A stretch of 64,000 nt of DNA from Acidimicrobiia bacterium (GTDB lineage: Bacteria; Actinomycetota; Acidimicrobiia; Spongiisociales; JAENVV01). Location: positions 824 to 64,823 of the forward strand of contig JBFKPQ010000002.1 in assembly GCA_041628225.1 (NCBI GenBank), written 5' to 3'. This document shows, piece after piece, positions 1 to 64,000 of the stretch (positions within the stretch are counted from its first letter, which is position 1; every line of letters starts with the position of its first letter). Both the position numbers and the translations under genes were made by a program. The notes beneath the pieces were generated by a model. It did not search any database. It was given only the letters and a program-made list of their open reading frames with translations, and had not been told where the DNA came from.

Positions 1-850
1 GAAGGACCGACAGGCCATCATCTTCCGTTCCGGCGTCGACCTTTCTGCCGACGTCCTCGACCAGTCGAGCGATCTCGAACTTCTGGTCCGAGCCGGATCG
101 GGTTTCGACAACGTCGACCTCGCCTACGCCCGGAGGCGCGGCCTTAGGGCAATGCGGGTGCCAGGACCCTCGGCGCAGGCGGTGGCCGAACTCACCTTCG
201 GGCTGATGCTGGCCGTCGCCCGGAAGATCGTCGAAGCCGATCGTGCTGTCCGGCAGGGGTCCTGGCCGAAGCACCAATTGGGCGGACCGCTGCTGGCCGG
301 AAAGACGCTGGGCGTGGTTGGAGCCGGAAATATCGGCGGCCGCGTCGGCGAGCTGGGTGTGGCCTGGGGCATGCGAGTCCTCGGCTGTGTCGAAGAGGTC
401 CACCGTCGGGCGCAGACGGCGGCCATGGCCGAGCGCGGCATCGAGCTCTTGACCGCCGAGCAGGTCATCTCCGAGGCGGACATCGTCACCATCCACACTC
501 CGCTGACCGACGCAACCCGCGACTGGTTCGACCGATCGACGCTGGCGACCTTGCGACCTTCGGCCATCCTCATCAACACGGCGCGCGGCGGCATCGTCGA
601 CGAGGTGGCCTTGTTCGACGCCCTGGCCTCCGGACGGCTCGCGGGAGCCGCACTCGACGTGCACCAGCGGGAGGGCGAGGGCATCATCCCGAAACTCGCC
701 GAGCTCCCGAACGTGGTGCTCACGCCCCACATCGGGGGTATGGCTCTCGAGTCGCAAACCATGATCGGCGAGCGGATCGAGGAGATGTTGGATGCCTACG
801 AACGCGGACGCTTCGACGAAGCCGTCCTCCCGAACGAATTGCTGGTGTGA
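1..850 (+). CDS. D-isomer-specific 2-hydroxyacid dehydrogenase (phosphoglycerate-dehydrogenase-like), 5'-truncated by window edge
   Basis: Frame-2 translation from nt 2 is continuous (..RSGVDLSADVLDQSSDLELLVRAGSGFDNVDLAYARRRGL..) into ORF 152..850. Rossmann motif GVVGAGNIGGRVGELG and the catalytic-domain block LTPHIGG are present. Its stop overlaps the next start (ATGA at 847-850). Confidence 0.85.
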   Translation, partial: KDRQAIIFRSGVDLSADVLDQSSDLELLVRAGSGFDNVDLAYARRRGLRAMRVPGPSAQAVAELTFGLMLAVARKIVEADRAVRQGSWPKHQLGGPLLAGKTLGVVGAGNIGGRVGELGVAWGMRVLGCVEEVHRRAQTAAMAERGIELLTAEQVISEADIVTIHTPLTDATRDWFDRSTLATLRPSAILINTARGGIVDEVALFDALASGRLAGAALDVHQREGEGIIPKLAELPNVVLTPHIGGMALESQTMIGERIEEMLDAYERGRFDEAVLPNELLV

Positions 851-1746
851 CCATGGCCACTGCCGAACACAAACGACACGCCCTCCGCGCCGGCCTCGCG
901 GCCGATCGACCGATGGTGATCGTCGGAGCGCATGACGCCTTGTCTGCCCATCTCATCACCCGCGCCGGATTCGACGGCGTCTGGGTGAGCGGCTTCGGCG
1001 TATCGACCATGACGTACGCGATGCCCGACCTCAATCTCGTCACGATGACGGAGGCTCTCGACGCGGCCCGTCGCATCGACGCCGCCACGCCTCTGCCGGT
1101 GGTGGCGGACTGCGACAACGGGTTCGGCGGCCTCAACAACGTCGTCCGAACCGTGCAGGACTACGAGCGGGGCGGCATTGCCGGCATCTGCATCGAGGAC
1201 AACCTGTTCCCGAAGCGCAACAGCCTGCTCGGCTCGGACATCCGGCGCGAGTTGCTCCCGGTCTCAGAACAGGCGCGACGAATCGCAGCCGGGAAGGCGG
1301 GTCAGGTCACCGACGACTTCGTCGTGATCGCCCGCGTCGAAGCCCTCATCGCAGGCCACGGCGTCGACGAGGCGATCGTTCGGGCCAACGCCTATGCCGA
1401 CGCGGGAGCCGACGCGGTGCTCATCCACTCGCGCGACAAGACGCTCGGCGAGATCGAAGCGTTTCTCGCCGCCTGGGAAGGTGACGTGCCGCTGGTCGTC
1501 GTTCCGACGCTTTTTCCGACCTTCACGCCAGAGGAGCTGTACGGCAAGGGCATACAACTCGTCATCCTCGCCAACCAGCCGATGCGGGCCGCCGTCAAGG
1601 CCATGGAGGACACGCTGGCACTCCTCGCCGAACACCGTGTGGCCTCCGCCGTGGACCCGCACATCGCGTCGGTCGGGCACGTCTTCGACCTCGTGGGAAC
1701 CCGCGAGATGATCCAACGCGAAGCCGCCTACGGCGAAGACGGCTGA
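847..1746 (+). CDS. PEP mutase/isocitrate lyase superfamily enzyme, closely PepM-like (phosphoenolpyruvate phosphomutase homolog) with EDNLFPKRNS instead of the EDKxxxxxNS motif
   Basis: Strong block similarity to Mytilus PEP mutase as recalled: VADCDNGFGGLNNVVRTV, GICIEDNLFPKRNSLL, IARVEALIAGHGVDEAIVRANAYADAGADAVLIHS, VVPT. Translationally coupled to the upstream dehydrogenase. Confidence 0.85.
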   Translation: MTMATAEHKRHALRAGLAADRPMVIVGAHDALSAHLITRAGFDGVWVSGFGVSTMTYAMPDLNLVTMTEALDAARRIDAATPLPVVADCDNGFGGLNNVVRTVQDYERGGIAGICIEDNLFPKRNSLLGSDIRRELLPVSEQARRIAAGKAGQVTDDFVVIARVEALIAGHGVDEAIVRANAYADAGADAVLIHSRDKTLGEIEAFLAAWEGDVPLVVVPTLFPTFTPEELYGKGIQLVILANQPMRAAVKAMEDTLALLAEHRVASAVDPHIASVGHVFDLVGTREMIQREAAYGEDG

Positions 1747-1747
1747 C

Positions 1748-2938
1748 GTGGGGGCCGCTCCCGGCGTCGCGAATCCGGCCGTTGTCATCGGCCTGGGGAA
1801 CCTCGTCGGATTGCAGACCGTTCGTGTGCTGGCCGCACGCGACGTTCCCGTCTACGGCATCGCCGACCATGCCGGTCAGCCGTTCTCCCGGACGCGCCTG
1901 TGCCGAGAGGTGGTGTTCGTCGACACGGCGAGCTCAGCACTCATCGATGCGCTCGAAGACCTCGGTCGGCGCTTGCCGGCCAGGGCGGTGCTCTATCCGT
2001 GTGACGACGTCACGGTGCTCGCCGTGTCCGCGGCGCGGGGTCGCCTCGAGCCCTGGTACCACCTTTCCCTGCCGGATCACGACGTGCTCGAGACCTTGAT
2101 GGACAAGGCGCGCTTCCACGCTTGGGCGACCGAGCAAGGCCTGCCCGTTCCGGTGGGTCGGGTGGTGGCCGACCGGGACGATGTCGGGTCGGCGGCCGCG
2201 TTGCTGAGGTTCCCGGTGGTGATGAAACCAGACCATCGGGGCGAGCGGTGGTTCGCGAACACGGCTGAGAAGGCCATACGCGCCGAGACGCCTGCGGAAC
2301 TCCTGGCCGCCTACGAACGCGTCAGAACCTGGGCGGACGGCTTCACCGTGCACGAATGGATCGAAGGAGGCGAGGATGCCCTGTTCTCGTGCAACGCCTA
2401 TTTCGATCGGCTCGGTCAGCCTCTCGTCACGTTCGTGGCCCGGAAGGTCAGGCAATGGCCGCCGCGCACCGGCCGCAGCTCGCTGGGCGTCGAGGTGCGG
2501 AACGACGAGGTGCTGCGAACGGCCATCGAGCTGTTCCAGAAAGCCGGGATGGTCGGGTTGGCGTACCTCGAGATGAAACGGGACGCGCGGACCGGAGAAC
2601 ACATCATCGTCGAACCGAATGTCGGGCGGCCGACCGGCCGATCGGCCATCGCCGAGGCAGGCGGTGTGGAGCTCGTCTACACGATGTATCGGGATGTGCT
2701 TGGCCTGCCCTTGCCAGACAACCGCCAGCAATCGTACGGCTCGGCGAAGTGGATCTACCTGCGTTGGGATCTCCAGTCGGCGTACCGGGACTGGAGAGAT
2801 GGACGCTTGGGTGTCGGCAGTTGGCTGGCGTCGCTGCGAGGTCCCAAATGGTACGCAATCTGGTCCTGGCGCGACCCCATGCCGTTCGTGGCCGACGTCT
2901 GGCAGGTCATCCGGAAAAGCGCGAGGCGATCGCCGTGA
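1748..2938 (+). CDS. ATP-grasp superfamily carboligase (COG3919-like)
   Basis: Pre-ATP-grasp Rossmann start VVIGLGNLVGLQTVRVL, and ATP-grasp core FPVVMKPDHRGERWF...EWIEGGED...LAYLEMKRDARTGEHIIVEPNVGRP. GTG start 1 nt after the upstream stop. Confidence 0.8.
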   Translation: MGAAPGVANPAVVIGLGNLVGLQTVRVLAARDVPVYGIADHAGQPFSRTRLCREVVFVDTASSALIDALEDLGRRLPARAVLYPCDDVTVLAVSAARGRLEPWYHLSLPDHDVLETLMDKARFHAWATEQGLPVPVGRVVADRDDVGSAAALLRFPVVMKPDHRGERWFANTAEKAIRAETPAELLAAYERVRTWADGFTVHEWIEGGEDALFSCNAYFDRLGQPLVTFVARKVRQWPPRTGRSSLGVEVRNDEVLRTAIELFQKAGMVGLAYLEMKRDARTGEHIIVEPNVGRPTGRSAIAEAGGVELVYTMYRDVLGLPLPDNRQQSYGSAKWIYLRWDLQSAYRDWRDGRLGVGSWLASLRGPKWYAIWSWRDPMPFVADVWQVIRKSARRSP

Positions 2939-4077
2939 ACCGTGTGACCGGCCGATTGGTAGACAACCTGTCCGACCTGGAGCCGGTGCGTGCCGACTGG
3001 GACCGGTTGGCGATAGCGGTCGGTCAACCGTATGCGGCGCCTGCCTGGATGTGGCCCTGGTGGGTCCACAAGGCCGCATCCGACTGGCTCTTGCGGGTGG
3101 TGCTGGTCTTCGACGGTGACGAGCTGATCGGCGTGGCTCCCTTCTTTGTCGACAAGAACGCGTTGGGACGGCCCCGCTTTCGGCTCGTGGGCGCGGTCAC
3201 CACGTCACGGGTGGACGTGCTCAGCGCCTCGGGAAGAGACCGCGAGGTGGCCCGGGTGGTGGCGGAAGTGCTCGGTGCTTCCGATCCGGCGCCCGGAACG
3301 ATTCGCTTCGACGGGATCCCGGCCCGCTCCACCTTCCCGCGCCTGCTGGCCGACAGCTGGCAAGGGCGAGCTCCACAACTGTCCGATCGACACTCGTCTC
3401 CGGCCCCGATCGTGACGCTCGACGCCGATTCGTTCGAGAGCTGGATGGCGTCCAAGAGCAGCAACTTCCGCCAGCAGATGCGCCGGCATGCCCGCAAGAT
3501 CGCCGCCGAGGGGGGCGAGTTCCGCCTGGCGACGGTCGCAACCCTCGAAGATGACCTGCGCTCGTTCGCTCGTCTGCACCATCAGCGATGGGACCGCCGC
3601 GGTGGGTCCAGCGTCCTCGACGCTGGGACGGTTCGCATGTTGACCGACGCCGGGAACCACCTCATTCCATCCGGCCGATTCCTCCTCTGGATGCTCGACA
3701 TCGACGGTCGTGCGGTGAGCAGCCAGATCTTCCTCCAGGCAGGCCGGCAGATCTCCTACTGGCTCGGCGGGTTCGACGACGAAGTGGCCCACCTGAAACC
3801 GTCGATCATCACCATCTATCGGGTCGTCGAAGAAGCCTTTGGCAGCGGAGCCACCGCGGTCGAACTGGGTTCGGGCGGTCAGCCCTATAAGTATCGGTTT
3901 GCCGACGCCACCGAGAGCTTGCGCTGGACCTACCTCTCGTTCGGTCCCGCCGAGCGAGCGGTGGCTGCCGCCGAGATCGCTCCTATGCAGATGCGCGGCA
4001 TACTGGCGGAGCGGTTGTCGGCAGACGTGAAGCGCAAGCTGCGCCGCGCCTATGGGACGGTCCGGCGCGGGGTTTGA
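2935..4077 (+). CDS. FemAB-like GNAT acyltransferase (Acetyltransf_6/BioF2-like, CelD-type)
   Basis: GTG at 2935 overlaps the ATP-grasp stop (GTGA). Family-typical C-terminal region NFRQQMRRHARKIAAEGGEFRL...HQRW...YWLGGFDDE...AVELGSGGQPYKYRFAD. The long upstream part of ORF 2356..4077 is rejected as an out-of-frame overlap. Confidence 0.75.
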   Translation: MNRVTGRLVDNLSDLEPVRADWDRLAIAVGQPYAAPAWMWPWWVHKAASDWLLRVVLVFDGDELIGVAPFFVDKNALGRPRFRLVGAVTTSRVDVLSASGRDREVARVVAEVLGASDPAPGTIRFDGIPARSTFPRLLADSWQGRAPQLSDRHSSPAPIVTLDADSFESWMASKSSNFRQQMRRHARKIAAEGGEFRLATVATLEDDLRSFARLHHQRWDRRGGSSVLDAGTVRMLTDAGNHLIPSGRFLLWMLDIDGRAVSSQIFLQAGRQISYWLGGFDDEVAHLKPSIITIYRVVEEAFGSGATAVELGSGGQPYKYRFADATESLRWTYLSFGPAERAVAAAEIAPMQMRGILAERLSADVKRKLRRAYGTVRRGV

Positions 4078-4115
4078 GCACCGGTACCATGAGGTATTCC
4101 TCGAGAGATCACCTC

Positions 4116-7100
4116 ATGACCACGTCCGAACTCACCGAAGGCTTCGGCCCCAACATCTGGCTCGTCGACGAGATGTATCGGAAGTACGTCGATGCGCCGA
4201 ACTCGGTCTCCGAGGCGTGGCGTGAGTTCTTCGCCGATTACACGCCCGGACTGCCGTCGGCGACCATCCGGTCCGAAGCGCCCGCTCCATCTTCGGCGGC
4301 AGCACCAGTTCCGCCCGACGGTGGCGCCGAATCATCTCTCCCGCCCGGCGCCGAGCCGCTCCGTGGTGTCGCGGCGCGCATCGCCGAGCGCATGGACGAC
4401 AGCCTCACCGTGCCGACGGCCACCTCGGTACGAACCATCCCGGCGAAGTTGCTCGAGGTCAACCGACGCATCTTGAACAACCAGCTTCGGCGCCTCATCC
4501 ATGGCGGCAAGGTGAGCTTCACGCACCTGATCGGCTGGGCCGTCGTCAGAGCGATCGCCGAGCAACCGGAGATGAACGTCGCCTACGGCGAGTTCGATGG
4601 GAAGCCCCATCTCATCCGCCACGGCCACGTGCATCTCGGGATCGCCATCGACGTGGCCCGAAAGGACGGTTCTCGCAGCCTGCTGGTGCCGAACATCAAG
4701 GGCGCCGATCAGTTGGACTTCCAGCAGTTCTGGCTGGCCTATGAGGACGTGGTGCAGCGGGTTCGCTCGAACCAGATCAGCCCGGAGGACTTCGCGGGCA
4801 CGACCGTGACGCTGACGAATCCCGGCACGATCGGGACCGTCCAGTCGGTCCCGCGCCTCATGGACGACCACGGGCTGATCGTGGGCGTGGGTGCCATCGG
4901 CTATCCGCCCGAATACTCGGCGTCCGATCCCCGGTTCCTCGCACGCATGGGTATCGGGCGGGTCATCACCTTGACGTCCACCTACGACCATCGCGTCATC
5001 CAAGGTGCCGGATCGGGGATGTTCTTGGCACGCATCCACGAACTCCTGTTGGGCGCCGACGGCTTTTACGACGAGATCTTCCGGTTCATGGGTGTTCCGT
5101 ATACGCCCGCCCGATGGGCGGCCGACGACAACCCGCCCGTCGGATCGCCCGAGTGGGCGGAGAAGCAGGCCCGGGTCTTCCGACTCATCAACATGTATCG
5201 AGTCCGCGGCCATCTCATCGCCGACCTCGATCCGCTCCGCCAGTCCGGCCCGGCCCTCCATCCCGAACTCGACCCGCTCACCTACGGGCTCACGATTTGG
5301 GACCTCGATCGCGAATTCGCCACGGGCGGATTGCTCGGTCGCCCGACCATGGCGCTCGGTGACATCTTGGGAACGCTCCGTGACGCGTATTGCCGGGCCA
5401 TCGGCATCGAGTACATGCACATCCAAGAGCCCGAGCAGAAGGCGTGGATTCAGGAACGGGTCGAGGGTCCGCAGCCCGGCCTGTCACGGGAAACCCGCCT
5501 CCGGCTGCTCCGCAAGCTGAATGAAGCGGAGGCGTTCGAACGGTTCCTCCACACCAAATACGTCGGGCACAAGCGGTTTGGCCTCGAAGGCGCCGAGAGC
5601 CTGATCCCGCTCCTCGACACGTTGCTCAATGCGGCCGTCGAGGACGAGATGGACGAGGCCGTCATCGGCATGGCCCACCGGGGACGCCTCAACGTGCTGG
5701 CCAACATCATCGGCAAGTCATACGCCCGGATCTTCCGGGAGTTCGACGACGTGGCCGTTGAACAGACCCAGGGCTCTGGAGACGTCAAGTATCACCTCGG
5801 CTCGACCGGAACCCACGTGACGCCGTCCGGCAAGGAGCTGGCGGTCGCGGTCGCCGCCAATCCTTCGCATCTCGAGGCCGTCGATCCGGTGCTCGAGGGC
5901 ATCGTCCGGGCCAAGCAGGAGCGGCGCGGAAAGGTCGGACACCATCAGGTCCTTCCGGTGCTGCTGCATGGCGATGCGGCTTTCGCCGGGCAAGGCGTGG
6001 TCGTCGAGACGCTCAATCTCTCCCAGCTGCGGGGCTATCGGACGGGGGGAACCGTCCACATCGTCATCAACAACCAGGTGGGATTCACGACGTCGACCGT
6101 CGACGCCCGATCATCGTTCTACGCAACCGACGTCGCCAAGACGGTGCAGGCGCCGATCATCCATGTCAACGGCGACGATCCCGAAGCCGTTGCCAAGGCC
6201 ACCATTCTGGCGTTCGCCTTCCGGCAGGCCTTCAACAAGGACGTCGTGATCGATCTCATCTGCTACCGGCGCCGCGGCCACAACGAGGGCGACGAGCCGT
6301 CGTACACCCAGCCGCTGATGTACCGGATCATCGACCAACGCCGCTCCGTGCGGAAGCTGTACATGGAGAAGCTCGTCAACACGAAGGAGATCTCGATCGA
6401 CGAGGGCGAGCAGTTGCTGGACGAATACCGGGCGATCCTCGACCGAGCCTTTTCCGAGACGGACGGCCTCACTCCGTCCGTGCTCGACGCCCCCACGCCG
6501 GCGGCCGCCGAAGGTGTCGTCGAGACGGCCGTTCCCGCCGATCGGCTGGAACGCATCGTGCAGGCGATCTCGACGCCACCGGATGGCTTCACGTTGCATC
6601 CGAAGCTGGTGAGGACCGTCGAGATGCGCAAGACGCTCTTCGAGCGGGGGGAGGTCGACTGGGGACTCGCCGAGGCGCTGGCGTTGGGGGCAACCGCCCT
6701 GGAAGGCCATTGGGTTCGCGTGGCCGGCGAGGATTCGCGGCGTGGCACGTTCAGCCATCGACATGCGGCCCTGGTCGACTACGAGACGGGCCAGTCGTGG
6801 GTAGCCCTCCAGGAGCTGGCCGAGGGAACCGCCCGGGTTCGAATCGTCGACTCGCTCCTCTCCGAGTTCGCCGCCGTCGGGTTCGAGTACGGCTATTCGA
6901 TCGAGATGCCGGAGGCACTCACGATCTGGGAGGCCCAGTTCGGCGACTTTGTCAACGGAGCGCAGGTGATCATCGACCAGTTCATCGCCGCCGGTGAGGA
7001 CAAGTGGGGTCAGACCAGCAATCTCGTGATGCTGCTGCCCCATGGGTTCGAAGGGCAAGGGCCCGAGCATTCGTCGGCGCGGATCGAACGATTCCTCCAA

Positions 7101-7655
7101 TCGGCCGCCGAGGACAACATGCGGATCGTCGTGCCTTCGACGGCCGCATCCTATTTCCATGCGCTGCGCCGGCAGGTGAAGTCCCGTGTCGCCAAGCCGC
7201 TGATCGCTTTCACCCCCAAGAGCCTCCTCCGGACGCGTGCCTCCTACTCGGAGCGGATCACGCTCACCGACGGGAGATTCGAAGCGGTCATCCCGGCTGC
7301 AGAGCCGGCCGAGCCGCGACGTGTCGTGTTCTGCAGCGGCAAGTTCTTCTATGACCTCGCCGACGCCCGAACCGACGAGAGTGTCGCGTTGGTTCGGATC
7401 GAGCAGCTCTACCCGTTCCCGGTGACCGAGGTGGCCGAGGTGCTGGCTGCGGCGCCCTCCGACGCCGAGATCATGTGGGCACAGGAGGAACCGTCCAACA
7501 TGGGCGCATGGACCTTCGTGCGTCCTCGGCTCGCCGATCTGGCCGGCCGGCAGATCCGCTTGGTGGCGCGGGCCGAATCGGCGAGTCCCGCGACGGGCAG
7601 CCACCGCTTGCATGACCTCGAGCAGGGCGATCTCGTCGACGAGGTGTTCGGCTAG
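4116..7655 (+). CDS. kgd: multifunctional 2-oxoglutarate dehydrogenase E1 component with fused succinyltransferase-like domain (actinobacterial Kgd/OdhA type)
   Basis: N-terminus MTTSELTEGFGPNIWLVDEMYRKYVDAPNSVSEAWREFFADY matches the mycobacterial Kgd start. An E2-like catalytic region (DHRVIQGAGSGMFL) is followed by the TPP-dependent E1 domains. About 1180 aa. Start at 4116 preferred over the TTG at 4074. Confidence 0.9.
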   Translation: MTTSELTEGFGPNIWLVDEMYRKYVDAPNSVSEAWREFFADYTPGLPSATIRSEAPAPSSAAAPVPPDGGAESSLPPGAEPLRGVAARIAERMDDSLTVPTATSVRTIPAKLLEVNRRILNNQLRRLIHGGKVSFTHLIGWAVVRAIAEQPEMNVAYGEFDGKPHLIRHGHVHLGIAIDVARKDGSRSLLVPNIKGADQLDFQQFWLAYEDVVQRVRSNQISPEDFAGTTVTLTNPGTIGTVQSVPRLMDDHGLIVGVGAIGYPPEYSASDPRFLARMGIGRVITLTSTYDHRVIQGAGSGMFLARIHELLLGADGFYDEIFRFMGVPYTPARWAADDNPPVGSPEWAEKQARVFRLINMYRVRGHLIADLDPLRQSGPALHPELDPLTYGLTIWDLDREFATGGLLGRPTMALGDILGTLRDAYCRAIGIEYMHIQEPEQKAWIQERVEGPQPGLSRETRLRLLRKLNEAEAFERFLHTKYVGHKRFGLEGAESLIPLLDTLLNAAVEDEMDEAVIGMAHRGRLNVLANIIGKSYARIFREFDDVAVEQTQGSGDVKYHLGSTGTHVTPSGKELAVAVAANPSHLEAVDPVLEGIVRAKQERRGKVGHHQVLPVLLHGDAAFAGQGVVVETLNLSQLRGYRTGGTVHIVINNQVGFTTSTVDARSSFYATDVAKTVQAPIIHVNGDDPEAVAKATILAFAFRQAFNKDVVIDLICYRRRGHNEGDEPSYTQPLMYRIIDQRRSVRKLYMEKLVNTKEISIDEGEQLLDEYRAILDRAFSETDGLTPSVLDAPTPAAAEGVVETAVPADRLERIVQAISTPPDGFTLHPKLVRTVEMRKTLFERGEVDWGLAEALALGATALEGHWVRVAGEDSRRGTFSHRHAALVDYETGQSWVALQELAEGTARVRIVDSLLSEFAAVGFEYGYSIEMPEALTIWEAQFGDFVNGAQVIIDQFIAAGEDKWGQTSNLVMLLPHGFEGQGPEHSSARIERFLQSAAEDNMRIVVPSTAASYFHALRRQVKSRVAKPLIAFTPKSLLRTRASYSERITLTDGRFEAVIPAAEPAEPRRVVFCSGKFFYDLADARTDESVALVRIEQLYPFPVTEVAEVLAAAPSDAEIMWAQEEPSNMGAWTFVRPRLADLAGRQIRLVARAESASPATGSHRLHDLEQGDLVDEVFG

Positions 7656-8527
7656 AGCCGAGGTGGTGGGAGGTACTTGGCCTTCTTGAACCCTCCGGAC
7701 CGTTTGGGTCGCAGCACCCACGTCGAGCCCTTCTTGGCTTCGAACGGCCTCGCCAGCACCGTCCCTCGACGAGCCAGGAGATCCATGGTTTCGGTGATCA
7801 CATCACCGTGCGTGCAGATGGCGGCGCGGACATCCGAGAGCGACTCGATCAGCCCGAGGGTGAACCGCGGGTCGGCTCCCTCGGCAAGGGCTTCGTGGTA
7901 CTCGATCTCGACGCCGATCGCCGCCGAGAGGGGTTCGAGCGTCTGCCAGCAACGTGTGTACGGGCTGGACAGCAGCCGAACCAGGCCGTCGTCGGCGAAC
8001 TCCTCGCGCAGCAGCTGAGCCTGGACGCGGCCTTCGGGTGAGAGCGGACGCGTCCGGTCGTCGCCCGTCCAGGTGCGGCGGATGCCCGCCTCGGCATGCC
8101 GGATGATGAGAGTCTTCGGCTTGGGCAGCCACCATTGGTCGGGCAATCCGGCCATGAACTCCCGGTCCCGTTCGTAGGTCAGGTGCTTCAGCGCCTTCTT
8201 TGGGGTGAGCCACGCGACTTCGTCGACTTCCGAGTTCTTCCGGAACGTCCCGGCGGTTGCCTCCATCGCCCAGTAGTGGACGACCTTCGGGTACCCGCGC
8301 GTCGTCTCGTAGTCGATGGCTCCCAGTGCCGGGCCGAGCCGGCACACGTAGCCGGTCTCTTCGGCGACCTCGCGGCGAGCGGCTCGACGGGGCGTCTCGC
8401 CCGGATCCACTTTGCCTTTCGGGAAGGACCAGTCGTCGTACCCGGGACGGTGCGCGAGCAGGACTTCGACGCGTCCTTCATTCCGCCAGACGATTCCTCC
8501 GGCCGCAACGATGTTCTTCTTGGCCAA
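7652..8527 (-). CDS. bifunctional NUDIX hydrolase / histidine phosphatase (MutT1-like)
   Basis: N-terminal Nudix box GKVDPGETPRRAARREVAEETG. C-terminal histidine phosphatase RHAEAG...SSPYTRCWQTL...THGDVI. Convergent with kgd, with overlapping stops. Confidence 0.8.
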   Translation of the reverse strand: MAKKNIVAAGGIVWRNEGRVEVLLAHRPGYDDWSFPKGKVDPGETPRRAARREVAEETGYVCRLGPALGAIDYETTRGYPKVVHYWAMEATAGTFRKNSEVDEVAWLTPKKALKHLTYERDREFMAGLPDQWWLPKPKTLIIRHAEAGIRRTWTGDDRTRPLSPEGRVQAQLLREEFADDGLVRLLSSPYTRCWQTLEPLSAAIGVEIEYHEALAEGADPRFTLGLIESLSDVRAAICTHGDVITETMDLLARRGTVLARPFEAKKGSTWVLRPKRSGGFKKAKYLPPPRL

Positions 8528-8530
8528 CGG

Positions 8531-8707
8531 CTACTCCCATAGCGACCTGCGTCGGAGGACCTTGGCGTCCGTGGGACGCTCCTCGCGCAAGTCGATGATG
8601 ATATCGCCGCAGCGACGACATGCCGTCCGCACGATGCCACCGCCGACCGCCACGGGGGGTTTGAAGTCGTGCACCGTGCAGGACCGGCGGTTGCGGAGAC
8701 GCGACAT
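8531..8707 (-). CDS. small zinc-ribbon-like protein (C-x2-H...C-x2-C), hypothetical
   Basis: MSRLRNRRSCTVHDFKPPVAVGGGIVRTACRRCGDIIIDLREERP. Sits 3 nt upstream of the MutT1-like gene on the same strand. The start could instead be 8773. Confidence 0.4.
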   Translation of the reverse strand: MSRLRNRRSCTVHDFKPPVAVGGGIVRTACRRCGDIIIDLREERPTDAKVLRRRSLWE

Positions 8708-8806
8708 GAGTCTGCGGCGCTGCCGGTGGCGGCCGCCTGGTCGTCTGTCGCGCGCGTCGGGTCGCTCGGTCATCGGGTCGGCGCTCCAGCGTAGTGCACG
8801 CAGGTC

Positions 8807-9352
8807 TCAGCTTGGTCGATCGGCGAACCGGGTCACGATCCAGCGGTGGGCTTGGTCGACGGTGTCGACCGTGTGGATGAGACTGCCGTCGGTGCCCAGA
8901 CGGCCCGTCAACTCGGGAATGAGCGTTCGCCAGAGTTCGCCAACCGTCACGACCGGCCGTGCGGGTCGGCTGCCCAACTGTGCGATGAAGGCATCGTTCC
9001 ACGCCACCATCAGTTCCGTCAGCGTCCCGATCGATCCGGGCATGGCGACGACGCCGTCCGACATCGTCACGAGATCGTGGATGCGTTCGGTCAGTGAGGC
9101 ATGCGGTCGTTCGATCGCCACCCATGGGTTGGCACCGGAACGATCGGGAAAGAGCGCAGGTGCGGTCACCCCGATGACGGTTCCTCCGCGTTCGGCGGCA
9201 CCGCGCGACGCGGCGGCCATGACACCCGCGTAGCCGCCCGTGGCAACCGTGAAGCCGGATTCGGCCAGGAGACTGCCGAGGCGGTGGGCGGCGCGGTAGG
9301 TCGGGTGGTCCGGTGCGGGTTCTGAGCCCCCGAATACGGCGATCGTCGGCAT
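8807..9352 (-). CDS. LOG family protein (TIGR00730 Rossmann-fold, cytokinin riboside 5'-monophosphate phosphoribohydrolase-like)
   Basis: PTIAVFGGS...GGYAGVM...PGSIGTLTEL motifs. Start at the internal Met (residue 42 of ORF 8807..9475); longer alternatives are possible. Confidence 0.7.
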   Translation of the reverse strand: MPTIAVFGGSEPAPDHPTYRAAHRLGSLLAESGFTVATGGYAGVMAAASRGAAERGGTVIGVTAPALFPDRSGANPWVAIERPHASLTERIHDLVTMSDGVVAMPGSIGTLTELMVAWNDAFIAQLGSRPARPVVTVGELWRTLIPELTGRLGTDGSLIHTVDTVDQAHRWIVTRFADRPS

Positions 9353-9389
9353 GGGGCGGCGATGGTACCGGGTAGGCTCGGCTTCGACC

Positions 9390-10004
9390 ATGTCGATCCT
9401 GCTCACCGTTGCTGGCTTGGCCACGGCCGTGGTATTCGTGTTCCTCGGTGGATGGGCCATACGCGAGTCGGGCAAGGTGCGGGGACCGCACTACCGCCGT
9501 CTCCTGTTCGGTATAGGTCTGGCCGCCGTCTTTCATGCGGCCGTCGGTGTATTCGTCGCCATCTTCGGGTTCGTGCACATGGAGGCCGGATTCACCGATT
9601 CGATGGTCGTGGCGGCGTGGTACTCCTTGGGCCTGCTCACAGGGTCCGGTGCGTTGGGATGGTTCGCCTACCGCACGACCACGACGATTTCGAGGCCGCT
9701 CCAGAAGGCGGAACGGCTCATGGGCGTGATGACCGACCAACTGCCGGAGCGGTCCGTGGCCGATCTCGGCCTGACGGCCCGAGAGATCGAGGTCGTGAAG
9801 GTGATCTCGTCGGGGGAGATGTCCGATGCCGGCATCGCAGATCGGCTGTTCATCTCCAAGGCGACCGCGGCCACCCATGTGCGCAACATCCTGCGCAAAG
9901 CCGAACTGAGCAACCGTCGGGACCTCATGCTGCTGTCGGGCTGGAAAGACTTGCCTGCTTCGCCGCCCGACATGACTCCGGGACCGACTCCGCTCAGTCC
10001 GTGA
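9390..10004 (+). CDS. LuxR-family HTH transcriptional regulator with N-terminal transmembrane segments
   Basis: C-terminal REIEVVKVISSGEMSDAGIADRLFISKATAATHVRNILRKAEL (LuxR/GerE HTH). Three predicted hydrophobic helices at the N-terminus. Confidence 0.7.
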   Translation: MSILLTVAGLATAVVFVFLGGWAIRESGKVRGPHYRRLLFGIGLAAVFHAAVGVFVAIFGFVHMEAGFTDSMVVAAWYSLGLLTGSGALGWFAYRTTTTISRPLQKAERLMGVMTDQLPERSVADLGLTAREIEVVKVISSGEMSDAGIADRLFISKATAATHVRNILRKAELSNRRDLMLLSGWKDLPASPPDMTPGPTPLSP

Positions 10005-12054
10005 GCAACGAACGCAGGGCCGTCTCGATCTGCGTCGTGTCGATCAGGCCGTGTTCCTCCACCGCGAAATGCGGCATGGGCGCATCGAATCCGCACACCC
10101 GCACGATCGGCGCTTCGAGGGCATAGAGAAGCTCTTCGGCCACGGTGGCGGCGATCTCGGCTGCGATTCCGGCGGTGCGCGGTGGCTCTTGCACCAGGAG
10201 CAGTCTTCCGGTGCGAGCCACGCTGGCCAGCACCGTTTCCCGATCCCACGGGAACACGGTGCGGAGGTCGATGACCTCCACCGAGGCATCGATCGACTCG
10301 GCGGCCGTGATGGCCTTCGGCACCATCCCGCCATACGTGACGATCGTGGCGTCATCGCCGGGACGCCGAATGCGGGCTCGGCCGATCGGCAGGGTGAAGT
10401 GATCGATGGGCACGTCGGAGCGGCCCGCCCGATACAGGACCTTGGGCTCGAGAAAGATGACGGGATCGTTGGATTCGACCGCGGCCGCCAGAAGACCCTT
10501 GGCGTCGACCGGGGTGGACGGGACGATCACGATGAGCCCCGGTGCGTGGGCGAAGAAGGCCTCCGGGCTGTCGCTGTGGTGCTCGTGGGCGCGGATGCCT
10601 GCGCCGCTGGGCATGCGTACGACCACCGGCACGTCCACGGTGCCGCGTCCGCGGTAGCGCATGCGGCCGAGGTGACTGACGATCTGATCGAACGCCGGGT
10701 AGACGAAGCCGTCGAACTGGATCTCCGCGATCGGACGTCCGCCCGCCATGGCCATGCCCAGCGCCGTTCCCACGATGCCGGACTCGTTCAGTGGCGTGTC
10801 GATGACTCGGTCCGGCCCGAAGGCGTCTTGAAGTCCTTCCGTGATCCGGAAGACCCCGCCGACCCGACCGACGTCCTCGCCGAGGACGACCGTCTCCGGA
10901 TGGCGTTCCATGGCTTCCGTGAGTGCGGCCGTGAGCGCTTCGGCCATGTTCATCGGTCGCCGCGACCCGTCGGGGAGCGAATCGCGTTCGGGTTCGGCGA
11001 TCTCGTGGTCTTCGAGACCGCCCTCGGGCTCGCCGCGGCCGCGCTGGGCGGCGTAGAGCTGATCGGCGAGCAGGCTCGGGATCCTGGTGTAGGTATGGCG
11101 GACCGCGTCCGCTCGGTCGGGGAGCGGGCGATCTTCCAGAGCGCGGATCGCCTCTTCCGCTTCGTCGGCGGCCTCGTCGGCGACCGACGTCACGTCGATC
11201 GGTGCCTGGCGTAGTTCGAGGTGACGCCGGAGGCGGTCGAGCGGATCGAGCGCACGCCAGGCCTCGACCTCCGTGACATCTCGGTAGAGCGTCGGATCGT
11301 CCGCCGTGGCGTGGGGTCCGTATCGGTAGGTGATCGCCTCGATGAGGGTTGGGCCGTCCCCGCGGCGGGCGCTTTCGACTGCCGTCGTGGTTGCGACCCA
11401 CACGGCCAGGGGGTCCATTCCGTCGACCTGAACTCCCTCGAAGCCGTACGCCTTGGCCTTGACGGCGATCGACGAGGCCGCGGTTTGCTGGGCGAAGGGC
11501 ACCGAGATGGCGTAGGAGTTGTTCTGACAGAAGAACACGTTCGGCGTCTTCCACACGCCGGCGAAGTTCAGGCCGGCGTGGAAGTCGCCTTCCGAGGTGG
11601 CGCCGTCCCCGAAATAGGTCATGACGACCGTCGAGCGTCCCGCGAGACGCTCCTGGTAGGCGTGCCCCACCGCATGGGGTATCTGCGAGGCGATGGGGAC
11701 CGTCGTCAACCCCATCCGCCAGCGGTCGGGGGCCCACGCCGGGTTCGGGACCCCTTTCCAATACCCGAGAACGACGTCCATCGGCATGCCTCTGGCGAGT
11801 TGGACCCCGTGCTCCCGGTAGGACGGGTAGATCCAGTCGTCAGGACGGAGGGCGAGCGCCGAGCCGATCTGCGCCCCCTCTTGGCCCTCGAGCGGTGGGT
11901 ACGTTCCGATGCGTCCCTGACGCTGCAGCGAGAGGGCCTTCCGATCGAAAGCACGGGCCCGTGCCATGAGTCGATAGATCGTGTGCAGGTCGTCGATCGT
12001 GAGGCCTGGGTCGTCGCCGACCAATCGGCCGTTCGGGTCGAGTACTCGCAACAT
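9994..12054 (-). CDS. TPP-dependent 2-oxoacid dehydrogenase E1 component, fused alpha-beta subunits (pyruvate/branched-chain/acetoin type)
   Basis: E1-alpha region (YRLMARARAFDRKALSLQRQGRIGTYPPLEGQEGAQIG...YREHG) is joined without a stop to an E1-beta region (GEDVGRVGGVFRITEGL...IDTPLNESGIVGTALGMAMAG...FPWD). Start chosen at Met135 of the ORF so as not to overlap the divergent hisC. Confidence 0.8.
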   Translation of the reverse strand: MLRVLDPNGRLVGDDPGLTIDDLHTIYRLMARARAFDRKALSLQRQGRIGTYPPLEGQEGAQIGSALALRPDDWIYPSYREHGVQLARGMPMDVVLGYWKGVPNPAWAPDRWRMGLTTVPIASQIPHAVGHAYQERLAGRSTVVMTYFGDGATSEGDFHAGLNFAGVWKTPNVFFCQNNSYAISVPFAQQTAASSIAVKAKAYGFEGVQVDGMDPLAVWVATTTAVESARRGDGPTLIEAITYRYGPHATADDPTLYRDVTEVEAWRALDPLDRLRRHLELRQAPIDVTSVADEAADEAEEAIRALEDRPLPDRADAVRHTYTRIPSLLADQLYAAQRGRGEPEGGLEDHEIAEPERDSLPDGSRRPMNMAEALTAALTEAMERHPETVVLGEDVGRVGGVFRITEGLQDAFGPDRVIDTPLNESGIVGTALGMAMAGGRPIAEIQFDGFVYPAFDQIVSHLGRMRYRGRGTVDVPVVVRMPSGAGIRAHEHHSDSPEAFFAHAPGLIVIVPSTPVDAKGLLAAAVESNDPVIFLEPKVLYRAGRSDVPIDHFTLPIGRARIRRPGDDATIVTYGGMVPKAITAAESIDASVEVIDLRTVFPWDRETVLASVARTGRLLLVQEPPRTAGIAAEIAATVAEELLYALEAPIVRVCGFDAPMPHFAVEEHGLIDTTQIETALRSLLTD

Positions 12055-12127
12055 GGGTCCGATTCTGCCGGACGGCTCCGGCCGATGCCGGGTTGGAACG
12101 TCCCAATCCCTCGGTAGCATCGGGGGA

Positions 12128-13204
12128 ATGTCTGTCCGTGTCCGATCCGATGTGGCCGCGCTACCGCCGTACGTGCCGGGACGTGCCATCGCCGAGGTGG
12201 CGGCCGAACTGGGTATCGAGACGTCCGAGATCATCAAGTTGGCGTCCAACGAATCGCCCGAGCAGCCCTTCCCGGAGGTGATCGCCGCGGTCGCCGAATC
12301 GGCGGCCGGATTGCATCGATACCCCGACATGGCGTGCCGCGTGCCGGCGGAAGCCGTGTCCGAGGCGCTGGGAATCGATCCCGACAACCTCTGGTTCGAT
12401 GCCGGGAGTTCGGCGCTCTTGCGAACGATGGCGCTCGCTGTGGGAGGGCCGGGCACGTCTGCGGTGATGCCGTGGCCGTCGTTCGTGGTCTACCCTCTCG
12501 GTTCGCAGCTCGCCCACACCGAGTCGATCCGGGTGCCGCTCACCGACCATCACCTCGACCTGGCCGCGATGGCTTCGGCCGTCCGGTCGGACACGACGAT
12601 CCTGTACGTCTGCAACCCGAACAACCCGACGGGGACCGTCCGCGGTGGGGTGGACGTGGTCGCGATGCTCGATGACATCCCTGACGACGTGCTCGTCGTC
12701 GTCGACGAGGCCTACGGCGAGTACGTCGTCGATCCCGGCTACCGGTCGCTCGTTCCTGTGGCCCTCGAACGCCGCAACGTCGTCGTGACTCGCACGTTCT
12801 CGAAGATCTACGGCCTGGCGGCACTTCGGATCGGCTATGCGGTCGGGCACCCCGACACGCTCCGGGAGATCCGCAAGGCGCAGGCGCCGTTCTCGGTGTC
12901 GACGCCGGCACAGGTTGCCGCGGCGGCCGCCGTGCGACTCGTCGATCGCGTGCGCCAGCGTGTCGCGGCGAATCGCACCGGAGTCGAGTCGTTGGAGGCA
13001 GGGTTCGCCGACATGGCGCTTCGCTTCATTCCATCGCAGGCGAACTTCGTCGCCACCCTGCCCGACGACCCGACGGCCGTTGCTGAGCGGCTGAACGATG
13101 CCGGCATCATCACACGGCCCCTGGGCGAGCTGCTCCGGATCACCGTCGGGTCTCCCACCGAGCGAGAACGGCTGCTGCAGGCCATAGCGGCAGGTTTGGG
13201 CTAA
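12128..13204 (+). CDS. hisC: histidinol-phosphate aminotransferase-like class I/II PLP aminotransferase
   Basis: MSVRVRSDVAALPPYVPG...KLASNESPEQPF...YPD, plus a TFSKIYGLAALRIGY lysine region. RBS GGGGGAA before the ATG at 12128. Confidence 0.75.
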   Translation: MSVRVRSDVAALPPYVPGRAIAEVAAELGIETSEIIKLASNESPEQPFPEVIAAVAESAAGLHRYPDMACRVPAEAVSEALGIDPDNLWFDAGSSALLRTMALAVGGPGTSAVMPWPSFVVYPLGSQLAHTESIRVPLTDHHLDLAAMASAVRSDTTILYVCNPNNPTGTVRGGVDVVAMLDDIPDDVLVVVDEAYGEYVVDPGYRSLVPVALERRNVVVTRTFSKIYGLAALRIGYAVGHPDTLREIRKAQAPFSVSTPAQVAAAAAVRLVDRVRQRVAANRTGVESLEAGFADMALRFIPSQANFVATLPDDPTAVAERLNDAGIITRPLGELLRITVGSPTERERLLQAIAAGLG

Positions 13205-13272
13205 GTCGCCCGCGTTTCTAGCATCGGGTTCCGACATCGTGTCGGCTGGACGTTCTCCGTGAAAGGCCTCTC

Positions 13273-16200
13273 GTGAAAGCTCTCGTCTCTCTGCTGTCGC
13301 GGTCCGTGCAACGGTTCCCGTGGGTGACGGTGGTCCTGGTACTGCTCGTCTCGTTCGGGATCATGTCGTTCAACCGCGAGATCGAACAGGCGGAAGCCAA
13401 CGAGGGGTTCGCTCCCGAGGCCGAGGCGCTGGCCGCCTCGGAGCGAATCCCGGATCTCTTCGGGGACGAGTCATCGGGTTCGGTGTTGCAGATCATCGTG
13501 TCGGCCGATGGCGGGGATGTCGTGACGGCTGACGGTGCAGCCGCGGTCCGGCAGATCACGGAGACACTGCTGGCCTCGGAACTGGCCGATGACTTGCAAG
13601 CCGGCAACGGCCAGCCGCCGATCGCCAGCTTCTTGGCGCCCCTCGAAGGAGCTCCCGGCCAAGGTCCCACGCTCCAACTGGTCGTGTCATCGGCCGACGG
13701 CGACGTCGTCACCCCCGATGGCCTTGCCGCGGTGCGGTCGATCCAGCAGGCCCTGTTCTCCTCGCCGGTCGCCGAAAAGCTCGACACGGCCTCGGGCCAA
13801 CCGCCTGTGTCGAGTTTCCTCGCTCCGCTCGAGTCGGCCCAAGGCCCGTCGCTGCAGCTCGTGGTGAAAGGCTCCGACGTGTTCACCGCCGAAGGGCTTC
13901 AGCTGACCGTTGCCGCGGAACAGGCGGTCTTCTCCACGCCGCTTGCCGCCAAGTTCGTCCAAGACGGCCCGCCGGTCACGTCGTACTTGCTGCCGGTCGA
14001 GAGCGCCATCGCCCAAGGCGCTCCGGCCGATCTCCCGACGCCGGGCGTCAAGCAGACGTACCTGGAGGTGGCTCCTGAACTCCCACCCGAAGTGGTTCCG
14101 GTTCTCGGGTTTCTCGCTTCGAACGATGCCGATCTCTCGGTGCCACAGGCGAGCGCCGGCCTCATCTCGTTCAGCTTGACCGAACCCGCTTCCGCCGAAG
14201 AGGTCGAAGCGGTCCGCGCCGCGCTGGCGGCCATCGAAGCACCGGAGGGCGTCTCCGTGTCGGTGCTGACGCCCGAGCCTGCCACCGCCGGGGAGCTGAA
14301 GGAGCTCTATCGCGAACGGCTGGCCTTCGTGCCGGCCGAGGTCGTGCCCTTTCTCGACTTCCTGCTCAGCAACGATCGCGACCCGGCCGGCCCCTCCGCA
14401 TCGAAGGGCCTCATCACGGCCACGCTCACCGAGCCGCTCACCGCCGCCGACGAGGCAGGGTTGCTGTCGGCACTGTCGTCGGCTCCGTTGCCGTCCGGAT
14501 ATGCCGTGAGCTTCCTTCCGTCGGATCCGACCGACACCGAGCTCAAGGCTGCCTATCTCGATCGTCTGGCGTTCGTGCCTGCCGAACAGGCGGGTCTCGT
14601 CGAGAATCTGCTGAGCGCCGACCGCGACCTCGCCGTGCCTTCGGCGACGCACGGTCTGATGATCGTCTTCCTGGAGTCGCCGGACTTCGAGGACACGGAC
14701 GCCCAGATCGACGCGGCCCTCCGCCAGCAGGCCGCCGTCGACGCCATCGCCGAACTCGACCTACCCGATGGCTACTCGGCTCAGGCGTTCAGCTTCGAAT
14801 TGATCTTCGCTTCCGCCGACGACAGCACGGCCGAGATCGGGCGCATGTTCGGCCTCGCGGCACTGATCATCGTCGTCGTCCTCCTCTTCAACTTCTGGCG
14901 CCGGCTCCCGGCGGCGGGGACGGTCCGGTCGGTGCGGCGCATGCTGGCTACGACCGTGGTCACGCTCGTCGTCATCCTCATGGCGATCGGGATCATGCAA
15001 GGCATCGGTGTCCTCTTGGGCCCGAAGTACCTGGGGATCATCGGCGACTTCAACCAGATCGTGCAGATTCTTCCGATCCTCCTCATCGGCCTCGGTGTCG
15101 ACTACGGCATTCACATGACGACGCGCTACCAGGAGGAACTCGGAGCGGGAGCCGACGTCGAGCGGGGGACCGGCATCGCCATTCGTACCGTCGGCGTCGC
15201 TCTGGTCTTGGCGACCGTCACGACGGTGGTGGGGTTCCTCACGAACCTCGTGTCGCCCGTGCCGGCGTTGAAGGACTTCGGCATCCTGGCGGCGGTCGGC
15301 ATCGTCGTGTCGTTCGTGCTCATGCTCACGCTCATGCCGGCAATTCGCCTCATCCTCGACAAGGTGGCGGAGCGCAATGGACATCTCGATGCCGCCGACT
15401 TCGCCTCCGAAGGTGCGCGGGGTGGTGCGATCGGCGCTTTGCTGGCCGGTTTCGTGGGAGGTGCTGCCGTCTACGCCGCCAGCGCGTCGATCGAAGCGGG
15501 TATCAAGTCGGTGGGTTACGGCGAGGTCTTCGAGGTCGCGCAACTGGGTCTGTTCGCCGTCATCGGTGCCGCGGTAGGCCTGGTCATCATCTTTCTGCCC
15601 CGCATCGTCGGGCCCACGGGAGCGCTGGCCGAGCGATTCCCGGTCTGGGTGGTGATCGCCGCCCTGGCCATCGGCGGGGTCGGCTACTACGGGTTCCAAC
15701 AGCTCGAGACGAGGTTCTCCTTCACGGACTTCGTGCCGTCGGACAACCCGTTGCTGGGCGCGATCGACCTGCTGACCGACGAGTTCGGTGGAGGGTTCGG
15801 TGAGACGACCTCGATACTCATCGAAGGGAACGTAGCCACCCCCGACGTGCACAACGCGCAAGTCGATGCGCTCGAGGCGCTGGGCGACACACCCGATGTC
15901 GTGCTGTTCGGCGACGCGGCCGCGCAAGATTCGGTGCTGTCGGTGCTCGGCTCGCTGATCGACCCATCCCTCCCGACGTTCTCGACCGACGTCGCCGGAG
16001 CTGCGCAGGCTGCGGGCGTCGGTTCCGATCTGCGGGTGGCGGCCGACGCCGATGTCGAAGCCCTCTACGGCGCCGTGCAGGCCGCCGCGCCGAACGAGTT
16101 CGCTTCGGTCGTGCATGGCGCCGGCGGCTCGTACACGGCCGGACTCTGGACGATCAACACGCAGGCCGGCGACCTGCGGGCCGGCGAGCTGAACGACAAC

Positions 16201-16845
16201 CTCGTGGAGGTGTTCGATCCTGTCGTCGGCGCCGGCGTGTCGGCGATACCGACCTCGCAGAACATCATCGGCGACGTCGTCGTCAAGTCGCTCCAGGCGT
16301 CGCAGGTCAGCTCGTTGTGGATCACCCTGATCGCCGCCACGTTGCTGCTGATCCTGAACTTCTGGATCGAATCGCGGCGCCCGCTGCTCGGCGTCATCAC
16401 CATGTTGCCGGTTGCGCTCGTCGTGCTCGCCACCTTCGGGACGATGGCGGTCACCGGCATCCCGTTCGGGCCGGTTACGGCCACGATCTCGGCGCTGGCG
16501 ATCGGCATCGGCGTGCCGTACACGATCCACATCACGCACCGCTTCCAGGAAGACCGGATCCGTCACGACTCGACGGAGGCGGCCATTCGGTCGACGACCC
16601 TGCACACCGGGGGTGCCCTGGCGGGTTCGGCCCTCACGACGATGGCCGGATTCGGCTCGCTGGTGACGTCGGCCCTGACGCCGTTCCAGCAGTTCGGCGC
16701 CGTGACCTTCTACGCCATCTTCTACGCCCTGGCGTTTTCGATCTTGCTGCTGCCGTCGATGCTCGTCCTGTGGGACCGCTGGCACCGGTCACGAGGCGAG
16801 GCGACGATCGACGAGAGCCGCCTGCACGAAGCGCTCGAGATCTGA
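13273..16845 (+). CDS. MMPL/RND superfamily membrane transporter with enlarged repeat-containing first periplasmic domain
   Basis: TM1, then a ~470-aa loop with tandem ~70-aa repeats, then two 6-TM RND bundles (GLGVDYGIHM..., AIGIGVPYTIHITHRFQE). GTG start with a GAAAGG RBS. Confidence 0.85.
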   Translation: MKALVSLLSRSVQRFPWVTVVLVLLVSFGIMSFNREIEQAEANEGFAPEAEALAASERIPDLFGDESSGSVLQIIVSADGGDVVTADGAAAVRQITETLLASELADDLQAGNGQPPIASFLAPLEGAPGQGPTLQLVVSSADGDVVTPDGLAAVRSIQQALFSSPVAEKLDTASGQPPVSSFLAPLESAQGPSLQLVVKGSDVFTAEGLQLTVAAEQAVFSTPLAAKFVQDGPPVTSYLLPVESAIAQGAPADLPTPGVKQTYLEVAPELPPEVVPVLGFLASNDADLSVPQASAGLISFSLTEPASAEEVEAVRAALAAIEAPEGVSVSVLTPEPATAGELKELYRERLAFVPAEVVPFLDFLLSNDRDPAGPSASKGLITATLTEPLTAADEAGLLSALSSAPLPSGYAVSFLPSDPTDTELKAAYLDRLAFVPAEQAGLVENLLSADRDLAVPSATHGLMIVFLESPDFEDTDAQIDAALRQQAAVDAIAELDLPDGYSAQAFSFELIFASADDSTAEIGRMFGLAALIIVVVLLFNFWRRLPAAGTVRSVRRMLATTVVTLVVILMAIGIMQGIGVLLGPKYLGIIGDFNQIVQILPILLIGLGVDYGIHMTTRYQEELGAGADVERGTGIAIRTVGVALVLATVTTVVGFLTNLVSPVPALKDFGILAAVGIVVSFVLMLTLMPAIRLILDKVAERNGHLDAADFASEGARGGAIGALLAGFVGGAAVYAASASIEAGIKSVGYGEVFEVAQLGLFAVIGAAVGLVIIFLPRIVGPTGALAERFPVWVVIAALAIGGVGYYGFQQLETRFSFTDFVPSDNPLLGAIDLLTDEFGGGFGETTSILIEGNVATPDVHNAQVDALEALGDTPDVVLFGDAAAQDSVLSVLGSLIDPSLPTFSTDVAGAAQAAGVGSDLRVAADADVEALYGAVQAAAPNEFASVVHGAGGSYTAGLWTINTQAGDLRAGELNDNLVEVFDPVVGAGVSAIPTSQNIIGDVVVKSLQASQVSSLWITLIAATLLLILNFWIESRRPLLGVITMLPVALVVLATFGTMAVTGIPFGPVTATISALAIGIGVPYTIHITHRFQEDRIRHDSTEAAIRSTTLHTGGALAGSALTTMAGFGSLVTSALTPFQQFGAVTFYAIFYALAFSILLLPSMLVLWDRWHRSRGEATIDESRLHEALEI

Positions 16846-16881
16846 GCGAGGGGGAGCCCGCTCGGGCTCCCCCTTTCGCTC
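16844..16881. terminator. GC-rich hairpin (gagcga-GGGGGAGCCCG-ct-CGGGCTCCCCC-tt-tcgctc) between convergent genes
   Basis: Perfect 11-bp stem plus 6-bp outer stem, starting at the MMPL stop codon and followed by TTT. Confidence 0.5.
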
Positions 16882-17101
16882 ACTTACAAACCGAGAACCC
16901 TCGGTGGGTGCCCGGCTTGTGTCCCTGACCAAGGAGTCCATCGTGCGCCAGCGGCACGATGTGGTGCTTGGCGTATTCGTGGCCGGACGGCATACCGTCC
17001 ATGTTGGTGTCGTTGCACGGCGGGGCCGTGTGGGCGAAGGCCGGTATGGCCGCCACCATCATGAGCGCTACGAGCGCCAGGGTCGTCACGAATCGTCGCA
17101 T
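16880..17101 (-). CDS. small secreted His-rich protein (73 aa, signal peptide), hypothetical
   Basis: MRRFVTTLALVALMMVAAIPAFA signal. Mature part HTAPPCNDTNMDGMPSGHEYAKHHIVPLAHDGLLGQGHKPGTHRGFSVCK. Strong SD GAGGAGGAGAGGA before the ATG. Confidence 0.55.
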   Translation of the reverse strand: MRRFVTTLALVALMMVAAIPAFAHTAPPCNDTNMDGMPSGHEYAKHHIVPLAHDGLLGQGHKPGTHRGFSVCK

Positions 17102-17210
17102 TCCTCTCCTCCTCGTGTTGAGGCGACGCACCGCAGTACGGATGCCTGCCGCGATCGGTTCGTGGTCGAACGACGGCGGGGCCGGCGTCGGCGCCTCTGC
17201 GTCGGCGGGG

Positions 17211-17780
17211 TCAGCGGAGCCCGTCGAGGATGAACCGCTGGATCTGTTCGGCGAGCCCGGCCCGGTCGATCCGGCCGCCCGGGTCGTACCAGCGTTCGAC
17301 GGCGTTGAGGACCGAGAGAACGAAGATGGCAGCCATGTGCGGGTCGAGATCCGAGCGAAACGAGCCGTCGGCGACGCCGGCCCTCACGACCTTCCGGAAC
17401 TCCTGCTCGTAGCGGTCTCGCTGCTCGAGGACGTGCTGTCGCTGGGTGTCGGGAAGCGAGCGGGCTTCGTGGAGGAAGGTCCGTGCCTCGTCGCGGTGAT
17501 CGAGTACCACCCCGAGGTGTCCGACGACCAACAGCTCCAGGCGGTCGGCGGCGGAGGCGACGTCGGATACCTGCGCCCGTTCCGCGACCGCGCCGAACAG
17601 CTCGCCCCCTCGGCGGACCACCTCGACGAGGAGTTCCTCCTTGCTGCCGATGTGGGCGTAGAGCGAACCGCGCAACAGCCCCAACTCGTCTCCGAGGTCG
17701 CGCATGGAGGTTCCGTGGTAGCCGCGCTTGGCGAACAGTCGGCCGGCCGCGATGACGACGTCGTCGCGGGAGGTGGTCAT
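17211..17780 (-). CDS. TetR-family transcriptional regulator (PaaR-like, co-transcribed with paa operon)
   Basis: TetR HTH DVVIAAGRLFAKRGYHGTSMRDLGDELGLLRGSLYAHIGSKEELL. Its start overlaps the paaE stop (ATGA). Confidence 0.85.
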   Translation of the reverse strand: MTTSRDDVVIAAGRLFAKRGYHGTSMRDLGDELGLLRGSLYAHIGSKEELLVEVVRRGGELFGAVAERAQVSDVASAADRLELLVVGHLGVVLDHRDEARTFLHEARSLPDTQRQHVLEQRDRYEQEFRKVVRAGVADGSFRSDLDPHMAAIFVLSVLNAVERWYDPGGRIDRAGLAEQIQRFILDGLR

Positions 17781-18829
17781 ACGTCGAAGTCCAAGGTCAC
17801 GCGGTCCGACCGCGGGTGGGCCTGGCAGGTGAGGATGAGACCTGCGTCGACCTCCTCGGGAACCAGCGCCCAGTTCTTGTCCATCGTGACCTCACCGTCG
17901 ATGAGCTGTGCCTTGCAGGTTGCGCACGCGCCGCCCTTGCACGAGAACGGAAGCTCGCGCCGCACCTGCAAGGCGTGATCGAGGATGGACGGGCCGGCCG
18001 GATCGACCTGCACGACCGAGCCACGGCCTTCGAGAGTGAACGTCACGGTCGCCATGCCGGCGGTGTCGTCGTCCGCGGCGGGCAGACCAACGTCTGTGGG
18101 CGGGCCGGCAAAGAACAACTCGTCGTGGATGACTGCAGGGTCGATGCCGCGATCTTCGAGGGTGCTCCGGGCCGATGCGACGAGGCCGAACGGGCCGCAC
18201 AGGTACCAGTGGTCGACCGACTCCTGATCGACGAGGGTCTCGAAGAGCCGGTCGAGCTTGGCGCCGTCGATGCGACCGGAGAACAGGTCCACGGCGACGT
18301 GCTCGCCCGACAGCACATGCATGAGATGGAACCGATCGGTGTAGCGGTCCTTCAACGCCTCCAGCTCTTCGAGGAACATGATCGAAGCTGCGGTGCGGTT
18401 ACCCAGGATGAGCGTGGCTTTGCCGTGTTCGGTCGTCGAGAGGTGTGTCGAGACGAGCGACAGGATCGGTGTGATGCCCGAGCCCGCCGCGATCGCCGCG
18501 ATGTGGTGGCTGGCCTCCAGAGTGAACTCGCCGACCGGTTCCATCACGTCGAGGGCCATGCCGGCGCGCAGCTCCTTCGTCGCCCAGGTGGAGAAGATGC
18601 CACCATCCAGCCGCTTGATCCCGATACGCAGTTCGCCGGTGGTGGCGTTCGCGCAGATGGAGTAGGAGCGACGCACGTCCTGGCCGCCGATGTCGGCTCG
18701 GACGGTGACGTGCTGTCCGGCCTCGTAGGTGAAGGTGGTGCGCAGCTCGTCGGGAACGGCCAGCGTCACGGCCACGGCTTCGTCGGTCAGCGGTTCGACG
18801 GTCTCCACACCGAGTCGGTGGAACCGCAT
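17777..18829 (-). CDS. paaE: phenylacetyl-CoA 1,2-epoxidase reductase subunit PaaE (FNR-like with 2Fe-2S ferredoxin)
   Basis: FAD/NAD-binding RSYSIC...GSGITP, and a C-terminal CKGGACATCKA...LTCQA ferredoxin. Confidence 0.9.
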   Translation of the reverse strand: MRFHRLGVETVEPLTDEAVAVTLAVPDELRTTFTYEAGQHVTVRADIGGQDVRRSYSICANATTGELRIGIKRLDGGIFSTWATKELRAGMALDVMEPVGEFTLEASHHIAAIAAGSGITPILSLVSTHLSTTEHGKATLILGNRTAASIMFLEELEALKDRYTDRFHLMHVLSGEHVAVDLFSGRIDGAKLDRLFETLVDQESVDHWYLCGPFGLVASARSTLEDRGIDPAVIHDELFFAGPPTDVGLPAADDDTAGMATVTFTLEGRGSVVQVDPAGPSILDHALQVRRELPFSCKGGACATCKAQLIDGEVTMDKNWALVPEEVDAGLILTCQAHPRSDRVTLDFDV

Positions 18830-19275
18830 CAGATGTCCTTGAAGTGGTCGAAGGGTTCACCGCACGACGAGCACACATACAGCGCTTTGCAGGCCGTGGA
18901 TCCGAATTCGCTCACGAGGCGCGGTTCGGCGGTCCGACAGCGCGGGCACGTCACCTCGCCGCCCGGCGGAGCGATCCCGTACGCGTCGAGTTTGGCCCTG
19001 CCCTCGTCGGACATCCACGCGGTGGTCCAGGCGGGGGAGAGGACGGTGCGCACTTCATGTGGGCCGTCCCACAGACGGTCGACGACCGCCGACACGTCTG
19101 CCCGAATGACATCCATCGCCGGACAACCCGAGTAGGTCGGGGTGATCGTGACGATGAGCGTTTCGGAATCGACCGTCACGTCGCGCAGGATGCCGAGATC
19201 GGCGATCGTGAGCACCGGGATCTCCGGGTCGGTGACCGCGTCGAGTGCCGACCGAACGTCCTCGGCGGTCACCAT
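18829..19275 (-). CDS. paaD: phenylacetyl-CoA epoxidase subunit PaaD
   Basis: DVRSALDAVTDPEIPVLTIADLGILRD...TPTYSGCPA...CPRC...CSSCGEPF. Start at Met54 of ORF 18829..19434. Confidence 0.8.
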   Translation of the reverse strand: MVTAEDVRSALDAVTDPEIPVLTIADLGILRDVTVDSETLIVTITPTYSGCPAMDVIRADVSAVVDRLWDGPHEVRTVLSPAWTTAWMSDEGRAKLDAYGIAPPGGEVTCPRCRTAEPRLVSEFGSTACKALYVCSSCGEPFDHFKDI

Positions 19276-20030
19276 GTCAGGCCCGGGTGAGAGCGCGGCA
19301 CGATCTGGAGTTCGGCGAGGAGGAAGCCGAGATGCTCGCTGTGGCGGCCCGCCCGACCGCCCGTCCGCTGGAACGGGTCGTCCGGAACCGTGAGCGTCGC
19401 CTCGTGCAGCACGTTGTGCACCGTGCTCGTCCACCGTGGCGCGAGTGCGCCAGGGTCGATGCCGATGCCATCGGCCGCCAACCGTCGGTCGAGGTCGTCA
19501 CCCGTCGTCAGCTCTGCGGTGAAGCGCCACAGGGAGTCGACGGCGAACTGCATGCGGGTGTGAGATTCCTGCGTACCATCGCCGAGACGCCGGACCCACG
19601 TCGAGGAATGCCGGAGATGGTAGGCGGTCTCCTTGGCGGCCTTGGCGGCGATCCCGGCGAGATCCGGGTCGGACGACGACGCCAGGTCCTGCCAGAACGG
19701 GAGTTGGTAGGCGTCGAAGAACAACTGGCGGGCCATCGTGAAGGCGAAGTCGCCATTGGGCTGTTCCACGAGCAAGACGTTCGAGAACTCGCGCTCTGAC
19801 CGGAAGAAGGCGAAGTCGTCCTCGACCCTGCCCATCCCCTCGCGAACGCCCGCCAGCGAGTAGAGGTGGCGAGCCTGACCCAGGAGGTCGAGGGCGATGT
19901 TGGTGAGCGCGATGTCCTCCTCGAGTTCATGCGCGCGCGACGACCACTCGCCGAGGCGTTGGGCGAGGACCAGGCAATCGTCGGCGTGGCGCAAGACATA
20001 GGCCGTGACATCGGTGGTGTTCGTCGTCAC
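19269..20030 (-). CDS. paaC: phenylacetyl-CoA epoxidase subunit PaaC
   Basis: Ferritin-like PaaC pattern (AQRLGEW...LDLLGQARHLY...DDFAFFRSEREFSN). Confidence 0.85.
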   Translation of the reverse strand: MTTNTTDVTAYVLRHADDCLVLAQRLGEWSSRAHELEEDIALTNIALDLLGQARHLYSLAGVREGMGRVEDDFAFFRSEREFSNVLLVEQPNGDFAFTMARQLFFDAYQLPFWQDLASSSDPDLAGIAAKAAKETAYHLRHSSTWVRRLGDGTQESHTRMQFAVDSLWRFTAELTTGDDLDRRLAADGIGIDPGALAPRWTSTVHNVLHEATLTVPDDPFQRTGGRAGRHSEHLGFLLAELQIVPRSHPGLTW

Positions 20031-20365
20031 ATGTGCCCTACGTCATCGGGGATCTCGTAGAAGGTGGGATGGCGGTACGGCTTGTCGGCGAACGGTTCGA
20101 ACAGCTCGCCGGCCGCGTCGGGGTCAGAAGCCGTGATGGCGGTGCTCGGGACCACCCACAGCGAAACGCCTTCCACGCGCCGGGTGTATACGTCTCGGGC
20201 GGCCTGCAGGGCCGTCTCGGCGTCTGAGGCGTGGAGGCTGCCCGCGTGGACGTGCGAGAGGCCGCGGCGCCGACGAACGAATACCTCCCACAGCGGTGGA
20301 CCCGCTCGTCGATCGCCGATCGAGGGCGGCTGGTCGTCCGGCTGGGAAGGTACTTCGTATGGCAT
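20027..20365 (-). CDS. paaB: phenylacetyl-CoA epoxidase subunit PaaB
   Basis: PLWEVFVRRRRGLSHVHAGSLHA...LWVVPS. RBS GAGGAG. Start at Met29 of the listed ORF. Confidence 0.85.
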   Translation of the reverse strand: MPYEVPSQPDDQPPSIGDRRAGPPLWEVFVRRRRGLSHVHAGSLHASDAETALQAARDVYTRRVEGVSLWVVPSTAITASDPDAAGELFEPFADKPYRHPTFYEIPDDVGHM

Positions 20366-20373
20366 GGCGCTCC

Positions 20374-21291
20374 TCAGGCCGTCCGGCGGTTGGCGTGCTT
20401 GGCGGCGTACGAGGCGGCTGCCTCGCGCACCCACGCGCCCTCGTTCCACGCGTCGACCTTTTGCGCAAGCCGCTCGCGGTTCATGGGGCCGTCACCTGAA
20501 ACAACCCGCCAGAATTCGTCCCAGTCGATGGCACCGAAGTCGTATCGGCCCGCGCGTTCATTCCAGACGAGGTCCGGGTCGGGGATGGTGAGGCCGAGGT
20601 ATTCGGCTTGCGGCACGGTGGTGTCGACGAATTGCTGGCGCAGGTCGTCGTTCGAGACCCGCTTGATCTTCCACGCCATCGACTGGAGCGAGTGCGTCGA
20701 GTCGGCGTCGTGTGGACCGAACATCATGAGTGACGGCCACCACCACCGGTCGAGTGCATCCTGGGCCATCGCCTTCTGATCGTCGGAGCCGCGGCAGAGG
20801 GTGAGCATGATCTCGTAGCCCTGACGCTGATGGAACGATTCCTCCTTGCAGATCCGCACCATCGCACGTGCGTAGGGCCCGTAGCTGCACCGTGCGAGCA
20901 TCAGCTGGTTGGTGATGGCGGCTCCGTCGACCAGCCAGCCGATGGCGCCGATGTCGGCCCAGGTCAGCGTCGGGTAGTTGAAGATCGACGAGTACTTGTG
21001 GCGGCCCACGTGCAGGAGGTGCAGCAACTCGTCGCGGGAGACACCGAGCGTTTCGGCCGCCGAGTAGAGGTAGAGGCCGTGGCCGGCCTCGTCCTGGACC
21101 TTGGCCATGAGGATGGCTTTTCGCTTGAGGCTGGGGGCGCGGGTGATCCAGTTGCCCTCCGGTTGCATGCCGATGATCTCCGAGTGGGCGTGTTGGGCGA
21201 TCTGTCGGATGAGCGTTTGCCGGTAGCCGTCGGGCATGTCGTCTTTCGGCTCGATCTTCTCGTCGGCGTCGATGAGGGCCTGGAAGTCCAT
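20374..21291 (-). CDS. paaA: phenylacetyl-CoA epoxidase catalytic subunit PaaA
   Basis: Diiron ligand motifs ([15 protein letters not shown]...[10 protein letters not shown]...[11 protein letters not shown]). Confidence 0.9.
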
Positions 21292-21305
21292 GTGCCGGAC
21301 GATAC

Positions 21306-21319
21306 CAAACGATCGTTTG
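21306..21319. promoter_or_regulatory. perfect 14-bp palindrome CAAACGATCGTTTG, candidate PaaR (TetR) operator 15 nt upstream of paaA start
   Basis: Reverse complement is identical to itself. Fits the CNAACGNNCGTTNG pattern recalled for Thermus PaaR. Lies in the 260-bp divergent intergenic region. Confidence 0.45.
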
Positions 21320-21550
21320 TTTCGAGCGGAGCGGCGCGAAGAAGGCCCCGCTAGCGTTTCCGCTCTCAGGGCCTTCTACGTGGCTCGATCCGTGACGGAC
21401 CGAACCGAGGCGATCTACGTGTTCCGGCCCGAGGGCCTACGTGTTCCGATCGCGCAAAGGGCAATCTATCGCATGGGCGCCGGTCTGTCCATGGCGGAGT
21501 GTCACGGCGGCGCGGCTAGGTTCGAACCGACACCGAAAGGACGATCCCAG

Positions 21551-21961
21551 ATGGCCACACTCGAGGAGTTCTGCACGATTCGGGCGTCGCTCGACATGAA
21601 CGTCATCGGCAACACGCCGCGCGGCATGCGGATCGATTTTCCGTTCGCGGGTGTCGCCACCTCCTCGCATTGGGAAGGCGAACGTCCGGTGAGTGGAGTG
21701 GACTACGTGACGGTGCGCGCCGACGGCAACATGCAACTCGACATCCACGGGGTCATCGGTGAGGGACGCGCCAAGGTGGCATACACGGCGACCGGCGTGA
21801 GCCTGGCCAGCGAAGAACGAGGGGTCGCCTACCCGCAAGAGCTCCTCGTGTTCGAGACCGCCGACGCGGACCTGGCGTTTCTCAATGACGCCGTCGCGGT
21901 GGCCCTCGGCAAAGGCGAGGGCAACGCCATCGAGCTGACCGTGTGGCTGGTCCGCGGCTGA
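21551..21961 (+). CDS. DUF3237-family beta-barrel protein
   Basis: MATLEEFCTIRASLD...VIGNTPRGMRIDFPFAGVATS..WEGERPVSGVDYVTVRADGNMQLDIHGVI. RBS GAAAGGA before the ATG at 21551. Confidence 0.6.
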   Translation: MATLEEFCTIRASLDMNVIGNTPRGMRIDFPFAGVATSSHWEGERPVSGVDYVTVRADGNMQLDIHGVIGEGRAKVAYTATGVSLASEERGVAYPQELLVFETADADLAFLNDAVAVALGKGEGNAIELTVWLVRG

Positions 21962-21977
21962 CGGATACACTGCCGGC

Positions 21978-22790
21978 GTGTTGCGTCCGGTTCTGCAAGG
22001 TGAGCATCCCATCGCCATGGCCCATCGAGGGTCGATGAGCCTGTGGCCGGAGAACACGATGGTGGCCTTTCAGGGTGCCGTCGACCTCGGCTACCGGTAC
22101 CTCGAAACCGATCTGCATGCCACCGCCGACGGTGTTCTCGTGTGCGTCCACGACGACACGCTCGACCGGACCACCGAGGCGACCGGTCCCGTCACCCAGC
22201 GTCATTTGGCGGACCTGCAGAGCTTCGACGCCGCCTACCGCTTCGATCCGGTCCGGCACTTCCCGCACCGCTGCGGAGGTGTGACCATCCCGACCTTCGA
22301 GGAGCTCGTCACGACGTTTCCGGACGTCCGGATCACGGTCGACCTGAAGCAATCCGGCATCGAACCGTTGCTGGCGGATGCCGTCGCTCGCTGGGACCTG
22401 TGGGACCGGCTGATCGTCGGATCGTTTCGTGACGGACGCATTGCCCGCTTTCGGCGGCTCACCAAGGGCAGGGTTGCAACGTCGGGAGGACCGGCCGCCA
22501 TCCTGCGTTTCCTGGCAGCGGTCCGGATGGGTCGGCGACCTCGGCTCGTGGCCGACGCGCTCCAGGTGCCAGTCTCCAGCAACGGCCTCAGAGTGGTCGA
22601 CAATCGCACGGTTCGGGCAGCCCATGCCATCGGCAAACACGTGCACGTGTGGACGGTGAATGAGCGCGACGAGATGGAACGCCTCATGGAACTGGGGGTA
22701 GACGGTCTGATCACCGATCGACCCGACGTCTTGAAGCACCTGATGGTCGAACGCGGCCGAGGCGGTCCGTGGAACGAGGTTCGGACATGA
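21978..22790 (+). CDS. glycerophosphodiester phosphodiesterase (GDPD family)
   Basis: IAMAHRGSMSLWPENT...YRYLETDLHATADGVLVCVHDDTLDRTT...HVWTVNE. Confidence 0.8.
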   Translation: MLRPVLQGEHPIAMAHRGSMSLWPENTMVAFQGAVDLGYRYLETDLHATADGVLVCVHDDTLDRTTEATGPVTQRHLADLQSFDAAYRFDPVRHFPHRCGGVTIPTFEELVTTFPDVRITVDLKQSGIEPLLADAVARWDLWDRLIVGSFRDGRIARFRRLTKGRVATSGGPAAILRFLAAVRMGRRPRLVADALQVPVSSNGLRVVDNRTVRAAHAIGKHVHVWTVNERDEMERLMELGVDGLITDRPDVLKHLMVERGRGGPWNEVRT

Positions 22791-23368
22791 GCGGTTGGGA
22801 GCGTGTCGGATCGGTGGCTCTGACGCAGATCCACGTGGGTGATCTCGTCCACGGCAACTGGTACGACGTCAATCGGCTGCATCGCGTCGACGCCCTGTGG
22901 CTCACGGCGCGAGGGGTGGTCGGCGTGAGGGACGGCAAGGCCATCCTCGATTCGCATCACCGGGACCACCCGGAGCGGAGCCGTTGGAACCCGGGACGCA
23001 TGCTGTCGGTGGGCTTCGAGGGTCACTACGCCCGGATCGCCGAGCATTTCGGAGAGGTACCCATGGGTATCGGCGGGGAGAACCTCGTGGTCGACGCTCC
23101 TGACGTCTTCACCGAGTCAGACCTGTCGGCCGGGATGCGCATCGTCGGGGAGTCGGGCGAGGTCGAGTTGGCGGGAGCCGCCGTGGCGAAGCCGTGCTTG
23201 CAGTTCACCGGACACCTGCTGGACGATCCCGATGCCGACCAGGCGACGTTGCTCGCCCATCGGGGGCTGCTCGATCACGGTATCCGGGGGTTCGTGTTCG
23301 ATATCAGCGACCTGTCGGACCGGGGGTTCCGGGTGGCTCCCGGGGCCGAGGTGTTCCGACGGATTTGA
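22787..23368 (+). CDS. MOSC domain-containing protein
   Basis: ATG overlaps the GDPD stop (ATGA). GENLVVD...AKPCLQF...GLLDHGIRGFVFDI pattern, typical of the MOSC beta-barrel. Confidence 0.65.
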   Translation: MSGWERVGSVALTQIHVGDLVHGNWYDVNRLHRVDALWLTARGVVGVRDGKAILDSHHRDHPERSRWNPGRMLSVGFEGHYARIAEHFGEVPMGIGGENLVVDAPDVFTESDLSAGMRIVGESGEVELAGAAVAKPCLQFTGHLLDDPDADQATLLAHRGLLDHGIRGFVFDISDLSDRGFRVAPGAEVFRRI

Positions 23369-23545
23369 GGTTCCGTTAACCGGGACCTGCGTCCCCGTTA
23401 GGTCGTGGAATGTGACACTGGTGGTGGACGGTCAGCAACGCCCACCCCCCCGGGCGCGGACCGCAGCCTCGCCTCGGATGGTCGGCTGAGCTTTCAGAGC
23501 CTCCCAGCCCACTGGTCGGCCATCCGAGTCGAGGCGCTTTCGTTT

Positions 23546-26500
23546 TCAGCGCGGCGCAATGGCGAAGACCTGGCCCGTCTCGCTCGTGACGAAGAGGACG
23601 TCGGTTCCCACCGCGGGCGACGTGACGATCCGTCCTCCGGCGTCGAATCGCCACACTTCCTCGCCATCGAGGGTGGCTGCCAGGACGAACCCGCTGACGG
23701 AGCCGGCATAGATCATGTCTCCGGCGATCACGGGAGGCCCGGTGTCGGTGAGGTCGGGGATCACCCAGAGAATGGTCCCGTCCGGCACGCTCATCGCCGT
23801 CAGCCGCGGCCCGTCGGCGTAGTAGACGACGCCGTCTGCAACCGCGACTTCGTCATTGAGGTCCACGCCCAACAACAGGGGCTGGGCTTCCACCAGTGAT
23901 GGGCACCGACCCTCGGCGAACTGGAAGAGATTGCCCCCTTGGGTGCCGACGTACACGATGCCATCCGAGATGGCCGGCGCGGTTCGGATGGCGGCGCCGG
24001 TCTCCAGCGTGCAGATGCCTTCGCCGGTGGTTGCGTCGACGAGGTGGAGGGTGCCGGCTTCGTCGCCGACGTAGATGATGCCATCGCTGGCCGTGGGGCT
24101 CCCGGTCATGGGCGGCCCTGGGTCGCCGGACGGGTATTGCCAGAGAACCGTGCCTTCTCCGGCCGCCAGGCCGTGGAGCCGGCCATCCCCGCCGCTCACG
24201 GCGACCATGTCGTATCGCTCACCGGACGGTGGGAAGATCCGAAAAACGATCGGCGTCGTGAGGACGGGCTCGCCGATCTCGTATTGCCAGAGGGGCCTTT
24301 GGTTCGAGTTGATCGCATCGCGGGCGTACACGCGACCGTCGTTGCTGCCGGCCACCAACATGCTGAGCGTCGACTCCCCGATGTCGACGGATCCGACCGT
24401 CGGTGTCGAGAGGACGGGCCCTCCTGTCTCCATTCGCCACAGCTGCGCCCCGGTCGTCTGGTCGACGGCGTAGATGAAGTGATCCGAGCTGCCGAAGTAC
24501 ACCCATTTCCCGAAGGCAACCGGCGACGTCCGGATGACGTCCCCTGCGGCGAATGTCCAGTAGATCCCGCCGACGTCGGGAACTCCTGCGGCGTCGAACA
24601 CGCCATCGTGCAGTGGTGACCCTCGCCATTCGGCCGAGCCCGACAAGCCGTCTTCGGGGACCGGAACGATGTTTCGCTCCAGAACGAACTGTGTCGTGGT
24701 GGTGCGGTCGACCGTGCGTTCAATGACGACCGTTCCTCCGGGAGAGAGGTCGAAGCCCCCGAGAGCGAACGTGGCACCGACCGAGAGCGCGACGACGGCG
24801 GCAGCGCCGACCAGGATGGCGACCGCACGACTCGCCGTGCGGACTGGTCGGCGGCGGACGACACCGGCGGCGCGGCGCTGCGACGGCGACAGCGGCGCAC
24901 CTCCTTCGTCCAACCCGAGACCTGCCCAGGCCTCCGCCAGTGCTTCGCGGAACTCGGGGGTCTCTTCGTCGACCGCTCCGGTGTGCTCGAGCGCGGCCGA
25001 TACGTGCGGCAGCTCTCGCCACGCCGGTTGCCATCCGGGTGGTAGCCGGTCGGCGAGTCCTCGCACCCTGTCGGCGACGCGGGCCGACGGGCCTTCTTCC
25101 CAGGCGTCGGCCGCATGCACGGCTCGGACGGTTGCCGGGAGGTTGCCGAGCTCGTCGGCGAGCGTGGCGGCGTGGCGTGCCAGTTCCGGGTCGGACTCGA
25201 TCGTGGCCCGATCCGTCATGAAGTCCACCGCCGCGCCGAACCACCTGGCCACGAGCAGTTCGTCGGTCAGGTTCTCGGCGTGCTCCTGGTCGTAGTCGCC
25301 GGTGGAGGCCTGATCGATGACGAGGCGCGCCGCCTCGCAGCGGCGCCTCCACCGCCATCCGTCGGCGCCTGGCGGGCAGGCTTCGATCGCCAGCCGGATC
25401 TCCGACTGCGCCGTGCCGGCATCGTCCGTGTGGAGGAATCCCTGAGCGCGATGGAACCGCGCCACGTTCTCCCATTGGGGAAGATGCGCCATCGTCAGGT
25501 CGAACAGCCCTTCGGCTTGTTCGGCGTAATCGGCCCAGCGCTCGAAGGTCGCGAGTCCTTCCGCCCGAGCCAACGCCGCCAGGAACAGCACGGAGGTGGC
25601 CCCGTTGGCGCGTGCCAGGTCCTCGGCGCGCCGGATGGCTTCCAGAGCGCCGGTCGCGTCGCCGGTGGAAAAAAGGGCCCGGCCCCAGTAGGCGAGCTGC
25701 GCGGCGAGCGCCCCCGGTCCAAGGTGCTCGGCCCGGTCGACGAGCGATGCAAACGACGCCTCGGCGTCGCGCGCCTGTCCGCGGTCCAACTCGATCCAGG
25801 CTCGGTGCGTGTCGACCGAATAGCGATGGTCCGCAACCTCCCCTTCTGCCGACGACTTGCGGAGGGCAGCGTCGGCTTCCTCGGGGAACCCCAGGCGAGA
25901 CAACGTCCGAGCGTGGAGAGCAAGGAGCGGCGGAAGCTGGTCTCGGGTGTCCGCGAGGTGCGCATCGAGTTCGGCCATGGCGAGATGGCGCTCCGCCTGC
26001 TGCGGTCGCTGCAGATCGTCGGCCAAGGTTGCGGCAAAGCCGCGCGCCGCCACCTTCGGAGCGCCTTCCAGCAGATCGACGGCCAGTTGGTTTTCTCGCG
26101 CGGCTCCGTCCGACCAGCCGGCCGAGCGCAGGAAGCGTGCTCGCATGTCGTGCAGCATCCCCGTCGTCTCGTCCCTGGCCTCAGGGTCGGCGTCGAGAGC
26201 CCGGCCGGCCAGCCAATACGCCTCGGCCGCCTGGCCGGTGTCGTGGCGCGCCTTGGCCAGGCGCGTGAACATGTCCCTGGCGCCCTCCGTATCGCCCGCT
26301 TGGGCCATCAATTCCGCCCGGGTGAGTTCGTCACTCTCGGGGACGGCTGCCAGCAGGCGCTGGGCGAGATGGGCTCTCCGCGCCGCCGTCAGCTCGATGG
26401 TATCGGACAGCGCCTCACCAGCTCCGTAGCCTTGGGGAGTGTCGATGGCGAGACCGGAACGAATGAGCCGGTCGCCCGCAGTGAGCACCGCGTTCTCTTC

Positions 26501-27223
26501 GAGGCCGGTGACCGTCGCGAGCGCATCGACTCGCACGGGATTCCCGGCGGTGACGAGGGCTTGGGCGACGGCTACCTGGGTCTCGTCGAGTGCATCCTGC
26601 GCCACCTGCGCGCCCGGTTCGATCGTCCACTGGTCTTCCGTGTGATCGAGCGAACCTGTGGCCGCCGATGCCCGGAGGCGGGCGAGAATCCGCCGGTCGT
26701 TGGCGCCACCGGCGAGAATGGCGTCGGCGAACGCTTCGACGCCGGGGCCCGTCAGCGCACCGGCCAGGTCCACTGAGTCGATGGGAATCAGGTCGAGTTC
26801 GTGAGTCGTCGCACCGGTCGTGGCTCGCATCTTGTTGATCGTGATGGCGACGAGGTCGTCAGAACGATCGGCGACCAACACCAGCGTCACCGGCCGATCG
26901 CCGGACGCCAACAGACGGTGGAGGTGTGCCAGTGAGCTGGCATCGGCCTTGCCGAGATCTTCGATCGCAATGAGGAGTGGACCGTCTTCCGGCAGGTCGA
27001 GCTGGTCGAGAACGTCGCCCGCCCGGGAAGGGTCGGTGCCGTGAGCGATGTGGGCTCCCAGGTCGTCGCGCAGCGCCTCCAGGAGGGGCCCCGCATCAGC
27101 CGGGGGAACCCGGTCGACGACGACGAGCTGGCTCGAGCCCTCCGCCTTCGACGCGATGTGCGCGGCCGAGATGCGCTCCCAGATGTCTCGGCGCAAGGTA
27201 CGGACGAATTCGATGGTTTCCAC
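23546..27223 (-). CDS. large multidomain membrane protein: degenerate STAND/AAA-like NTPase N-terminus, TPR-like helical middle, single TM, C-terminal extracytoplasmic PQQ-repeat beta-propeller
   Basis: 1225 aa with a strong SD (GAGGGAGG). Walker-B-like LLIAIEDLGKADASSLAHLHRLLA but no P-loop. TM helix AVAILVGAAAVVALSVGATFAL around residue 830. Repeated G.VY.G..DG.L.A.D..TG..LW propeller blades follow. Confidence 0.75.
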   Translation of the reverse strand: METIEFVRTLRRDIWERISAAHIASKAEGSSQLVVVDRVPPADAGPLLEALRDDLGAHIAHGTDPSRAGDVLDQLDLPEDGPLLIAIEDLGKADASSLAHLHRLLASGDRPVTLVLVADRSDDLVAITINKMRATTGATTHELDLIPIDSVDLAGALTGPGVEAFADAILAGGANDRRILARLRASAATGSLDHTEDQWTIEPGAQVAQDALDETQVAVAQALVTAGNPVRVDALATVTGLEENAVLTAGDRLIRSGLAIDTPQGYGAGEALSDTIELTAARRAHLAQRLLAAVPESDELTRAELMAQAGDTEGARDMFTRLAKARHDTGQAAEAYWLAGRALDADPEARDETTGMLHDMRARFLRSAGWSDGAARENQLAVDLLEGAPKVAARGFAATLADDLQRPQQAERHLAMAELDAHLADTRDQLPPLLALHARTLSRLGFPEEADAALRKSSAEGEVADHRYSVDTHRAWIELDRGQARDAEASFASLVDRAEHLGPGALAAQLAYWGRALFSTGDATGALEAIRRAEDLARANGATSVLFLAALARAEGLATFERWADYAEQAEGLFDLTMAHLPQWENVARFHRAQGFLHTDDAGTAQSEIRLAIEACPPGADGWRWRRRCEAARLVIDQASTGDYDQEHAENLTDELLVARWFGAAVDFMTDRATIESDPELARHAATLADELGNLPATVRAVHAADAWEEGPSARVADRVRGLADRLPPGWQPAWRELPHVSAALEHTGAVDEETPEFREALAEAWAGLGLDEGGAPLSPSQRRAAGVVRRRPVRTASRAVAILVGAAAVVALSVGATFALGGFDLSPGGTVVIERTVDRTTTTQFVLERNIVPVPEDGLSGSAEWRGSPLHDGVFDAAGVPDVGGIYWTFAAGDVIRTSPVAFGKWVYFGSSDHFIYAVDQTTGAQLWRMETGGPVLSTPTVGSVDIGESTLSMLVAGSNDGRVYARDAINSNQRPLWQYEIGEPVLTTPIVFRIFPPSGERYDMVAVSGGDGRLHGLAAGEGTVLWQYPSGDPGPPMTGSPTASDGIIYVGDEAGTLHLVDATTGEGICTLETGAAIRTAPAISDGIVYVGTQGGNLFQFAEGRCPSLVEAQPLLLGVDLNDEVAVADGVVYYADGPRLTAMSVPDGTILWVIPDLTDTGPPVIAGDMIYAGSVSGFVLAATLDGEEVWRFDAGGRIVTSPAVGTDVLFVTSETGQVFAIAPR

Positions 27224-27285
27224 GCGGCCTCCCTCGTTGGCAAACTACCGCACCGGCCACCGTCGCGGTGGGGGAACCTGGAATA

Positions 27286-27884
27286 TCAGAAGGATGGCAG
27301 GAACTCGGCGCGGCCTGCCTCGAAGTCTGCGATGGCCGATGCGTGTCCGAGGGTGATGCCGATGTCGTCCAAGCCGTTCAGCAATCGGTGTCTCGTGAAC
27401 GGGTCGATTTCGAAGGTCGCTTCGAATGCGTCGGCGGTCACCGTTTGTGCCTCGAGATCGATCACGATGGATGCAGCAGGATCGTTTTCCGCCAGTTCGA
27501 GGAGGTAGTCGACTTCCTTGTCGGACAGCTCGATGGGGAGCAGTCCGATCTTGGTGCAGTTGGTCTTGAAGATGTCGGCGAACGACGGCGCGATGACGGC
27601 TTCGAATCCCCAATCCTGGATGCCCCACGGCGCATGTTCCCGTGACGACCCCGATCCGAAGTTCGGTCCGGTGACGAGCACCTTGGCATCTTGGTACTCG
27701 GGCCGGTTGAGCGGGAAGTCCGGGTCGAGTTCACCGTCAGGGCCGTGCCGCCAGTCCGCGAACACGAACTCGCCGTAGCCGGTGCGCTCGACCCGCTTGA
27801 GGTGCTGTTTCGGCATGATCTGGTCGGTGTCGACGTTGGCTCGTCGGAGCGGGAGCATCGTTCCACGGATGACGGTCACGACTT

Positions 27885-27888
<4 letters not shown>
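27286..27888 (-). CDS. leuD: 3-isopropylmalate dehydratase small subunit
   Basis: [28 protein letters not shown]... (200 aa). Start overlaps the leuC stop (ATGA). Confidence 0.9.
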
Positions 27889-29291
<1,403 letters not shown>

Positions 29292-29365
29292 GGGTGTCTC
29301 CGTGTGAGCGATAGAGCGTAGCCAGGCGCCGCCGGAGGGGAAACACCGCATGGGAGAATCGTCCG

Positions 29366-29941
29366 ATGGACGATCGGCGATTGGCAATACGTCTCGAGTG
29401 GGCGACGATCTGGTGGAACCTCGGCGAGGCGGTCGTCACGGTGACGCTGGGGCTGATGGCACGTTCGATCGCCCTGGTGGCGTTCGGCGCGGATTCGCTC
29501 ATCGAGGTGTTCGCATCGGGGGTGGTGGTGTGGCACGAGGAGCACGAGGGCGATCGGTCGGCTGATCGCACCCGTCTGGCCCATCGGTTGATCGGTGTGG
29601 CATTCGTGCTGCTGGCGGTGGCGCTGCTGGCGTCGGCGACGCGCCGTTTCGCCACCGGCGAGGCCCCCGATCCATCGCCATGGGGCATCGCCTATACGGC
29701 GCTCGCCGCCGTGGTGATGTTCGGCCTGGCGATCTGGAAACGTCGCGTGGCGCGCCGCCTCGACTCGTCGCCGCTGGCCGCCGAAGCCGACGTCACCTTC
29801 CTCGACGGTGTCCTCGCCTCGAGCATCCTGGTCGCACTCATCCTCACGGCCTGGCGAGGCTGGTGGTGGGTCGATCCGGCGGCGGCACTCGTCGTGGCGG
29901 GATTCGCCGTACGAGAGGGGGTCGAGAACCTCCGCTGGTAG
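29366..29941 (+). CDS. cation-efflux (CDF-like) transmembrane-domain-only membrane protein
   Basis: Six hydrophobic helices with Glu/Asp/His-containing helices ([22 protein letters not shown]). No cytoplasmic CTD. Confidence 0.5.
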
Positions 29942-29950
29942 GGTCGCCGC

Positions 29951-30346
29951 ATGCTGACCGACCAAGCCATCGCTCTCGCCCGGGGAGCCAACTACGCCGT
30001 GCTGTCAACCCATCTGCCGAGCGGCGCCATCCAGTCGCACGTCATGTGGATCGGCACCGACGGTGAGCATCTGCTGATCAACACGGAGATCCACCGGCAG
30101 AAGGTTCGCAACGTCGAACGCGACGCGGTCGCAACCGTCACCGTGCTCGACAGGGACAATCCGTTTCAGTATTCCGAAGTGCGCGGAGAGATCGTGGAGG
30201 TCGTCCGCGGTGCCGAAGCCCGCGCACACATCGATGCCCTCTCCAACAAGTATGTCGGCCGGGACTACGCCAATCCGATCCACTCGGAGCGCGTCATCCT
30301 CAAGTTGCGTCCGACGAGGGTGCGGGATGTGACCGTCACGGCCTGA
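29951..30346 (+). CDS. pyridoxamine 5'-phosphate oxidase-family / PPOX class F420-dependent protein
   Basis: LARGANYAVLSTHLPSGAIQSHVMW...LLINTE...RNVERDAVATVTVLD pattern. Confidence 0.7.
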   Translation: MLTDQAIALARGANYAVLSTHLPSGAIQSHVMWIGTDGEHLLINTEIHRQKVRNVERDAVATVTVLDRDNPFQYSEVRGEIVEVVRGAEARAHIDALSNKYVGRDYANPIHSERVILKLRPTRVRDVTVTA

Positions 30347-30351
30347 TCGGA

Positions 30352-30765
30352 TCAGCGGTCTCCGGTCAGTTCGCTGATCTCGAACAGGTGTCCGTCCGGG
30401 TCCCCGAAGAACGCCCGGATCTCGAAGCCGTGGTCGACCGGTTCCGTCAGGAACGCCGCCCCGCGTTCTCGCAGCACGTCGTACGTCGACCGGCAGTCGT
30501 CGACTCTGATGGTGAAGGCGTGATCGACCCGATCCGGATCGGCCGGCTCCGCAAAAGTGACGGTGGGCTTGTCGGGGGTGGGGCCACCGCCCGTGACCAG
30601 CAGGAGCCAGGTCCCGGCGAATCGCAACACCACCGACGTTCCCCCGTACTCGCCGTGGAGATCGGCGCCGAGCACGTCGAGGTACCAGGTTTTGGCGACG
30701 GCCAGGTCGGAGACGACGAGGATCGTCGTGATCTCGGTATCGGGCTTCGGGAAGGCGGCCACCAT
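30352..30765 (-). CDS. VOC/glyoxalase-family protein
   Basis: Glyoxalase-like beta-alpha-beta-beta-beta modules (ILVVSDLAVAKTWYLDVLGA...EIRAFFGDPDGHLFEI). Confidence 0.65.
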   Translation of the reverse strand: MVAAFPKPDTEITTILVVSDLAVAKTWYLDVLGADLHGEYGGTSVVLRFAGTWLLLVTGGGPTPDKPTVTFAEPADPDRVDHAFTIRVDDCRSTYDVLRERGAAFLTEPVDHGFEIRAFFGDPDGHLFEISELTGDR

Positions 30766-30772
30766 CCCGAAC

Positions 30773-31708
30773 CTACACGGGCTCTCTGGCTCCGATCGGT
30801 AGGCGTTGGCGGAAGAGCCCATCCGGGATGGGAGCGCCCGAGCGGATGAGGGCGAGCTTCCAGGTCGGGGACGAGCCCATCGCCCAGCGAAGGAAGCCGA
30901 CCGCGGTTCTGCCCCGAAGTCGTGCTCCCGGCAGTGCGCGCACCTCGAGGATTTCGGCGAGGCGGCTTGGGAGCGTGGCGGCGGCGGCGTCGAACAGCGC
31001 CAAGTAGCCCGCCTTCAGAGGGGGGTCCAGAGGCGGATTCTTGAGGAACTGCACGGTCTCGACCATGCCGGGTGAGCGGTCGAGTGCCGGGTGGTCGGCC
31101 ACCCAGTCGGCGAGGCCGCGGGCCGTGGCAGGAAGGGGCTCGGCGTCGAGCATGGCTCCCACCTGGGTCTGCTCGGCGACGTAGGCGTCGCGCTCCGCGG
31201 TGGTCAGCTCATCACGGCCGTAGGCGACGTAGGCGGCGAGGAACGAGTCGATGAGTGCGTTGTGGACCCAGGCAGCGTGCTCGGGTTTTGCGGCGGAATA
31301 GCGGATTCCGCGATGTGACACGCCGCTCACGCCTTCATGGGCCCGTCGTACGGCGCCGACCGCCCATTCGACTTCCGGCATCGCTCCGAACGCCGTCGCC
31401 GTCACGTACTGGCTCGTACGCGACAAGCGGCCGAGCGGATCCTCACGGTACGAGGAATGATCGGATACGCCTGCGACGACCTCGGGATGGGCGGCTTGGA
31501 CGAGGAGCGCCCGAATCCCGCCCACGAAGCCCGACACGTCGCCGATGATGCGCCACGTCACCGAGCCGGGACCGAAGAGGCCCGGGTCGCCGTCGTAGTC
31601 CATCGTCCGGGCGAGCGCGTAGTCGGCATGGGCGAACGGAGATGCGGCGACCGCCACGATCCGGTCGCGGTATGCGTCGATGAGTTGGCGGGCGGAGTCG
31701 AGCATCAC
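30773..31708 (-). CDS. DUF2236 (MpaB/oxygenase-like) family protein
   Basis: GPGSVTWRIIGDVSGFVGGIRALLVQAAHPEVVAGV...AAWVHNALIDSFLAAY. Confidence 0.65.
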   Translation of the reverse strand: MMLDSARQLIDAYRDRIVAVAASPFAHADYALARTMDYDGDPGLFGPGSVTWRIIGDVSGFVGGIRALLVQAAHPEVVAGVSDHSSYREDPLGRLSRTSQYVTATAFGAMPEVEWAVGAVRRAHEGVSGVSHRGIRYSAAKPEHAAWVHNALIDSFLAAYVAYGRDELTTAERDAYVAEQTQVGAMLDAEPLPATARGLADWVADHPALDRSPGMVETVQFLKNPPLDPPLKAGYLALFDAAAATLPSRLAEILEVRALPGARLRGRTAVGFLRWAMGSSPTWKLALIRSGAPIPDGLFRQRLPIGAREPV

Positions 31709-31813
31709 AACCAGTCTCGCAGTGTGCCTCTGTTGTACGGCGTGAACTGGTCGCCCGGATCATCGACACGCGCAGTGGTTGCGTGGGTACTGTGGGGGGC
31801 AGGAGGAGGACCT

Positions 31814-33145
31814 ATGAAGAGATGGATGACGGTGCTCGTCGCCTCGCTGACCGTGTTCGCGTTGACACCGGGGGCGCTGGCCGAGCCCAAACCGAAGTAT
31901 TACGTGAACGAAGCGGCGCTCGAGGCGTTCGAGCCCCTGCCGGGAGCGACGGGCATGACCGGCATCCTGAACGGGGCCGGCTACTTGGTCGAAGTGCCGG
32001 ACGACTGGAACGGCGACCTCGTCATGTGGGCCCACGGCTATGCCGGAGAAGGTCTCGAGCTGAACGTCTCGCCACCGCCTGCCGGACTGCGCCAGTACCT
32101 CGTCGACCAGGGCTTCGCGTGGGCCGCGTCGTCCTATTCGAAGAACAGCTACAACGTGTCGCAAGGCGTGAAAGACACCCACAGCCTGGCCACGTGGTTC
32201 CGGGGTCACGTCGACAAGCCCGACCGCACCTACATCGCCGGGGTCTCGATGGGCGGCCACATCACCGCCGTGTCGATCGAGCAGTATCCGATGTACAACG
32301 CGGCCATGCCGGTCTGCGGTGTGCTCGGCGACTTCGAACTGTTCGACTACTTCCTCGACTTCAACCTCGCTGCCCAGGCGTTGGGCGGCGTCGACTCCGA
32401 GTACCCGATCTTCACCGTCGAGCCGTACCTGACGGAGACCGTTCCCCAGATCCAAGCCAACCTCGAAGCCTTCCCCGGCGGCTGGCCGATCTTCTTGAAC
32501 GCCGACGGAACCAACCTCAAGAACCTGACGGAGCTGCGGTCCGGCGGTGACCGTCCGAACTTCGATGAGGCGTGGTTCTTCTGGAACGAGTTCGCGTCAT
32601 TCGCAGGACCACCCGGCGACTTCTTGTTCGATCTCGGCCTGGGCGATGGAACGCTGGCCGGACGTCCTGGCCAGGTGCCCGACAACCACGACACCGTGTA
32701 CCAGTTCGACGGCGATTCGGCGCTGTCGGCCGACGAGCAGGCGCTCAACGACTCGATCCTGCGTGTCTCCGCTGATCGACAGTCCCGCCACTCCAACGGT
32801 CTGGCGAACGTCCCGGTCGTTTCGGGCGACATCGACATTCCGGTGCTGACGATGCACAACCTCGGCGATCTCTTCGTGCCGTTCGGCATGGAGACGATCT
32901 ACGGCCAACGCGTCGCCGACCATGGCAAGAGCGACCTGCTCGTGCAACGCGCCATCCGCGGGGTGTTGCACTGCGACTTCACGGATGCGGAATACACCAC
33001 GGCGTTCGCTGACCTCGTCGCCTGGGTGGAGATGGGAACCAAGCCCGACGGTGACGACGTCCTGGATCCGGCCGCGGTCGCGCACCCCGAGTTCGGTTGC
33101 GCGTTCACCGACGGCGCACACCTGCTCGGCACTCCCTGTCCGTAG
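31814..33145 (+). CDS. secreted alpha/beta hydrolase (GxSxG esterase/lipase-like)
   Basis: Perfect RBS AGGAGGAGGA. Signal peptide MKRWMTVLVASLTVFALTPGALA. GVSMGGHIT nucleophile elbow. Confidence 0.7.
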   Translation: MKRWMTVLVASLTVFALTPGALAEPKPKYYVNEAALEAFEPLPGATGMTGILNGAGYLVEVPDDWNGDLVMWAHGYAGEGLELNVSPPPAGLRQYLVDQGFAWAASSYSKNSYNVSQGVKDTHSLATWFRGHVDKPDRTYIAGVSMGGHITAVSIEQYPMYNAAMPVCGVLGDFELFDYFLDFNLAAQALGGVDSEYPIFTVEPYLTETVPQIQANLEAFPGGWPIFLNADGTNLKNLTELRSGGDRPNFDEAWFFWNEFASFAGPPGDFLFDLGLGDGTLAGRPGQVPDNHDTVYQFDGDSALSADEQALNDSILRVSADRQSRHSNGLANVPVVSGDIDIPVLTMHNLGDLFVPFGMETIYGQRVADHGKSDLLVQRAIRGVLHCDFTDAEYTTAFADLVAWVEMGTKPDGDDVLDPAAVAHPEFGCAFTDGAHLLGTPCP

Positions 33146-33168
33146 TCGGGGCAGCCGGCAAACGAACG

Positions 33169-33195
33169 GTGGGGCCCCGGAATCCGGGGCCCCAC
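33169..33195. terminator. perfect 12-bp GC hairpin GTGGGGCCCCGG-aat-CCGGGGCCCCAC between convergent genes
   Basis: Lies between the hydrolase stop (33145) and the cupredoxin gene end (33222). Confidence 0.5.
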
Positions 33196-33221
33196 GGCCG
33201 TCTGCGGGAGAAGGGGGGAAA

Positions 33222-33815
33222 CTACCCGCCGACGGTGAGTTCGGCCAGCATGCCCGCCTCGTAGTGTCCGGGGAGGAGACATGCCACGACGTCGAACGCG
33301 CCGGCTTCTTCGAACGCCACGGTGATCTCACCGGTTTCGCCCGGTTCGACGATGAGGATGAGCTCTTCATGGCCGTGGCCGCCCTCGTCGTCGTGATCGT
33401 CGTGACCCGACTCGATGTGCTCGGCAGCCGAGTGCTTGGTAGTGATCCGGAACTCGTGCTGGATCACACCCTCGTTGTGCACCACGAAGAGGATCGTCTC
33501 GCCGGCGGTCGCCTCGAACTCGGCCGGCTCAAAGGCGAACTCGGTCATGACGACTTCCACGACGCGGTCGGCATCGCTGTCCGAAACGGTCGCACCGTCG
33601 TCCATGTGCTCGTCCTCTTCCATGTGCTCGTCGTCGTCCATATGCATGGTCGTGGCCGGCGTCGTGGTGGCCGTAGTGGTGGCGGGCGCGGCTGCGAGCG
33701 TGGTCGCCGCCGGCTGTGCACCGGCATCGGACTCTGCATCGGCGATCGGCGCGGTCTCAGCGCAGGCGGCCAATCCGAGGATGAGAGCGAAGAGTAGAAC
33801 GGTCGGTTTCGTCAT
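33222..33815 (-). CDS. cupredoxin-like copper-binding lipoprotein with Met/His/Asp-rich metal-binding segment
   Basis: Lipobox LILGLAAC. MHMDDDEHMEEDEHMDD and HDDHDDEGGHGHEE segments. C-terminal cupredoxin site CLLPGHYEAGM. Confidence 0.7.
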   Translation of the reverse strand: MTKPTVLLFALILGLAACAETAPIADAESDAGAQPAATTLAAAPATTTATTTPATTMHMDDDEHMEEDEHMDDGATVSDSDADRVVEVVMTEFAFEPAEFEATAGETILFVVHNEGVIQHEFRITTKHSAAEHIESGHDDHDDEGGHGHEELILIVEPGETGEITVAFEEAGAFDVVACLLPGHYEAGMLAELTVGG

Positions 33816-33959
33816 CGTTGTCCTCTCGTGGCGACGAGGCGATACGTGAAGCGTAGGGATCGGGTTCGGAGCGCAACCACCGCCTTCCGTCCTTGTCTCG
33901 GGGGCCGGAAGGCCCTGACCGCCTGCATATCGTCATCGGGCCGGGTACCATCTTCGGCA

Positions 33960-34486
33960 TGCACTGGCTCATGTCACTGCTGCTGGCGTCCGTGACGCTC
34001 GGCGCGGGATTCGGCGACGCATCCGCTTCGGCCACCCCAGCAGACGACGGGACGATGACGCTGGATCTCCAGGTCGAGGTCGGCGATGCCGCCACCGTCG
34101 TCGCCCACTTGCTCGACGTGGGTGGCGACCAGCAGACCGTCACGCTCGGCTCCGACGATGACGGTACGTATCGAGGTCGCGTCGTCACCGAGCGGGCCAA
34201 CTTCATCGTTGTGTTCGAAGCGCTGTACGCCGACGGAACCGGCCGGGCATCGTCACCTGCCAACCTCCTCGAATTGGGCGTCGACCCCGAGATGCTCGGG
34301 CTGGAGCCGCCACCGCTGCCCGACGATGAGATCACGGGGTTCTCGGCGGCCACCACCCGGTGGATCTGGATCGCGATCGCTTTGACGGCTCTGTCGCTCG
34401 CGCTCACGGCGCTCTGGGCCGCCGGACCCAAGCCCGCCGCCAAGGCGCGAACGGCGACCCCGCGCCAGGATCAGGAGGTCCGGTGA
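33960..34486 (+). CDS. hypothetical secreted protein with C-terminal membrane anchor
   Basis: MHWLMSLLLASVTLGAG signal and a C-terminal hydrophobic WIWIAIALTALSLALTALWAAG. The start could be 33893. Confidence 0.45.
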
Positions 34487-35376
34487 CGGCGAGCCGGGTC
34501 GGCTTCATCGGACTCGGCATCATGGGCGGCGGGATGGCCCGCAACCTCCTCGAAGCCGGACACGAAACCGTCGTCTGGAACCGCACCGCGGAGCGTGCCG
34601 GACCCTTGCTCGACGCCGGAGCGACCTGGGGCGACTCACCGCAGGCCGTCGCCGAACGCTGCGACATCATCATGATCTGTGTTTCCGACACGGCGGACGT
34701 GGTTGCCGTCACCACTGGTCCGGCCGGCGTCCTCGAAGGGCTGGCGCCGGGCAAACTGGTCATCGATCACTCGACGATTTCGCCGTCCGAGACGATTCGC
34801 CTCGCCAAACTCGTCAACGAACGCGGCGTCGACTGGCTCGACGCTCCCGTATCGGGAGGCAGTGAAGGAGCCGCCAGAGGAACGCTGTCGATCATGGTCG
34901 GAGGCGATGCGGAGCCATTCGACCGAGCTCGACCGTACCTCGAGGCGTTCGGCACCACCATCACGCACGTCGGGGCCCAGGGTGCCGGGCAGCTCGTCAA
35001 GCTCGTGAACCAGATTCTCGTCGTCGTCAACCAGCTGGCGGTCTCCGAAGCCCTGCTCTTCGCGCAGGCGGGCGGTCTGGATCTTCCCAAGGCCCTCGAG
35101 GCGGTCAAAGGTGGCGCAGCCGGCTCGTGGATGCTCGCCAATCGAGGCCCGCAGATGATCGAGCGCGACTGGCAGCCGGGGTTCACGATCGACCTACAAC
35201 AGAAGGACCTGCGCCTCGTCTTGGAGGCCGCCGACGACCTCGGCGTACCGGCGATCGGAACCGGGATCGTGTACCAGCTGTACCGGGCCCTTCAGGCCAA
35301 AGGGCTCGGCGCCGAAGGCAACCACGCCCTCGTCAAGGCCCTCGAAGATCTGGCGGGCTTCCACCTCGGCGAGTGA
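34483..35376 (+). CDS. NAD-binding 3-hydroxyisobutyrate/2-hydroxy-3-oxopropionate reductase family dehydrogenase
   Basis: GFIGLGIMGGGMARNL...6-PGDH-like fold. GTG overlaps the upstream stop (GTGA). Confidence 0.85.
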   Translation: MTASRVGFIGLGIMGGGMARNLLEAGHETVVWNRTAERAGPLLDAGATWGDSPQAVAERCDIIMICVSDTADVVAVTTGPAGVLEGLAPGKLVIDHSTISPSETIRLAKLVNERGVDWLDAPVSGGSEGAARGTLSIMVGGDAEPFDRARPYLEAFGTTITHVGAQGAGQLVKLVNQILVVVNQLAVSEALLFAQAGGLDLPKALEAVKGGAAGSWMLANRGPQMIERDWQPGFTIDLQQKDLRLVLEAADDLGVPAIGTGIVYQLYRALQAKGLGAEGNHALVKALEDLAGFHLGE

Positions 35377-35395
35377 GGCTCCGTAGGATGCGCTC

Positions 35396-35848
35396 ATGAG
35401 CGATCGCGTCCGCCGTTATGCCGAGGCCATGGCCGCACTCGACTCCGCCGCGCTCGCAGAGATGCGCCATGGAGACTACGAGTGCAGCTATCCCCAGTCG
35501 GGGGAACGCTTCGTTGGTCACGACGCATGGGCAGCCGCCCACGATGGCTACGCCGAACGCTTCGGATCGGTGGACACCGTCGTCACCACGCGAGGCGGCG
35601 AGCAACACGCCACGGTGAGCACGGTGTTGTCGCCGATCCCCTTTGCGTCGACGCCCATCATCGAGGTCTCCGACACCGGAGACCTCGGGGTCGTCGAGGG
35701 CCGGGGCACCTGGCCCGACGGCAAGCTGTACCACTGGGTCTTGATCTGCGAATACCGCGACGGTTTGGTGTGGCGTGAAGCGCAGTATTTCGCGGAACCG
35801 TTCGATGCCCCCGAGTGGCGGCGTCCGTTCGTCACGCCTGCCGACTAG
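35396..35848 (+). CDS. NTF2/SnoaL-like fold protein
   Basis: Size and pattern only (150 aa, ..HWVLICEYRDGLVWREAQYF..). Low specificity. Confidence 0.5.
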   Translation: MSDRVRRYAEAMAALDSAALAEMRHGDYECSYPQSGERFVGHDAWAAAHDGYAERFGSVDTVVTTRGGEQHATVSTVLSPIPFASTPIIEVSDTGDLGVVEGRGTWPDGKLYHWVLICEYRDGLVWREAQYFAEPFDAPEWRRPFVTPAD

Positions 35849-37088
35849 GGCGGCGACCAATGGCGTCGGAGGCGGCACGGGTTCGGCGCGCCAGACCGAT
35901 GAACGGCAATGCGGCGGCCATGACGAGGCCGCTCGCCACATAGGCGGCCGAGTACGACCAGACATCGGCGGCTCGTCCGAGCGAGGGCTGTGAGATGACA
36001 CCTCCGGTCGAACCCATCAGCGCATCGAACGACAGCACGGTGGCGCGCTGTTGCGATGGGACGATGCCGTTGAGGAACGACTGCCGAACCGGTGTGCTCG
36101 CCGAGAATCCCAGCGCCCACAGCGAGATCAGCACCAACGCCGGCCAGAAGCTCGACACCAGCCCCAAGCCGACGAGGACCAACACGCTGAGGCCGGTGGC
36201 CGCGACCAGCACGTCGGTTCGGCGCCGAAACACCCGACCCACCTGTGAGACGAGCAGCCCACCGACGATCTGTGCCCCGGCGACGATCGCCGCAGCCAAA
36301 CCGGCGATGCCGAAGGCGTTCGGGTCGCCGTACAGCTCGAGCAGATACGGCTGCATGGCATAGAACGCGAAGATGCCGGCGCCCGTCGTGAACGGTGCGG
36401 CGAGCATGAGCCACCGGACCGGCCGAAGCCGCCAGCCGTGTTCGACGGAGGCCGAGACCACGTCTCGGATCTCATCGAAAGCGCCGCCGCCGCGGTGCGG
36501 CGTGAAGCCCTCATCCCGCATCGACTTGGCCGCATAGACGAGTACGGCTCCCAGCAAGACCGCTCGCACCAGATAGGGCACGCCGAGGTTCGTCGCTTGC
36601 GCCAGCGCTCCGCCGGCAACGGACCCGGTCAGCATCGCGATGCCGGCCGCCGACTGTCCCCGGCCGAACACCGTCTCTAGTTCGCCGTCGTAGTCGTTGG
36701 CGGCCAGCGCGTCCACCAGCCACGCCTCGACGGCCCCACTGAAGAAGGTGAAGCCCAGTCCGATCAGGATCGAGGCGGACGCCCACCCCCACAAGGGGGC
36801 TTCGATCTGCCACATCAAGACGTACAGGAGCGTCGAGACCAGGAGCGTGGCAGAACCGAGGAGGTACGACGTCCGTCGCCCCTTCGTGTCGGCCACGACG
36901 CCGGTGGGGATCTCGAAGAGCATCTGGCCGGCCGTGAAGAAGGCGTTGACGCCGAAGGCGGCCGCGTTCGACAGACCGGCGTCGAGCAGGAACAGCGTAT
37001 TGATGCCCCAGATCAGCGAAGCGGCCAACGTCGACAGGACGGTGAGCGTCACATACGTCCGACGCACTCGCCGGACTCCGTCGTTCAT
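35832..37088 (-). CDS. MFS transporter
   Basis: 12-TM MFS pattern (GVVADTKGRRTSYLLG motif). Start at Met280 of the long ORF. Confidence 0.8.
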   Translation of the reverse strand: MNDGVRRVRRTYVTLTVLSTLAASLIWGINTLFLLDAGLSNAAAFGVNAFFTAGQMLFEIPTGVVADTKGRRTSYLLGSATLLVSTLLYVLMWQIEAPLWGWASASILIGLGFTFFSGAVEAWLVDALAANDYDGELETVFGRGQSAAGIAMLTGSVAGGALAQATNLGVPYLVRAVLLGAVLVYAAKSMRDEGFTPHRGGGAFDEIRDVVSASVEHGWRLRPVRWLMLAAPFTTGAGIFAFYAMQPYLLELYGDPNAFGIAGLAAAIVAGAQIVGGLLVSQVGRVFRRRTDVLVAATGLSVLVLVGLGLVSSFWPALVLISLWALGFSASTPVRQSFLNGIVPSQQRATVLSFDALMGSTGGVISQPSLGRAADVWSYSAAYVASGLVMAAALPFIGLARRTRAASDAIGRRPSRQA

Positions 37089-37172
37089 CGGCCGGACCCT
37101 AACCGCCCGTCGATGCGACGATCCTGTTCGCAACGGCCCGAGTCCATGGCGACCTGGCGGTAGCTTCGCCAC

Positions 37173-37763
37173 ATGAGTGACTTCTTCGACGTTCCGACCG
37201 TGGCGCCGGAACCGGAACGAGATCCCCCGCCTTGGGCCGAACCGCCACGCGATGTCGTGGCTGCGCTGGTCGCCGACCGTCGGGTCCTCATGGCGACAGA
37301 TCGTGTGTCGGTCACCCTGACCCACATCGATACCTATCCGACCGGCGCCGGCGTGCGTCTGCTGGTCATGGCGCGGCGGGTTCCGGACATGACCGAGGCG
37401 GACTGGCGGCGCAGCCAGGAAGTCGTATGGGGCCGGGCGGGCCCGCCGGCACCCGACGAGGTGTTCCGGGTCGGCGTGCAGTTCGCAGACGGTCAAAAGG
37501 CGACGAATCTCGATCAGGGTCATCATGCGTGGCCGGCGGATGAGCCCTCCGGCCCCCGCCTCACCGAATACGGCGGGGGCGGACGAGGTCACCGGGAGCT
37601 GATCGTGCACGGCCGCAACCTGTGGCTGTGGCCACTGCCGCCGCCCGAGCCGTTCGACCTCGTCATCGAGTGGCCCGCACTCGGGGTCCCGTTCACTCGG
37701 TCGAAACTCGACGGAGCCGCCATCGTGGCGGCCGCCGCCCGGTGCCGACCGGCGTGGAACTGA
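37173..37763 (+). CDS. hypothetical protein (196 aa, Pro-rich ends), family not recognised
   Basis: Clean ORF filling the gap between two MFS genes. No motif recognised. Confidence 0.45.
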   Translation: MSDFFDVPTVAPEPERDPPPWAEPPRDVVAALVADRRVLMATDRVSVTLTHIDTYPTGAGVRLLVMARRVPDMTEADWRRSQEVVWGRAGPPAPDEVFRVGVQFADGQKATNLDQGHHAWPADEPSGPRLTEYGGGGRGHRELIVHGRNLWLWPLPPPEPFDLVIEWPALGVPFTRSKLDGAAIVAAAARCRPAWN

Positions 37764-37764
37764 C

Positions 37765-39075
37765 CTAGACCGCGGCGCCGGCGCGGGCGTTCTCGAGCCG
37801 GTGGGTGGTGAAGGCCCGGATGCCGATGACGAACAACACGGCGTAGACGGCGGCCGCCACGAGGAAGGGGAGCCGCAGGGCGGTGATCCGGTCGGTGAAA
37901 GACTCGCCGCCCGAGACGATGACACCGGCGAGGACCGAGCCGATGGGCATCATGCCCCAGGCGAAGAAGCGGTATACCGAGTTCACCCGTCCCAGCAGGT
38001 GATCGGGAATGATCTCCTGTCGAAGCGACACGGTGATGACGTTCCACAACACAGCCACGAACGAGGTGACGGCGGCCATGGCGAAGACGACGCCCCAGCT
38101 CGACGTCAATCCGGTGACGGCGAGGCCGATCGCACTGACCGCCAGGACCGCCTGCAGAGACGTTCCCGATCCGATGCGCTTGGACACGCGCGATGCCAGC
38201 ACGCTGCCGGCCACGCCGCCGACCGCGCCCGACCACATGAGCACGCCGAAGCGAGCCGCATCGAGCCCGAGGACTTCCTGGACGAACAGCACATAGGTGG
38301 CGAACGACACCATGAGCAGTGCGTTCATGATGCCCAGGACGACGGCCAGCGTTCGCAGCAGACGGTGTTGCCACAGCCAGCGGACGCCTTCCTTGAGGTC
38401 CGCCCACCACGACGGTCGGGGGCCGGGCGCCTGTTCGGGTCGGAAGGCTCCGTGCAAGGAGATGATCAGGGCCCCGGCCACCGCGAAGGTCACGGCGTCG
38501 ACGAAGAAGGGCAGGGAGAAGGCCACCGCCAGGAGGAATCCACCGAGCGGCGGTCCGATGAAGCTGTTCGCCACCATTTCCCCGCCCCAGAGGCGTCCGT
38601 TGGCGCGCTCGAGCTGATCCTTCTCGACGACCGACGGCATGAGCGTCTGGGTTGCGTTGTCGGCGAGGACCTCGGCGACCCCGAATAGGAACGCGCCGAT
38701 GTACAGCATCGCGAGGAGCAGTCCGGCCGAGTCGGGGGCGGCTGCCGTTCCCGCCGCGAGGCCGTCCGGATCGGCGAGCGAACCCTGCACGGACCACACG
38801 ATCCCCCCCACGGCCAGAGTCAGCAGGAAACGGAACGCGTGCATGGATGCGACGAGCACCCGTCGGTCCATCCGGTCGGTGACGACGCCGGCCGGCAGCG
38901 TGAACAGCAGCCAGGGCAGCCGCGTGGCGACGAGGATGAGCGAGATCTGCAGCGGGTCGCGCGTGATGGCCGACGCCAGCCAGGGATAGGCGATCCCGGC
39001 GACGCCGTCCCCCAGGTTCGAGGTGACGTTGGCGGTGAAGAGGCGCCAATAGTTCGAGCCGAGCCGGGTGGTCAC
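37765..39075 (-). CDS. MFS transporter
   Basis: NYWRLFTANVTSNLGDGVAGIAYPWLA... 12 TM. GTG start chosen so as not to overlap the divergent GNAT. Confidence 0.75.
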   Translation of the reverse strand: MTTRLGSNYWRLFTANVTSNLGDGVAGIAYPWLASAITRDPLQISLILVATRLPWLLFTLPAGVVTDRMDRRVLVASMHAFRFLLTLAVGGIVWSVQGSLADPDGLAAGTAAAPDSAGLLLAMLYIGAFLFGVAEVLADNATQTLMPSVVEKDQLERANGRLWGGEMVANSFIGPPLGGFLLAVAFSLPFFVDAVTFAVAGALIISLHGAFRPEQAPGPRPSWWADLKEGVRWLWQHRLLRTLAVVLGIMNALLMVSFATYVLFVQEVLGLDAARFGVLMWSGAVGGVAGSVLASRVSKRIGSGTSLQAVLAVSAIGLAVTGLTSSWGVVFAMAAVTSFVAVLWNVITVSLRQEIIPDHLLGRVNSVYRFFAWGMMPIGSVLAGVIVSGGESFTDRITALRLPFLVAAAVYAVLFVIGIRAFTTHRLENARAGAAV

Positions 39076-39126
39076 CGGGCGAATACTGGCACGCGCGCCG
39101 CGGGTCGACTGGGTACCTTCACATGC

Positions 39127-39627
39127 ATGGAGATCCGACCTGCCACCGTCACAGATGCCGAACGCGTGGCCTTCATCCACATCCGCAGCTGGCAGGCGGC
39201 CTATCGGGGCCTCATCCGCCAGGACTACCTCGACGGCCTCGACGAGACATTCGACCGCCGAGTCGAGTGGTGGACCTCTCAGGCGAACGGCCCCGGCGTG
39301 TTCCTGGTGGGCGAGACGGACGCCGGAGAGCTAGCCGGGTTCGCCAGCGCCGGCCGCGCTCGAGAGGACCATGAACTCGGAGAGCTGTACGCCATCTATC
39401 TCCTCGCCGAGGCGTGGGGGAGTGGATTGGGTGCGCCGCTGCTCGAGGGTGCCACGGATCGCCTTCGTGAGAGCGGATACGACGAGGCGATCCTCTGGGT
39501 GCTCGACTCCAACGGTCGGGCGCGCCGATTCTACGAAAAGCATGGATGGCACTCCGACGGTGGGGCAAAGATCGAGCTCTGGGGTGACCTCGCCCTGTCG
39601 GAGGTCCGCTACCGGCGCGCGCTCTAG
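39127..39627 (+). CDS. GNAT family N-acetyltransferase
   Basis: MEIRPATVTDAERVAFIH...LYAIYLLAEAWGSGLGAPLL...RRFYEKHGW. Confidence 0.8.
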   Translation: MEIRPATVTDAERVAFIHIRSWQAAYRGLIRQDYLDGLDETFDRRVEWWTSQANGPGVFLVGETDAGELAGFASAGRAREDHELGELYAIYLLAEAWGSGLGAPLLEGATDRLRESGYDEAILWVLDSNGRARRFYEKHGWHSDGGAKIELWGDLALSEVRYRRAL

Positions 39628-40418
39628 GTGCGGGCGCGGCGGCGCATCGCCACGAACAGCACGATCGCTCCGGCGACGGAGGCCACAGCCGCCCCACTGA
39701 GCACCGGGTCGGGTTTCGGCAGCTCGGCGAGCCGGCTCCGGATGGACACCGGGTTCTTGAACGACATGATCTGCCAGTCGGACTCGATGGCGAGATGGCG
39801 GAGCTCCTTGTCGGGGTTGACCGCGACCGGATGTCCGACGACCTTCAGCATGTGGCTGTCGGTGAACGAGTCCGAGTAGGCGTACGAATCCTCGAGTGAG
39901 ATGCCGTCCCGCCGCGCCATCTCGACCATGGCTTCGGCCTTGCCGGCCGCATAGGCGTAGAACTCGAGTTCGCCGGTGTAGCGGCCGTCCTCACCCACCT
40001 TCGACTGGGTGGCGATCACGTCGGTGATTCCGAGGTAGCCGGCGAGGGGCTTGACGACCTCGTACGGGCTGGACGAGATCACCACCACCCGGCGACCTGC
40101 TTTGCGGTGTTCTTCGATGATCGCCAGTGCCTCGGCATACACGAGCGGCGCCACGACCTCGTCGACGGTCTCCTTGACGAGCCGTTCGATCTCGAAGCGG
40201 TCCCACCCCTTGGTGAGGGCGGTGAGTTGCTCACGGACCTTCTCGAGCTGATCGTGATCGGCTCCGAACATCATGTAGACGACCTGGGCGATCCCGGCCT
40301 TCACCAGCGACCGGCGGTTCAGGAAACCTGCCTTGTACAGAGGCCGTCCGAAGGCGAGCGTCGACGACTTGGCGATGATCGTCTTGTCCAGATCGAAGAA
40401 TGCAGCGGCGGTGGACAT
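39624..40418 (-). CDS. HAD-IB family hydrolase (phosphoserine-phosphatase-like), C-terminal membrane anchor
   Basis: AAFFDLDKTII...VVVISSSPYEVVKPLA...AYSDSFTDSHML... Confidence 0.8.
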   Translation of the reverse strand: MSTAAAFFDLDKTIIAKSSTLAFGRPLYKAGFLNRRSLVKAGIAQVVYMMFGADHDQLEKVREQLTALTKGWDRFEIERLVKETVDEVVAPLVYAEALAIIEEHRKAGRRVVVISSSPYEVVKPLAGYLGITDVIATQSKVGEDGRYTGELEFYAYAAGKAEAMVEMARRDGISLEDSYAYSDSFTDSHMLKVVGHPVAVNPDKELRHLAIESDWQIMSFKNPVSIRSRLAELPKPDPVLSGAAVASVAGAIVLFVAMRRRART

Positions 40419-40513
40419 GGCATTAAGTCTATTCGGCTGTCCGAACTTCGACGACCAAGCCTCCTTCTTCGCACATCTCAGGGCGTTTCGCAAGGGGTTG
40501 TCGGGGCCCGGTC

Positions 40514-41086
40514 ATGCCCATACGTTCGTTGGGCGAGAAGGGATGCGTTCTGCCGTTGCTCCATGTTCAGACCAACCACGACGGCTTGTTGTCCGCCATC
40601 GCCCCGCTCGGGCTCGGAGCGGCGGCGGGAACGGCGCTCGTCGTCGACACCGACCCGGATGGGCCCGCCTATCCGGGGAGCGCCAGTCTCGCCGCGATGC
40701 TCGCCGAAGGGCCACGGCGTGCCGACCTCACTCCGGCTCGGGCAGGCCTGGCGGTGCTGCGAAGCGGTGGAGCGAGCCTGGCGGAGGCGGGGGATCTGCT
40801 CGGCGCGCTCGCTTCGGGCTGGCCGGCGGTGGTCGTTCGGGTGCCGGCACGCCAACCGGTCGACGGGCCGGTCGTTCCGGTCGCGCCGGCTCTGCCGGGA
40901 GCGCTGGCCGAGCGCCCGGCGGCACGACATGTCGTGCAGGCCACCGGCCTCGCGCCCGCACCGCGCGACGGCATCGTGCTCCCGCGACCGTCCGGGCGGC
41001 TCGTGCGCGACCTGTTGAGCGGCGTCGTCCGTCCTCGCGATCGCTGGATCAGAGCCTGGCGTCCCGTATGGGAGGTCGTGTGGTGA
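40514..41086 (+). CDS. hypothetical protein at head of tad operon, possible degenerate TadZ/CpaE-like (no Walker A)
   Basis: Position immediately upstream of tadA, with the stop overlapping the tadA start. LVVDTDPDGPAYPG resembles a ParA/MinD switch region, but the P-loop is absent. Confidence 0.4.
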   Translation: MPIRSLGEKGCVLPLLHVQTNHDGLLSAIAPLGLGAAAGTALVVDTDPDGPAYPGSASLAAMLAEGPRRADLTPARAGLAVLRSGGASLAEAGDLLGALASGWPAVVVRVPARQPVDGPVVPVAPALPGALAERPAARHVVQATGLAPAPRDGIVLPRPSGRLVRDLLSGVVRPRDRWIRAWRPVWEVVW

Positions 41087-42147
41087 CGGCCTTCGAACGC
41101 ATCACCCGCCGGATCATCGACAGCGGCGTACCGCTCGACCGCGACTCCCTCGACGCCGCCGTGCGTCCACTGATCGCGGCCGAGGCGCCGTTGGCGCCCG
41201 AAACCTTGGCCGTGGACATCGTCGACGGATTGATCGGCCTCGGGCCCCTCGAACGCCTCCTCGCCGACCCGCAGGTCTCCGACATCCTCGTCAATGGGCC
41301 AGACGACGTCTGGGTCGAACGATCGGGCGTCCTCAGCCGATCAGACGTCGCCTTTCCGAGCGAAGCCGCCGTGGTGGCCGCCGTCGAGCGGGTCCTCGCA
41401 CCGCTCGGTCTGCGCATCGATCGGGCGGCGCCCATGGTGGATGCACGGCTCGCCGACGGATCTCGGCTGCACGCGGTCATTCCGCCGGTGGCCGTGCCGT
41501 CTCCGATCGTCGCGATCCGGCGATTCACGGCGGCGGTCGCGAGCCTGTCGGAACTCGTCTCGTCGGGAGCCGTCGATGAGGTCGGTGGGCGTCTTCTGGC
41601 GGACCTCGTCCACCGGCGCCAGACCATCGTCGTAGCGGGCGGAACCGGTACGGGAAAGACGACCTTGCTCAACGTCTTGTCCACCGAGATCCCAGCCCAC
41701 GAGCGGGTCGTGACGGTCGAAGACGCCGCCGAGCTCCGCCTGGCGGGGCACGTGGTTCGGCTCGAGGCGCGGCCTCCCAACGTGGAGGGTGCCGGCGAGG
41801 TCACCGTGCAGCAGCTCGTTCGCTCGGCGCTGCGGCTCCGACCCGACCGCATCATCGTCGGAGAAGTGCGCGGACCCGAAGCGCTCGACATGATCTGGGC
41901 GCTGAACACCGGCCATCGAGGTTCGATGTCGACGGTCCACGCCAACAGTCCCGACGAGGCGCTGTGGCGTCTGGAGACGCTGGCTTTGTCCGGCGATCGA
42001 AAGGTGGGCGAGGACGCCGTTCGCCGGCAGCTCCGTGCGGCCGTCGACATCATCATCCAGGTCGGGCGGGTGGCGGGGCGTCGCGCCGTCGTGGCCATCG
42101 GCGAGGTGGGTGTCGACGGACCCGTCGTACCGCGGTGGCCACTGTGA
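41080..42147 (+). CDS. tadA: Tad/Flp pilus assembly ATPase TadA/CpaF
   Basis: Walker A VVAGGTGTGKTTLLN, Asp box, Walker B RPDRIIVGEVRG, His box LNTGHRGSMSTVHANS. SD GGGAGG. Confidence 0.9.
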   Translation: MVTAFERITRRIIDSGVPLDRDSLDAAVRPLIAAEAPLAPETLAVDIVDGLIGLGPLERLLADPQVSDILVNGPDDVWVERSGVLSRSDVAFPSEAAVVAAVERVLAPLGLRIDRAAPMVDARLADGSRLHAVIPPVAVPSPIVAIRRFTAAVASLSELVSSGAVDEVGGRLLADLVHRRQTIVVAGGTGTGKTTLLNVLSTEIPAHERVVTVEDAAELRLAGHVVRLEARPPNVEGAGEVTVQQLVRSALRLRPDRIIVGEVRGPEALDMIWALNTGHRGSMSTVHANSPDEALWRLETLALSGDRKVGEDAVRRQLRAAVDIIIQVGRVAGRRAVVAIGEVGVDGPVVPRWPL

Positions 42148-42803
42148 CAGCACTCATCCTCGCTGCGCTGGTCGCCGCCCCGGTTCCGTGGCCCCATGTG
42201 GGCGTCGTCGGCTGGGCCGTGGTGCACCCGTCGGCCGCCGTTCCGGTGGTGGCCGCGGCATGGTGGGCACGCCGCCGGTCCGGCTGGGAGCAGATGACGG
42301 AGGTCCAGTATCTGACGGCGATCGCGGCCGAGCTGCGCTCCGGAGCGACCGTCCGTCGGGCGTTGGACATGGCCGCGGGACCCAAACCGGCGCCTGCGTT
42401 CGCTGCCATAGGGCGTCTCTGTCGAGCCGGCCTGCCGGCTGCAGACATCGCCGAATCGCTCCGCGCAGCGCTGCCGCGGAACGGGATCGCTGCGGCCACA
42501 GCCTTCGAGATCTCCGTGGAGACAGGCGGTGCTGCAGCGGCAGCTTTCGACGAGCTGGCACATCAGGCGGCCGAGCGTGCCGTCCTGGCCGGAGAGCTGC
42601 GACTGGCAACCGCGCAGGCACGGGTGTCGGGCCTCATCGTGGGCGGGCTACCGATGCTCATGTTGGGATGGCAGGCGGCGACGGGTCGGTTGGGTGTGGT
42701 CTTGGCCACCGGAGTCGGTCGGTACGCGGTGGGAGTCGGGTCGCTCCTGGTCGTCGCGGGTGGGGCCGTGATGTGGCGGATGATCGTCGGAGCGCTCCGA
42801 TGA
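42144..42803 (+). CDS. tadB: Tad pilus inner-membrane protein TadB-like (T2SS-F domain)
   Basis: GTGA overlap with tadA. TM-helical-TM topology (219 aa). Confidence 0.65.
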   Translation: MTALILAALVAAPVPWPHVGVVGWAVVHPSAAVPVVAAAWWARRRSGWEQMTEVQYLTAIAAELRSGATVRRALDMAAGPKPAPAFAAIGRLCRAGLPAADIAESLRAALPRNGIAAATAFEISVETGGAAAAAFDELAHQAAERAVLAGELRLATAQARVSGLIVGGLPMLMLGWQAATGRLGVVLATGVGRYAVGVGSLLVVAGGAVMWRMIVGALR

Positions 42804-43420
42804 TGCTCGTGGGCCTCGGTGCCGCCTCCCTGATCTGGCTCGCCCTGCCGGGTCACCCGGTGGCGGCTGCCGTAGCCGGTGGTCTGTTGGTGGCCCCCGG
42901 CCCGACGATCGCAGGTGCGCTGGGCGTCGTCGCACGGCGCCGGATCCGAGCCGCCCGCCATCGCCGACGGGCAGCTGTCGAAGCCGAAGCCGCGATCAGT
43001 CACCTCGCTCGCAACCTCTCGATCGCGCTGGCGGCAGGCCTGGCGGTCCCCGTCGCCCTCGACCGCGCTGCCCGGCCAGTGCACCGGGTCGTTCGCGAGG
43101 AAGTCGAAGCCGTGCTGAGGGCGGCGCGCTCACACGGTCTGGCGGTCGCGCTCGCCGACGCCGGAGGTCACACGGGGCGGCTCATGTCGGTCTTGGCGCG
43201 CGCCCAGTCTTCGGGGGCGCGTGTCCGTCGTGCCGTCGCTTCGTTCATCGAAGAACGCAACGAGATCCACCGGCAATCGGTTACCGAGCAAGCGCGCAAA
43301 CTGCCCGTCAAACTCACAGTCCCGCTGGCGTTGCTCATCCTGCCGGGCTTCGTGATCGTCACCGTGGGCCCGTCGGTGATCGAATCGGTGCGGCGGCTAC
43401 TCGGGCCGCTGCTCCCCTGA
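42800..43420 (+). CDS. tadC: Tad pilus inner-membrane protein TadC-like (T2SS-F domain)
   Basis: ATGA overlap with tadB. 206 aa with an N-terminal TM and C-terminal TMs. Confidence 0.65.
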   Translation: MMLVGLGAASLIWLALPGHPVAAAVAGGLLVAPGPTIAGALGVVARRRIRAARHRRRAAVEAEAAISHLARNLSIALAAGLAVPVALDRAARPVHRVVREEVEAVLRAARSHGLAVALADAGGHTGRLMSVLARAQSSGARVRRAVASFIEERNEIHRQSVTEQARKLPVKLTVPLALLILPGFVIVTVGPSVIESVRRLLGPLLP

Positions 43421-43471
43421 TGTGCTTCCCCCCGGGCCGGCCGGCCGCCGGCGTACCCAGAAAGGAGCGTC

Positions 43472-43642
43472 ATGTTGTCTGTGCTACGTGACGAAGACGG
43501 GCAGGGCACCGTCGAATACGTGTTGGTGATCCTCGCCGCGGCGGCGATCGCCCTCGCTCTGATCGGATGGATGAGTTCCGACGGGCTGCTTCCCAGCTTG
43601 TTCAGCACCATCCTCCAGAAGGTCATCGGTTTCGTCGGGTGA
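43472..43642 (+). CDS. flp: Flp family type IVb prepilin (56 aa)
   Basis: Not in the ORF track (under 60 aa). RBS AAAGGAG. MLSVLRDEDGQGTVEYVLVILAAAAIALALIG carries the G/xxxxEY prepilin cleavage motif and a hydrophobic stretch. Confidence 0.8.
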   Translation: MLSVLRDEDGQGTVEYVLVILAAAAIALALIGWMSSDGLLPSLFSTILQKVIGFVG

Positions 43643-43995
43643 CCGGTGAGCGAGGATCGGCCACGGTCGAGTTTGCGCTCATCCTTCCAGCGGTGGTGCT
43701 CGTGATCCTTGCGGTCGCCGAGATCACGGTGGTTGCGAGGACGCAGTTGGAGCTCGCCCATGCCGCCCGAGAAGGCGCCCGCGTTGCGGCGACGGCGCCG
43801 GATCCCGATGCGGCCATTCGTGCCGCGCGGGAGGCGCTGTCGGACGGGCTGGCACACCGGGTTTCCGTCTCGGTGTCGCGCCCGTCGATCGTGGGGCGTC
43901 CCGCCTCGGTCGAGCTGCGGGCCACGCATCGGGTGGTCGGCCTCGGGTGGGTTGTGCCCATCCAGGCATCGGCCTCGATGCGGGTGGAGCGGTGA
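43639..43995 (+). CDS. TadE-like pilus assembly/pseudopilin protein
   Basis: GTG overlaps the flp stop (GTGA). GERGSATVEFALILPAVVLVILAVAEI is the TadE N-terminal signature. Confidence 0.7.
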   Translation: MTGERGSATVEFALILPAVVLVILAVAEITVVARTQLELAHAAREGARVAATAPDPDAAIRAAREALSDGLAHRVSVSVSRPSIVGRPASVELRATHRVVGLGWVVPIQASASMRVER

Positions 43996-44375
43996 CGGAA
44001 GCCGGTTCCGTGTCGGTGATCGCCGTGGCGACGCTGGTCGTCGTGGCGGTTGCCGGCCTCGCCATCGGTGCGCTGGCGCAGACTCAGCACGGCGCGTGGC
44101 GCGCCCAGACGTCGGCCGACGCGGCGGCCCTGGCGGCCGCGTCGGCCACCTTCCCGCCCGTCGGTGCCGGCGCGCCTCGAGACGAGGCGGTCGCCATCGC
44201 CGCGGCCAACGGTGGCCAGTTGCTCGACTGTGTGTGCTCGGTGGACGCGTCGTTTGCTGTCCGCAGCGTGGACGTGACGGTGGCGGTGAACGTGACGATC
44301 CTCGGATACGGACGCGCCACCGTCGTGCGGTCGGCGCGAGCCGAGTTCGACCCGGTGGCTGCGCTGGGGTGGTGA
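43992..44375 (+). CDS. TadE/TadG-like membrane protein
   Basis: GTGA overlap with the previous gene. VTEAGSVSVIAVATLVVVAVAGLAIGALAQ. Confidence 0.6.
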   Translation: MTEAGSVSVIAVATLVVVAVAGLAIGALAQTQHGAWRAQTSADAAALAAASATFPPVGAGAPRDEAVAIAAANGGQLLDCVCSVDASFAVRSVDVTVAVNVTILGYGRATVVRSARAEFDPVAALGW

Positions 44376-44422
44376 GCGATTCGTCTGCTCGTTGCTCCTG
44401 ACCAACGGCCCTAGCCCTGCAC

Positions 44423-45370
44423 GTGGCCCCGACCGACAGTGGACCCATGGGACGCGTAGACGCGAACCCGGACGTGGGGGACATCGTCGAGCCGAACGTC
44501 GGTGAGGGCTGGATGATCGCCGAGGTGTGGCGGGCCTGGCCCCCGCCGCACAACGCGGTGCGCGGCGAGTTGGCGCATCAGGACGCACTCGTCGCCCTCG
44601 CCGGGCCGCCGCGCCGGCTCGGCTATCTAATCCCCGTCGAAGTCACCTTCGAACGCGACCTGACGAACGCTCGGAACCCGTGGTCGTGGTCGGCAAGCGT
44701 CGACGAGACCGTCGTCGGTGTCCTCGATGCGGAGATCGCCTCGCTGATCACACCAGACCTCGCTCGAGCGGTCACCGAGAAGTTCACCGTGGCGGGTGTC
44801 GTGCGCGGTGGTTCGACCCGCACTCCGACCCTCGGCGTGCATGTTTGGCTCGGACGAGCCATCACGCCGACGCCACGTCTGGACCTCGGCCCGAGGTTGG
44901 AGGTCCACTGGCCACCGTTCGATCATGAGGGTGAAGAGACCGTCCGCACCGGCTTGTCGTCGATGAGCGCATGGGCCGACGTCGATCTTCGCAATCCGAT
45001 CGCCGCGATCCACCGAGCCCGCGACATGCTGTCCACCTCGATCGACCATCTGGACCGGCACTTCGCCTTCGTCGTGCTGGAAGAAGCGCTCTACCAATGC
45101 CGCGACGCCATCTCGGGCGCACTCGACGATTTCGACGAAACCTGCTCCATGCACGATTTCGAGATGGACGCCATACGTCCGGTGCTCGTCGAACGCTTCG
45201 GCGGAGTGCCGGTCCTTTCCACCTATCGCCAGATGGCGATCCGCCGGGTCAAGCAAGGCGATCCAGCCGCAGCGGCGTGGTGGTGCCGGCGCGGGCTGAA
45301 ACTCTACGGCACCGAGGCGTTGCGACGCGACGCGGTCGACGATCTGCGCGATCGCCTCGCCGGCTTCTAG
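44423..45370 (+). CDS. hypothetical protein (315 aa), family not recognised
   Basis: Clean ORF directly downstream of the tad genes. No motif recognised. Confidence 0.45.
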   Translation: MAPTDSGPMGRVDANPDVGDIVEPNVGEGWMIAEVWRAWPPPHNAVRGELAHQDALVALAGPPRRLGYLIPVEVTFERDLTNARNPWSWSASVDETVVGVLDAEIASLITPDLARAVTEKFTVAGVVRGGSTRTPTLGVHVWLGRAITPTPRLDLGPRLEVHWPPFDHEGEETVRTGLSSMSAWADVDLRNPIAAIHRARDMLSTSIDHLDRHFAFVVLEEALYQCRDAISGALDDFDETCSMHDFEMDAIRPVLVERFGGVPVLSTYRQMAIRRVKQGDPAAAAWWCRRGLKLYGTEALRRDAVDDLRDRLAGF

Positions 45371-47619
45371 GCGATGACGGCGCGGAGCAGGGCGAGTGAG
45401 CCTGCCTTGTCGAGCGGCTCGTTGAAGTTGCCGCACTTGGGCGACTGCACGCAGCTCGGGCATCCCGCCAGACAAGGGCACTCCTCGATGGCGTCGGCGG
45501 TGGCCTCGAGATGGCGGGAGCGGATGTCGTAGGCGATGGCTGAGATGCCCGCTCCACCGGGGATGCCCTCATAGATGAACACGGTCGCTTCGCCGGCGAA
45601 CGGGTGCCAGTTGGTCGACAGGCCGCCGATGTCCCAACGGTCGCACACCGCAAACAGCGGCAACATGGCGATCCCGGCGTGTTCGGCGGCGTGCAGGGTC
45701 CCCAACAGCCGCGCGTCACCTATCCCCGCAGACTGCAACAGCCCGGTCGGAACCGTGTACCAGATGGCGTGCGTGTCGAACACGGTCGGCGGCAGGTCCA
45801 GCCAGTCATGTTCGAGGATCTCGCCGGTGCCCAACTTGCGCTTCTGATACCCGACGACGTGGCTCTCCACCCGCACAGACCCGAGGTGGTACGTGAGACG
45901 CCCGAGGCGGGTGGAAGCGGCCACCTCGAGCACGTCGAGGTTCTTCTCCTGTTGGGTCTGCGTGTAATGGCCGACCGTGCGGGCCGTCACTCGGACCTCG
46001 CGGCGGTCGAGGTCGAGTTCGTCGACTTCGAACGTGTCCCCCTGATGGAGGTAGACGGCTCCGCGATGGCCGTCCCGAAACGCGCGCTGCTCTTCCATGG
46101 TGCCCAACACCTCGCCGTCGGCGACGATCGTGTAGGCCGGTCCGCCGGATGAGCGGATACCTACCCGCGGCGCCGGTGCTTGGCGATGGGACCAGAACAG
46201 CCGGCCCCGCTGCATGTCGAGGTGTCCCTGGCCGACGAGTTCGGTGACGGCTTCCTCCATCGCAGGGCCGAGGAACTCGCGGTCGGACAACTCGAGGGGG
46301 AGTTCGTGGGCGGCGCAGGCGGTGTGCGCCTCGACCACGAGAGGGTTGTCTGGATTCACGACCACCGCCTCGGGGTCACGCGTGAACAATTCCGCCGGGT
46401 GGTGCATGAAGTATTGGTCGAGAGCGTCCTCGCCGGCCACGAGCACCGCCAGCGACTGCGCCTGCGTGCGGCCGGCGCGTCCGGCCTGCTGCCGGAACGA
46501 GGCGATCGTCCCCGGGAAGGTGTTGATGAGGGCGGCGTCGAGGGACCCGACGTCGATACCGAGTTCGAGCGCGTTCGTGGCGGTGACGCCCAGCAGCTCT
46601 CCGGAGAACAGCGCAGCCTCCGTTTCCCGTCGGGCCTCAGCCAGATAGCCGGCCCGATACGGAGCGATGCGATCCTGGCGCGTGTCGTCGAGTCGGTCAC
46701 GAGCCCATCGATACATCAGTTCGGTGGCCTTCCGAGAGCGGCTGAAAGCGATCGTCGGTCGGTCGTGCCGGACCAGGTCGACGAACAGGTCCGTGGTCTC
46801 GGCCATCGCCGATCGTCGGCGCCCGGTGCCGGGATCCTCGAGCGCGGGATTCCACAACGCGACGAGCTTGCTGCCGGAGGGCGAGTCGTCGGCGTCGAGC
46901 ACGGTGACCGGCGTGCCGGTGATCCGTTCCGCCAACGCCCCCGGGTTGCCGATCGTGGCCGAGGTGAGGATGAAAGTGGGGTTCCCGCCGTAGTGGGCGG
47001 CGAGCCGACGCAGCCTGCGAATGATCAGGGCGACGTGGCTGCCGAAGATGCCCCGCAGCATGTGCATCTCGTCGATTACGACGTAGCGGAGGCGCAAGAA
47101 GAAGTTGGCCCACTTGGCGTGGTTGGGCAGGATTCCGACATGCAGCATGTCGGGGTTCGTGAGGATCACGTTGGCGTGCCGTCGGGCCCACACGCGGTCG
47201 TCGGGTGGGGTATCGCCGTCGTACGCGCTGGCGACCAGCTCGGGAACGCCGAGGGCGCCGATCGACCGCAGCTGATCTCGAGCCAGGGCCTTCGTCGGGT
47301 AGAGCGCGAGTGCGGTCGCCTTGGGGTCGGAAAGGATGGCTTCGGCGATCGGGAGTGTGTAGCAGAGGGTCTTGCCGCCCGCCGTGCCCGCCACCACCAC
47401 GACGTTCTCGCCTGAGCGGATGTGGTCGATGGCGCGGGCCTGGTGTCGGTAAAGGCGCTCGATGCCTCGTTCGGCGAGTAGCCCGGCCAAGGTGGGCTGC
47501 AGGGCCGGTCGCGGGTCGCCGTAGATGGCCCGACGCGCGCCGACCTCCTCGACGTGGACGAGTTCACCCTCCAGGTCCGGGTCATGTGCCCAGGCGGCAA
47601 CGATCTCACGCAACGTCAT
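45367..47619 (-). CDS. DEAD/DEAH-box helicase with C-terminal DUF1998 zinc-finger (YprA/MrfA family)
   Basis: Walker A AGTAGGKT, DEMH box, SAT motif, helicase-C motifs, and a C-terminal CPCLAGCPSCV...KCGN metal-binding DUF1998. Confidence 0.85.
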   Translation of the reverse strand: MTLREIVAAWAHDPDLEGELVHVEEVGARRAIYGDPRPALQPTLAGLLAERGIERLYRHQARAIDHIRSGENVVVVAGTAGGKTLCYTLPIAEAILSDPKATALALYPTKALARDQLRSIGALGVPELVASAYDGDTPPDDRVWARRHANVILTNPDMLHVGILPNHAKWANFFLRLRYVVIDEMHMLRGIFGSHVALIIRRLRRLAAHYGGNPTFILTSATIGNPGALAERITGTPVTVLDADDSPSGSKLVALWNPALEDPGTGRRRSAMAETTDLFVDLVRHDRPTIAFSRSRKATELMYRWARDRLDDTRQDRIAPYRAGYLAEARRETEAALFSGELLGVTATNALELGIDVGSLDAALINTFPGTIASFRQQAGRAGRTQAQSLAVLVAGEDALDQYFMHHPAELFTRDPEAVVVNPDNPLVVEAHTACAAHELPLELSDREFLGPAMEEAVTELVGQGHLDMQRGRLFWSHRQAPAPRVGIRSSGGPAYTIVADGEVLGTMEEQRAFRDGHRGAVYLHQGDTFEVDELDLDRREVRVTARTVGHYTQTQQEKNLDVLEVAASTRLGRLTYHLGSVRVESHVVGYQKRKLGTGEILEHDWLDLPPTVFDTHAIWYTVPTGLLQSAGIGDARLLGTLHAAEHAGIAMLPLFAVCDRWDIGGLSTNWHPFAGEATVFIYEGIPGGAGISAIAYDIRSRHLEATADAIEECPCLAGCPSCVQSPKCGNFNEPLDKAGSLALLRAVIA

Positions 47620-47703
47620 CGTGCGTCATCCTCGCGCGCGTGTCGAAATATCCGCCCGGCCGGCACAGTCCCACTTTCGTGATCGGGAATGGTCAGCCGG
47701 GAC

Positions 47704-48936
47704 TCAGCTGTCGGGGATGGTGTCCAGGACGCCGTCGGCGAGGTCTTCGAAGATGTCACCGGCGCCTTCATCGAGGTAGACCACCGACGCCTCGCCGGCC
47801 CAACCCGGAGTGCCCGGGACGACGAGGTTGGGGATCTCGAACGGCTCGAGATAGAAGAGGGCGGCGGTGAGCTGCAACAGGTTCGTGGCTTCGAGATCGG
47901 TGAACGTGTGCTTGGTCAAGAGCTCGAGATGGTGCGGTACTTGCTCGATGCCCTTGCCCTGGACGGCGAACAGGCCCCACTGCATGATCACGCCGTGATG
48001 GAACTGGCGCGTGAAGTCTCCACCCGCCAATGTTCGGTTCCGCGCGAACGCCAGCGCCTGGGCACCGTCGATCATTTGCCGACCCGCCTCGAAGTAGGCC
48101 TTCGACTTCGGTTCGTTCATGGCGAACGGAATGTCGATCTCCATGCCGCCGAACTCGTTGACCAGGCGGACGAAGCCCGCAAACCCCGTCACGACATACC
48201 CGTCGAACTCCAGTCCGGTCAGCATCTCGCCGGTCTCGACGACCACCTCGGGTCCGCGCCCCGACATCGTGTTCGTGAACTTGGCATTGCGGCCGTACGA
48301 AGCCTCCACCCACGTGTCCCGGGGGATGCCGACGATCGACGCGGACGAGCCGTCGGCCGCCACCGACACGATGTGGAGGCTGTCAGCCCGCAGTTTCAAC
48401 GGATCTTCGCGGGTGCGGGCATCCGATCCGATCACGAACACCTGGTGTGGCCCGTCACCGAACCAGGGGTCGAGACCGACTGAGGGGAGCGACGCGCCGA
48501 CCAGGGTCCAGGCGTGGCCGTCGTCGGACACGGCGAGCACGACGTCGTCGTTCCACGCGACGACGGCCACGTGCGAGTCGAGCAGCAGCGCCGTCGTGGC
48601 CACGGCTTCGATCGACAGCGGCACGTCGGCGGTCGATCGCCCGACGTGGGTCGCTAGTCCGGCGAGCAGGACAGGGGTTCGGTCGTGGCCGAGCGCCAGG
48701 TCGTAGAGGCCTTCGACCTGGGCCGCCAGGTCGCCGGGTGCGTCCATCGAGAGCGTGGCGTCGGGCATCGTGGTCGTCGTGGTCTGAGGAACGGTGGTCG
48801 TCGTAGGCGGCGCGGTCATAGGAGCCGGTTCGGTGGACTCGGTGGCGGCGTTGCACGCTGCCGCGACGACGATCAACGCCACGAGGCCGGCGATGACGCG
48901 CACGAGCGGTTGCGCGGGTGGAGAGATGCGGTGCAT
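47704..48936 (-). CDS. LCP (LytR-CpsA-Psr) family cell-envelope phosphotransferase
   Basis: Membrane anchor, Thr/Pro-rich linker, and LCP core (RADSLHIVSV...GIPRDTWVE...FAGFVRLVN). Confidence 0.8.
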   Translation of the reverse strand: MHRISPPAQPLVRVIAGLVALIVVAAACNAATESTEPAPMTAPPTTTTVPQTTTTTMPDATLSMDAPGDLAAQVEGLYDLALGHDRTPVLLAGLATHVGRSTADVPLSIEAVATTALLLDSHVAVVAWNDDVVLAVSDDGHAWTLVGASLPSVGLDPWFGDGPHQVFVIGSDARTREDPLKLRADSLHIVSVAADGSSASIVGIPRDTWVEASYGRNAKFTNTMSGRGPEVVVETGEMLTGLEFDGYVVTGFAGFVRLVNEFGGMEIDIPFAMNEPKSKAYFEAGRQMIDGAQALAFARNRTLAGGDFTRQFHHGVIMQWGLFAVQGKGIEQVPHHLELLTKHTFTDLEATNLLQLTAALFYLEPFEIPNLVVPGTPGWAGEASVVYLDEGAGDIFEDLADGVLDTIPDS

Positions 48937-49035
48937 CGGCGGGCAGGATATCCGCCGCCGGTCCGAGCGCAATTCCCAGAGTTCGGCGCCGTTGGCGGGT
49001 TCCCTATACTGCCGCCGGTTCTAACGGGAGATTCG

Positions 49036-51099
49036 ATGATCGATTTCATGGTGGTGCTGGCGATGGTCGCCGGCGTGGCAGCTCTGGTATTGGCGTTCGT
49101 GTTCACGCGCCAAGTTCAGGCGGCGCCGCAGGGCAACGACCGAATGGTCGAGCTCGCAGGCGCCATCCGCGAGGGCGCCATGGCCTTCTTGCGGCGCGAA
49201 GGCACCTGGGTCGCCGCCTTTGTCGCCGTAATGGCCGTCCTGATCGGCGTGTTGCTGCCGTCCGACTCCTGGATTCGGTCGCTCGCGTATATCGTCGGTG
49301 CCGCCCTGTCGTTCGGAGCGGGTTTCGTCGGTATGCGCATCGCAACCGCGGCCAACGCCCGAACGACCGAAGCTGCCCGTCAGGGCGGCATCGTGCAGGC
49401 CCTTCCGCTCGCCTTTCGAGGCGGGGCCGTCATGGGCTTCACCGTGGCCGGACTCGGACTGCTCGGTGTGGCGGTCGGCTGGTGGGTCTTCAGCTCTGCG
49501 CTCGGCTACGCACCCGACCGGGCGGCTGAGATCGTGGCAGCCATCGGCCTCGGCGGCTCGACGATCGCTCTCTTCGCTCGCGTCGGAGGCGGCATCTACA
49601 CCAAGGCCGCCGACGTCGGTGCCGACCTCGTCGGCAAGGTCGAAGCAGGCATCCCGGAGGACGACCCCCGGAACCCCGCGGTCATCGCCGACAACGTCGG
49701 CGACAACGTGGGCGACGTCGCCGGAATGGGTGCCGACTTGTTCGAGTCGTACGTCGGTTCGCTCGTCGCACCTATCGCCTTCGCGGCACTGGCGTTTGGC
49801 GGAGCCGCCTACCAGGCCGAGGCCATCGTGTTCCCGCTGGCCGTCGGTGCGCTCGGCATGTTCGCCTCGATCATTGGCTCGTTCTTCGTCAAGCCCCGCA
49901 GCGACGCCGATCTGGCTTCAGCGCTGCATCGCGGCACCAACCTCGCCATGATCCTGGCGGCCTCCGGCGTGCTGGGTCTGGCGTACTGGATCTTCGGGGG
50001 CATCGATGGGGTGAATCCGTTCGGCCTCTGGCTGGCGGTCGTCATCGGTCTCCTCGTCGGATTCACGATCGGGAAGATCTCGGAGATCTACACATCGGAT
50101 CACTACAAGACCGTCAAGGACATCGCCAAACAGTCCGAGACGGGGCCCGCCACCGTCGTGCTCGCCGGCATCGCCGAGGGCATGCGATCGGCCGCCTACT
50201 CGGTCATCGTCGCCGCCGCCGGTATCGGCGGTGCCCATTGGGCCGGCGGCCTCGCACTCGGCGAGGGTGGCGGCATCTACGGTGTCGCCATCGCCGCCAT
50301 CGGCGTGCTCGCCACGCTCGGCATCACCATCGCCGTCGACGCCTACGGTCCCATCGCCGACAACGCCGGGGGTATCGCCGAGATGGCGCACCTGCCGCCG
50401 GAGGTTCGGGAGGCGACCGACGCCCTGGATTCACTCGGCAACACCACAGCCGCGGTGGCCAAGGGATTTGCCATCGGTTCGGCGGCGGTGACCGCACTCG
50501 CGCTGTTCTCGACCTTCACCGAGGCAGTCGGTCTCGAAGAGATCAACCTCATCAACGTCGGGACGACGATCGGCCTGTTCCTCGGAGCCATGTTCCCGTT
50601 CCTGTTTTCTGCGATGACGATCAAAGCCGTCGGCCGTGCCGCCTTCTCGATGATCGAAGAGGTGCGGCGCCAGTTCCGGGACATCCCGGGTCTGCGGGAA
50701 GGCAAGCCCGGAGCTCGCGCCGAGTACGCCAAATGTGTGGACATCGCCACGGCCGGAGCCCTCCGCGAGATGATCCTGCCCGGAACCCTGGCCATCGCCT
50801 TTCCGCTCGTCATCGGCTTCATCGACGTCGAGGCGCTCGGCGGATTCCTGGCAGGCGCGCTCGTGACCGGCTTCCTGCTCGCCATCTACATGGCGAACGC
50901 CGGTGGGGCTTGGGACAACGCCAAGAAGTTCATCGAGTCGGGCGCCTTCGGCGGCAAAGGTTCGGAAAGCCACAAGGCCGCCGTCATCGGTGACACGGTC
51001 GGCGACCCGTTCAAGGACACGGCTGGTCCGGCCATGAACATCGTCATCAAAGTCATGACGATCGTCAGTCTCATCTTTGCCAGCGCCTTCATCGGCTGA
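49036..51099 (+). CDS. hppA: membrane-bound H+/Na+-translocating pyrophosphatase
   Basis: GGIYTKAADVGADLVGKVE, DNVGDNVGD, and a 15-16 TM pattern. Confidence 0.9.
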   Translation: MIDFMVVLAMVAGVAALVLAFVFTRQVQAAPQGNDRMVELAGAIREGAMAFLRREGTWVAAFVAVMAVLIGVLLPSDSWIRSLAYIVGAALSFGAGFVGMRIATAANARTTEAARQGGIVQALPLAFRGGAVMGFTVAGLGLLGVAVGWWVFSSALGYAPDRAAEIVAAIGLGGSTIALFARVGGGIYTKAADVGADLVGKVEAGIPEDDPRNPAVIADNVGDNVGDVAGMGADLFESYVGSLVAPIAFAALAFGGAAYQAEAIVFPLAVGALGMFASIIGSFFVKPRSDADLASALHRGTNLAMILAASGVLGLAYWIFGGIDGVNPFGLWLAVVIGLLVGFTIGKISEIYTSDHYKTVKDIAKQSETGPATVVLAGIAEGMRSAAYSVIVAAAGIGGAHWAGGLALGEGGGIYGVAIAAIGVLATLGITIAVDAYGPIADNAGGIAEMAHLPPEVREATDALDSLGNTTAAVAKGFAIGSAAVTALALFSTFTEAVGLEEINLINVGTTIGLFLGAMFPFLFSAMTIKAVGRAAFSMIEEVRRQFRDIPGLREGKPGARAEYAKCVDIATAGALREMILPGTLAIAFPLVIGFIDVEALGGFLAGALVTGFLLAIYMANAGGAWDNAKKFIESGAFGGKGSESHKAAVIGDTVGDPFKDTAGPAMNIVIKVMTIVSLIFASAFIG

Positions 51100-51101
51100 T
51101 G

Positions 51102-51124
51102 CGTGTCGGCCGGTGGCCGACACG
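51102..51124 (+). terminator. 10-bp GC hairpin CGTGTCGGCC-ggt-GGCCGACACG immediately after hppA stop
   Basis: Perfect inverted repeat starting 3 nt past the stop. No U-tract (typical for high-GC genomes). Confidence 0.4.
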
Positions 51125-51209
51125 TCCGCAGATGCGGGGCCCCGGTGGGCCGCGTTCTGCCGGGGGGTGCGCTTACGCCGAGGTTGTTTCGGCCGACGGC
51201 CGGTGTCGG

Positions 51210-51665
51210 TCAGCTTCCGAACCAGAAGTGCTGCGAGACCTTGTAGCTACCGCCGGACTGAAAGATGACATAGACCGAGTAGCCGCTCTGCTCGTCGAAG
51301 TCAGACGAGATGCGATTCGGGCTGACGACGATCTTCCACGGACCTTCGCCATACATGATCGGATCGCCGGTCACCTCCACCTGGAAGTTCGTGTCGCGAA
51401 GGCCGTCGATCAGATTGGCCGTCGCCTGTGCCGAGTAGGTGGCGCTTTGGCTGGTGTGGATCGCGTTCGGCGTTGCGAGCGCCAAGTAGGCTTCGCCATC
51501 CCACGTGTTCCAGGCTTCGAGATGCGCGTCGAGGAACTCGGCGACGTCGTCGGTCACAGGTTCGTCGAACCCGGTGGCCCGGTCGGCGAGCACCCAGCCG
51601 CCGAAGCCGATCAGCGCCAGGACGAGGATCACGACGGTCGTCCACAGGCGGCGATTGGACGCCAT
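51210..51665 (-). CDS. hypothetical membrane-anchored protein with NTF2/SnoaL-like extracytoplasmic domain
   Basis: Signal-anchor LWTTVVILVLALIGFGGWVLA. ..FLDAHLEAWNTWDGEAYLALATP.. The start could be 51725. Confidence 0.45.
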   Translation of the reverse strand: MASNRRLWTTVVILVLALIGFGGWVLADRATGFDEPVTDDVAEFLDAHLEAWNTWDGEAYLALATPNAIHTSQSATYSAQATANLIDGLRDTNFQVEVTGDPIMYGEGPWKIVVSPNRISSDFDEQSGYSVYVIFQSGGSYKVSQHFWFGS

Positions 51666-51883
51666 GAGACGATCGGTCCGGTCATCGTCGGCCACAGGCC
51701 GCAGTTCTTCGGTGTGGATTGCCACGGTCCCTCCCTTGCCGAGGTCGCTTCCATCGTCCGTCCGTCGGCCCGCCGGTGGGAGGGGCCGAACGGCCCGTGC
51801 CGTGACCGTCCACCGACGGCCACGCTCCGTCGTAGATCGCGCTTCGGGCCCGGGGCAGTGATCGAGTTGCGTAGTGTCGAGGC

Positions 51884-52336
51884 ATGCGAGTGCGAGCTCT
51901 CGAAGGAACCGACTTCTATCCGGCTCTGGCCAAGATCGACGCCTGGTTCGGCGACGCCGGCTACGAGCCCATACATCCGGTGTTCTTTCATCATTTCGGC
52001 GGCTACGCCGTCGTCGACGACGACGAGAACCTCGTGGGGTTCCTCATCGGCTTCCGGTCGCTCCGCAACGCCGACATCGCGTATATCCACGTCGCCGTCA
52101 TCGATCCAGAGCGGCGCAAGCAAGGCATCGGCACCGAGCTCTACGACCGATTCGAGAAGCAGGCGCGGACTTGGGGCTGCTACACCCTCGAAGCCGTTGT
52201 GGAGCCTTCCAACGCCAGGGCCGTGGCCTTCCACACCGATCGAGGATTCCGCGAGCGTCTCGAGAAGGATTGGGGCGGTGACGGCATCGACCGGATCGTC
52301 CTGCAGAAGAGCATCGAGCCGCACTTCAGAACCTGA
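51884..52336 (+). CDS. GNAT family N-acetyltransferase
   Basis: RRKQGIGTELYDRFE...AVAFHTDRGF. Confidence 0.8.
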   Translation: MRVRALEGTDFYPALAKIDAWFGDAGYEPIHPVFFHHFGGYAVVDDDENLVGFLIGFRSLRNADIAYIHVAVIDPERRKQGIGTELYDRFEKQARTWGCYTLEAVVEPSNARAVAFHTDRGFRERLEKDWGGDGIDRIVLQKSIEPHFRT

Positions 52337-52369
52337 CGTGCCGGCGGCATCCCGCTACGTTGCAGTTCG

Positions 52370-53614
52370 ATGAAGATCACGTTCGTTCGGCACGGCGAAA
52401 CCGCCCACAATGCATCGTCGACATGGCAAGGCCATGCGGCCGGATCGCTGTCGGAGCGAGGACGCGCTCAGGCGAAAGCCCTCGGTGACCGCCTCGTCCA
52501 CACGTCCTTTGACCTGGTCGTCGGCTCGGACCTGGGGCGAGCGATGGAAACGGCCGAGGTGGCAGGCCTGGCGGTGGAACCCGAACCCGCCTGGCGAGAG
52601 ATCGATGTGGGCGACTGGGCCGGCCGGACGCATGCCGAGGTGGCCGCGGCCCATCCCGACCAACTCCGCGCACTGCGGTCCGGCGAGGACGTGCGCCTCG
52701 GAGGCGGCGAATCCATTCGCGCCTTCGACGACCGGGTCGCGCAGGCGTTCTCCGAACTCGCCGGCCGTCTTGGCGAGGACGGGCACGCCCTCGTGGTCAC
52801 CCACGGCGGCGTCATCATGAGCCTCGTCAACCGGCATTGGGGTCTGCCGTTCGGGCCGGACAATCCGACCGGTCCGATCACGAACACGTCGATCACCACG
52901 TTCGGTTGTTTCCATGAACAGTGGCGACTCGACACCTACAACGATGCCGGGCACCTCGGAACCCTCGCCGGATATGCCGCCGATCGCGCCGCGGCGGGCG
53001 ACCGCATCCTGACCCTCGTCCGGCACGGCCAGACCGATGCCAACGTCGCCGAGATCTGGCAGGGCCAGACCGACTGGGGGCTCAACGACACCGGGCGCCG
53101 GCAAGCGGAGCGACTCGGCGCCTGGTATACCTCGCCCGGTCCCGTGTTCGCCTCGCCGCTCGGCCGTGCCCACCAAACCGCACAAGCTCTGAACGGCCAC
53201 GATCCCGTCCTCGTCGATGGACTCCAAGAGATCTCGATGGGCTCGTGGGAAGGCCTCCACGCAAACGAGATCAAGGAACGCTGGCCCGATCTCTTCGAGC
53301 GCACGTTTCAACGGATGGAGGATCTCAAGCGAGGTGGAGACGGCGAGAGCGTCGCCGAGTTGATCGCCCGGATGCGGACGACGGTGGACGGTCTCGTCGC
53401 AGACCACACGTCCGGACGGATGACCGTCGTGTCGCACGGCTCGGCGATCCGAGCATTCATCGTGTCCGTGCTTGGCGGTGGCAACGAGGTCTTCCGCAAG
53501 ACCGGCCTCCTCGAGAACACCGCGCTCGCGAATGTCGTCGTGACCGACCGCGGCTATCGCCTGGCCGACTACGGCGTCTCGCATCATGTCGACGGGGGCG
53601 ACCCGCCCGCGTGA
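52370..53614 (+). CDS. tandem-domain histidine phosphatase (two phosphoglycerate-mutase-family domains in one polypeptide)
   Basis: Two RHG catalytic starts (ITFVRHGETAHN and LTLVRHGQTDAN), each followed by a THGGVI/SHGSAI His motif. Confidence 0.8.
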   Translation: MKITFVRHGETAHNASSTWQGHAAGSLSERGRAQAKALGDRLVHTSFDLVVGSDLGRAMETAEVAGLAVEPEPAWREIDVGDWAGRTHAEVAAAHPDQLRALRSGEDVRLGGGESIRAFDDRVAQAFSELAGRLGEDGHALVVTHGGVIMSLVNRHWGLPFGPDNPTGPITNTSITTFGCFHEQWRLDTYNDAGHLGTLAGYAADRAAAGDRILTLVRHGQTDANVAEIWQGQTDWGLNDTGRRQAERLGAWYTSPGPVFASPLGRAHQTAQALNGHDPVLVDGLQEISMGSWEGLHANEIKERWPDLFERTFQRMEDLKRGGDGESVAELIARMRTTVDGLVADHTSGRMTVVSHGSAIRAFIVSVLGGGNEVFRKTGLLENTALANVVVTDRGYRLADYGVSHHVDGGDPPA

Positions 53615-54798
53615 CGACCTATGACGTGGCGGTCGTCGGGCTCGGCCTCATCGGGTCGGCCGCGCTGCGGCACCTGTCCGCATCCGGTCTGTCGGCCGTC
53701 GGCGTCGGAGCCGTCGAGCCCGACGACTGGGCTGTCCATGCCGGACCCTTTGCCAGCCACTACGACTCGGGTCGGGTGACTCGCCGACTGGATGCCCGCC
53801 GGGAGTGGGCGATCCTGGCCGATCGGGCCATCTCGACCTACCCGGACCTGGAGGCCGAAACGGGAGTGCGATTCCATGAGCCGGTTGGCTTGCTCTTTGC
53901 TCGGAATGACACGAAGGGTGTCGAGGCGCACCGCGCCGTCATCGCCGACCGTGGGCTGGACGTGGAGGAGTCGTTGACCTCCGACGACCTGCCATACCGG
54001 CTCCCGTCCGGTTGGCCTTTGTTCACCGAGTCGACACCCGCCGGGTTCATCGACCCGCGCCGGATGCTCGCCGCGCACCTCGTCGCGGCAGAACGGACCG
54101 GGGCTACCGTGCGCCGGGGGCACGTCGTCGCGATCGAGCGCACCGCCGGCGGTTACCGGGCGGTCACCGGCGACGGCGACAACGTCGAGGCCGAGCGCGT
54201 GCTGCTGGCCGCCGGCGCCTATGTGGCCGACCTCCTGCCCGTGCGACCAGCCATGTCCGTCCTCCCCGAGGCGGTGGTGCTGGGCGAGGTCCCCGCGGAT
54301 CGCGCCGCCGCGCTTCGGCACATGCCGGCGCTCATCCACATCCCCGACGTCGGGCCGTTCGCAGACATCTATGTGGTGCCGGCGACTCGGTATCCCGACG
54401 GAAGGTGGTACATCAAGCTGGGCGGATCGCTGGCAGGAAAGCGCCCAGTCGACGGTGACGACCGGAACGTCTGGATGGCCGGATCCGCAGCCGACGATGA
54501 CCTTCCCCCGCTTCGTGCAGCCATGCTCGACCTCCTTCCCGAGGTGTCCTTTCGCCGGTTCGTCGCCAAACCGTGCCTGATCACCAAGACGAACCATCAC
54601 CTTCCGTACGTCGACGAAGTCGATACCGGGCTCTTCATCGCGGCGGGCGGAAACGGCCGGTCGGCCAAATCGGCCGATGCCATCGGAGCGGTCGCCGCAG
54701 ACCTCGTCACCCACGGTTCCTGGCGAGACCCCGAGCTCGACCGAAACAGCTTCCGGTTCGTGGAGGGCCCGTTCGAGGCCGGTGCCCATCCCTATTGA
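53611..54798 (+). CDS. FAD-dependent oxidoreductase (DAO/sarcosine-oxidase-like)
   Basis: GTGA overlap with the upstream gene. Dinucleotide-binding YDVAVVGLGLIGSAAL and a C-terminal AAGGNGRSAKSADAIG. Confidence 0.8.
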   Translation: MTTYDVAVVGLGLIGSAALRHLSASGLSAVGVGAVEPDDWAVHAGPFASHYDSGRVTRRLDARREWAILADRAISTYPDLEAETGVRFHEPVGLLFARNDTKGVEAHRAVIADRGLDVEESLTSDDLPYRLPSGWPLFTESTPAGFIDPRRMLAAHLVAAERTGATVRRGHVVAIERTAGGYRAVTGDGDNVEAERVLLAAGAYVADLLPVRPAMSVLPEAVVLGEVPADRAAALRHMPALIHIPDVGPFADIYVVPATRYPDGRWYIKLGGSLAGKRPVDGDDRNVWMAGSAADDDLPPLRAAMLDLLPEVSFRRFVAKPCLITKTNHHLPYVDEVDTGLFIAAGGNGRSAKSADAIGAVAADLVTHGSWRDPELDRNSFRFVEGPFEAGAHPY

Positions 54799-54912
54799 TC
54801 TCCGGGCCTTTCGACTCTGACCGTACGTTCGTCAAGGCGGGATGCTCCGCGCGTATCGGCACATCGATGCCGCAACAGGAGCCCAGCGGCTCCTCGCACA
54901 GGAGGTCGAGAG

Positions 54913-55563
54913 ATGCGTCGTGCGCTTCCCCTCGTCGTGGCTCTGCTGCTCGTCTTCGTGACTTTGCCGGCTCACGCCAGCACGGTCGTCAACGAGCGCT
55001 ACAGCGAGACCATCGTCGAAGGCTGGTGGAGCAGCGGCGAATGGGGCGATCCCGAGATCGCCTACGGATACGTGGGAGCCCGGGAGACGTCCACCTACGA
55101 AGAGATCTACTTCTACGAGTCACGGGGTGTCGCCACGATCTGTGACAACGGGACGCCCGACATCCCCGGGGACGACTACATCGGGTACGTGTGGACGAGC
55201 CGGGACGGCTGGGGGCCGGCGACGGTCGATATCGCCCGCCGGCTCGGCAGCGGGTCCGCGACCGGAATCGTGGATGCGTGGGAGTACACCTACAGCGATT
55301 GCGAGTACGGCTACGGCACCGAGAACGGTGGCAATGGAGGCTCGATGCTTGTCGAGGTGAACATCTCGATGACGGCCGACGGCCCGAAGGTGACGAGCCG
55401 GAATCACTACAGCTACAAGCTTCCCGGCGAGTACAACGAACACGGTCGTTCGGTCAGCACGTACCGGCCGGCGCTCGGCACCGCCACCGTCGACGGGATG
55501 GTGATGACGGCCGAGGGTCAGCTTGGCACCTGGGTCCACCAGTACCACGTGGGTAGCAAGTGA
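54913..55563 (+). CDS. secreted hypothetical protein (Tyr/Trp/Gly-rich, 216 aa)
   Basis: RBS GGAGG. Signal peptide MRRALPLVVALLLVFVTLPAHA. No known motif. Confidence 0.6.
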   Translation: MRRALPLVVALLLVFVTLPAHASTVVNERYSETIVEGWWSSGEWGDPEIAYGYVGARETSTYEEIYFYESRGVATICDNGTPDIPGDDYIGYVWTSRDGWGPATVDIARRLGSGSATGIVDAWEYTYSDCEYGYGTENGGNGGSMLVEVNISMTADGPKVTSRNHYSYKLPGEYNEHGRSVSTYRPALGTATVDGMVMTAEGQLGTWVHQYHVGSK

Positions 55564-55587
55564 TGGTCCGGTAGGTCGGAGCCGAAT

Positions 55588-55615
55588 CCGCAGCCGCGGA
55601 ACCCCGCGGCTGCGG
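55588..55615 (+). terminator. perfect 12-bp hairpin CCGCAGCCGCGG-aacc-CCGCGGCTGCGG
   Basis: 25 nt after the secreted-protein stop and before the GT4 gene. Confidence 0.5.
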
Positions 55616-55635
55616 CGCGCTCCTAGCCTGGGCGC

Positions 55636-56694
55636 ATGCGGGTCCTGCTGGTGACGAACGACTACCCACCCAAGCCGGGTGGGATCCAGCAGTACCTCGG
55701 CAACATCGTCGACCACACCGCTCACGACATCCGTGTTCTCGCTCCCCTCGACGAGCGAGCTCTATCGGATCGTCGCGTGGTTCGGCACCCGTCCCGTCGC
55801 TTCATGTGGCCGACCCCGAAGGTCCAACGATGGATCGAGGCCGAGGCGCGCACCTTTGCAGCCGAGGTCATGGTCTTCGGAGCCCCGACACCCCTGGCAT
55901 CGGCCGGGCCGCGGCTGGCCGAACGGCTGCGCATCCCGCACGTCGTGATGACCCACGGCGCCGAGCTGACCATCCCCATGGCGTTCCCCGGCGCCCGTGG
56001 CCTGGTCGCCCGACCGCTTCGGAGCGCCGCAGCCGTGTTTGCCGTTTCTCGCTACACCGCCGAACGGGTGTCGGCGGCCACTGGTCGCCGTGACGTCGTC
56101 GTGCTCGGAGCGGGCGTGGACGTCGATCGCTTCCACCCTGCTCCGAGGTTGGCGTCCCCTCCCACGGTCGGAGTCGTCAGCCGTTTCGTTCCCCGCAAAG
56201 GGCATGCCAAGGTGCTCGAGGCGGTCAACCGCCTTCGGGCTGCAGGACATGGCATCGACGTGCTCATGGTCGGCACGGGCCGGCTGGAGCAAGACCTGCG
56301 AGCCCTCGCCACCCGTCTCGAGGTCCCGACCCGGTTCGAGGTCGACGTACCGTGGGACCGATTACCGGATCTCTACCGTGAGATGACCGTCTTTGCCATG
56401 CCCGCCACGTCGCGATGGTGGGGGCTCGAGATCGAAGGTCTGGGGATCGTATACCTCGAGGCGGCAGCTTCGGGATTGCCGGTCATCGCCGGCCCGTCGG
56501 GCGGTGCGCCGGAGACCGTGGTGCCCGGCGAGACCGGCCTCGTCGCCGGGACCGTCGACGGTATCGTCGCCGCGCTCGAAGAGATCCTGGCCGACCCGGC
56601 TGCCATGGGAACGGCTGGACGACGCTGGGTGGAGTCCCGCTGGAGTTGGCGTCACGTCGCCGATCGCTTCGACGCAACCCTCTCCGACTTGTGA
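55636..56694 (+). CDS. GT4 family glycosyltransferase (PimB/MshA-like retaining GT-B)
   Basis: MRVLLVTNDYPPKPGGIQ... and the C-terminal EX7E region (GLGIVYLEAAASGLPVIAGPSGGAPETVVPGETGLV). Confidence 0.85.
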   Translation: MRVLLVTNDYPPKPGGIQQYLGNIVDHTAHDIRVLAPLDERALSDRRVVRHPSRRFMWPTPKVQRWIEAEARTFAAEVMVFGAPTPLASAGPRLAERLRIPHVVMTHGAELTIPMAFPGARGLVARPLRSAAAVFAVSRYTAERVSAATGRRDVVVLGAGVDVDRFHPAPRLASPPTVGVVSRFVPRKGHAKVLEAVNRLRAAGHGIDVLMVGTGRLEQDLRALATRLEVPTRFEVDVPWDRLPDLYREMTVFAMPATSRWWGLEIEGLGIVYLEAAASGLPVIAGPSGGAPETVVPGETGLVAGTVDGIVAALEEILADPAAMGTAGRRWVESRWSWRHVADRFDATLSDL

Positions 56695-56780
56695 CTAGTC
56701 ATCACGTCGGTTGGCGAAACGGTTCTCGGGTGAAGCGCCGAATCGGCCGATCACTACAACACGAGACCGAGGAGACGAAC

Positions 56781-56966
56781 ATGGCGGCAACCAATCGCTG
56801 TTCTCATAGCCACGACTACCGCCAAGCCGGCGTAGGCGCCGGGCTCATTCGGCTCGTGTGCGCCGATTGCCGTGCCATCAGCATCCGACCGTCGGCGGTT
56901 CGCCAAGCGATCCGGCGCATCCCACCGAGCCTGTCGGCGCACTCCTTGCTGCAACAGGCGAGCTGA
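56781..56966 (+). CDS. small zinc-ribbon protein (61 aa), hypothetical
   Basis: RBS GAGGAG. MAATNRCSHSHDYRQAGVGAGLIRLVCADCRAISIRP (C-x-H-x-H ... C-x2-C). Confidence 0.45.
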   Translation: MAATNRCSHSHDYRQAGVGAGLIRLVCADCRAISIRPSAVRQAIRRIPPSLSAHSLLQQAS

Positions 56967-56968
56967 GG

Positions 56969-57718
56969 TCAACCTCCGAAGACGTGGACCGTCCACATCT
57001 GGCCGGAACCGTCGATCCACACGCCTACGCCGACATGCGTGAAGTCGGGATGGGTCATGTTCGCCAGGTGCGGTCCGCTGCCGGCCAGCGCCGAGAAGAT
57101 CACGGAGGCGTTGGGGCCGACGCCCACGTTTTCGCCGGTGATCGACCATTGCCCGTAGGCGCCCCCCAGCCCACTGTGTGACGGCGTTCCTGCGGCGGCC
57201 ATCGTCTCTGCCCAACCGCGCGCGTATGCATCGAGCGCGCCGGCGCGCGCGAGGCGGCCGACGCCTGCGTCCGATCGCGCCGCGTCGATGAGACCGATGA
57301 ACGCGGCTTCCGCGGCGGCATCGAAGCCTCCGGCCGGAAGGGTGGTGGTCGGTGGTGCCACCGTCGTCGTGGTCGTCGCGATGGTGGATGTCGTCGTCGA
57401 CGGCGTCGGGTGCGTTGGATTGGTGGTCGGAGGGGGTGGCGGTGCCACCGTGGTTGTGGTGGTGACGATCGACGAGGTCGTCGAGGTCAGCCCGGTCCAC
57501 TCCGGTTCGTCCACCTCCGGAATCGACGTCACGAACGCCGCGATGAGCACGACATCGTCCGCGTCGACGACGGCTGTCGTCGCGTTCAGCAGGTCGGGTG
57601 GTTCTTCGGCGGTGGCCGTCGCATCGAACCCGGCCGTGACGAGAGCGGTGACGGCCGTCAGGGCCGCCAGGAGTGCGACGCGCACCAGCGCCGCGGTGTC
57701 GACTGAGCGTGTGTGCAT
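56969..57718 (-). CDS. secreted CAP/SCP (PR-1-like) domain protein with Thr/Pro-rich linker
   Basis: Signal peptide, TTTTVAPPPPPTT linker, and a C-terminal CAP motif region HPDFTHVGVGVW..G..WTVHVFGG. Confidence 0.75.
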   Translation of the reverse strand: MHTRSVDTAALVRVALLAALTAVTALVTAGFDATATAEEPPDLLNATTAVVDADDVVLIAAFVTSIPEVDEPEWTGLTSTTSSIVTTTTTVAPPPPPTTNPTHPTPSTTTSTIATTTTTVAPPTTTLPAGGFDAAAEAAFIGLIDAARSDAGVGRLARAGALDAYARGWAETMAAAGTPSHSGLGGAYGQWSITGENVGVGPNASVIFSALAGSGPHLANMTHPDFTHVGVGVWIDGSGQMWTVHVFGG

Positions 57719-57872
57719 GGAAGCGCCGGGTAGGGGGAGCCCGGACCGAGGCTTTACCATACGAAGGTCCACGGCGATTTCCAACTCAATCGGCGCTCGG
57801 ACCGAAATCCTTGCCTTCTGCGCGCGGAGCGTGTGGAGTGGTGCACTGCTAGCACACGAGGGAGACAATTCG

Positions 57873-59183
57873 GTGGGTCGGACGTATGTGCTCGACACCT
57901 GTGTTCTGTTGGCGGACGCCCACGCCCTCTTGCGTTTCGACGAGCATGACGTCGTTCTGCCGCTGGTCGTCGTCGAAGAACTCGATCGCAAGAAGTCGCG
58001 GTTCGACGAGGTAGGCGCCAACGCCCGAGCCGCACTCCGCCTCCTGGAACAGGTGGGTGCGTCACGCGATGGTGGCCTCAAGGCCGCGGCCGTGCTCCCC
58101 GGTGGCGGGACCCTTCGCATCGAGATCAATCGGATCAGATCGCCGCGCCTGCCCGACGTGCTCGACCCCGCGACACCCGACCATCGCATTCTCGCCACCT
58201 GCCTCAACCTGCACGACGAAGGCGTCGACGCCGTATTGGTCACGAAGGATGCTGCCCTGCGGATCAAGGGAGCCCAGCTCGATCTGGCCGTCGAGGACTA
58301 CCGCGCCGATACGGCACAGGTCGAGGAACTCCACAGCGGCGTCTCGGAGCTGCATGTGGAGCCCGACGTCATCGACCGGCTCTTCGAACGCGGCAAGGTG
58401 ACGCTGCCGGGCGTTCGAGCGCTCGTCAACCAGTTCGTCGTGCTCAAGGCCGGCACGTCACAATCGGGAGTCGGTCGCGTGGTGCAAGCCGATCCCGAAT
58501 GCGTCGTCACTCGGGTGCCCGGATCGCGACAGGCGTTCGGGGTCGAGGCCAAGAACATCCGGCAGACCTTTGCGCTCGAGCTCCTACTCGATCCGGACGT
58601 CCAGGCCGTGTCGCTGATGGGGTTGGCAGGATCGGGCAAGACGTTCCTGGCCCTGGCCGCCTCTCTGGAACAGGTGATCGAGCAGGGTCGCTACCGGCGT
58701 GTGGCTGTCTACCGCCCGCTGGTGGCGGTGGGGCGTCAGGAGGTCGGGTACCTGCCGGGTGACCTCGACGAGAAGCTCTCGCCGTGGATGGCCGCCGTCT
58801 ACGACAACCTGTACGCCCTCTTCTCAGATTCGACCCCCGAGGACGCCCGGATGGCCATCGAGGATCTCGTCGACCGGAACGAGCTCGAGATGGCAGCCGT
58901 CACCTATCTGCGGGGCCGTTCCATCATGGGCGAGATCGTGATCATCGATGAGGCCCAAAACCTCGAATTGTCGACCCTGAAGACGATCCTGACCCGCATG
59001 AGCCGGGATTCGAAAGTGATCCTGTGCGGCGATCTCAGTCAGGTCGACAATCCGTACATCTCGCCGTACGGGGGCGTGGCGGCGCTGATCGAGAAGTTCA
59101 AGGGCCAGTCGATCTTCGGTCACATCACGCTGGAGCGGTCGATGAGGAGTCCACTGGCCGAGATGGCTGCGACCGTCCTCTGA
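57873..59183 (+). CDS. PhoH2: N-terminal PIN domain fused to PhoH-like ATPase
   Basis: GTG start with RBS GAGGGAGA. PIN region YVLDTCVLL...VVLPLVVVEELD. Walker A GLAGSGKTFLA. Walker B VIIDEAQN. Confidence 0.85.
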   Translation: MGRTYVLDTCVLLADAHALLRFDEHDVVLPLVVVEELDRKKSRFDEVGANARAALRLLEQVGASRDGGLKAAAVLPGGGTLRIEINRIRSPRLPDVLDPATPDHRILATCLNLHDEGVDAVLVTKDAALRIKGAQLDLAVEDYRADTAQVEELHSGVSELHVEPDVIDRLFERGKVTLPGVRALVNQFVVLKAGTSQSGVGRVVQADPECVVTRVPGSRQAFGVEAKNIRQTFALELLLDPDVQAVSLMGLAGSGKTFLALAASLEQVIEQGRYRRVAVYRPLVAVGRQEVGYLPGDLDEKLSPWMAAVYDNLYALFSDSTPEDARMAIEDLVDRNELEMAAVTYLRGRSIMGEIVIIDEAQNLELSTLKTILTRMSRDSKVILCGDLSQVDNPYISPYGGVAALIEKFKGQSIFGHITLERSMRSPLAEMAATVL

Positions 59184-59934
59184 CGGCGCGCGCCGCGGCC
59201 GGAAAGAGCCAGTACGTGCCGAGGATGACCACCGAGAACTCCAGGAGTTCCACCGTTCCCGCCATGACCAGTGGGATGGTGAGGTGGAGGCCGAGTCCGG
59301 CGACGATGAGGATCCGACGGTAGCGAGCCGACCAGAGGCCGATACCGAGGGCGATCTCGACGAGCGGGGTCATGACGGAAAGTAGCTGGGCCGATCCGAC
59401 CGCCCAGGCTGCTCGTTCTTCGATGAACCGGGCGAGCATCGCGCCGGACAGGAAGACGGGATTGACCTTGGTGAGGCCCGCTCCGATGTACACGATGCTG
59501 ACCTGTGCGCACATCAGGACGACCGGCCACGCCGCAACCGGCTCCGGGGTCCGGCCGCGACCATCGATCGACCACGCGGCCCCTGGGGTACTCAACAACG
59601 AGAGGCCCACCAGCAACCACAGCAGATAGGCGTGGTTCGAGTACAACTGCTGATCGAGCGCCACGGTCGTGGCCATCGCGATGAGGAGCACGACCCCGGC
59701 CGGTCTCGTCATCCAACCGACGGCATAGGCGATCGAGGCGGCGAGCCAGGCGGCCGCCAACGCCATGAGCCAAGGCGTGATCTCCCACGACAGGAACAGA
59801 GGGAGCCGGAGGGCGTCCGGCGCGGCGAGTTGGTCGAGGATGAGGATCGAGCGGACGGCGACGCTGGCCGACGTCACGCCGAGTGCGATCCGTGTCCCGG
59901 CCAGCGGGCGTGGATCGATGACGGCCGATGTCAT
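59125..59934 (-). CDS. polytopic membrane protein (HTTM/DoxX-like guess), hypothetical
   Basis: Start overlaps the upstream small-protein stop (ATGA at 59931-59934). At least six hydrophobic helices. Confidence 0.5.
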   Translation of the reverse strand: MTSAVIDPRPLAGTRIALGVTSASVAVRSILILDQLAAPDALRLPLFLSWEITPWLMALAAAWLAASIAYAVGWMTRPAGVVLLIAMATTVALDQQLYSNHAYLLWLLVGLSLLSTPGAAWSIDGRGRTPEPVAAWPVVLMCAQVSIVYIGAGLTKVNPVFLSGAMLARFIEERAAWAVGSAQLLSVMTPLVEIALGIGLWSARYRRILIVAGLGLHLTIPLVMAGTVELLEFSVVILGTYWLFPAAARAVRGRSQPSRPVDSSSTAPA

Positions 59935-60263
59935 CCGCACGGCACGGTCTCCGTCTCGCCGAGGCGGGTGATGGACACCGTCGGCGTCGCCTGGGTATCG
60001 CACAGCCAGGCGGCGATGCGAAGGCGGTCGTGGATGTCGGCACGCGCATGCGTGGCCAGCTCGTCGAGCGTTTTTTCCGTCGGCCCATCGGCCGTCTCAT
60101 AGCTGAAGAGTGTGATGTAGCCGGGATATGAGTACATCTGCCACCCGAAGCGTGCCGGGCGTTCGCGGGTCGTTGCGGCGAAGGCGAGGACGACCTGGAT
60201 CACGAGGTAGGCGACCATGAACGTGGCCACGAGCCGGCTGCGCACCGCCCGATGTTGCCACAC
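59931..60263 (-). CDS. small membrane protein (110 aa) with N-terminal TM and FGWQMYS motif, hypothetical
   Basis: VATFMVAYLVIQVVLAFA helix. Coupled to the downstream membrane protein. Confidence 0.45.
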   Translation of the reverse strand: MWQHRAVRSRLVATFMVAYLVIQVVLAFAATTRERPARFGWQMYSYPGYITLFSYETADGPTEKTLDELATHARADIHDRLRIAAWLCDTQATPTVSITRLGETETVPCG

Positions 60264-60264
60264 G

Positions 60265-60939
60265 TCAGGTCAATCGGAGCGGCAGACCGAGCTCGCCTGC
60301 CCGGGTCAACGCCTCGGCCCTCGTCTCCAGCGTCTTGATGAGAGCCATCAGGGTGTTCTGGCGGTTGCCGTGGTCCGGCACCGCCCAATCGATCCGGTTC
60401 CAGAGAGCGGGGTCGGGATCGGCGAGATCGTCCGCGCCCTCTCGAAGGCCGTCGGCGACCACCGCCACGTCGGCGACGGGCAGCCACCCACCGAGAGCTG
60501 CGGCGGTGGCGTTGTCGATCCGTTGGGTCATCTCGCGCGCCAACCGCTTGTGACCGAGGCGAGCGCCGAGCGAGCGAATCGGGTGGCCGGCGAGCGCGAT
60601 GCGCACGTCGATGGGTGGCCAGCGGAGAAAGGTCAACGCCTCGACGCACACGGTCGGTTGGATGAAGTCGGTCGGATTGGACACCGGTGTCAAGAACGGC
60701 GCCATCGATGCGGCGTAGAGCTCGATGGTGTAGGGCGGGTACTCCGGGTCGTCGAGCCAGTGCGCCTCGTCGTCGTCCTCTGGCGCCCAGATCCGGAGGT
60801 AATCCTTTGCCGGATCGTCGGCCTCGGCCTCGATGTCACGGACCCACCGCATCCAGGCGGTGCGGTCGATCGAGCGGCGGTCGAGGACGCGTTCGGCGAC
60901 GGCCGCATGGAATCCGTCGACGTCGATGGTCCAGATCAC
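60265..60939 (-). CDS. hypothetical protein (224 aa) translationally coupled to topA
   Basis: ATG overlaps the topA stop (ATGA at 60936-60939). Acidic, Trp-rich. No family recognised. Confidence 0.5.
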   Translation of the reverse strand: MIWTIDVDGFHAAVAERVLDRRSIDRTAWMRWVRDIEAEADDPAKDYLRIWAPEDDDEAHWLDDPEYPPYTIELYAASMAPFLTPVSNPTDFIQPTVCVEALTFLRWPPIDVRIALAGHPIRSLGARLGHKRLAREMTQRIDNATAAALGGWLPVADVAVVADGLREGADDLADPDPALWNRIDWAVPDHGNRQNTLMALIKTLETRAEALTRAGELGLPLRLT

Positions 60940-63521
60940 GTCCGGTCGCGCCGCAGTTGCAGCAGTTCGAACGCGCGCTCCTCGGTGATCGTTTCGGGAT
61001 CGTCGCCGGTGCGCAGCGAAGCATTCGTCTCGCCATCGGTCACATACGGTCCGTACCGGCCCTTCTTGAGGACGACCGGCTTTCCGGAAGCGGGATCCTC
61101 CCCGAACTCCTTGAGCGGCGCCGCGGTGCGCCGGCTCCGCTGCTTGGGTTCTGCCAGTTTGGCGATGGCCTCGTCGAGGCTGATCGTGAAGAGTTGGTCT
61201 TCCGTGTCGAGGGATCGGGTCTCCTTGCCCATCTTCAGGTACGGGCCGTACCGCCCGTTGAGCGCCTGGATCGGCTCCCCGGAATCCGGGTGTTCGCCGA
61301 CCATGCGGGGAAGCTGCAGCAGCTCGAGGGCCTGATCCAGCGTGACGTCGTCGAGGGACATGGTCTTGAACAGGGATGCCGTCTTGGGTTTCTGTTTCGA
61401 GCCCTCTTCCGGTTCGCCGAGCTGCACATACGGCCCGTAGCGGCCGGCCTTGGCGACGACGACGAGCCCCGAGTCCGGGTCTGAGCCCAGGATCTTGTCG
61501 CCGCTCGGGGCATCGAGCAGCTCCGTCGCTCGCTCGATCGTCAGCTCATCGGGAGGGAGATCCTCCGGGATGGAGGCGCGGTCGTCGCCGCGTTGGAGAT
61601 ACGGGCCGTACTGGCCGACGCGAGCCGCGATGTCACGCCCGTGCTCGTCGGTGCCGATCGGCAGCGAATTGACGACGCGCGGGTCGATCTGCTCGAGGCG
61701 CTCGTCCGCCACGAGCGCCTTCAGCCCTTCGTCCCCGAAGTAGAACCGGCGCAACCAGGGAGTGGGTTCTTGTTCACCCTCGGCGATCCGGTCGAGGTCG
61801 GACTCCATACGAGCGGTGAAGGCATAGTCGACCAGTTCCGGGAAATGTTCTTCGAGCAGATGGACAGTGGCGAATGCCGTGAACGACGGTACGAGGGCGC
61901 TGCCCTTCTTCCACACATACCCGCGCTGCTGAATGGTCGAGATGATCGAGGCGTAGGTGGACGGCCGGCCCACTCCGAGTTCCTCGAGGCGCCGCACGAG
62001 ACTCGCCTCCGTGAACCGGGCCGGCGGTTTCGTCTCGTGGCCCTTCGCCTCGACCGAGACCAGATCGGCGGCGTCGCCTGCGGACAGATCGGGGAGTCGG
62101 CGTTCCTGGTCGTCGAGTTCTGCATCGGGATCGTCCGACCCCTCGACGTAGGCGCGCAGGAAGCCGGGGAAGTGGATGATCTTGCCCGACGTCGCGAATT
62201 CTGTGTCGCGGCCGTCTGCCGCGGTGGCTCCGAGCCGGATCGAGACCGACTCTCCGCGCGCGTCCTTCATCTGGGAGGCGACGGTGCGTTTCCAGATCAG
62301 CTCGTACAGCTTCGCTTCGTCGGACGAGACGGCGCCGGCCACCTCGTCCGGGAGCCGAAAGGTGTCGCCCGCCGGGCGAATCGCCTCGTGCGCCTCCTGA
62401 GCTCCCTTGACCTTCTTCGCATAGGACCGCGCCTTGTCGGGCAGGTAGTCCTTGCCGTACATGTCGGCGATCTGACTGCGCGCGGCGGCCAGCGCCGTCT
62501 CGGACAGCGAGGTCGAATCGGTCCGCATGTAGGTGATGAAACCGTTCTCGTAGAGCCGCTGGGCTGCCGACATCGTGCGAGCCGACGAGAATCGCAGCTT
62601 GCGTCCCGCCTCCTGCTGCAGCGTCGAGGTACGAAACGGCGCGTAGGGCTTGCGGGTGTACGGCTTGGCCTCGACCGAACGGACGGTCGCCTCGGCGCCG
62701 TCGAGTGACTCCGCCAAGGCGATCGCGGCGGACTCGTCGAGCGTGACCGTGTCGTTCTTCTTGTTCGATCCGTCCGCCGCGAAGTCCTTGCCGGTGGCCA
62801 CCCTGCGACCGTCGACGGCAACCAACGTGGCGGAGAACCGGTCGGCATCCTTGGCGAACTCGCCCTCGAGATCCCAATAGGACGCCGACGTGAACGCCAT
62901 ACGCTCGCGCTCGCGCTCGACGACGATGCGCGTCGCCACGCTCTGGACGCGGCCGGCCGAGAGCTTCGGTCGGACCTTGCGCCAGAGCACCGGCGACACC
63001 TCGTACCCGTAGAGGCGATCGAGGACGCGGCGCGCTTCCTGAGCATCGACGAGGCGTTGATCGAGGTCACGCGGGTTGTTCAGTGCGTCGCTGATGGCGC
63101 CGGGGGTGATCTCGTGGAACACCATGCGCCGCACCGGCACCTTCGGTTTGAGAACCTCGAACAGGTGCCACGCGATGGATTCGCCTTCTCGATCTTCGTC
63201 GGTGGCGAGATACAGCTCGGACGCGTCGGCCACCAGCCGCTTCAGCTCCTTGACCGTGTCGCGCTTGTCCTTGGAGACGACGTACAGCGGCTCGAAGTCG
63301 TTGTCGACGTTGACGGCCAGTCTCGCCCACGGCTCGCCCTTGTACTTCGCCGGCACGTCGGCTGCCTTCGACGGGAGGTCGCGGATGTGACCGACCGAAC
63401 TCGCCACGACATAGTCACCGCCCAAATACTGGGCGATCGTGCGCGCCTTGGCAGGGGATTCGACGATGATGAGCGGCTTGGCCACGGCCGAGAGGTAACC
63501 CCGGGTCGCCGTGCTTGTCAA
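60936..63521 (-). CDS. topA: DNA topoisomerase I
   Basis: TOPRIM start KPLIIVESPAKARTIAQYLGG, active-site Tyr region, and C-terminal actinobacterial GRYGPYV repeats. TTG start at 63521 (16 aa before LIIVESP) or GTG at 63485. Confidence 0.9.
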   Translation of the reverse strand: MTSTATRGYLSAVAKPLIIVESPAKARTIAQYLGGDYVVASSVGHIRDLPSKAADVPAKYKGEPWARLAVNVDNDFEPLYVVSKDKRDTVKELKRLVADASELYLATDEDREGESIAWHLFEVLKPKVPVRRMVFHEITPGAISDALNNPRDLDQRLVDAQEARRVLDRLYGYEVSPVLWRKVRPKLSAGRVQSVATRIVVERERERMAFTSASYWDLEGEFAKDADRFSATLVAVDGRRVATGKDFAADGSNKKNDTVTLDESAAIALAESLDGAEATVRSVEAKPYTRKPYAPFRTSTLQQEAGRKLRFSSARTMSAAQRLYENGFITYMRTDSTSLSETALAAARSQIADMYGKDYLPDKARSYAKKVKGAQEAHEAIRPAGDTFRLPDEVAGAVSSDEAKLYELIWKRTVASQMKDARGESVSIRLGATAADGRDTEFATSGKIIHFPGFLRAYVEGSDDPDAELDDQERRLPDLSAGDAADLVSVEAKGHETKPPARFTEASLVRRLEELGVGRPSTYASIISTIQQRGYVWKKGSALVPSFTAFATVHLLEEHFPELVDYAFTARMESDLDRIAEGEQEPTPWLRRFYFGDEGLKALVADERLEQIDPRVVNSLPIGTDEHGRDIAARVGQYGPYLQRGDDRASIPEDLPPDELTIERATELLDAPSGDKILGSDPDSGLVVVAKAGRYGPYVQLGEPEEGSKQKPKTASLFKTMSLDDVTLDQALELLQLPRMVGEHPDSGEPIQALNGRYGPYLKMGKETRSLDTEDQLFTISLDEAIAKLAEPKQRSRRTAAPLKEFGEDPASGKPVVLKKGRYGPYVTDGETNASLRTGDDPETITEERAFELLQLRRDRT

Positions 63522-63585
63522 GGCGTGGCCGCCCCGGACCGCACGACCCGGCGGATAACCGACGCACTGATAACGTGGTCTCGGT

Positions 63586-64000
63586 ATGCGTGAACGCAGC
63601 GCTGCCAGAAGCCGGCTCGAACTCGTCGTACGCGGCCAGTTCGCACGGCTGTGGTGGGCGGGAGCCATCTCCAGTTTCGGTGATTGGGTCTCGCTGTTCG
63701 CCACCCTGGCCCTCGGCGACCTGATCGGTGGCGGAACCGGCACGATCGTCCCGCTCGTCGGACGGTTCGTGCCCGGATTGCTCTTCGGTGCCCTCGGCGG
63801 AGTACTGGCCGATCGACTGGACCGCAAGCGGACCATGATCTTCACCGATGTTGGCCGAGGCCTGCTCGTGTTGTCGCTCGTCTTCGTGGACACGCTCCCG
63901 CAATTGTTCGCCGTGTCGTTCGCTCTGGAGATGCTCTCGCTGCTCCGGCAACCGGCACGCGAGGCTGCCATGCCGACACTCGTCTCCAACCAGGAACTGC
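63586..64000 (+). CDS. MFS transporter, 3'-truncated by window edge
   Basis: MRERSAARSRLELVVRGQFARLWWAGAISSFGDWVSLFATLALGDL...LADRLDRKRTMI. Runs off the window end, so it is absent from the ORF track. Confidence 0.7.
   Translation, partial: MRERSAARSRLELVVRGQFARLWWAGAISSFGDWVSLFATLALGDLIGGGTGTIVPLVGRFVPGLLFGALGGVLADRLDRKRTMIFTDVGRGLLVLSLVFVDTLPQLFAVSFALEMLSLLRQPAREAAMPTLVSNQEL

Follow-up and report, generated by a model that had tools for sequence, protein, structure and literature searches.

The window, by which the whole 64,000-nucleotide stretch analysed is meant, opens with a four-gene operon that is best read as a short pathway around a divergent PEP mutase, with a product that is likely a cell-surface decoration. 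The probability of this reading is put at about one in two, and the predicted chemistry of the cassette is that of the C-P bond. A cassette of this kind would be thrown out by the standard filters of phosphonate genome mining.

All four genes lie on the + strand directly upstream of kgd, with only 0–2 nt between neighbors, and their ORFs, coordinates, order and tight coupling are as the sequence-only reading had described them. The gene for a D-2-hydroxyacid dehydrogenase of the short, PGDH-like form (2..850, 5′-truncated by the window edge) is followed by those for a PEP-mutase-like protein (847/853..1746), an ATP-grasp carboxylate-amine ligase of the COG3919, 'D-aspartate ligase'-like type (1748..2938) and a Fem-type tandem-GNAT transferase of the CelD/BcsL family (Acetyltransf_6; 2935..4077). 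The enzyme families first named for these products (dehydrogenase, PEP mutase homolog, ATP-grasp, FemAB-like GNAT) are borne out by profile and fold matches. At the first junction, the stop codon TGA at 848–850 overlaps GTG 847, giving a GTGA overlap where ATGA had been claimed; the mutase-like gene starts at this GTG or at ATG 853, the equivalent of which is chosen by gene callers in a 97% relative. The other junctions had been described correctly, with the ATP-grasp GTG at 1748 following 1 nt after the stop at 1744–1746, and a GTGA overlap at 2935–2938 between the ligase and GNAT genes. For kgd itself, ATG 4116 is the probable true start, so that 38 nt separate it from the cassette. This gene order recurs far too often to be a product of chance, since a dehydrogenase, the PepM-like gene and an ATP-grasp gene stand together in 36 of the 39 related loci, which come from several phyla. 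Further cluster genes had been expected upstream of nt 1; such a larger cluster is unlikely, because in the 81%-identical relative L002 the dehydrogenase gene is the first of the operon, with a divergently transcribed gene upstream.

The PEP-mutase-like protein matches PF13714 (2.8e-57) and, among PDB entries, the PepM 5unc (1e-65), the phosphonopyruvate hydrolase (PPH) 2dua (4e-63) and the PepM 1m1b (7e-58). It scores 271 bits against the PepM profile TIGR02320 (cut-off 319.55 bits), 236 against the PPH profile TIGR02321 (cut-off 374) and 166 against prpB, under both of the cut-offs given. This profile comparison, a check proposed together with the sequence-only reading, assigns the protein by sequence to the PepM/PPH part of the superfamily and not to the methylisocitrate lyases. 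Methylisocitrate lyase and oxaloacetate decarboxylase identities were ruled out by the same scores. The motif reads EDNLFPKRNS, as against the diagnostic EDKX5NS, and it is shared by 117 of the 120 best database homologs. Since EDN replaces EDK and the score is below the TIGR02320 cut-off, the name PepM is putative here: of the original assignment as a PepM-like PEP mutase homolog, the superfamily placement and the catalytic residues stand, and the operational definition of PepM fails.

Together with its relatives, the protein forms clade G1, which was monophyletic in 98 of 100 bootstraps, has an internal identity of 62–97% and spans Actinomycetota, Chloroflexota, KSB1 and one deltaproteobacterial MAG. 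Its cultured carriers include Blastococcus colisei, Geodermatophilus marinus and Nocardioides caldifontis YIM 730233. In the literature searched, no characterized member was found. The nearest sister group, G2, is an EDN-type relative (49% identity) that carries a fused MobA-like nucleotidyltransferase, and a nucleotidyltransferase fusion is also the rule among canonical Ppm proteins, most of which have one (PMC6697681). The NJ tree gave no settled branching order among G1, G2 and PepM plus PPH. Across 36 clade sequences K116N is universal, and W44, S46, G47, D58, D85, D87, E114, K120, N122, S123, R159 and H190 show little or no variation, with S46 kept in 34 (G in the other two) and N122/S123 and H190 conserved in all 36. 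When residue roles are taken from a published comparison of PepM, PPH and lyases (PMC7916636), G1 keeps N122 where PPH has Thr and the lyases and G2 have Cys, and keeps H190 where methylisocitrate lyase has Glu.

It is rather unlikely, if conceivable, that the EDN-type protein has another PepM/ICL-superfamily activity (oxo-acid hydrolase, decarboxylase, lyase or other PEP reaction) and forms no C-P bond. The dehydrogenase would then reduce a supplied 2-oxo acid to a D-2-hydroxy acid, such as D-lactate or D-glycerate, which the ATP-grasp enzyme would attach to a glycan amine. Such an activity would fit the departure from the diagnostic motif and the score under the curated HMM cut-off, as well as the strict conservation of Asn116 across the clade, which suggests a functional shift, the Cys that G2 carries where the lyases have their catalytic Cys, and the lack of other phosphonate genes nearby. 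A precedent exists in VanH and VanA, a D-hydroxyacid dehydrogenase and an ATP-grasp ligase that cooperate without phosphonates. However, all phosphoryl-transfer residues of PepM are kept (N122, S123, R159, H190, K120 and D58), His stands in place of the lyases' Glu188, the lyase Cys/Gly-His loop is missing, and the PepM score exceeds that for PrpB by 105 bits. In addition, common 2-oxo acids require no dedicated supplier enzyme.

The proposed role of the dehydrogenase, by analogy, is that of a phosphonopyruvate reductase. The gene lacks about 35 codons at its 5′ end relative to the 317-aa ortholog in L002, and its product matches PF02826 (7e-52) and PF00389 (1e-16); the top NCBIfam match is the PGDH profile TIGR01327 (228 bits, under its cut-off of 454), and the closest PDB structures are the PGDHs 1wwk and 1ygy. 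Across 34 orthologs, the motifs RS and RAGxGxDNxD are kept, as are the catalytic R/E/H positions, and the gene adjoins that of the mutase homolog in nearly all 39 clade loci (49–74% identity). Coupling of PepM to 2-hydroxyacid dehydrogenases is generally accepted, and a PGDH-like dehydrogenase beside the mutase matches the published VlpB-type pull on the unfavorable mutase reaction (PMC8942020, PMC12871164), in agreement with the earlier suggestion that the dehydrogenase pulls the mutase equilibrium.

The ligase had no Pfam match and weak NCBIfam ATP-grasp matches (~1e-4); its ATP-grasp fold was confirmed on an AlphaFold (AF2) model (pLDDT 92), for which Foldseek returned PurK, biotin carboxylase, RizA and Ddl/DdlB (probability 1.0, TM 0.54–0.67). 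Its database homologs are named carboxylate–amine ligase, D-aspartate ligase or ATP-grasp carboligase, and in the 36 clade loci that hold it the gene is mostly directly 3′ of the mutase homolog. The GNAT matches PF13480 (2e-25) and PF04339 (27.3 bits, cut-off 27), has no PDB match at sequence level, and has homologs that carry the name CelD/BcsL family. Its Fem fold was likewise confirmed on an AF2 model (pLDDT 94), with Weissella FemX as the top Foldseek match (TM 0.73), further top matches being the aminoacyl-tRNA-dependent peptide synthases Sba18/Sbb17, FemA and MprF. Within the clade, the GNAT is confined to the loci of the window, L093 and L001/L003, as a lineage-specific addition to the triad of the other three genes; a 44% homolog adjoins an ATP-grasp paralog in an exopolysaccharide (EPS) locus without a mutase. 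For both enzymes, substrates were guessed from family and context.

In the 39 loci, the triad is usually embedded in EPS gene clusters. A Wzx flippase gene lies nearby in 15 loci, GT2 and GT4 genes in 13 each, Bac_transf in 11 and GNVR/Wzz in 10, and Wzy genes are also found among the neighbors in other lineages. Furthermore, a dTMP-kinase-like gene (P-loop kinase) stands directly 5′ of the dehydrogenase in about 24 loci, and a polysaccharide deacetylase gene directly after the ligase in 12. Downstream of the window copy there are no glycan genes, and the Acidimicrobiia-like lineage of the window is best explained as having a reduced four-gene version placed upstream of kgd.

In the proposed pathway, the EDN-type mutase would isomerize PEP to 3-phosphonopyruvate, which the translationally coupled PGDH-like dehydrogenase, in the manner of VlpB, would reduce to 2-hydroxy-3-phosphonopropanoate (phosphonolactate), thereby pulling the unfavorable mutase equilibrium forward. 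The ATP-grasp enzyme may then convert a carboxylate into an acyl phosphate, the simplest candidate being the carboxylate of phosphonolactate, and couple it to an acceptor amine, and the Fem-type GNAT may add or prepare an acyl or aminoacyl group there. Rather than a free peptide, this acceptor is most likely an amino sugar or some other glycoconjugate of the cell envelope, because the triad stands mostly in polysaccharide loci, often with the dTMP-kinase-like gene before it and the deacetylase after it. Points against the pathway are K116N throughout the clade, the sub-cut-off TIGR02320 score, the lack of further phosphonate genes and the lack of a glycan flank here.

The polysaccharide neighbors elsewhere and the CelD/BcsL-family GNAT argue for a cell-surface glycoconjugate rather than a secreted valinophos-like phosphonopeptide. 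It is improbable that the cassette is of the valinophos type, as the sequence-only reading proposed, with the ATP-grasp and a tRNA-dependent Fem enzyme joining phosphonolactate or a derivative to amino acids in a diffusible phosphonopeptide or ester. The early chemistry would be identical, VlpF is a precedent for ATP-grasp action on a phosphonate scaffold (PMC12723261), the GNAT is closest in fold to aminoacyl-tRNA-dependent transferases, among them the natural-product enzymes Sba18/Sbb17, and the window copy lies outside any glycan locus. However, no ppd, aminotransferase, vlpCDE or nucleotidyltransferase genes were found in the window or close relatives. The cassette, the region after it and the close relatives also hold no exporter gene, genes for resistance or regulation are absent as well, and in most lineages the triad, like homologs of the GNAT, is found in EPS loci. 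The ligase homologs, moreover, are named D-aspartate-ligase-like (COG3919), and the characterized D-aspartate ligase works on cell-wall precursors. Very improbable is a catabolic route in which the dehydrogenase oxidizes phosphonolactate to phosphonopyruvate and a PalA-like hydrolase frees pyruvate and phosphate: the TIGR02321 and 2dua matches and one homolog named 'phosphonopyruvate hydrolase' in NCBI favor it, and against it are the sub-cut-off PPH score, the Asn retained where PPH has Thr (PMC7916636), the lack of palB, a transporter or a LysR regulator, and an obligate ATP-grasp partner and EPS context that make no catabolic sense.

Compared with canonical PepM/Ppm (Mytilus edulis 1M1B, Streptomyces platensis 5UNC; TIGR02320), G1 proteins have the same PF13714 fold, an identical catalytic set, a mean identity of 44% and a gene placed beside that of a potential phosphonopyruvate-consuming enzyme. 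They differ in Asn for K116 (every member) and Arg for T121, in the TIGR02320 score and separate clade, and, in the loci examined, in having no nucleotidyltransferase fusion and no Ppd. The early steps of the valinophos pathway (VlpA, VlpB and VlpF) similarly place a PepM-type enzyme in one cluster with a 2-Hacid_dh_C dehydrogenase and an ATP-grasp enzyme (PMC8942020, PMC12723261), a likeness drawn from published descriptions. In contrast, the window has no VlpC/D/E and hence no dihydroxypropylphosphonate route, its mutase motif is non-canonical, and the G1 family resides in polysaccharide loci rather than Streptomyces natural-product clusters. The PPH PalA of Variovorax (2DUA; TIGR02321) shares ~41% identity, the fold and the metal and carboxylate ligands with the window protein; its motif is EDKTFPKDTS, with Thr at N122, whereas the window protein has Asn there, is without Lys116 and lacks a palB/palR context. 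The GNAT shares the tandem-GNAT fold of FemX/FemA and the name CelD/BcsL (PF13480/COG5653), although it is only 12–15% identical to solved Fem proteins. Finally, phosphonoglycan and EPS decoration clusters, such as those for AEP/HEP polysaccharides, also hold a PepM-type gene among flippase, glycosyltransferase and polymerase genes (PMC8942020, PMC6697681). The known ones rely on canonical Ppm together with Ppd and on nucleotidyl (CMP) activation, whereas G1 loci, without Ppd or a nucleotidyltransferase, instead combine a dehydrogenase with an ATP-grasp ligase and, in many cases, a dTMP-kinase-like kinase.

Four same-strand open reading frames with high third-position GC lie in the window's first 4.1 kb: a 5'-truncated D-2-hydroxyacid dehydrogenase (2..850, +), a PEP_mutase-domain protein (847..1746, +), a 396-aa ATP-grasp protein (1748..2938, +) and a GNAT protein (2935..4077, +), the last being 380 aa long if the in-frame GTG is its start. 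The four-gene cassette described in the sequence-only reading was confirmed in its ORFs, junctions and families, all four enzyme assignments being borne out by Pfam and NCBIfam domain matches, homologue names, and AlphaFold-type models compared through Foldseek. The junctions are as tight as had been claimed: the mutase-homologue stop (TGA 1744-1746) is followed one base later by the GTG of the ATP-grasp gene (1748), and the GNAT start (GTG 2935) overlaps the ATP-grasp stop (TGA 2936-2938) in a GTGA. One detail is corrected, in that the overlap between the dehydrogenase and the mutase homologue is GTGA rather than ATGA (TGA 848-850, GTG 847); gene callers on a 97% relative use an alternative mutase-homologue start, an ATG corresponding to 853. 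Promoter and terminator scans of 1..9000 gave no signal better than shuffled controls, so the operon structure is read from gene spacing alone, and an Rfam search of the whole window returned zero families.

PF13714 (PEP_mutase) spans most of the second gene's product (2.8e-57, residues 14-258), and the best NCBIfam model is the PepM equivalog TIGR02320, at 271 bits and under the curated cut-off of 319.55. Comparison with PepM-, phosphonopyruvate hydrolase (PPH)- and methylisocitrate lyase-type models, as suggested earlier, places PepM on top, followed by the PPH model TIGR02321 (236 bits, cut-off 374.4) and, well under the PepM score, the PrpB models (166 and 152 bits). The closest solved structures are two PepM structures and PPH. 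The exact EDKX5NS motif is not matched, the signature being EDNLFPKRNS. The window protein is not alone in this, since 117 of its 120 closest database homologues (67-97% identity) read EDNxFPKRNS and Asn (residue 119 of the window protein, equivalent to Mytilus K116) takes the place of the motif Lys in 36/36 clade sequences from reference genomes. Aligned to Mytilus PepM, the window protein keeps W44, S46, G47, D58, D85, D87, E114, K120, N122, S123, R159 and H190; D58, D85, D87, E114, K120, N122, S123, R159 and H190 are invariant across the 36 clade sequences. The roles of PepM residues in catalysis have been described (PMC7916636).

These positions also separate the protein from its superfamily relatives. 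At the N122 position, where the window protein has Asn, PPH has Thr and the C-C lyases have their catalytic Cys; methylisocitrate lyase carries Glu (E188) in place of His190, and the K-x-C-G-H loop of methylisocitrate and isocitrate lyases contrasts with KRNSL. Methylisocitrate lyase, oxaloacetate decarboxylase and CPEP mutase identities were each rejected on HMM scores and active-site residues. Membership among PalA-type hydrolases fails likewise, with Asn retained, a score below the TIGR02321 cut-off, and neither palB nor a regulator. The PepM identity proposed earlier stands as far as PF13714, the catalytic residues and the adjoining dehydrogenase are concerned, and is weakened by the missed EDKX5NS motif and TIGR02320 cut-off. 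Published phosphonate inventories retain only PF13714 proteins with the exact EDKX5NS (PMC6697681, PMC8942020, PMC12723261). Because they demand this match, the EDNxFPKRNS clade (hereafter G1) would have dropped out as 'not Ppm'; motif-based mining does not see its cassette, which is widespread and uncharacterised. Literature searches found no description of the EDN variant or of a PepM/ATP-grasp/thymidylate-kinase EPS module.

In a neighbour-joining tree, G1 was monophyletic in 98 of 100 bootstraps, while the same 100 bootstraps gave supports of 83 for PepM with PPH, 29 for G1 with PepM and PPH, and 21 for G1 with a second EDN-type group (G2). Mean identity of G1 is 44% to PepM, 41% to PPH, 49% to G2 and 32% to PrpB. 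The G2 proteins, 47-56% identical to the window protein, read EDNxFPK[RK]CS, so that Cys stands where PepM has N122; their hosts are Binatia, Rokubacteria/Methylomirabilota and Myxococcales, among them Sorangium cellulosum So ce56 (loci L039-L082, e.g. L054:9914-11623 and L076:10001-10867). According to ORF clustering and Pfam, from which the G2 context is drawn, these proteins carry a fused MobA-like nucleotidyltransferase domain (PF12804), their loci lack a dehydrogenase or ATP-grasp partner, and close to some of the genes are those for a CDP-alcohol phosphatidyltransferase and a squalene-hopene-cyclase-like protein, together with Mla-like ABC genes. A nucleotidyltransferase fusion is typical of canonical Ppm (PMC6697681), so EDN-type proteins do occur in phosphonate-like architectures, which gives weak circumstantial support to the idea that Lys116 is dispensable. 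Motif filters would also miss G2.

The main rival to a mutase takes the same substitution as its starting point: the invariant K116N would signify a changed reaction, with an ordinary hydroxy acid being attached. The missed EDKX5NS and HMM cut-off and the Cys-bearing sister group G2 speak for this, the intact PepM catalytic set against it, and a changed reaction is rather unlikely. The cassette is probably a non-canonical PepM system with phosphonolactate as its product.

The dehydrogenase carries both 2-Hacid_dh domains (PF00389 and PF02826) and is closest to short-form phosphoglycerate dehydrogenases (PGDH; TIGR01327 at 228 bits; best PDB matches 1wwk and 1ygy). Its RS and RAGxGxDNxD motifs, the Arg/Glu/His catalytic positions, and the motifs ARGG, LDV..RE and TPHIGG are conserved in 34 orthologues. 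The 396-aa protein has zero Pfam matches, a faint PF02786 match appears in some of its homologues, and database names for the homologues are carboxylate--amine ligase, D-aspartate ligase or ATP-grasp carboligase. Its model (pLDDT 92) matches PurK, biotin carboxylase, RizA and Ddl/DdlB with Foldseek probability 1.0, and on this predicted structure it is an ATP-grasp enzyme of three-domain fold. The GNAT protein belongs to Acetyltransf_6 with a borderline FemAB_like match (PF04339, 27.3 bits against a cut-off of 27), and its homologues are named CelD/BcsL family. Its alignment profile searched against PDB sequences gave only noise. The top match of its model (pLDDT 94) is Weissella FemX (TM 0.73, Foldseek probability 1.0), and further fold matches include the aminoacyl-tRNA-dependent peptide synthases Sba18/Sbb17, FemA and the MprF synthase domain. 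The modelled tandem fold resembles FemX/FemA and by itself would fit either an aminoacyl-tRNA or an acyl-CoA donor.

A one-genome-per-species scan yielded 32 G1 loci, and the non-redundant set including metagenome contigs comprises 39. Carriers are Actinomycetota (Acidimicrobiia, Blastococcus, Geodermatophilus, Nocardioides), Chloroflexota including Limnocylindrales, KSB1 and one deltaproteobacterial MAG; cultured carriers include Blastococcus colisei, Geodermatophilus marinus and Nocardioides caldifontis YIM 730233. The gene just before the mutase homologue is the dehydrogenase (49-74% identical) in nearly all 39 loci, and the ATP-grasp gene (43-65% identical) is found in 36/39, usually ~100 bp or less downstream. 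Counted over the 39 loci from clustered flanking ORFs and scanned representatives, neighbours include a Wzx-type flippase (15 loci), GT2 and GT4 (13 each), a polysaccharide deacetylase directly after the ligase (12), a Bac_transf initiating transferase (11), GNVR/Wzz (10) and a sulfotransferase (6); a Wzy-like polymerase and Poly_export are also recurrent. Given the recurring flippase, GT, deacetylase, Bac_transf and Wzz genes, the triad of dehydrogenase, mutase homologue and ATP-grasp ligase is a portable module, mostly housed in exopolysaccharide or envelope-glycan loci.

In ~24 of the 39 loci the dehydrogenase gene is directly preceded by one for a ~227-aa P-loop protein that is distantly dTMP-kinase-like (e.g. 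L005:8294-8977, L029:8336-9016 and L091:10921-11616); it is absent from the entire 64-kb window and from L002, a locus of an 81% relative. Its phosphorylation target may be the phosphonate or some other intermediate of the pathway. The canonical Ppm cluster family GCF 540 is flanked by a thymidylate kinase (PMC8942020). In two KSB1 loci (L087/L089, 11031-15987), Phytase-domain (PF02333) proteins are encoded between the mutase homologue and the ATP-grasp gene, with more of them shortly downstream of the latter and a 1265-aa cadherin/Big_9 repeat protein after the cluster; the association is odd, phytases being a phosphate-ester hydrolase family.

The GNAT gene joins the triad only in the window, in the 97% relative (L093) and in L001/L003 of the 81% relative, in all cases upstream of kgd. 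An exact-sequence search with the PepM-like protein matched no contig, and context for the upstream side comes only from L002 of the 81% relative, where a 317-aa dehydrogenase is the first gene and a 205-bp gap separates it from a divergent APH-family gene; the expectation that more cluster genes precede nt 1 is therefore not supported. Some 35 dehydrogenase codons appear to be missing at the window start, and the contigs of the 97% relative likewise begin inside this gene. On the downstream side, the open kgd frame reaches back to TTG 4074, a start that would overlap with the stop of the GNAT gene; in the 97% relative, gene callers choose an ATG corresponding to 4116, probably the true start. 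A functional link to kgd was considered and rejected: the adjacency is found in the window, L093 and L001/L003 and in no other clade locus, and since it is limited to this Acidimicrobiia-like lineage it is probably incidental. Downstream lie genes of routine metabolism (kgd, a NUDIX-histidine phosphatase, a LOG-like protein, an E1 dehydrogenase, an MMPL protein and paa genes). Among them, the NUDIX hydrolase fused to a histidine-phosphatase (branch 1) domain (7652-8527, -) is convergent with kgd, its stop region overlapping the kgd end by 4 nt, and the phenylacetate-CoA oxygenase set (17777-21375, -), with two PaaA/PaaC-family proteins and a PaaE-like FAD/NAD/2Fe-2S reductase, represents ordinary aromatic catabolism unrelated to the cassette.

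GNAT homologues of ~44% identity sit in polysaccharide loci. At L094:8001-10321, such a 44% homologue is directly followed by a 31%-identical ATP-grasp paralogue, within an EPS locus containing a deacetylase, two flippases, GT4, Bac_transf and Wzy_C; neither a mutase nor a dehydrogenase was found near the pair. The GNAT and ATP-grasp pair thus looks like a separate recurrent glycan-modification module.

From these families, folds, active-site residues and synteny, we infer a pathway in which every substrate and product is a prediction. The EDN enzyme would act as a PEP mutase, forming the C-P bond from PEP, and the PGDH-like dehydrogenase would be the coupling enzyme, reducing phosphonopyruvate to phosphonolactate. 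Phosphonopyruvate is one atom shorter than phosphohydroxypyruvate, PGDH's own product, and in the window the gene for this candidate consumer is immediately upstream of the mutase homologue. The ATP-grasp ligase would then link an amine to a carboxylate, in the simplest case the one of phosphonolactate; the deacetylase often encoded after the ligase could expose such an amine on an N-acetyl sugar. In the window lineage the Fem-type GNAT replaces the deacetylase and may transfer an aminoacyl or acyl group to the acceptor. The product probably feeds a cell-surface conjugate. The most far-reaching reading is tentative (a probability of roughly 35%): the EDNxFPKRNS clade would consist of genuine PEP mutases filtered from every motif-based inventory that, together with the dedicated reductase and ligase, and in many genomes the dTMP-kinase-like kinase and deacetylase, decorate the cell-surface glycans of Actinomycetota, Chloroflexota and KSB1 from soil and sediment with phosphonolactate, linked as an amide to a de-N-acetylated amino sugar.

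The sequence-only reading had instead proposed a phosphonopeptide formed through the same early chemistry. Its phosphonolactate part draws support from the enzyme families and the coupling dehydrogenase, and is tempered by the missed motif and cut-off; a secreted peptide is improbable, as vlpCDE, export and resistance genes are lacking and the glycan context conflicts with it. A PalA-like catabolic role conflicts with Asn122, the ligase partner and the gene context, and is very improbable.

Phosphonate producers have been counted, and new products mined, almost entirely via pepM with the exact EDKX5NS (PMC6697681, PMC8942020, PMC12723261). Should the EDN clade form C-P bonds, this filter overlooks a widespread multi-phylum lineage, including cultured Blastococcus, Geodermatophilus and Nocardioides, as well as a new early branch, a Ppd-free phosphonolactate route tied to cell-envelope polysaccharides. 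Estimates of soil phosphonate makers would change, and the ATP-grasp attachment chemistry would be distinct from the known CMP-activation route. Phosphonolactate on glycans would, furthermore, constitute an unrecognised phosphonoglycan class and an undercounted biological C-P source. If the clade is not a mutase, a new activity with a complete PepM active site would have arisen in a well-studied superfamily, which would be mechanistically informative.

Among known systems, the valinophos pathway offers a comparison for the early steps. VlpB has been proposed to reduce phosphonopyruvate to phosphonolactate (PMC8942020, PMC12871164), and the cassette dehydrogenase is likened to it by described role and PF02826. 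The later steps differ: valinophos biosynthesis proceeds through VlpC, VlpD and VlpE to dihydroxypropylphosphonate, whereas the window, L001-L003 and L093 show, beside the mutase homologue, only the dehydrogenase (PF02826) and the ATP-grasp ligase and no other genes of that pathway.

Follow-up and report, generated by a model that had tools for sequence, protein, structure and literature searches.

An Asn-for-Lys change in the PEP mutase motif is a conserved hallmark of a widespread subfamily in phosphonate-type gene clusters

The window, a stretch of 64,000 nucleotides on contig JBFKPQ010000002.1 of an Acidimicrobiia bacterium, begins within a tightly packed operon that comprises, in this order, genes for a PGDH-like 2-hydroxyacid dehydrogenase, a PepM-like protein, an ATP-grasp carboxylate-amine ligase and a GNAT. 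The genes and the motif have the following coordinates:

2..850, plus strand: PGDH-like 2-hydroxyacid dehydrogenase, 3' part, 282 codons (Pfam 2-Hacid_dh_C, E 7e-52)
853..1746, plus strand: PepM-like gene, 297 aa (PF13714, E 2.8e-57); an alternative GTG start at 847 overlaps the upstream stop
1195..1224, plus strand: EDNLFPKRNS motif, start of the active-site gating loop and counterpart of EDKX5NS in canonical PEP mutases
1201..1203, plus strand: AAC, coding for Asn where Mytilus PepM has Lys116; Asn in 120/120 homologues
1216..1218, plus strand: Arg codon CGC, Thr121 in Mytilus; invariant in the clade, co-varies with K116N
1748..2938, plus strand: ATP-grasp carboxylate-amine ligase, 396 aa; GTG start 1 nt past the PepM stop
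2935..4077, plus strand: GNAT-type acyltransferase, 380 aa (Acetyltransf_6, E 2e-25; FemAB_like, 27.3 bits vs a cut-off of 27)

The dehydrogenase gene is cut at its 5' end by the start of the window (the full gene, in L041, encodes 317 aa). Its product had PGDH as best NCBIfam match, below the cut-off, and the PGDH 1wwk as best PDB match (E 1e-54); the stop codon at 848-850 lies 2 nt before the ATG of the PepM-like gene. For the ATP-grasp ligase, no Pfam match was found and the NCBIfam ATP-grasp matches were weak; profile comparison with the PDB gave D-Ala-D-Ala ligase (8e-9) and CPSase (2e-6), and the source databases call its homologues 'carboxylate--amine ligase' or 'D-aspartate ligase'. 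The GTG start of the GNAT gene overlaps the stop of the ATP-grasp gene (GTGA). The GNAT had no significant match among solved structures, and as part of the operon it is specific to the lineage, being present in the locus of the closest relative (L045) and in no other locus. A promoter and terminator scan of window positions 1-4600 gave nothing beyond the shuffled expectation. In the window's lineage a divergently transcribed APH-family kinase lies near the cluster, and an HTH_67 regulator is encoded nearby.

The PepM-like protein has the alpha/beta-barrel fold of the ICL/PEP mutase superfamily (PF13714), and its closest matches in sequence and structure are PepMs. In the PDB it matched 5unc (E 1e-65), 2dua (4e-63) and 1m1b (7e-58). 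The AlphaFold model (pLDDT 87.8) gave TM-scores of 0.90 to 5unc and 0.89-0.90 to 1pym/1s2t, the gating-loop block 121-130 having a pLDDT of only 61. The canonical PepMs (EC 5.4.2.9) of Mytilus edulis (1M1B/1PYM) and Streptomyces platensis (5UNC) share this fold (TM-score 0.89-0.90) at 38-43% identity. Among the NCBIfam models, PepM ranked above the hydrolase (271 vs 236 bits): the protein reached 271.1 bits with TIGR02320 (PEP_mutase), below the equivalog cut-off of 319.55, and 235.6 bits with the phosphonopyruvate hydrolase model TIGR02321 (cut-off 374.4). A representative of the same clade, P0121, reached 276 bits with TIGR02320.

Window positions 1180-1239 translate to AGICIEDNLFPKRNSLLGSD, with EDNLFPKRNS encoded at 1195-1224 and its Asn by AAC at 1201-1203; this residue is Asn117 when counted from the ATG at 853 and Asn119 when counted from the GTG at 847, the numbering used in the first-pass annotation. 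In HMMER alignments with solved structures, EDNLFPKRNS stands without gaps opposite EDKLFPKTNS of Mytilus PepM (1m1b), EDKRFPKVNS of Streptomyces platensis PepM (5unc) and EDKTFPKDTS of phosphonopyruvate hydrolase (2dua). Since the motif position is homologous and aligned, chance is no concern. The first-pass annotation had reported EDN in place of EDK, a single transversion (AAC for AAG) away, with spacing and terminal NS conserved relative to a quoted Mytilus sequence (ACLEDKLFPKTNSLH); the quoted sequence is correct, and EDNLFPKRNS and EDKLFPKTNS correspond column for column. It described the rest of the protein as very PepM-like; the PF13714 match covers the full length, and the other catalytic residues are intact.

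The loop spacing ED-x-xFPK-x-NS is common to canonical PepM and the window protein, which differs from it in Lys116 (Asn), Thr121 (Arg), Leu48 (Phe) and Phe124 of the bacterial consensus (Leu); the diagnostic EDKX5NS motif of genome mining is absent. Kept are S46, D58, D85, D87, E114, D115, K120, N122, S123, R159 and H190 (Mytilus numbering). The Mg2+ site (D58, D85, D87, E114) is invariant in the window protein and in 17/17 clade members, and so are, in the clade, the phosphoryl-handling residues R159, H190, N122 and S123 together with loop K120 and S46. With residue roles taken from a review (PMC7916636), all catalytic residues listed there for PepM are invariant in the clade; among the residues with an assigned catalytic role plus K116, only K116 is changed. 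The loop signature of the subfamily is Asn for Lys as the first gating-loop residue and Arg, in all 17 of the 17 clade members, at position 121. Arg or Lys occupies this position in 23 of 31 EDN representatives vs 21 of 89 EDK representatives (Fisher p 9e-7, uncorrected for phylogeny), and Arg121 is possibly a relocated positive charge within the gating loop. To our knowledge, Lys116 is present in every characterised PepM, and no mention of the EDN motif or of Lys116 was found in the literature searched.

An error in sequencing or assembly, or a recent AAG to AAC mutation that inactivates an otherwise canonical PepM gene, would fit the single transversion that separates the two codons and the view that the canonical motif is invariant in PepM (PMC6697681), but the probability of either is negligible. 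Four independent assemblies, which come from different runs, carry the same 894-nt gene (0 mismatches, AAC), each of the 120 homologues nearest to it in the database (67-97% identity, several phyla) has EDN[LVTI]FPKRNS and Asn occupies the motif position in all genomic loci of the clade. Across homologous loci the codon is AAC 29 times and AAT seven times; this synonymous variation indicates that Asn is under selection, in a clade old enough to span several phyla. The four assemblies rule out the sequencing error that had been considered in the first-pass annotation, and the homologues and loci with both codons, together with the intact catalytic set, rule out a private inactivating mutation. 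The remaining option named there, a genuine functional variant, is supported by the tree and the nearest-neighbour test described below. A pseudogene was rejected on the same assembly, homologue and codon evidence.

The nearest homologues span Actinomycetota, Chloroflexota, KSB1 and others. In a neighbour-joining tree of 153 sequences (100 bootstraps) the window's subfamily was recovered with 100% support; it forms a single cluster at 50% identity (412 bits vs 283 bits for the next match) and a wide gap in score separates it from every EDK cluster. A larger grouping, of 55 tips and with almost all of the non-K variants, had 0% bootstrap support, and one supported clade for all EDN variants was rejected. 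Since this deep grouping was unsupported, we relied on a motif-masked nearest-neighbour test instead, in which K versus non-K followed whole-sequence similarity, as is expected for a genuine variant.

EDK is missing from roughly one third of the nearest PepM-like sequence clusters, among them EDN..CS forms that adjoin Ppd. Distant non-EDK relatives are fused to NTP_transf_3, to CTP_transf_like or to a PGDH-like dehydrogenase, as in the PepM-dehydrogenase fusion P0177; the relatives with Ppd neighbours or fusions are only about 50% identical to the window's clade, or less. At L022, an EDN..CS PepM-nucleotidyltransferase fusion is followed directly by a TPP enzyme that matched the phosphonopyruvate decarboxylase family best (301 bits, cut-off 312.5), and at L025 a CDP-alcohol phosphatidyltransferase and an aldehyde dehydrogenase lie beside a fusion of this type. 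EDN homologues could, according to the first-pass annotation, have been known non-mutases; the EDN relatives were found in hallmark PEP mutase contexts instead.

Within the clade, 28 of 29 loci have the dehydrogenase gene immediately before the PepM-like gene, and 24 have an ATP-grasp gene within 5 kb of it. About 25 genomes share this core of dehydrogenase, PepM-like and ligase genes, in most cases together with two P-loop kinases and as part of cell-surface polysaccharide loci, in which a priming transferase, Wzy, a flippase and glycosyltransferases are recurrent neighbours. The kinases that recur outside the window's lineage are thymidylate-kinase-like and HprK/FomB-like; the best NCBIfam match of the latter is FomB phosphonate monophosphate kinase (E 5e-6), far below the cut-off. 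Since both kinases are absent from the 64-kb window and from 2.6 kb upstream, the five-gene cassette model does not apply as such to the window's organism. Three sulfotransferase families recur around the cassette in related loci; they are not adjacent to it and are absent from the window. Phosphonopyruvate decarboxylase, AEP transaminase and nucleotidyltransferase genes were not found beside the PepM-like gene in the window or the clade loci, and the recurrent neighbour families included neither a PalB-type aminotransferase nor a phosphonate transporter.

The Lys-to-Asn change is, in sum, a conserved hallmark of a widespread subfamily in phosphonate-type gene clusters. Judging from gene context and residue conservation, the protein is probably (about 60%) a working PEP mutase of a distinct, conserved subfamily, whose product is drawn off by reduction to phosphonolactate. 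PEP would be converted to phosphonopyruvate by the standard PepM set, with Mg2+ bound via D58/D85/D87/E114 and the phosphoryl group handled via R159/H190/N122/S123, all of which are present. The PepM equilibrium favours PEP more than 500-fold (PMC12871164). The translationally coupled PGDH-like dehydrogenase, which we propose to be a phosphonopyruvate reductase and the coupling enzyme, would reduce the unfavourable product to phosphonolactate and thereby pull the reaction forward. This step is suggested by the adjacency of the two genes, by the PepM-dehydrogenase fusion in a relative and by the literature, in which a 2-hydroxyacid dehydrogenase is an accepted coupling enzyme of PepM (PMC8942020, PMC12871164); with the dehydrogenase upstream, the PepM-like gene is coupled in the genome to a type of enzyme that consumes phosphonopyruvate, the other types being Ppd, aminotransferases and homocitrate-synthase-like enzymes. 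Phosphonopeptide clusters typically encode ATP-grasp ligases (PMC11867202), and the one encoded here may, as its family membership suggests, join the carboxylate to an amine acceptor. From family membership, too, the GNAT and the divergent APH-family kinase would complete the cluster in the Acidimicrobiia lineage; in most other lineages, the thymidylate-kinase-like and HprK/FomB-like kinases join the core in cell-surface polysaccharide loci. On the basis of the kinases and the polysaccharide loci, we speculate that a glycan is decorated with phosphonate. Counted against the mutase reading were the score below the NCBI PepM equivalog cut-off (271 vs 319.55 bits), the similarity to the hydrolase (E 4e-63), which almost equals that to PepM (E 1e-65), the fact that the Ppd and fusion contexts belong to relatives about 50% identical or less, the Lys116 of the characterised PepMs, the lack of Ppd, AEP transaminase and nucleotidyltransferase genes beside the clade's own PepM-like gene, and the 0% bootstrap support of the deep non-K grouping.

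The arrangement resembles that of the valinophos cluster of Streptomyces durhamensis (VlpA PepM, VlpB and ATP-grasp VlpF), in which a PepM-family gene also adjoins genes for a PGDH-like dehydrogenase and an ATP-grasp ligase. VlpB is a PGDH-like dehydrogenase proposed to reduce phosphonopyruvate (PMC8942020, PMC12871164, PMC12723261), and the VlpB-type pairing, defined as PepM adjoining a PGDH-like 2-hydroxyacid dehydrogenase (PMC8942020), is found here. The likeness extends to an acyltransferase only in the window's lineage. Unlike in valinophos, kinases of the P-loop or APH type are the partners, and polysaccharide loci, not small-molecule clusters, house most of the gene sets; among the conserved neighbours there was no obvious match to vlpC, vlpD or vlpE, which lead to 2,3-dihydroxypropylphosphonate. 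Since valinophos-type clusters were found by screens requiring EDKX5NS, VlpA is expected to be canonical. With the PntC-type Ppm-nucleotidyltransferase pathways to phosphonoglycans and phosphonolipids, the clade has the cell-surface glycan context in common, and the distant EDN relatives share NTP_transf_3 or CTP_transf_like fusions and Ppd neighbours with them. The window's clade, however, has no nucleotidyltransferase, Ppd or AEP transaminase but a dehydrogenase, an ATP-grasp ligase and kinases, which implies a different chemistry of activation and attachment.

A non-mutase paralogue of the PepM/PPH branch, either hydrolase-like or catabolic (phosphonolactate to phosphonopyruvate and on to PEP, or to pyruvate and phosphate), is unlikely. 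The protein is nearly as similar to the hydrolase 2dua as to PepM and stays under the PepM equivalog cut-off, one source calls a homologue 'Phosphonopyruvate hydrolase' (an automatic name) and an HTH_67 regulator lies nearby in the window's lineage; moreover, with an equilibrium >500-fold toward PEP (PMC12871164), a dehydrogenase and a mutase would suit catabolism. PalA of Variovorax sp. Pal2 (2DUA/2HJP) belongs to the same superfamily branch (42% identity, TM-score 0.88) and its mobile loop contains R-x-EL, as does that of the window protein. However, PalA (EDKTFPKDTS) retains Lys and has Thr in place of Asn122, whereas the window protein shows the opposite, with Lys lost and Asn122 kept. The clade retains Asn-Ser throughout, the 236 bits with the hydrolase model are far under the cut-off of 374, and a PalB-type aminotransferase or a phosphonate transporter was not seen in the loci. 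PalA serves phosphonoalanine catabolism; the conserved partners of the clade, a ligase that consumes ATP and kinases, belong to loci for polysaccharide biosynthesis, which speaks for a biosynthetic setting. The hydrolase-like function raised in the first-pass annotation is, therefore, not supported.

A PepM fold with a new substrate, for example a sulfo analogue or one for a C-C lyase-type reaction, could account for the lost Lys charge. PepM is known to bind sulfopyruvate, and the surroundings of the cassette repeatedly include three sulfotransferase families. In addition, the motif departs exactly where PepM (K) and lyases (Q) differ, E. coli PrpB aligning as EDQVGAKRCG, and the neighbouring EDN..CS group has Cys at the position of the catalytic Cys of lyases. 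PrpB/ICL enzymes share superfamily and fold, with about 30% identity, and in the alignment ED-Q-VGA-KRCG they have 'KR' in common with the clade. Their Cys-Gly-His and Glu188, however, are replaced by PepM-type Asn-Ser-Leu and His: the loop reads K-R-N-S-L instead of K-R-C-G-H as in E. coli PrpB, so that the lyase K-[KR]-C-G-H loop and the lyase residues C123, G124, H125 and E188 are absent. The sulfotransferases are neither adjacent to the cassette nor present in the window, and the EDN..CS relatives adjoin a phosphonopyruvate decarboxylase homologue and nucleotidyltransferases. Since N122, S123, R159 and H190, which bind the phosphoryl group, are all retained, sulfonate chemistry has a low probability, and we consider a new substrate of either kind improbable. 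Slightly more improbable still is a catalytically dead or regulatory protein kept for a structural role. The departure from a motif regarded as diagnostic would agree with it, but metal- and phosphoryl-binding residues that are invariant across a clade spanning phyla are not expected in a dead enzyme, and the gene is tightly linked in an operon to a plausible coupling enzyme.

Nearly all natural phosphonates arise by way of PEP mutase, whose EDKX5NS motif was reportedly defined by Yu in 2013. In its exact form the motif has served as a strict filter for producers (PMC6697681, PMC8942020, PMC12723261). Since EDN is the hallmark of a conserved subfamily, this filter would miss the subfamily, and the NCBI equivalog model likewise rejects the window's clade. 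Should EDN (and EDN..CS) proteins prove to be active mutases, a sizeable and taxonomically broad set of phosphonate pathways is invisible to such surveys, Lys116 is no catalytic requirement and the definition of the enzyme has to be refined; the compact dehydrogenase-mutase-ATP-grasp cassette, with or without two kinases, would then be a target for the discovery of a new phosphonate that probably decorates a glycan. The full combination falls somewhat short of an even chance: that EDN proteins are true PEP mutases able to do without Lys116, for which Arg121 possibly compensates, and that an undescribed cassette pathway puts a phosphonolactate-derived group on cell-surface polysaccharides of soil Actinomycetota, Chloroflexota and others. 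If it is true, motif-filtered surveys have undercounted and mis-scoped biological phosphonate synthesis. Among the carriers of the dehydrogenase-PepM-ligase cassette is a named species whose genome has been sequenced, Blastococcus colisei.

The PepM-like gene of the window lies in an operon of four genes:

2-850, plus strand: 2-hydroxyacid dehydrogenase resembling D-3-phosphoglycerate dehydrogenase (PGDH), upstream of the PepM-like gene and cut by the window start
853-1746, plus strand: PepM-like ORF of 297 aa, full-length PF13714 PEP_mutase (E 2.8e-57)
1195-1224, plus strand: motif EDNLFPKRNS in the PepM-like ORF, codons GAG GAC AAC CTG TTC CCG AAG CGC AAC AGC
1748-2938, plus strand: ATP-grasp enzyme, downstream, profile match to D-Ala-D-Ala ligase (8e-9)
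2935-4077, plus strand: GNAT of the Acetyltransf_6/FemAB-like type, further downstream

The genes adjoin or overlap one another: 2 nt separate the dehydrogenase stop (848-850) from the PepM ATG at 853 (an alternative GTG start at 847 overlaps the upstream stop), 1 nt separates the PepM stop (1744-1746) from the ligase GTG at 1748, and ligase and GNAT have a GTGA overlap (2935-2938) in common. The best solved relative of the dehydrogenase is PGDH 1wwk (E 1e-54), and homologues of the ATP-grasp enzyme bear the names 'carboxylate--amine ligase' or 'D-aspartate ligase'. On contigs reaching past the window start, the operon is preceded by a divergently oriented APH-family kinase gene, a 152-aa ORF and the gene of an HTH_67 regulator. 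In the closest relative (Acidimicrobiia MAG, 81% identity) the genes, GNAT included, stand in the identical order; in the other fetched loci the GNAT was not found by tblastn.

In HMMER alignments against solved structures, EDNLFPKRNS paired gap-free with EDKLFPKTNS of the Mytilus PEP mutase (1m1b), EDKRFPKVNS of the Streptomyces platensis PEP mutase (5unc) and EDKTFPKDTS of phosphonopyruvate hydrolase (2dua); E. coli 2-methylisocitrate lyase has EDQVGAKRCG in the same position. By these alignments, the third motif position is N in the window protein, K in PepM and the hydrolase and Q in the lyase, whereas the ninth is N in both the window protein and PepM, T in the hydrolase and C, the catalytic Cys, in the lyase. 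The first-pass annotation had thus described the motif correctly in all details (sequence, position 1195-1224, AAC codon and Mytilus alignment), and had offered a functional variant, an inactivating mutation or a sequencing error as explanations. An error is contradicted by four independently assembled contigs from four sequencing runs (SRR29257404, -05, -07 and -21), in all of which the 894 nt of the gene are identical (0 mismatches) and the critical codon is AAC. Nor is the change a private inactivating mutation: of 5.8 billion proteins searched, 1,489 matched at E <= 1e-20, and EDN[LVTI]FPKRNS was present in all of the best 120 of them (67-97% identity). Named sources among the matches listed were Acidimicrobiia, Chloroflexota/Limnocylindria, KSB1, Blastococcus colisei and Geodermatophilus marinus. 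From species-representative genomes, 34 loci were recovered by a scan, and every locus at >= 62% identity with a readable motif region had the same motif. In these loci the Asn codon was AAC in 29 cases and AAT in 7, and Asn has therefore been kept through synonymous change. The substitution is real and conserved.

The clade of the window protein (here the EDN clade; Asn for Lys116 in Mytilus numbering) collapses entirely to a single full-length representative, P0121 (412 bits), in a protein library with 50%-identity clusters, and the runner-up scored 283 bits. The 150 best representatives comprised 91 with EDK..NS, 20 with EDN..NS, 17 with EDN..CS, 3 with EDQ..NS and a few each with EDA, EDS, EDH and EDG; non-EDK forms thus make up roughly one third of the nearest PepM-like clusters. 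Neighbour joining (153 sequences, 290 columns, 100 bootstraps, PrpB root) gave 100% bootstrap for the subfamily of the window protein and no bootstrap support for a larger group with nearly all non-K variants. With the ten motif columns masked, the nearest neighbour was non-K for 41 of 44 non-K representatives and K for 86 of 92 K representatives (Fisher p 1e-24). The K/non-K split is therefore an old one that follows the sequence as a whole.

The catalytic set is intact. W44, S46, G47, D58, D85, D87, E114, D115, K120, N122, S123, R159, E161 and H190 are invariant in the clade and take in the metal-binding, phosphoryl-binding and loop residues given for PepM in a review (PMC7916636), in which Lys116 is given no role. 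The differences from PepM lie together in the gating loop or close to it: N stands for K116, R for T121 (without exception in the clade) and F for L48, and position 124 is L. R or K at 121 was found in 23 of 31 representatives with Asn116 versus 21 of 89 with Lys116 (p 9e-7, phylogeny not corrected for), a pairing compatible with a positive charge that may have been shifted within the loop. An AlphaFold model of the window protein (pLDDT 87.8, pTM 0.88) gave TM-scores of 0.90 to 5unc, 0.88 to 2dua and 0.90 to 1pym; its lowest-confidence part is the loop block 121-130, as expected for a mobile lid. With the NCBI models, the protein reached 271 bits for the PepM equivalog (cut-off 319.55) and 236 bits for the hydrolase (cut-off 374), and because both scores are below the cut-offs, 'family protein' is its sole automatic annotation. 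In every structural and residue check it agreed with PepM, apart from the motif and the curated HMM cut-off; since it fails these two, it falls outside PepM by the operational definition of the field.

Certain domain fusions are almost exclusive to true Ppm (Rice et al., PMC6697681). Non-EDK relatives bear such fusions, in L022 and L025 together with the neighbours given; P0156 and P0190 are further fusions, unusual like that of P0177:

P0122, P0123, P0132, P0136: EDN..CS, NTP_transf_3 fusion
P0155: EDN..NS, NTP_transf_3 fusion
P0162: EDNLFPKTNS, N-terminal cytidylyltransferase-like domain, as in Fom1
P0177: 623 aa, EDQKHPKRNS (EDQ..NS), PGDH-like 2-hydroxyacid dehydrogenase fusion
P0156: 801 aa, EDNQHPKRNS, fused to an AMP-binding adenylation enzyme
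P0190: 623 aa, EDHQHPKRNS, fused to an AMP-binding adenylation enzyme
L022 (Rokubacteria contig), 9995-13559: EDNLFPKKCS PepM-nucleotidyltransferase fusion, directly followed by a TPP enzyme, then another nucleotidyltransferase
L025 (Acidobacteria contig), 4922-10201: EDNLFPK[KR]CS PepM-nucleotidyltransferase fusion, flanked by genes for a CDP-alcohol phosphatidyltransferase on one side and an aldehyde dehydrogenase on the other

The best family of the L022 TPP enzyme is phosphonopyruvate decarboxylase (301 bits, cut-off 312.5). P0177 is a Rosetta-stone link for the dehydrogenase-PepM pairing of the window. The suggestion that EDN homologues may be non-mutases is opposed by the Ppm-type fusions and by the contexts of L022 and L025, which are associations only, in relatives about 50% identical or less. 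In the EDNLFPK[KR]CS sister group, neither the Lys nor the 'essential' Asn122 is kept, and Cys occupies the position of the lyase catalytic Cys; these proteins are NTP_transf_3-fused despite both changes.

The neighbourhood, scored by tblastn across the fetched loci, is conserved. In 28 of 29 clade loci the dehydrogenase gene immediately precedes the PepM-like gene, and an ATP-grasp gene is <= 5 kb away in 24 (the remainder are mostly truncated contigs, L032 being a real exception). The one clade locus in which the dehydrogenase, the putative coupling enzyme, was not found is L011 (Solirubrobacteraceae MAG), where two thymidylate-kinase-like copies flank the PepM-like gene (9270-11554). A P-loop protein of ~227 aa with the motifs GPDGAGKST and FDRHF (profile match to thymidylate kinases, 1e-8) occurs in 23 loci, and a protein of ~385-400 aa with an HPr-kinase-like P-loop domain (7e-7 against PDB; GWSKGGKTE) in 24. 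The latter matched no Pfam family, and its best NCBIfam match, the FomB phosphonate monophosphate kinase, is far below cut-off (E 5e-6, 26 bits); its gene almost always adjoins the cassette of dehydrogenase, PepM-like and ATP-grasp genes (e.g. L015:6997-8205; L001:3663-4820, minus strand). Neither kinase was found in the window by tblastn. Recurrent families around the cassette are a priming sugar transferase, GT4, Wzy, a flippase, three sulfotransferase families and a beta-helix protein, with Poly_export, GNVR, GT2 and phytase-like genes in KSB1-type loci; these surroundings are cell-surface polysaccharide loci.

The best-supported reading is that the EDN clade is a functional PEP mutase subfamily, and the window protein most probably works as PepM. 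The adjacent dehydrogenase would then draw off the PepM product as phosphonolactate, 2-hydroxyacid dehydrogenases being recognised PepM coupling enzymes (PMC8942020, PMC12871164), and the ATP-grasp ligase, of a type typical of phosphonopeptide clusters (PMC11867202), may process the phosphonolactate. The kinases may have roles in this pathway, and its product may be destined for a glycan. A hydrolase-like or catabolic function is the main rival, made less likely by the fact that Asn122-Ser123 are retained and by a context that is biosynthetic and ATP-consuming. The EDN motif was not mentioned in the literature searched, and three genome-mining studies (PMC6697681, PMC8942020, PMC12723261) explicitly discard non-EDK sequences. 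The clade would gain in interest if a new phosphonate turned out to be the product of the cassette, and also if other non-EDK families proved active.

In two KSB1-type loci, phytase-like (PF02333) genes are located between the PepM-like and ATP-grasp genes (L039:10965-12023, L040:11031-12089) and again after the HprK-like gene (L039:14519-14986, L040:14644-15987), adjoined by a giant cadherin/Big_9 repeat protein. Kinase genes of the APH family (PF01636) are found repeatedly near the cassette (L001:1196-2239; L041:1505-2395 and L046:2080-2994, both minus strand); in the lineage of the window the kinase gene and the operon are transcribed divergently, in at least 7 other loci the kinase gene is a few kb away, and tblastn detected no similarity between the former and the latter. 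Another fetched locus, L024, has two canonical EDKKFPKDNS PepM-like genes at 3588 and 6530, ~3 kb apart. Behind the GNAT, the window encodes a 1,193-aa ORF (4074-7655, plus strand; longest form from a TTG overlapping the GNAT stop), which by its sequence we take to be an actinobacterial-type, SucA/Kgd-like 2-oxoglutarate dehydrogenase E1; a similarly placed long gene follows the GNAT in the closest relative (L045 3789-6911). By inspection of the translations, a 291-aa ORF (7652-8527, minus strand) resembles a Nudix and a histidine-phosphatase domain in one chain, and an 820-aa ORF (9994-12456, minus strand) resembles a fusion of the alpha with the beta subunit of a 2-oxoacid dehydrogenase E1.

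What the first reader, a model, noticed from the sequence alone, without database searches (positions are those of the whole stretch)
23546..27223. 1225-aa single-pass membrane protein combining degenerate STAND-like NTPase, TPR-like region and extracytoplasmic PQQ beta-propeller
The N-terminus resembles LuxR/LAL-type AAA (STAND) regulators around the Walker B region (LLIAIEDLGKADASSLAHLHRLLA), but no P-loop is present and the ORF start is fixed by the upstream leuD. The middle ~500 aa is helical repeat-rich, followed by one TM helix and ~380 aa of PQQ/BamB-like propeller repeats predicted outside the cell. No HTH or kinase output domain is visible. This looks like a transmembrane scaffold or signalling protein of unknown function, placed directly downstream of leuCD on the same strand.
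Basis: partly seen in the sequence, partly recalled or inferred. Interest (0 to 1): 0.7.

Follow-up and report, generated by a model that had tools for sequence, protein, structure and literature searches.

The report
Membrane-anchored STAND relic with outside propeller
This gene encodes a real, conserved 1225-residue membrane protein of Acidimicrobiia in which the switch-and-sensor module of AfsR/MalT-type regulators has lost its nucleotide-binding loop and its output domain. Instead it is tied through one membrane helix to an eight-bladed propeller outside the cell, an arrangement I found described nowhere and whose function is unknown.

Summary

**Gene.** ORF 23546-27223 (-) has a fixed GTG start, 62 nt after leuD.

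**Cytoplasmic part (aa 1-798).** AlphaFold gives pLDDT 93. It forms an NBD-helical-winged-helix NOD followed by a roughly 470-residue TPR superhelix. The best PDB match is the MalT-like STAND protein PH0952.

**Nucleotide motifs.** The P-loop is replaced by DRVPPADAG. Walker B (LLIAIED) survives.

**Membrane and outside parts.** One Nin-Cout helix (aa 799-824) leads to an eight-bladed BamB/YxaL-like propeller (pLDDT 95) with a conserved Cys pair.

**Family.** About 100 clusters at 50% identity, all located loci in Acidimicrobiia MAGs. The family shows a gradient:
- intact GK[ST] P-loop
- Lys to Arg
- decayed loop (this gene)
- shortened loop
- whole NBD deleted, including orthologues in the same leuCD synteny

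The nearest relatives outside the family are soluble SARP-NOD-TPR (AfsR-like) regulators.

**What is missing.** There is no effector domain, no conserved partner gene and no defence signature.

**Best reading.** A nucleotide-independent transmembrane receptor or scaffold. The conserved core is winged helix, TPR, membrane helix and propeller. Ligand, partner and direction of signalling are unknown.

**Verdict.** New variant of a known kind, of moderate interest.

The parts
23546..27223 (-). Whole ORF, 1225 aa, GTG start, TGA stop
   Evidence: Homologues.
27228..27235 (-). Shine-Dalgarno GAGGGAGG, 4 nt upstream of the GTG
   Evidence: Read directly.
26780..27223 (-). NBD-like alpha/beta domain, aa 1-148. 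Parallel strands at 32-38, 58-61, 83-88, 112-118 and 139-145.
   Evidence: AlphaFold. AAA_16 sub-threshold. RuvB matches.
27089..27115 (-). Degenerate P-loop position, aa 37-45 DRVPPADAG. It aligns with GPPGSGKS of relatives. No Gly-rich loop and no Lys.
   Evidence: Alignments. No P-loop pattern.
26957..26977 (-). Walker-B-like strand LLIAIED, aa 83-89, followed by GKADASS (family consensus QWADPTS)
26654..26779 (-). Helical (lid) domain of the NOD, aa 149-190
26387..26653 (-). Winged-helix domain of the NOD, aa 191-279. The NBD-less family members begin here, at about aa 212-225.
24974..26386 (-). TPR-like superhelix, aa 280-750, the best-conserved part. Motifs: VDALGFAA.VADD.Q.PQ.AE, RLGF..EAD, FDRG, LP.WEN, P.G.DGWRWR, AEDLTDELL.
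24830..24973 (-). Cytoplasmic juxtamembrane segment, aa 751-798, with the near-invariant LSP.QRR..G.VRRR motif (7 Arg)
24752..24829 (-). Single transmembrane helix, aa 799-824, Nin-Cout by the positive-inside rule
   Evidence: Hydropathy peak 2.34. The same position in homologues.
24575..24751 (-). Extracytoplasmic Thr-rich linker, aa 825-883
   Evidence: lower pLDDT, no regular blades
23549..24574 (-). Eight-bladed PQQ_2/BamB/YxaL-like beta-propeller, aa 884-1225
   Evidence: Pfam PQQ_2 1.8e-26. AlphaFold pLDDT 95.4. Foldseek Cake8 TM 0.88, BamB and YxaL.
23903..24013 (-). Span that runs from Cys1071 (24011-24013) to Cys1107 (23903-23905). These are the only two Cys in the propeller and are at least 90% conserved in the family. 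Probable disulfide.
27286..29291 (-). leuC-leuD directly upstream on the same strand (context, not part of the protein)
   Evidence: Pfam. Conserved synteny.

Best explanation
The gene encodes a single-pass (Nin-Cout) membrane protein.

**Cytoplasmic part.** About 800 residues form the NOD-TPR module of an AfsR/MalT-type (AAA_16) STAND regulator. It has no N- or C-terminal effector domain and a destroyed P-loop.

**Outside part.** An eight-bladed BamB/YxaL-like propeller, probably stabilised by a disulfide.

**How I think it works (inferred).** It no longer acts as a nucleotide-driven switch. It acts as a nucleotide-independent transmembrane receptor or scaffold.
- The propeller binds an envelope or extracellular ligand.
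- The strongly conserved TPR superhelix, with the winged helix and the Arg-rich juxtamembrane motif, binds a cytoplasmic partner.
- Information passes by ligand-dependent clustering or re-orientation of the single-helix protein.
- The relic NBD survives only as a structural or oligomerisation surface.

**Shown:** architecture, topology signals, ancestry, P-loop loss, the dispensability of the NBD in orthologues, and the lineage restriction.

**Inferred:** that it signals or scaffolds, the outside-in direction, and the existence of a cytoplasmic partner.
For: **Fold**
- AlphaFold of aa 1-800 gives pLDDT 93 and pTM 0.88, with NBD, helical domain, winged helix and TPR.
- Top Foldseek PDB hit is the STAND-TPR protein 6MFV, E=2.5e-9 over 704 columns. 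MalT domain III and RuvB also match.
- A family profile hits consensus TPR at 1e-11 and RuvB at 1e-5.

**Ancestry**
- Exhaustive HMMER found soluble Trans_reg_C + BTAD + AAA_16 + TPR (SARP) proteins matching aa 58-748 at about 30% identity.
- The wider profile neighbours are AAA_16-TPR proteins with SARP, LuxR, cyclase or kinase effectors.

**NTPase loss**
- The loop reads DRVPPADAG.
- Among 28 family members that keep a NOD: 6 canonical, 7 Lys to Arg, 8 decayed, 7 with a shortened loop.
- About 30 clusters lack the NBD altogether.
- These include orthologues in the same leuCD-X-MOSC-GDPD synteny, with only 58-142 nt between leuD and X.
- The NBD is the least conserved region: 22% identity between the window and other NOD-bearing members, against 35-37% for the TPR.

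**Topology**
- One hydrophobic helix, with RRAAGVVRRRPVRTASR on the N-side.
- The only two propeller Cys are at least 90% conserved.
- A Thr-rich linker follows the helix.

**Propeller**
- PQQ_2 at 1.8e-26. Eight blades, TM 0.88 to Cake8, with BamB and YxaL close behind.

**Housekeeping-like behaviour**
- All 22 genome loci are from Acidimicrobiia-type MAGs.
- Synteny is conserved with biosynthetic genes.
- No PADLOC hit.
Against: - No ligand, partner or phenotype is known, and nothing here tests binding or signalling.
- No partner gene is conserved next to it across the family. Neighbours are leuCD, a menC-like gene, mfd or an ADH, depending on lineage.
- The direction of information flow is a guess. 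An inside-out or purely structural role fits equally well.
- The NBD is still 81% identical between the window and its 82% relative, and it folds confidently. It is therefore not simply decaying, and it might bind a nucleotide or another ligand non-canonically.
- The propeller has only generic relatives, at most 33% identical, so it gives no clue to specificity.
- The tree behind the 'gradient' is a quick neighbour-joining tree without support values.
Confidence: 0.5

Rival explanations
1. Inside-out or purely extracytoplasmic role. The propeller is the working part: a BamB/YxaL-like scaffold or chaperone for secreted or cell-wall proteins. The cytoplasmic TPR-NOD merely anchors, positions or regulates it, for example by clustering it at growth zones.
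For: - Closest solved folds are BamB, a scaffold of an assembly machine, and secreted YxaL.
- The propeller is 97% identical between the window and its nearest relative, against 82% for the cytoplasmic part.
- The NBD is dispensable.
Against: - The cytoplasmic TPR carries the densest set of near-invariant residues in the family. That is hard to explain for a mere anchor of about 800 residues.
- Acidimicrobiia are Actinomycetota, which by general knowledge lack the Gram-negative type of outer membrane. No Bam-type machine is therefore expected for BamB to serve. I did not test this.
- TIGR03300 scores 107 bits against a cut-off of 285.
Confidence: 0.2
2. It is still a nucleotide-dependent STAND switch. 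The NBD binds ATP/ADP through a non-canonical pocket and drives oligomerisation as in MalT or AfsR.
For: - Walker B acidic pair (E88 D89) is retained, and the Arg after strand 4 (VADR) is retained.
- The NBD fold is predicted with high confidence.
- Basal family members keep GK[ST].
Against: - No glycine-rich loop and no Lys or Arg at the P-loop position. Two prolines and an Asp occupy it.
- Sister lineages shorten the loop or delete the whole NBD in the same genomic position.
Confidence: 0.12
3. Membrane-tethered partner or decoy of the paralogous soluble SARP-NOD-TPR regulators. By homotypic NOD/TPR contacts it would sequester or release an AfsR-like transcription factor in response to an envelope signal.
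For: - The closest relatives of the cytoplasmic module are SARP-NOD-TPR proteins, collinear over aa 58-748.
- Many of them also have decayed P-loops.
- STAND NODs oligomerise homotypically (established knowledge of the family).
Against: - The one SARP paralogue examined is not linked to X. It lies by glnA genes.
- NBD-less family members could not use NOD-NOD contacts.
- Co-occurrence in the same genomes was not tested.
Confidence: 0.1
4. An anti-phage or conflict STAND (Avs/bNACHT-like), or a PQQ-dependent dehydrogenase.
For: STAND-TPR proteins are frequent phage sensors (PMC13581612). Pfam and NCBIfam PQQ models give weak hits.
Against: - No effector domain and no PADLOC match.
- Stable synteny with housekeeping genes, and apparently vertical inheritance within one class.
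- The sensor-like propeller is outside the cell.
- PQQ dehydrogenase models score 35 bits against cut-offs of 480 or more. The propeller has 340 residues rather than about 600.
Confidence: 0.04

Closest known systems
AfsR-type 'large SARP' regulators (SARP - NOD - arm/TPR; Streptomyces coelicolor AfsR, PMC10936776)
   Same: - The nearest relatives found by sequence are SARP-NOD-TPR proteins, collinear with aa 58-748 at about 30% identity.
- Same AAA_16-type NOD followed by a TPR sensor arm.
- In AfsR the NOD and TPR inhibit the effector until ATP binds.
   Different: - No OmpR-type DNA-binding or BTAD domain.
- P-loop destroyed.
- C-terminal membrane helix and extracytoplasmic propeller added.
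- Membrane-bound rather than soluble.
MalT / PH0952 (MalT-like STAND with TPR or SUPR sensor; PDB 6MFV, 1HZ4)
   Same: - Same domain order: NBD, helical domain, winged helix, TPR.
   Different: - No LuxR-type HTH.
- No Walker A.
- 12-15% identity only.
- Membrane anchored.
Receptor proteins with an extracytoplasmic or sensory beta-propeller (AfsK-type kinases with PQQ repeats; BamB; Bacillus YxaL)
   Same: - Eight-bladed PQQ_2-type propeller.
- The NCBIfam AfsK model matches the propeller part at 4.8e-19.
- BamB and YxaL are the closest natural folds.
- The logic 'cytoplasmic signalling module - propeller sensor' resembles AfsK.
   Different: - No kinase domain.
- AfsK is reported as cytoplasmic and loosely membrane-associated, whereas here a membrane helix precedes the propeller.
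- No lipoprotein signal as in BamB.
- Scores lie far below every family cut-off.
RRNPP-type TPR receptors (Rap, NprR, PlcR, AimR)
   Different: - Similarity of fold only, 5-10% identity.
- Those proteins are soluble, with HTH or phosphatase outputs.
- No evidence of peptide signalling here.

Membership tests
STAND NTPases, AAA_16 (MalT/AfsR) type | Walker A P-loop GxxxxGK[ST] after strand 1 | tested here: not met
   No pattern match. The aligned position reads DRVPPADAG, against GPPGSGKS in relatives. AAA_16 matches only profile positions 71-166.
STAND NTPases, AAA_16 (MalT/AfsR) type | Walker B hhhhD[DE] strand | tested here: met
   LLIAIED at aa 83-89, on predicted strand 83-88. It aligns with the family's LLVDDAQWAD.
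STAND NTPases, AAA_16 (MalT/AfsR) type | Tripartite NOD fold (NBD, helical domain, winged helix) followed by a repeat sensor arm | tested here: met
   AlphaFold pLDDT 93. Foldseek 6MFV 2.5e-9, RuvB and 1HZ4. Profile against RuvB 1e-5 and against TPR 1e-11.
STAND NTPases, AAA_16 (MalT/AfsR) type | Sequence homology to family members with an intact NTPase | tested here: met
   Collinear homologues with AAA_16 hits up to 5e-10 and GK[ST] loops.
STAND NTPases, AAA_16 (MalT/AfsR) type | An effector domain (HTH, kinase, cyclase, protease and so on) fused to the NOD | tested here: not met
   Pfam, NCBIfam and PADLOC find nothing beyond the propeller. The NBD starts at residue 1.
STAND NTPases, AAA_16 (MalT/AfsR) type | Nucleotide-dependent oligomerisation | not testable with these tools
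   Needs biochemistry.
Large SARP (AfsR) regulators | N-terminal OmpR-type DNA-binding domain plus BTAD | tested here: not met
   Absent from the window protein. Present in the paralogues P0064 and P0075.
LAL / MalT regulators | C-terminal LuxR-type (GerE) HTH | tested here: not met
   No PF00196 hit. The C-terminus is a membrane helix plus propeller.
BamB (outer membrane assembly lipoprotein) | Equivalog-level score, lipoprotein signal peptide, partner BamA in a diderm | tested here: not met
   TIGR03300 scores 106.6 bits against a cut-off of 285.2, and NF008351 scores 76 against 423. The propeller follows an internal membrane helix at aa 799-824, not a lipobox. The eight-bladed fold itself is shared.
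PQQ-dependent dehydrogenases | Full-length quinoprotein propeller reaching the family cut-off | tested here: not met
   TIGR03075 scores 35.4 bits against 480. PF01011 scores 19.5 against 26.7.
Propeller-bearing Ser/Thr kinases (AfsK-like) | Hanks-type kinase domain | tested here: not met
   No Pkinase hit. NF053615 matches the propeller only, 68.5 bits against a cut-off of 1300.
Anti-phage STAND systems (Avs, bNACHT) | Match to defence models, an effector domain, defence-island context | tested here: not met
   PADLOC gives 0 families. Neighbours are leuCD, MOSC, GDPD and paa genes.

The most novel reading that the evidence does not exclude
This family is a previously unrecognised class of bacterial transmembrane receptor. 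It is built from a STAND (NOD-TPR) module joined by a single helix to an extracytoplasmic propeller, in effect a 'membrane-spanning NLR-like receptor'.

- Basal members with GK[ST] would couple an extracellular signal to ATP-dependent oligomerisation inside the cell.
- Derived members such as this one would have become nucleotide-independent, having lost the P-loop or the whole NBD.
- They might control the paralogous AfsR-like transcription factors.
Probability: 0.25. Interest if true: 0.75.

Novelty: new variant of a known kind. Interest (0 to 1): 0.55.

Why it matters
STAND proteins (MalT, AfsR, Apaf-1, NLRs, Avs) are, as far as I know, treated as cytosolic switches that need a nucleotide and carry an effector domain.

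This family breaks three of those rules at once. It is membrane-spanning with a large extracytoplasmic domain, it has no effector, and it shows step by step how the NTPase can be lost while the winged-helix-TPR core stays under strong constraint.

It gives a natural series for asking what a NOD does once it no longer binds nucleotide: intact P-loop, Lys to Arg, decayed loop, shortened loop, then no NBD at all.

It also flags a conserved, apparently housekeeping envelope-to-cytoplasm link in Acidimicrobiia, a widespread but poorly studied class. The practical impact is limited until a ligand or partner is found.

Tried and rejected
1. **Sequence search of the cytoplasmic part against PDB.** As a single sequence it found nothing meaningful: allophycocyanin at E=0.19.
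2. **Profile search with the full-length alignment A1.** It was swamped by propeller hits. It had to be repeated with a cytoplasm-only alignment, A3.
3. **Word-indexed homologue search.** It found only 3 family members. With profile A3 it returned generic AAA_16-TPR proteins rather than the family. The exhaustive HMMER search was what revealed the family.
4. **Genome scan with the 66-sequence alignment.** A 13-sequence alignment worked, but it used a single peptide pattern, so the 22 loci are a sample and not a census.
5. **Search for a conserved partner gene.** Clustering neighbours across 24 loci found only lineage-specific synteny:
   - leuCD / MOSC / GDPD / MDMPI_N / DUF3237 / MMPL
   - DUF7144 / menC-like / acyl-CoA dehydrogenase
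   - mfd
   - ADH
6. **Promoter and terminator scan.** Nothing between leuD and the gene, so co-transcription can be neither shown nor excluded.
7. **Propeller-only homologue search.** It gave only generic stand-alone propellers of about 430 residues at 33% identity or less. No specific link to kinases.
8. **Population variants.** The same protein on other contigs differs by 2 synonymous substitutions only, too few to measure selection on the NBD.
9. **Paralogues.** None in the window.
10. **Literature.** Three searches found nothing on this architecture.


Full report
**The gene**

- The start is fixed. A strong GAGGGAGG ribosome-binding site lies 4 nt upstream, an in-frame TAG lies 8 codons upstream, and leuD ends 62 nt upstream.
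- leuC (Aconitase, 2e-179) and leuD (Aconitase_C, 2e-32) are confirmed, and their stop and start overlap.
- Downstream, convergent on the plus strand, are a MOSC-domain gene, a GDPD phosphodiesterase and a DUF3237 gene.
- The window has 65-70% G+C throughout, with no compositional break at the gene.

**Domain searches**

- Only the C-terminal third reaches significance in Pfam and NCBIfam: PQQ_2 at 1.8e-26, Beta-prop_ACSF4 at 4e-34, and BamB and AfsK models far below their cut-offs.
- The first 300 residues scanned alone give a sub-threshold AAA_16 match (E=0.013). It covers only profile positions 71-166 of 167, the half that follows the P-loop.
- No P-loop pattern is present. LLIAIED (aa 83-89) is the only Walker-B-like string.
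- A single hydrophobic helix lies at aa 799-824. It is preceded by RRAAGVVRRRPVRTASR and followed by an acidic, Thr-rich stretch. This gives an Nin-Cout topology by the positive-inside rule.
- PADLOC finds nothing. A plain sequence search of PDB finds nothing for the cytoplasmic part.

**The family**

The word-indexed search found only the protein itself, an 82%-identical full-length relative with the same N-terminus, and a 65%-identical fragment from an Acidimicrobiia MAG. NCBI names the fragment 'PQQ-binding-like beta-propeller repeat protein'.

The exhaustive HMMER search of 1.84 billion representatives with aa 1-830 found 105 clusters, 76 of them below 1e-30. They fall into four architectures:

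| Type | Length | Make-up |
|---|---|---|
| A | about 1200-1350 aa | Collinear from residue 1: AAA_16 (profile positions 1-62, up to 5e-10), TPR, a membrane helix near aa 830 and the propeller |
| B' | about 1150-1200 aa | As A, but with a shortened P-loop |
| B | about 1005-1060 aa | Begins at query aa 212-225, the start of the winged helix. No NBD at all |
| C | about 1000-1050 aa | Soluble: Trans_reg_C + BTAD + AAA_16 + TPR. These AfsR-like large SARPs match query aa 58-748 at about 30% identity |

With a cytoplasm-only profile, the more distant neighbours are the whole AAA_16-TPR world, carrying SARP, LuxR, adenylate cyclase or kinase effectors.

**State of the NTPase**

| P-loop state | Family members that keep a NOD (28) | SARP paralogues (8) |
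|---|---|---|
| Canonical G..G.GK[ST] | 6 | 2 |
| Lys to Arg | 7 | 1 |
| Decayed | 8 (includes the window and its 82% relative) | 5 |
| Loop shortened by a deletion | 7 | none seen |

- In the window, DRVPPADAG stands where relatives have GPPGSGKS.
- The Walker B block is much better kept. The family consensus is LLVDDAQWADPTS and the window has LLIAIEDLGKADASS.
- The NBD, helical and winged-helix regions are the least conserved parts. The window shares 21-22% identity with other type-A members there, against 35-37% in the TPR.
- A rough neighbour-joining tree on the TPR region puts the SARP forms at the base, then a clade with GK[ST] or GR[ST] loops. A derived clade holds the window together with the loop-shortened and NBD-less forms. 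The tree has no support values, so this is indicative only.

**Structure**

*Cytoplasmic part.* AlphaFold2 with the 66-sequence family alignment models aa 1-800 at mean pLDDT 93.0 and pTM 0.88.

| Element | Residues |
|---|---|
| Five-stranded alpha/beta domain (strands 32-38, 58-61, 83-88, 112-118, 139-145) | up to about 148 |
| Small helical domain | 150-188 |
| Winged helix | 192-279 |
| About 25 helices in a TPR-like superhelix | 280-750 |

- The best Foldseek match in PDB is 6MFV, the STAND protein PH0952 with a TPR sensor (E=2.5e-9, 704 aligned columns). RuvB AAA+ motors match the N-terminal part, and MalT domain III matches the TPR.
- A cytoplasm-only profile hits consensus TPR proteins (1.6e-11) and RuvB over positions 8-281 (1e-5) in PDB sequences.

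*Extracytoplasmic part.* Residues 826-1225 are modelled at pLDDT 95.4. About 58 less regular residues are followed by an eight-bladed propeller.
- The closest folds are the designed eight-bladed Cake8 (TM 0.88), BamB and Bacillus YxaL.
- Its only two cysteines, C1071 and C1107, are at least 90% conserved across the family. That fits a disulfide in an extracytoplasmic domain.

**Distribution and context**

A pattern-based scan of one genome per species returned 22 loci. Nearly all are labelled Acidimicrobiia or Actinomycetota MAGs, and two carry labels that look like binning errors. It used a single peptide pattern, so it is a sample and not a census.

Clustering neighbours across 24 loci gives lineage-specific synteny only:
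- **Group 1** (window, L001-L007, L009): MpaB-like, leuC, leuD, X, MOSC, GDPD, MDMPI_N, DUF3237, MMPL.
- **Group 2** (L012, L016, L017, L020; 1300-residue forms that keep a NOD): DUF7144 membrane protein, X, menC-like enolase-superfamily gene, acyl-CoA dehydrogenase.
- **Elsewhere:** mfd or an alcohol dehydrogenase.

In L009 and L002, X lies in the same leuCD synteny as in the window but is only 1019-1021 residues long. Only 58-142 nt separate it from leuD. The NBD has therefore really been deleted in orthologues; it has not just been missed by gene calling.

No gene accompanies X across the family. No promoter or terminator consensus separates leuD from X, so co-transcription is possible but unproven. 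The one SARP paralogue examined lies next to two glutamine synthetase genes and an OmpR-type regulator, not next to X.

**How it most likely works**

*Shown:*
- The cytoplasmic part descends from an AfsR/MalT-type NOD-TPR module.
- The P-loop is gone here, and the NBD is dispensable in orthologues.
- The conserved core is winged helix, TPR, Arg-rich juxtamembrane motif (LSP.QRR..G.VRRR), membrane helix and propeller.
- The sequence signals place the propeller outside the cell: one Nin-Cout helix by the positive-inside rule, and a conserved Cys pair. The topology was not tested experimentally.
- There is no effector domain.

*Inferred:*
- The protein no longer uses nucleotide exchange. It works as a transmembrane receptor or scaffold.
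- The propeller binds something in the envelope or outside.
- The TPR groove binds a cytoplasmic protein or ligand. Its nearest structural analogues bind peptides (the RRNPP receptors) or a sugar inducer: maltotriose activates MalT according to the AfsR paper, and that it binds in domain III is from my own knowledge.
- Coupling occurs by clustering or re-orientation of a single-helix protein, as in other single-pass receptors.

I give this about 0.5.

*Rivals:*

| Reading | Weight |
|---|---|
| Propeller-centred, BamB/YxaL-like extracytoplasmic scaffold with the cytoplasmic part as anchor or regulator | 0.2 |
| Non-canonical nucleotide switch | 0.12 |
| Membrane tether or decoy for the SARP paralogues | 0.1 |
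| Defence system or quinoprotein enzyme | 0.04 |

**Comparison with the known, and novelty**

- It works most like, and descends from, AfsR/MalT-type STAND regulators. It fails two of their defining features, Walker A and an effector domain, and it adds a topology I did not find described.
- It is not a SARP, LAL, BamB, quinoprotein dehydrogenase, AfsK-type kinase or Avs protein. Each was tested and not met (see the membership table).
- Three full-text searches found no paper on a NOD-TPR-membrane helix-propeller protein. The only database name is the generic 'PQQ-binding-like beta-propeller repeat protein'.
- I rate it a new variant of a known kind, with interest 0.55. It is an unusual and well-supported architecture with an instructive evolutionary series, but it has no functional handle yet.

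Noticed in passing
window 17211-21291 (-): A phenylacetate-CoA oxygenase cluster. PaaA (20374-21291), PaaC (19269-20030), PaaD (about 18829-19305) and the PaaE reductase (17777-18829) are followed by a TetR-family regulator (17211-17780). All have strong Pfam hits.
   Followed up: partly
window 13273-16845 (+): A 1190-residue MMPL/RND-type transporter. By eye, its large N-terminal extracytoplasmic region contains three tandem copies of a unit of about 75 residues (...L.FVPAE......L.S.DRD...P.A..GL....L.EP...). A homologous MMPL gene is part of the conserved group-1 synteny.
   Followed up: no
window 27257-27271 (leuD-X intergenic region): A perfect 6-bp inverted repeat, CCACCG-cga-CGGTGG, in the 62-nt spacer between leuD and the gene. 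It is not followed by a T-run and the terminator scan did not call it. Significance unknown.
   Followed up: no
L024 8001-11099 and neighbours: The SARP-NOD-TPR paralogue P0064 has a decayed P-loop (GDAEAGIE). It sits beside a second OmpR-type regulator and two glutamine synthetase genes, which recalls the AfsR/GlnR/PhoP cross-talk described for Streptomyces.
   Followed up: no
L004 1140-4916 and L007 3367-5645: In two Microflora-Danica MAG contigs, about 2.3-3.8 kb is inserted between leuD and the homologue of X, and X is split into two ORFs. This is either a frameshift or a long-read assembly error. One MAG (MFD03551.bin.2.103) carries two leuCD-X loci, L004 and L005, which suggests mixed strains in the bin.
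   Followed up: no
window 31781-33145 (+): A 454-residue protein with an N-terminal signal-like hydrophobic segment (MKRWMTVLVASLTVFALTPGALA) and no Pfam match at E<=1e-4.
   Followed up: no
L017 3-434, L020 5690-6193 and 6327-6758: A small membrane protein of about 143 residues lies directly upstream of the NOD-bearing homologues in two loci and is duplicated in one of them. By eye it has about four hydrophobic segments. Pfam gives DUF7144 at 23.6 bits, below the gathering cut-off of 27.
   Followed up: partly
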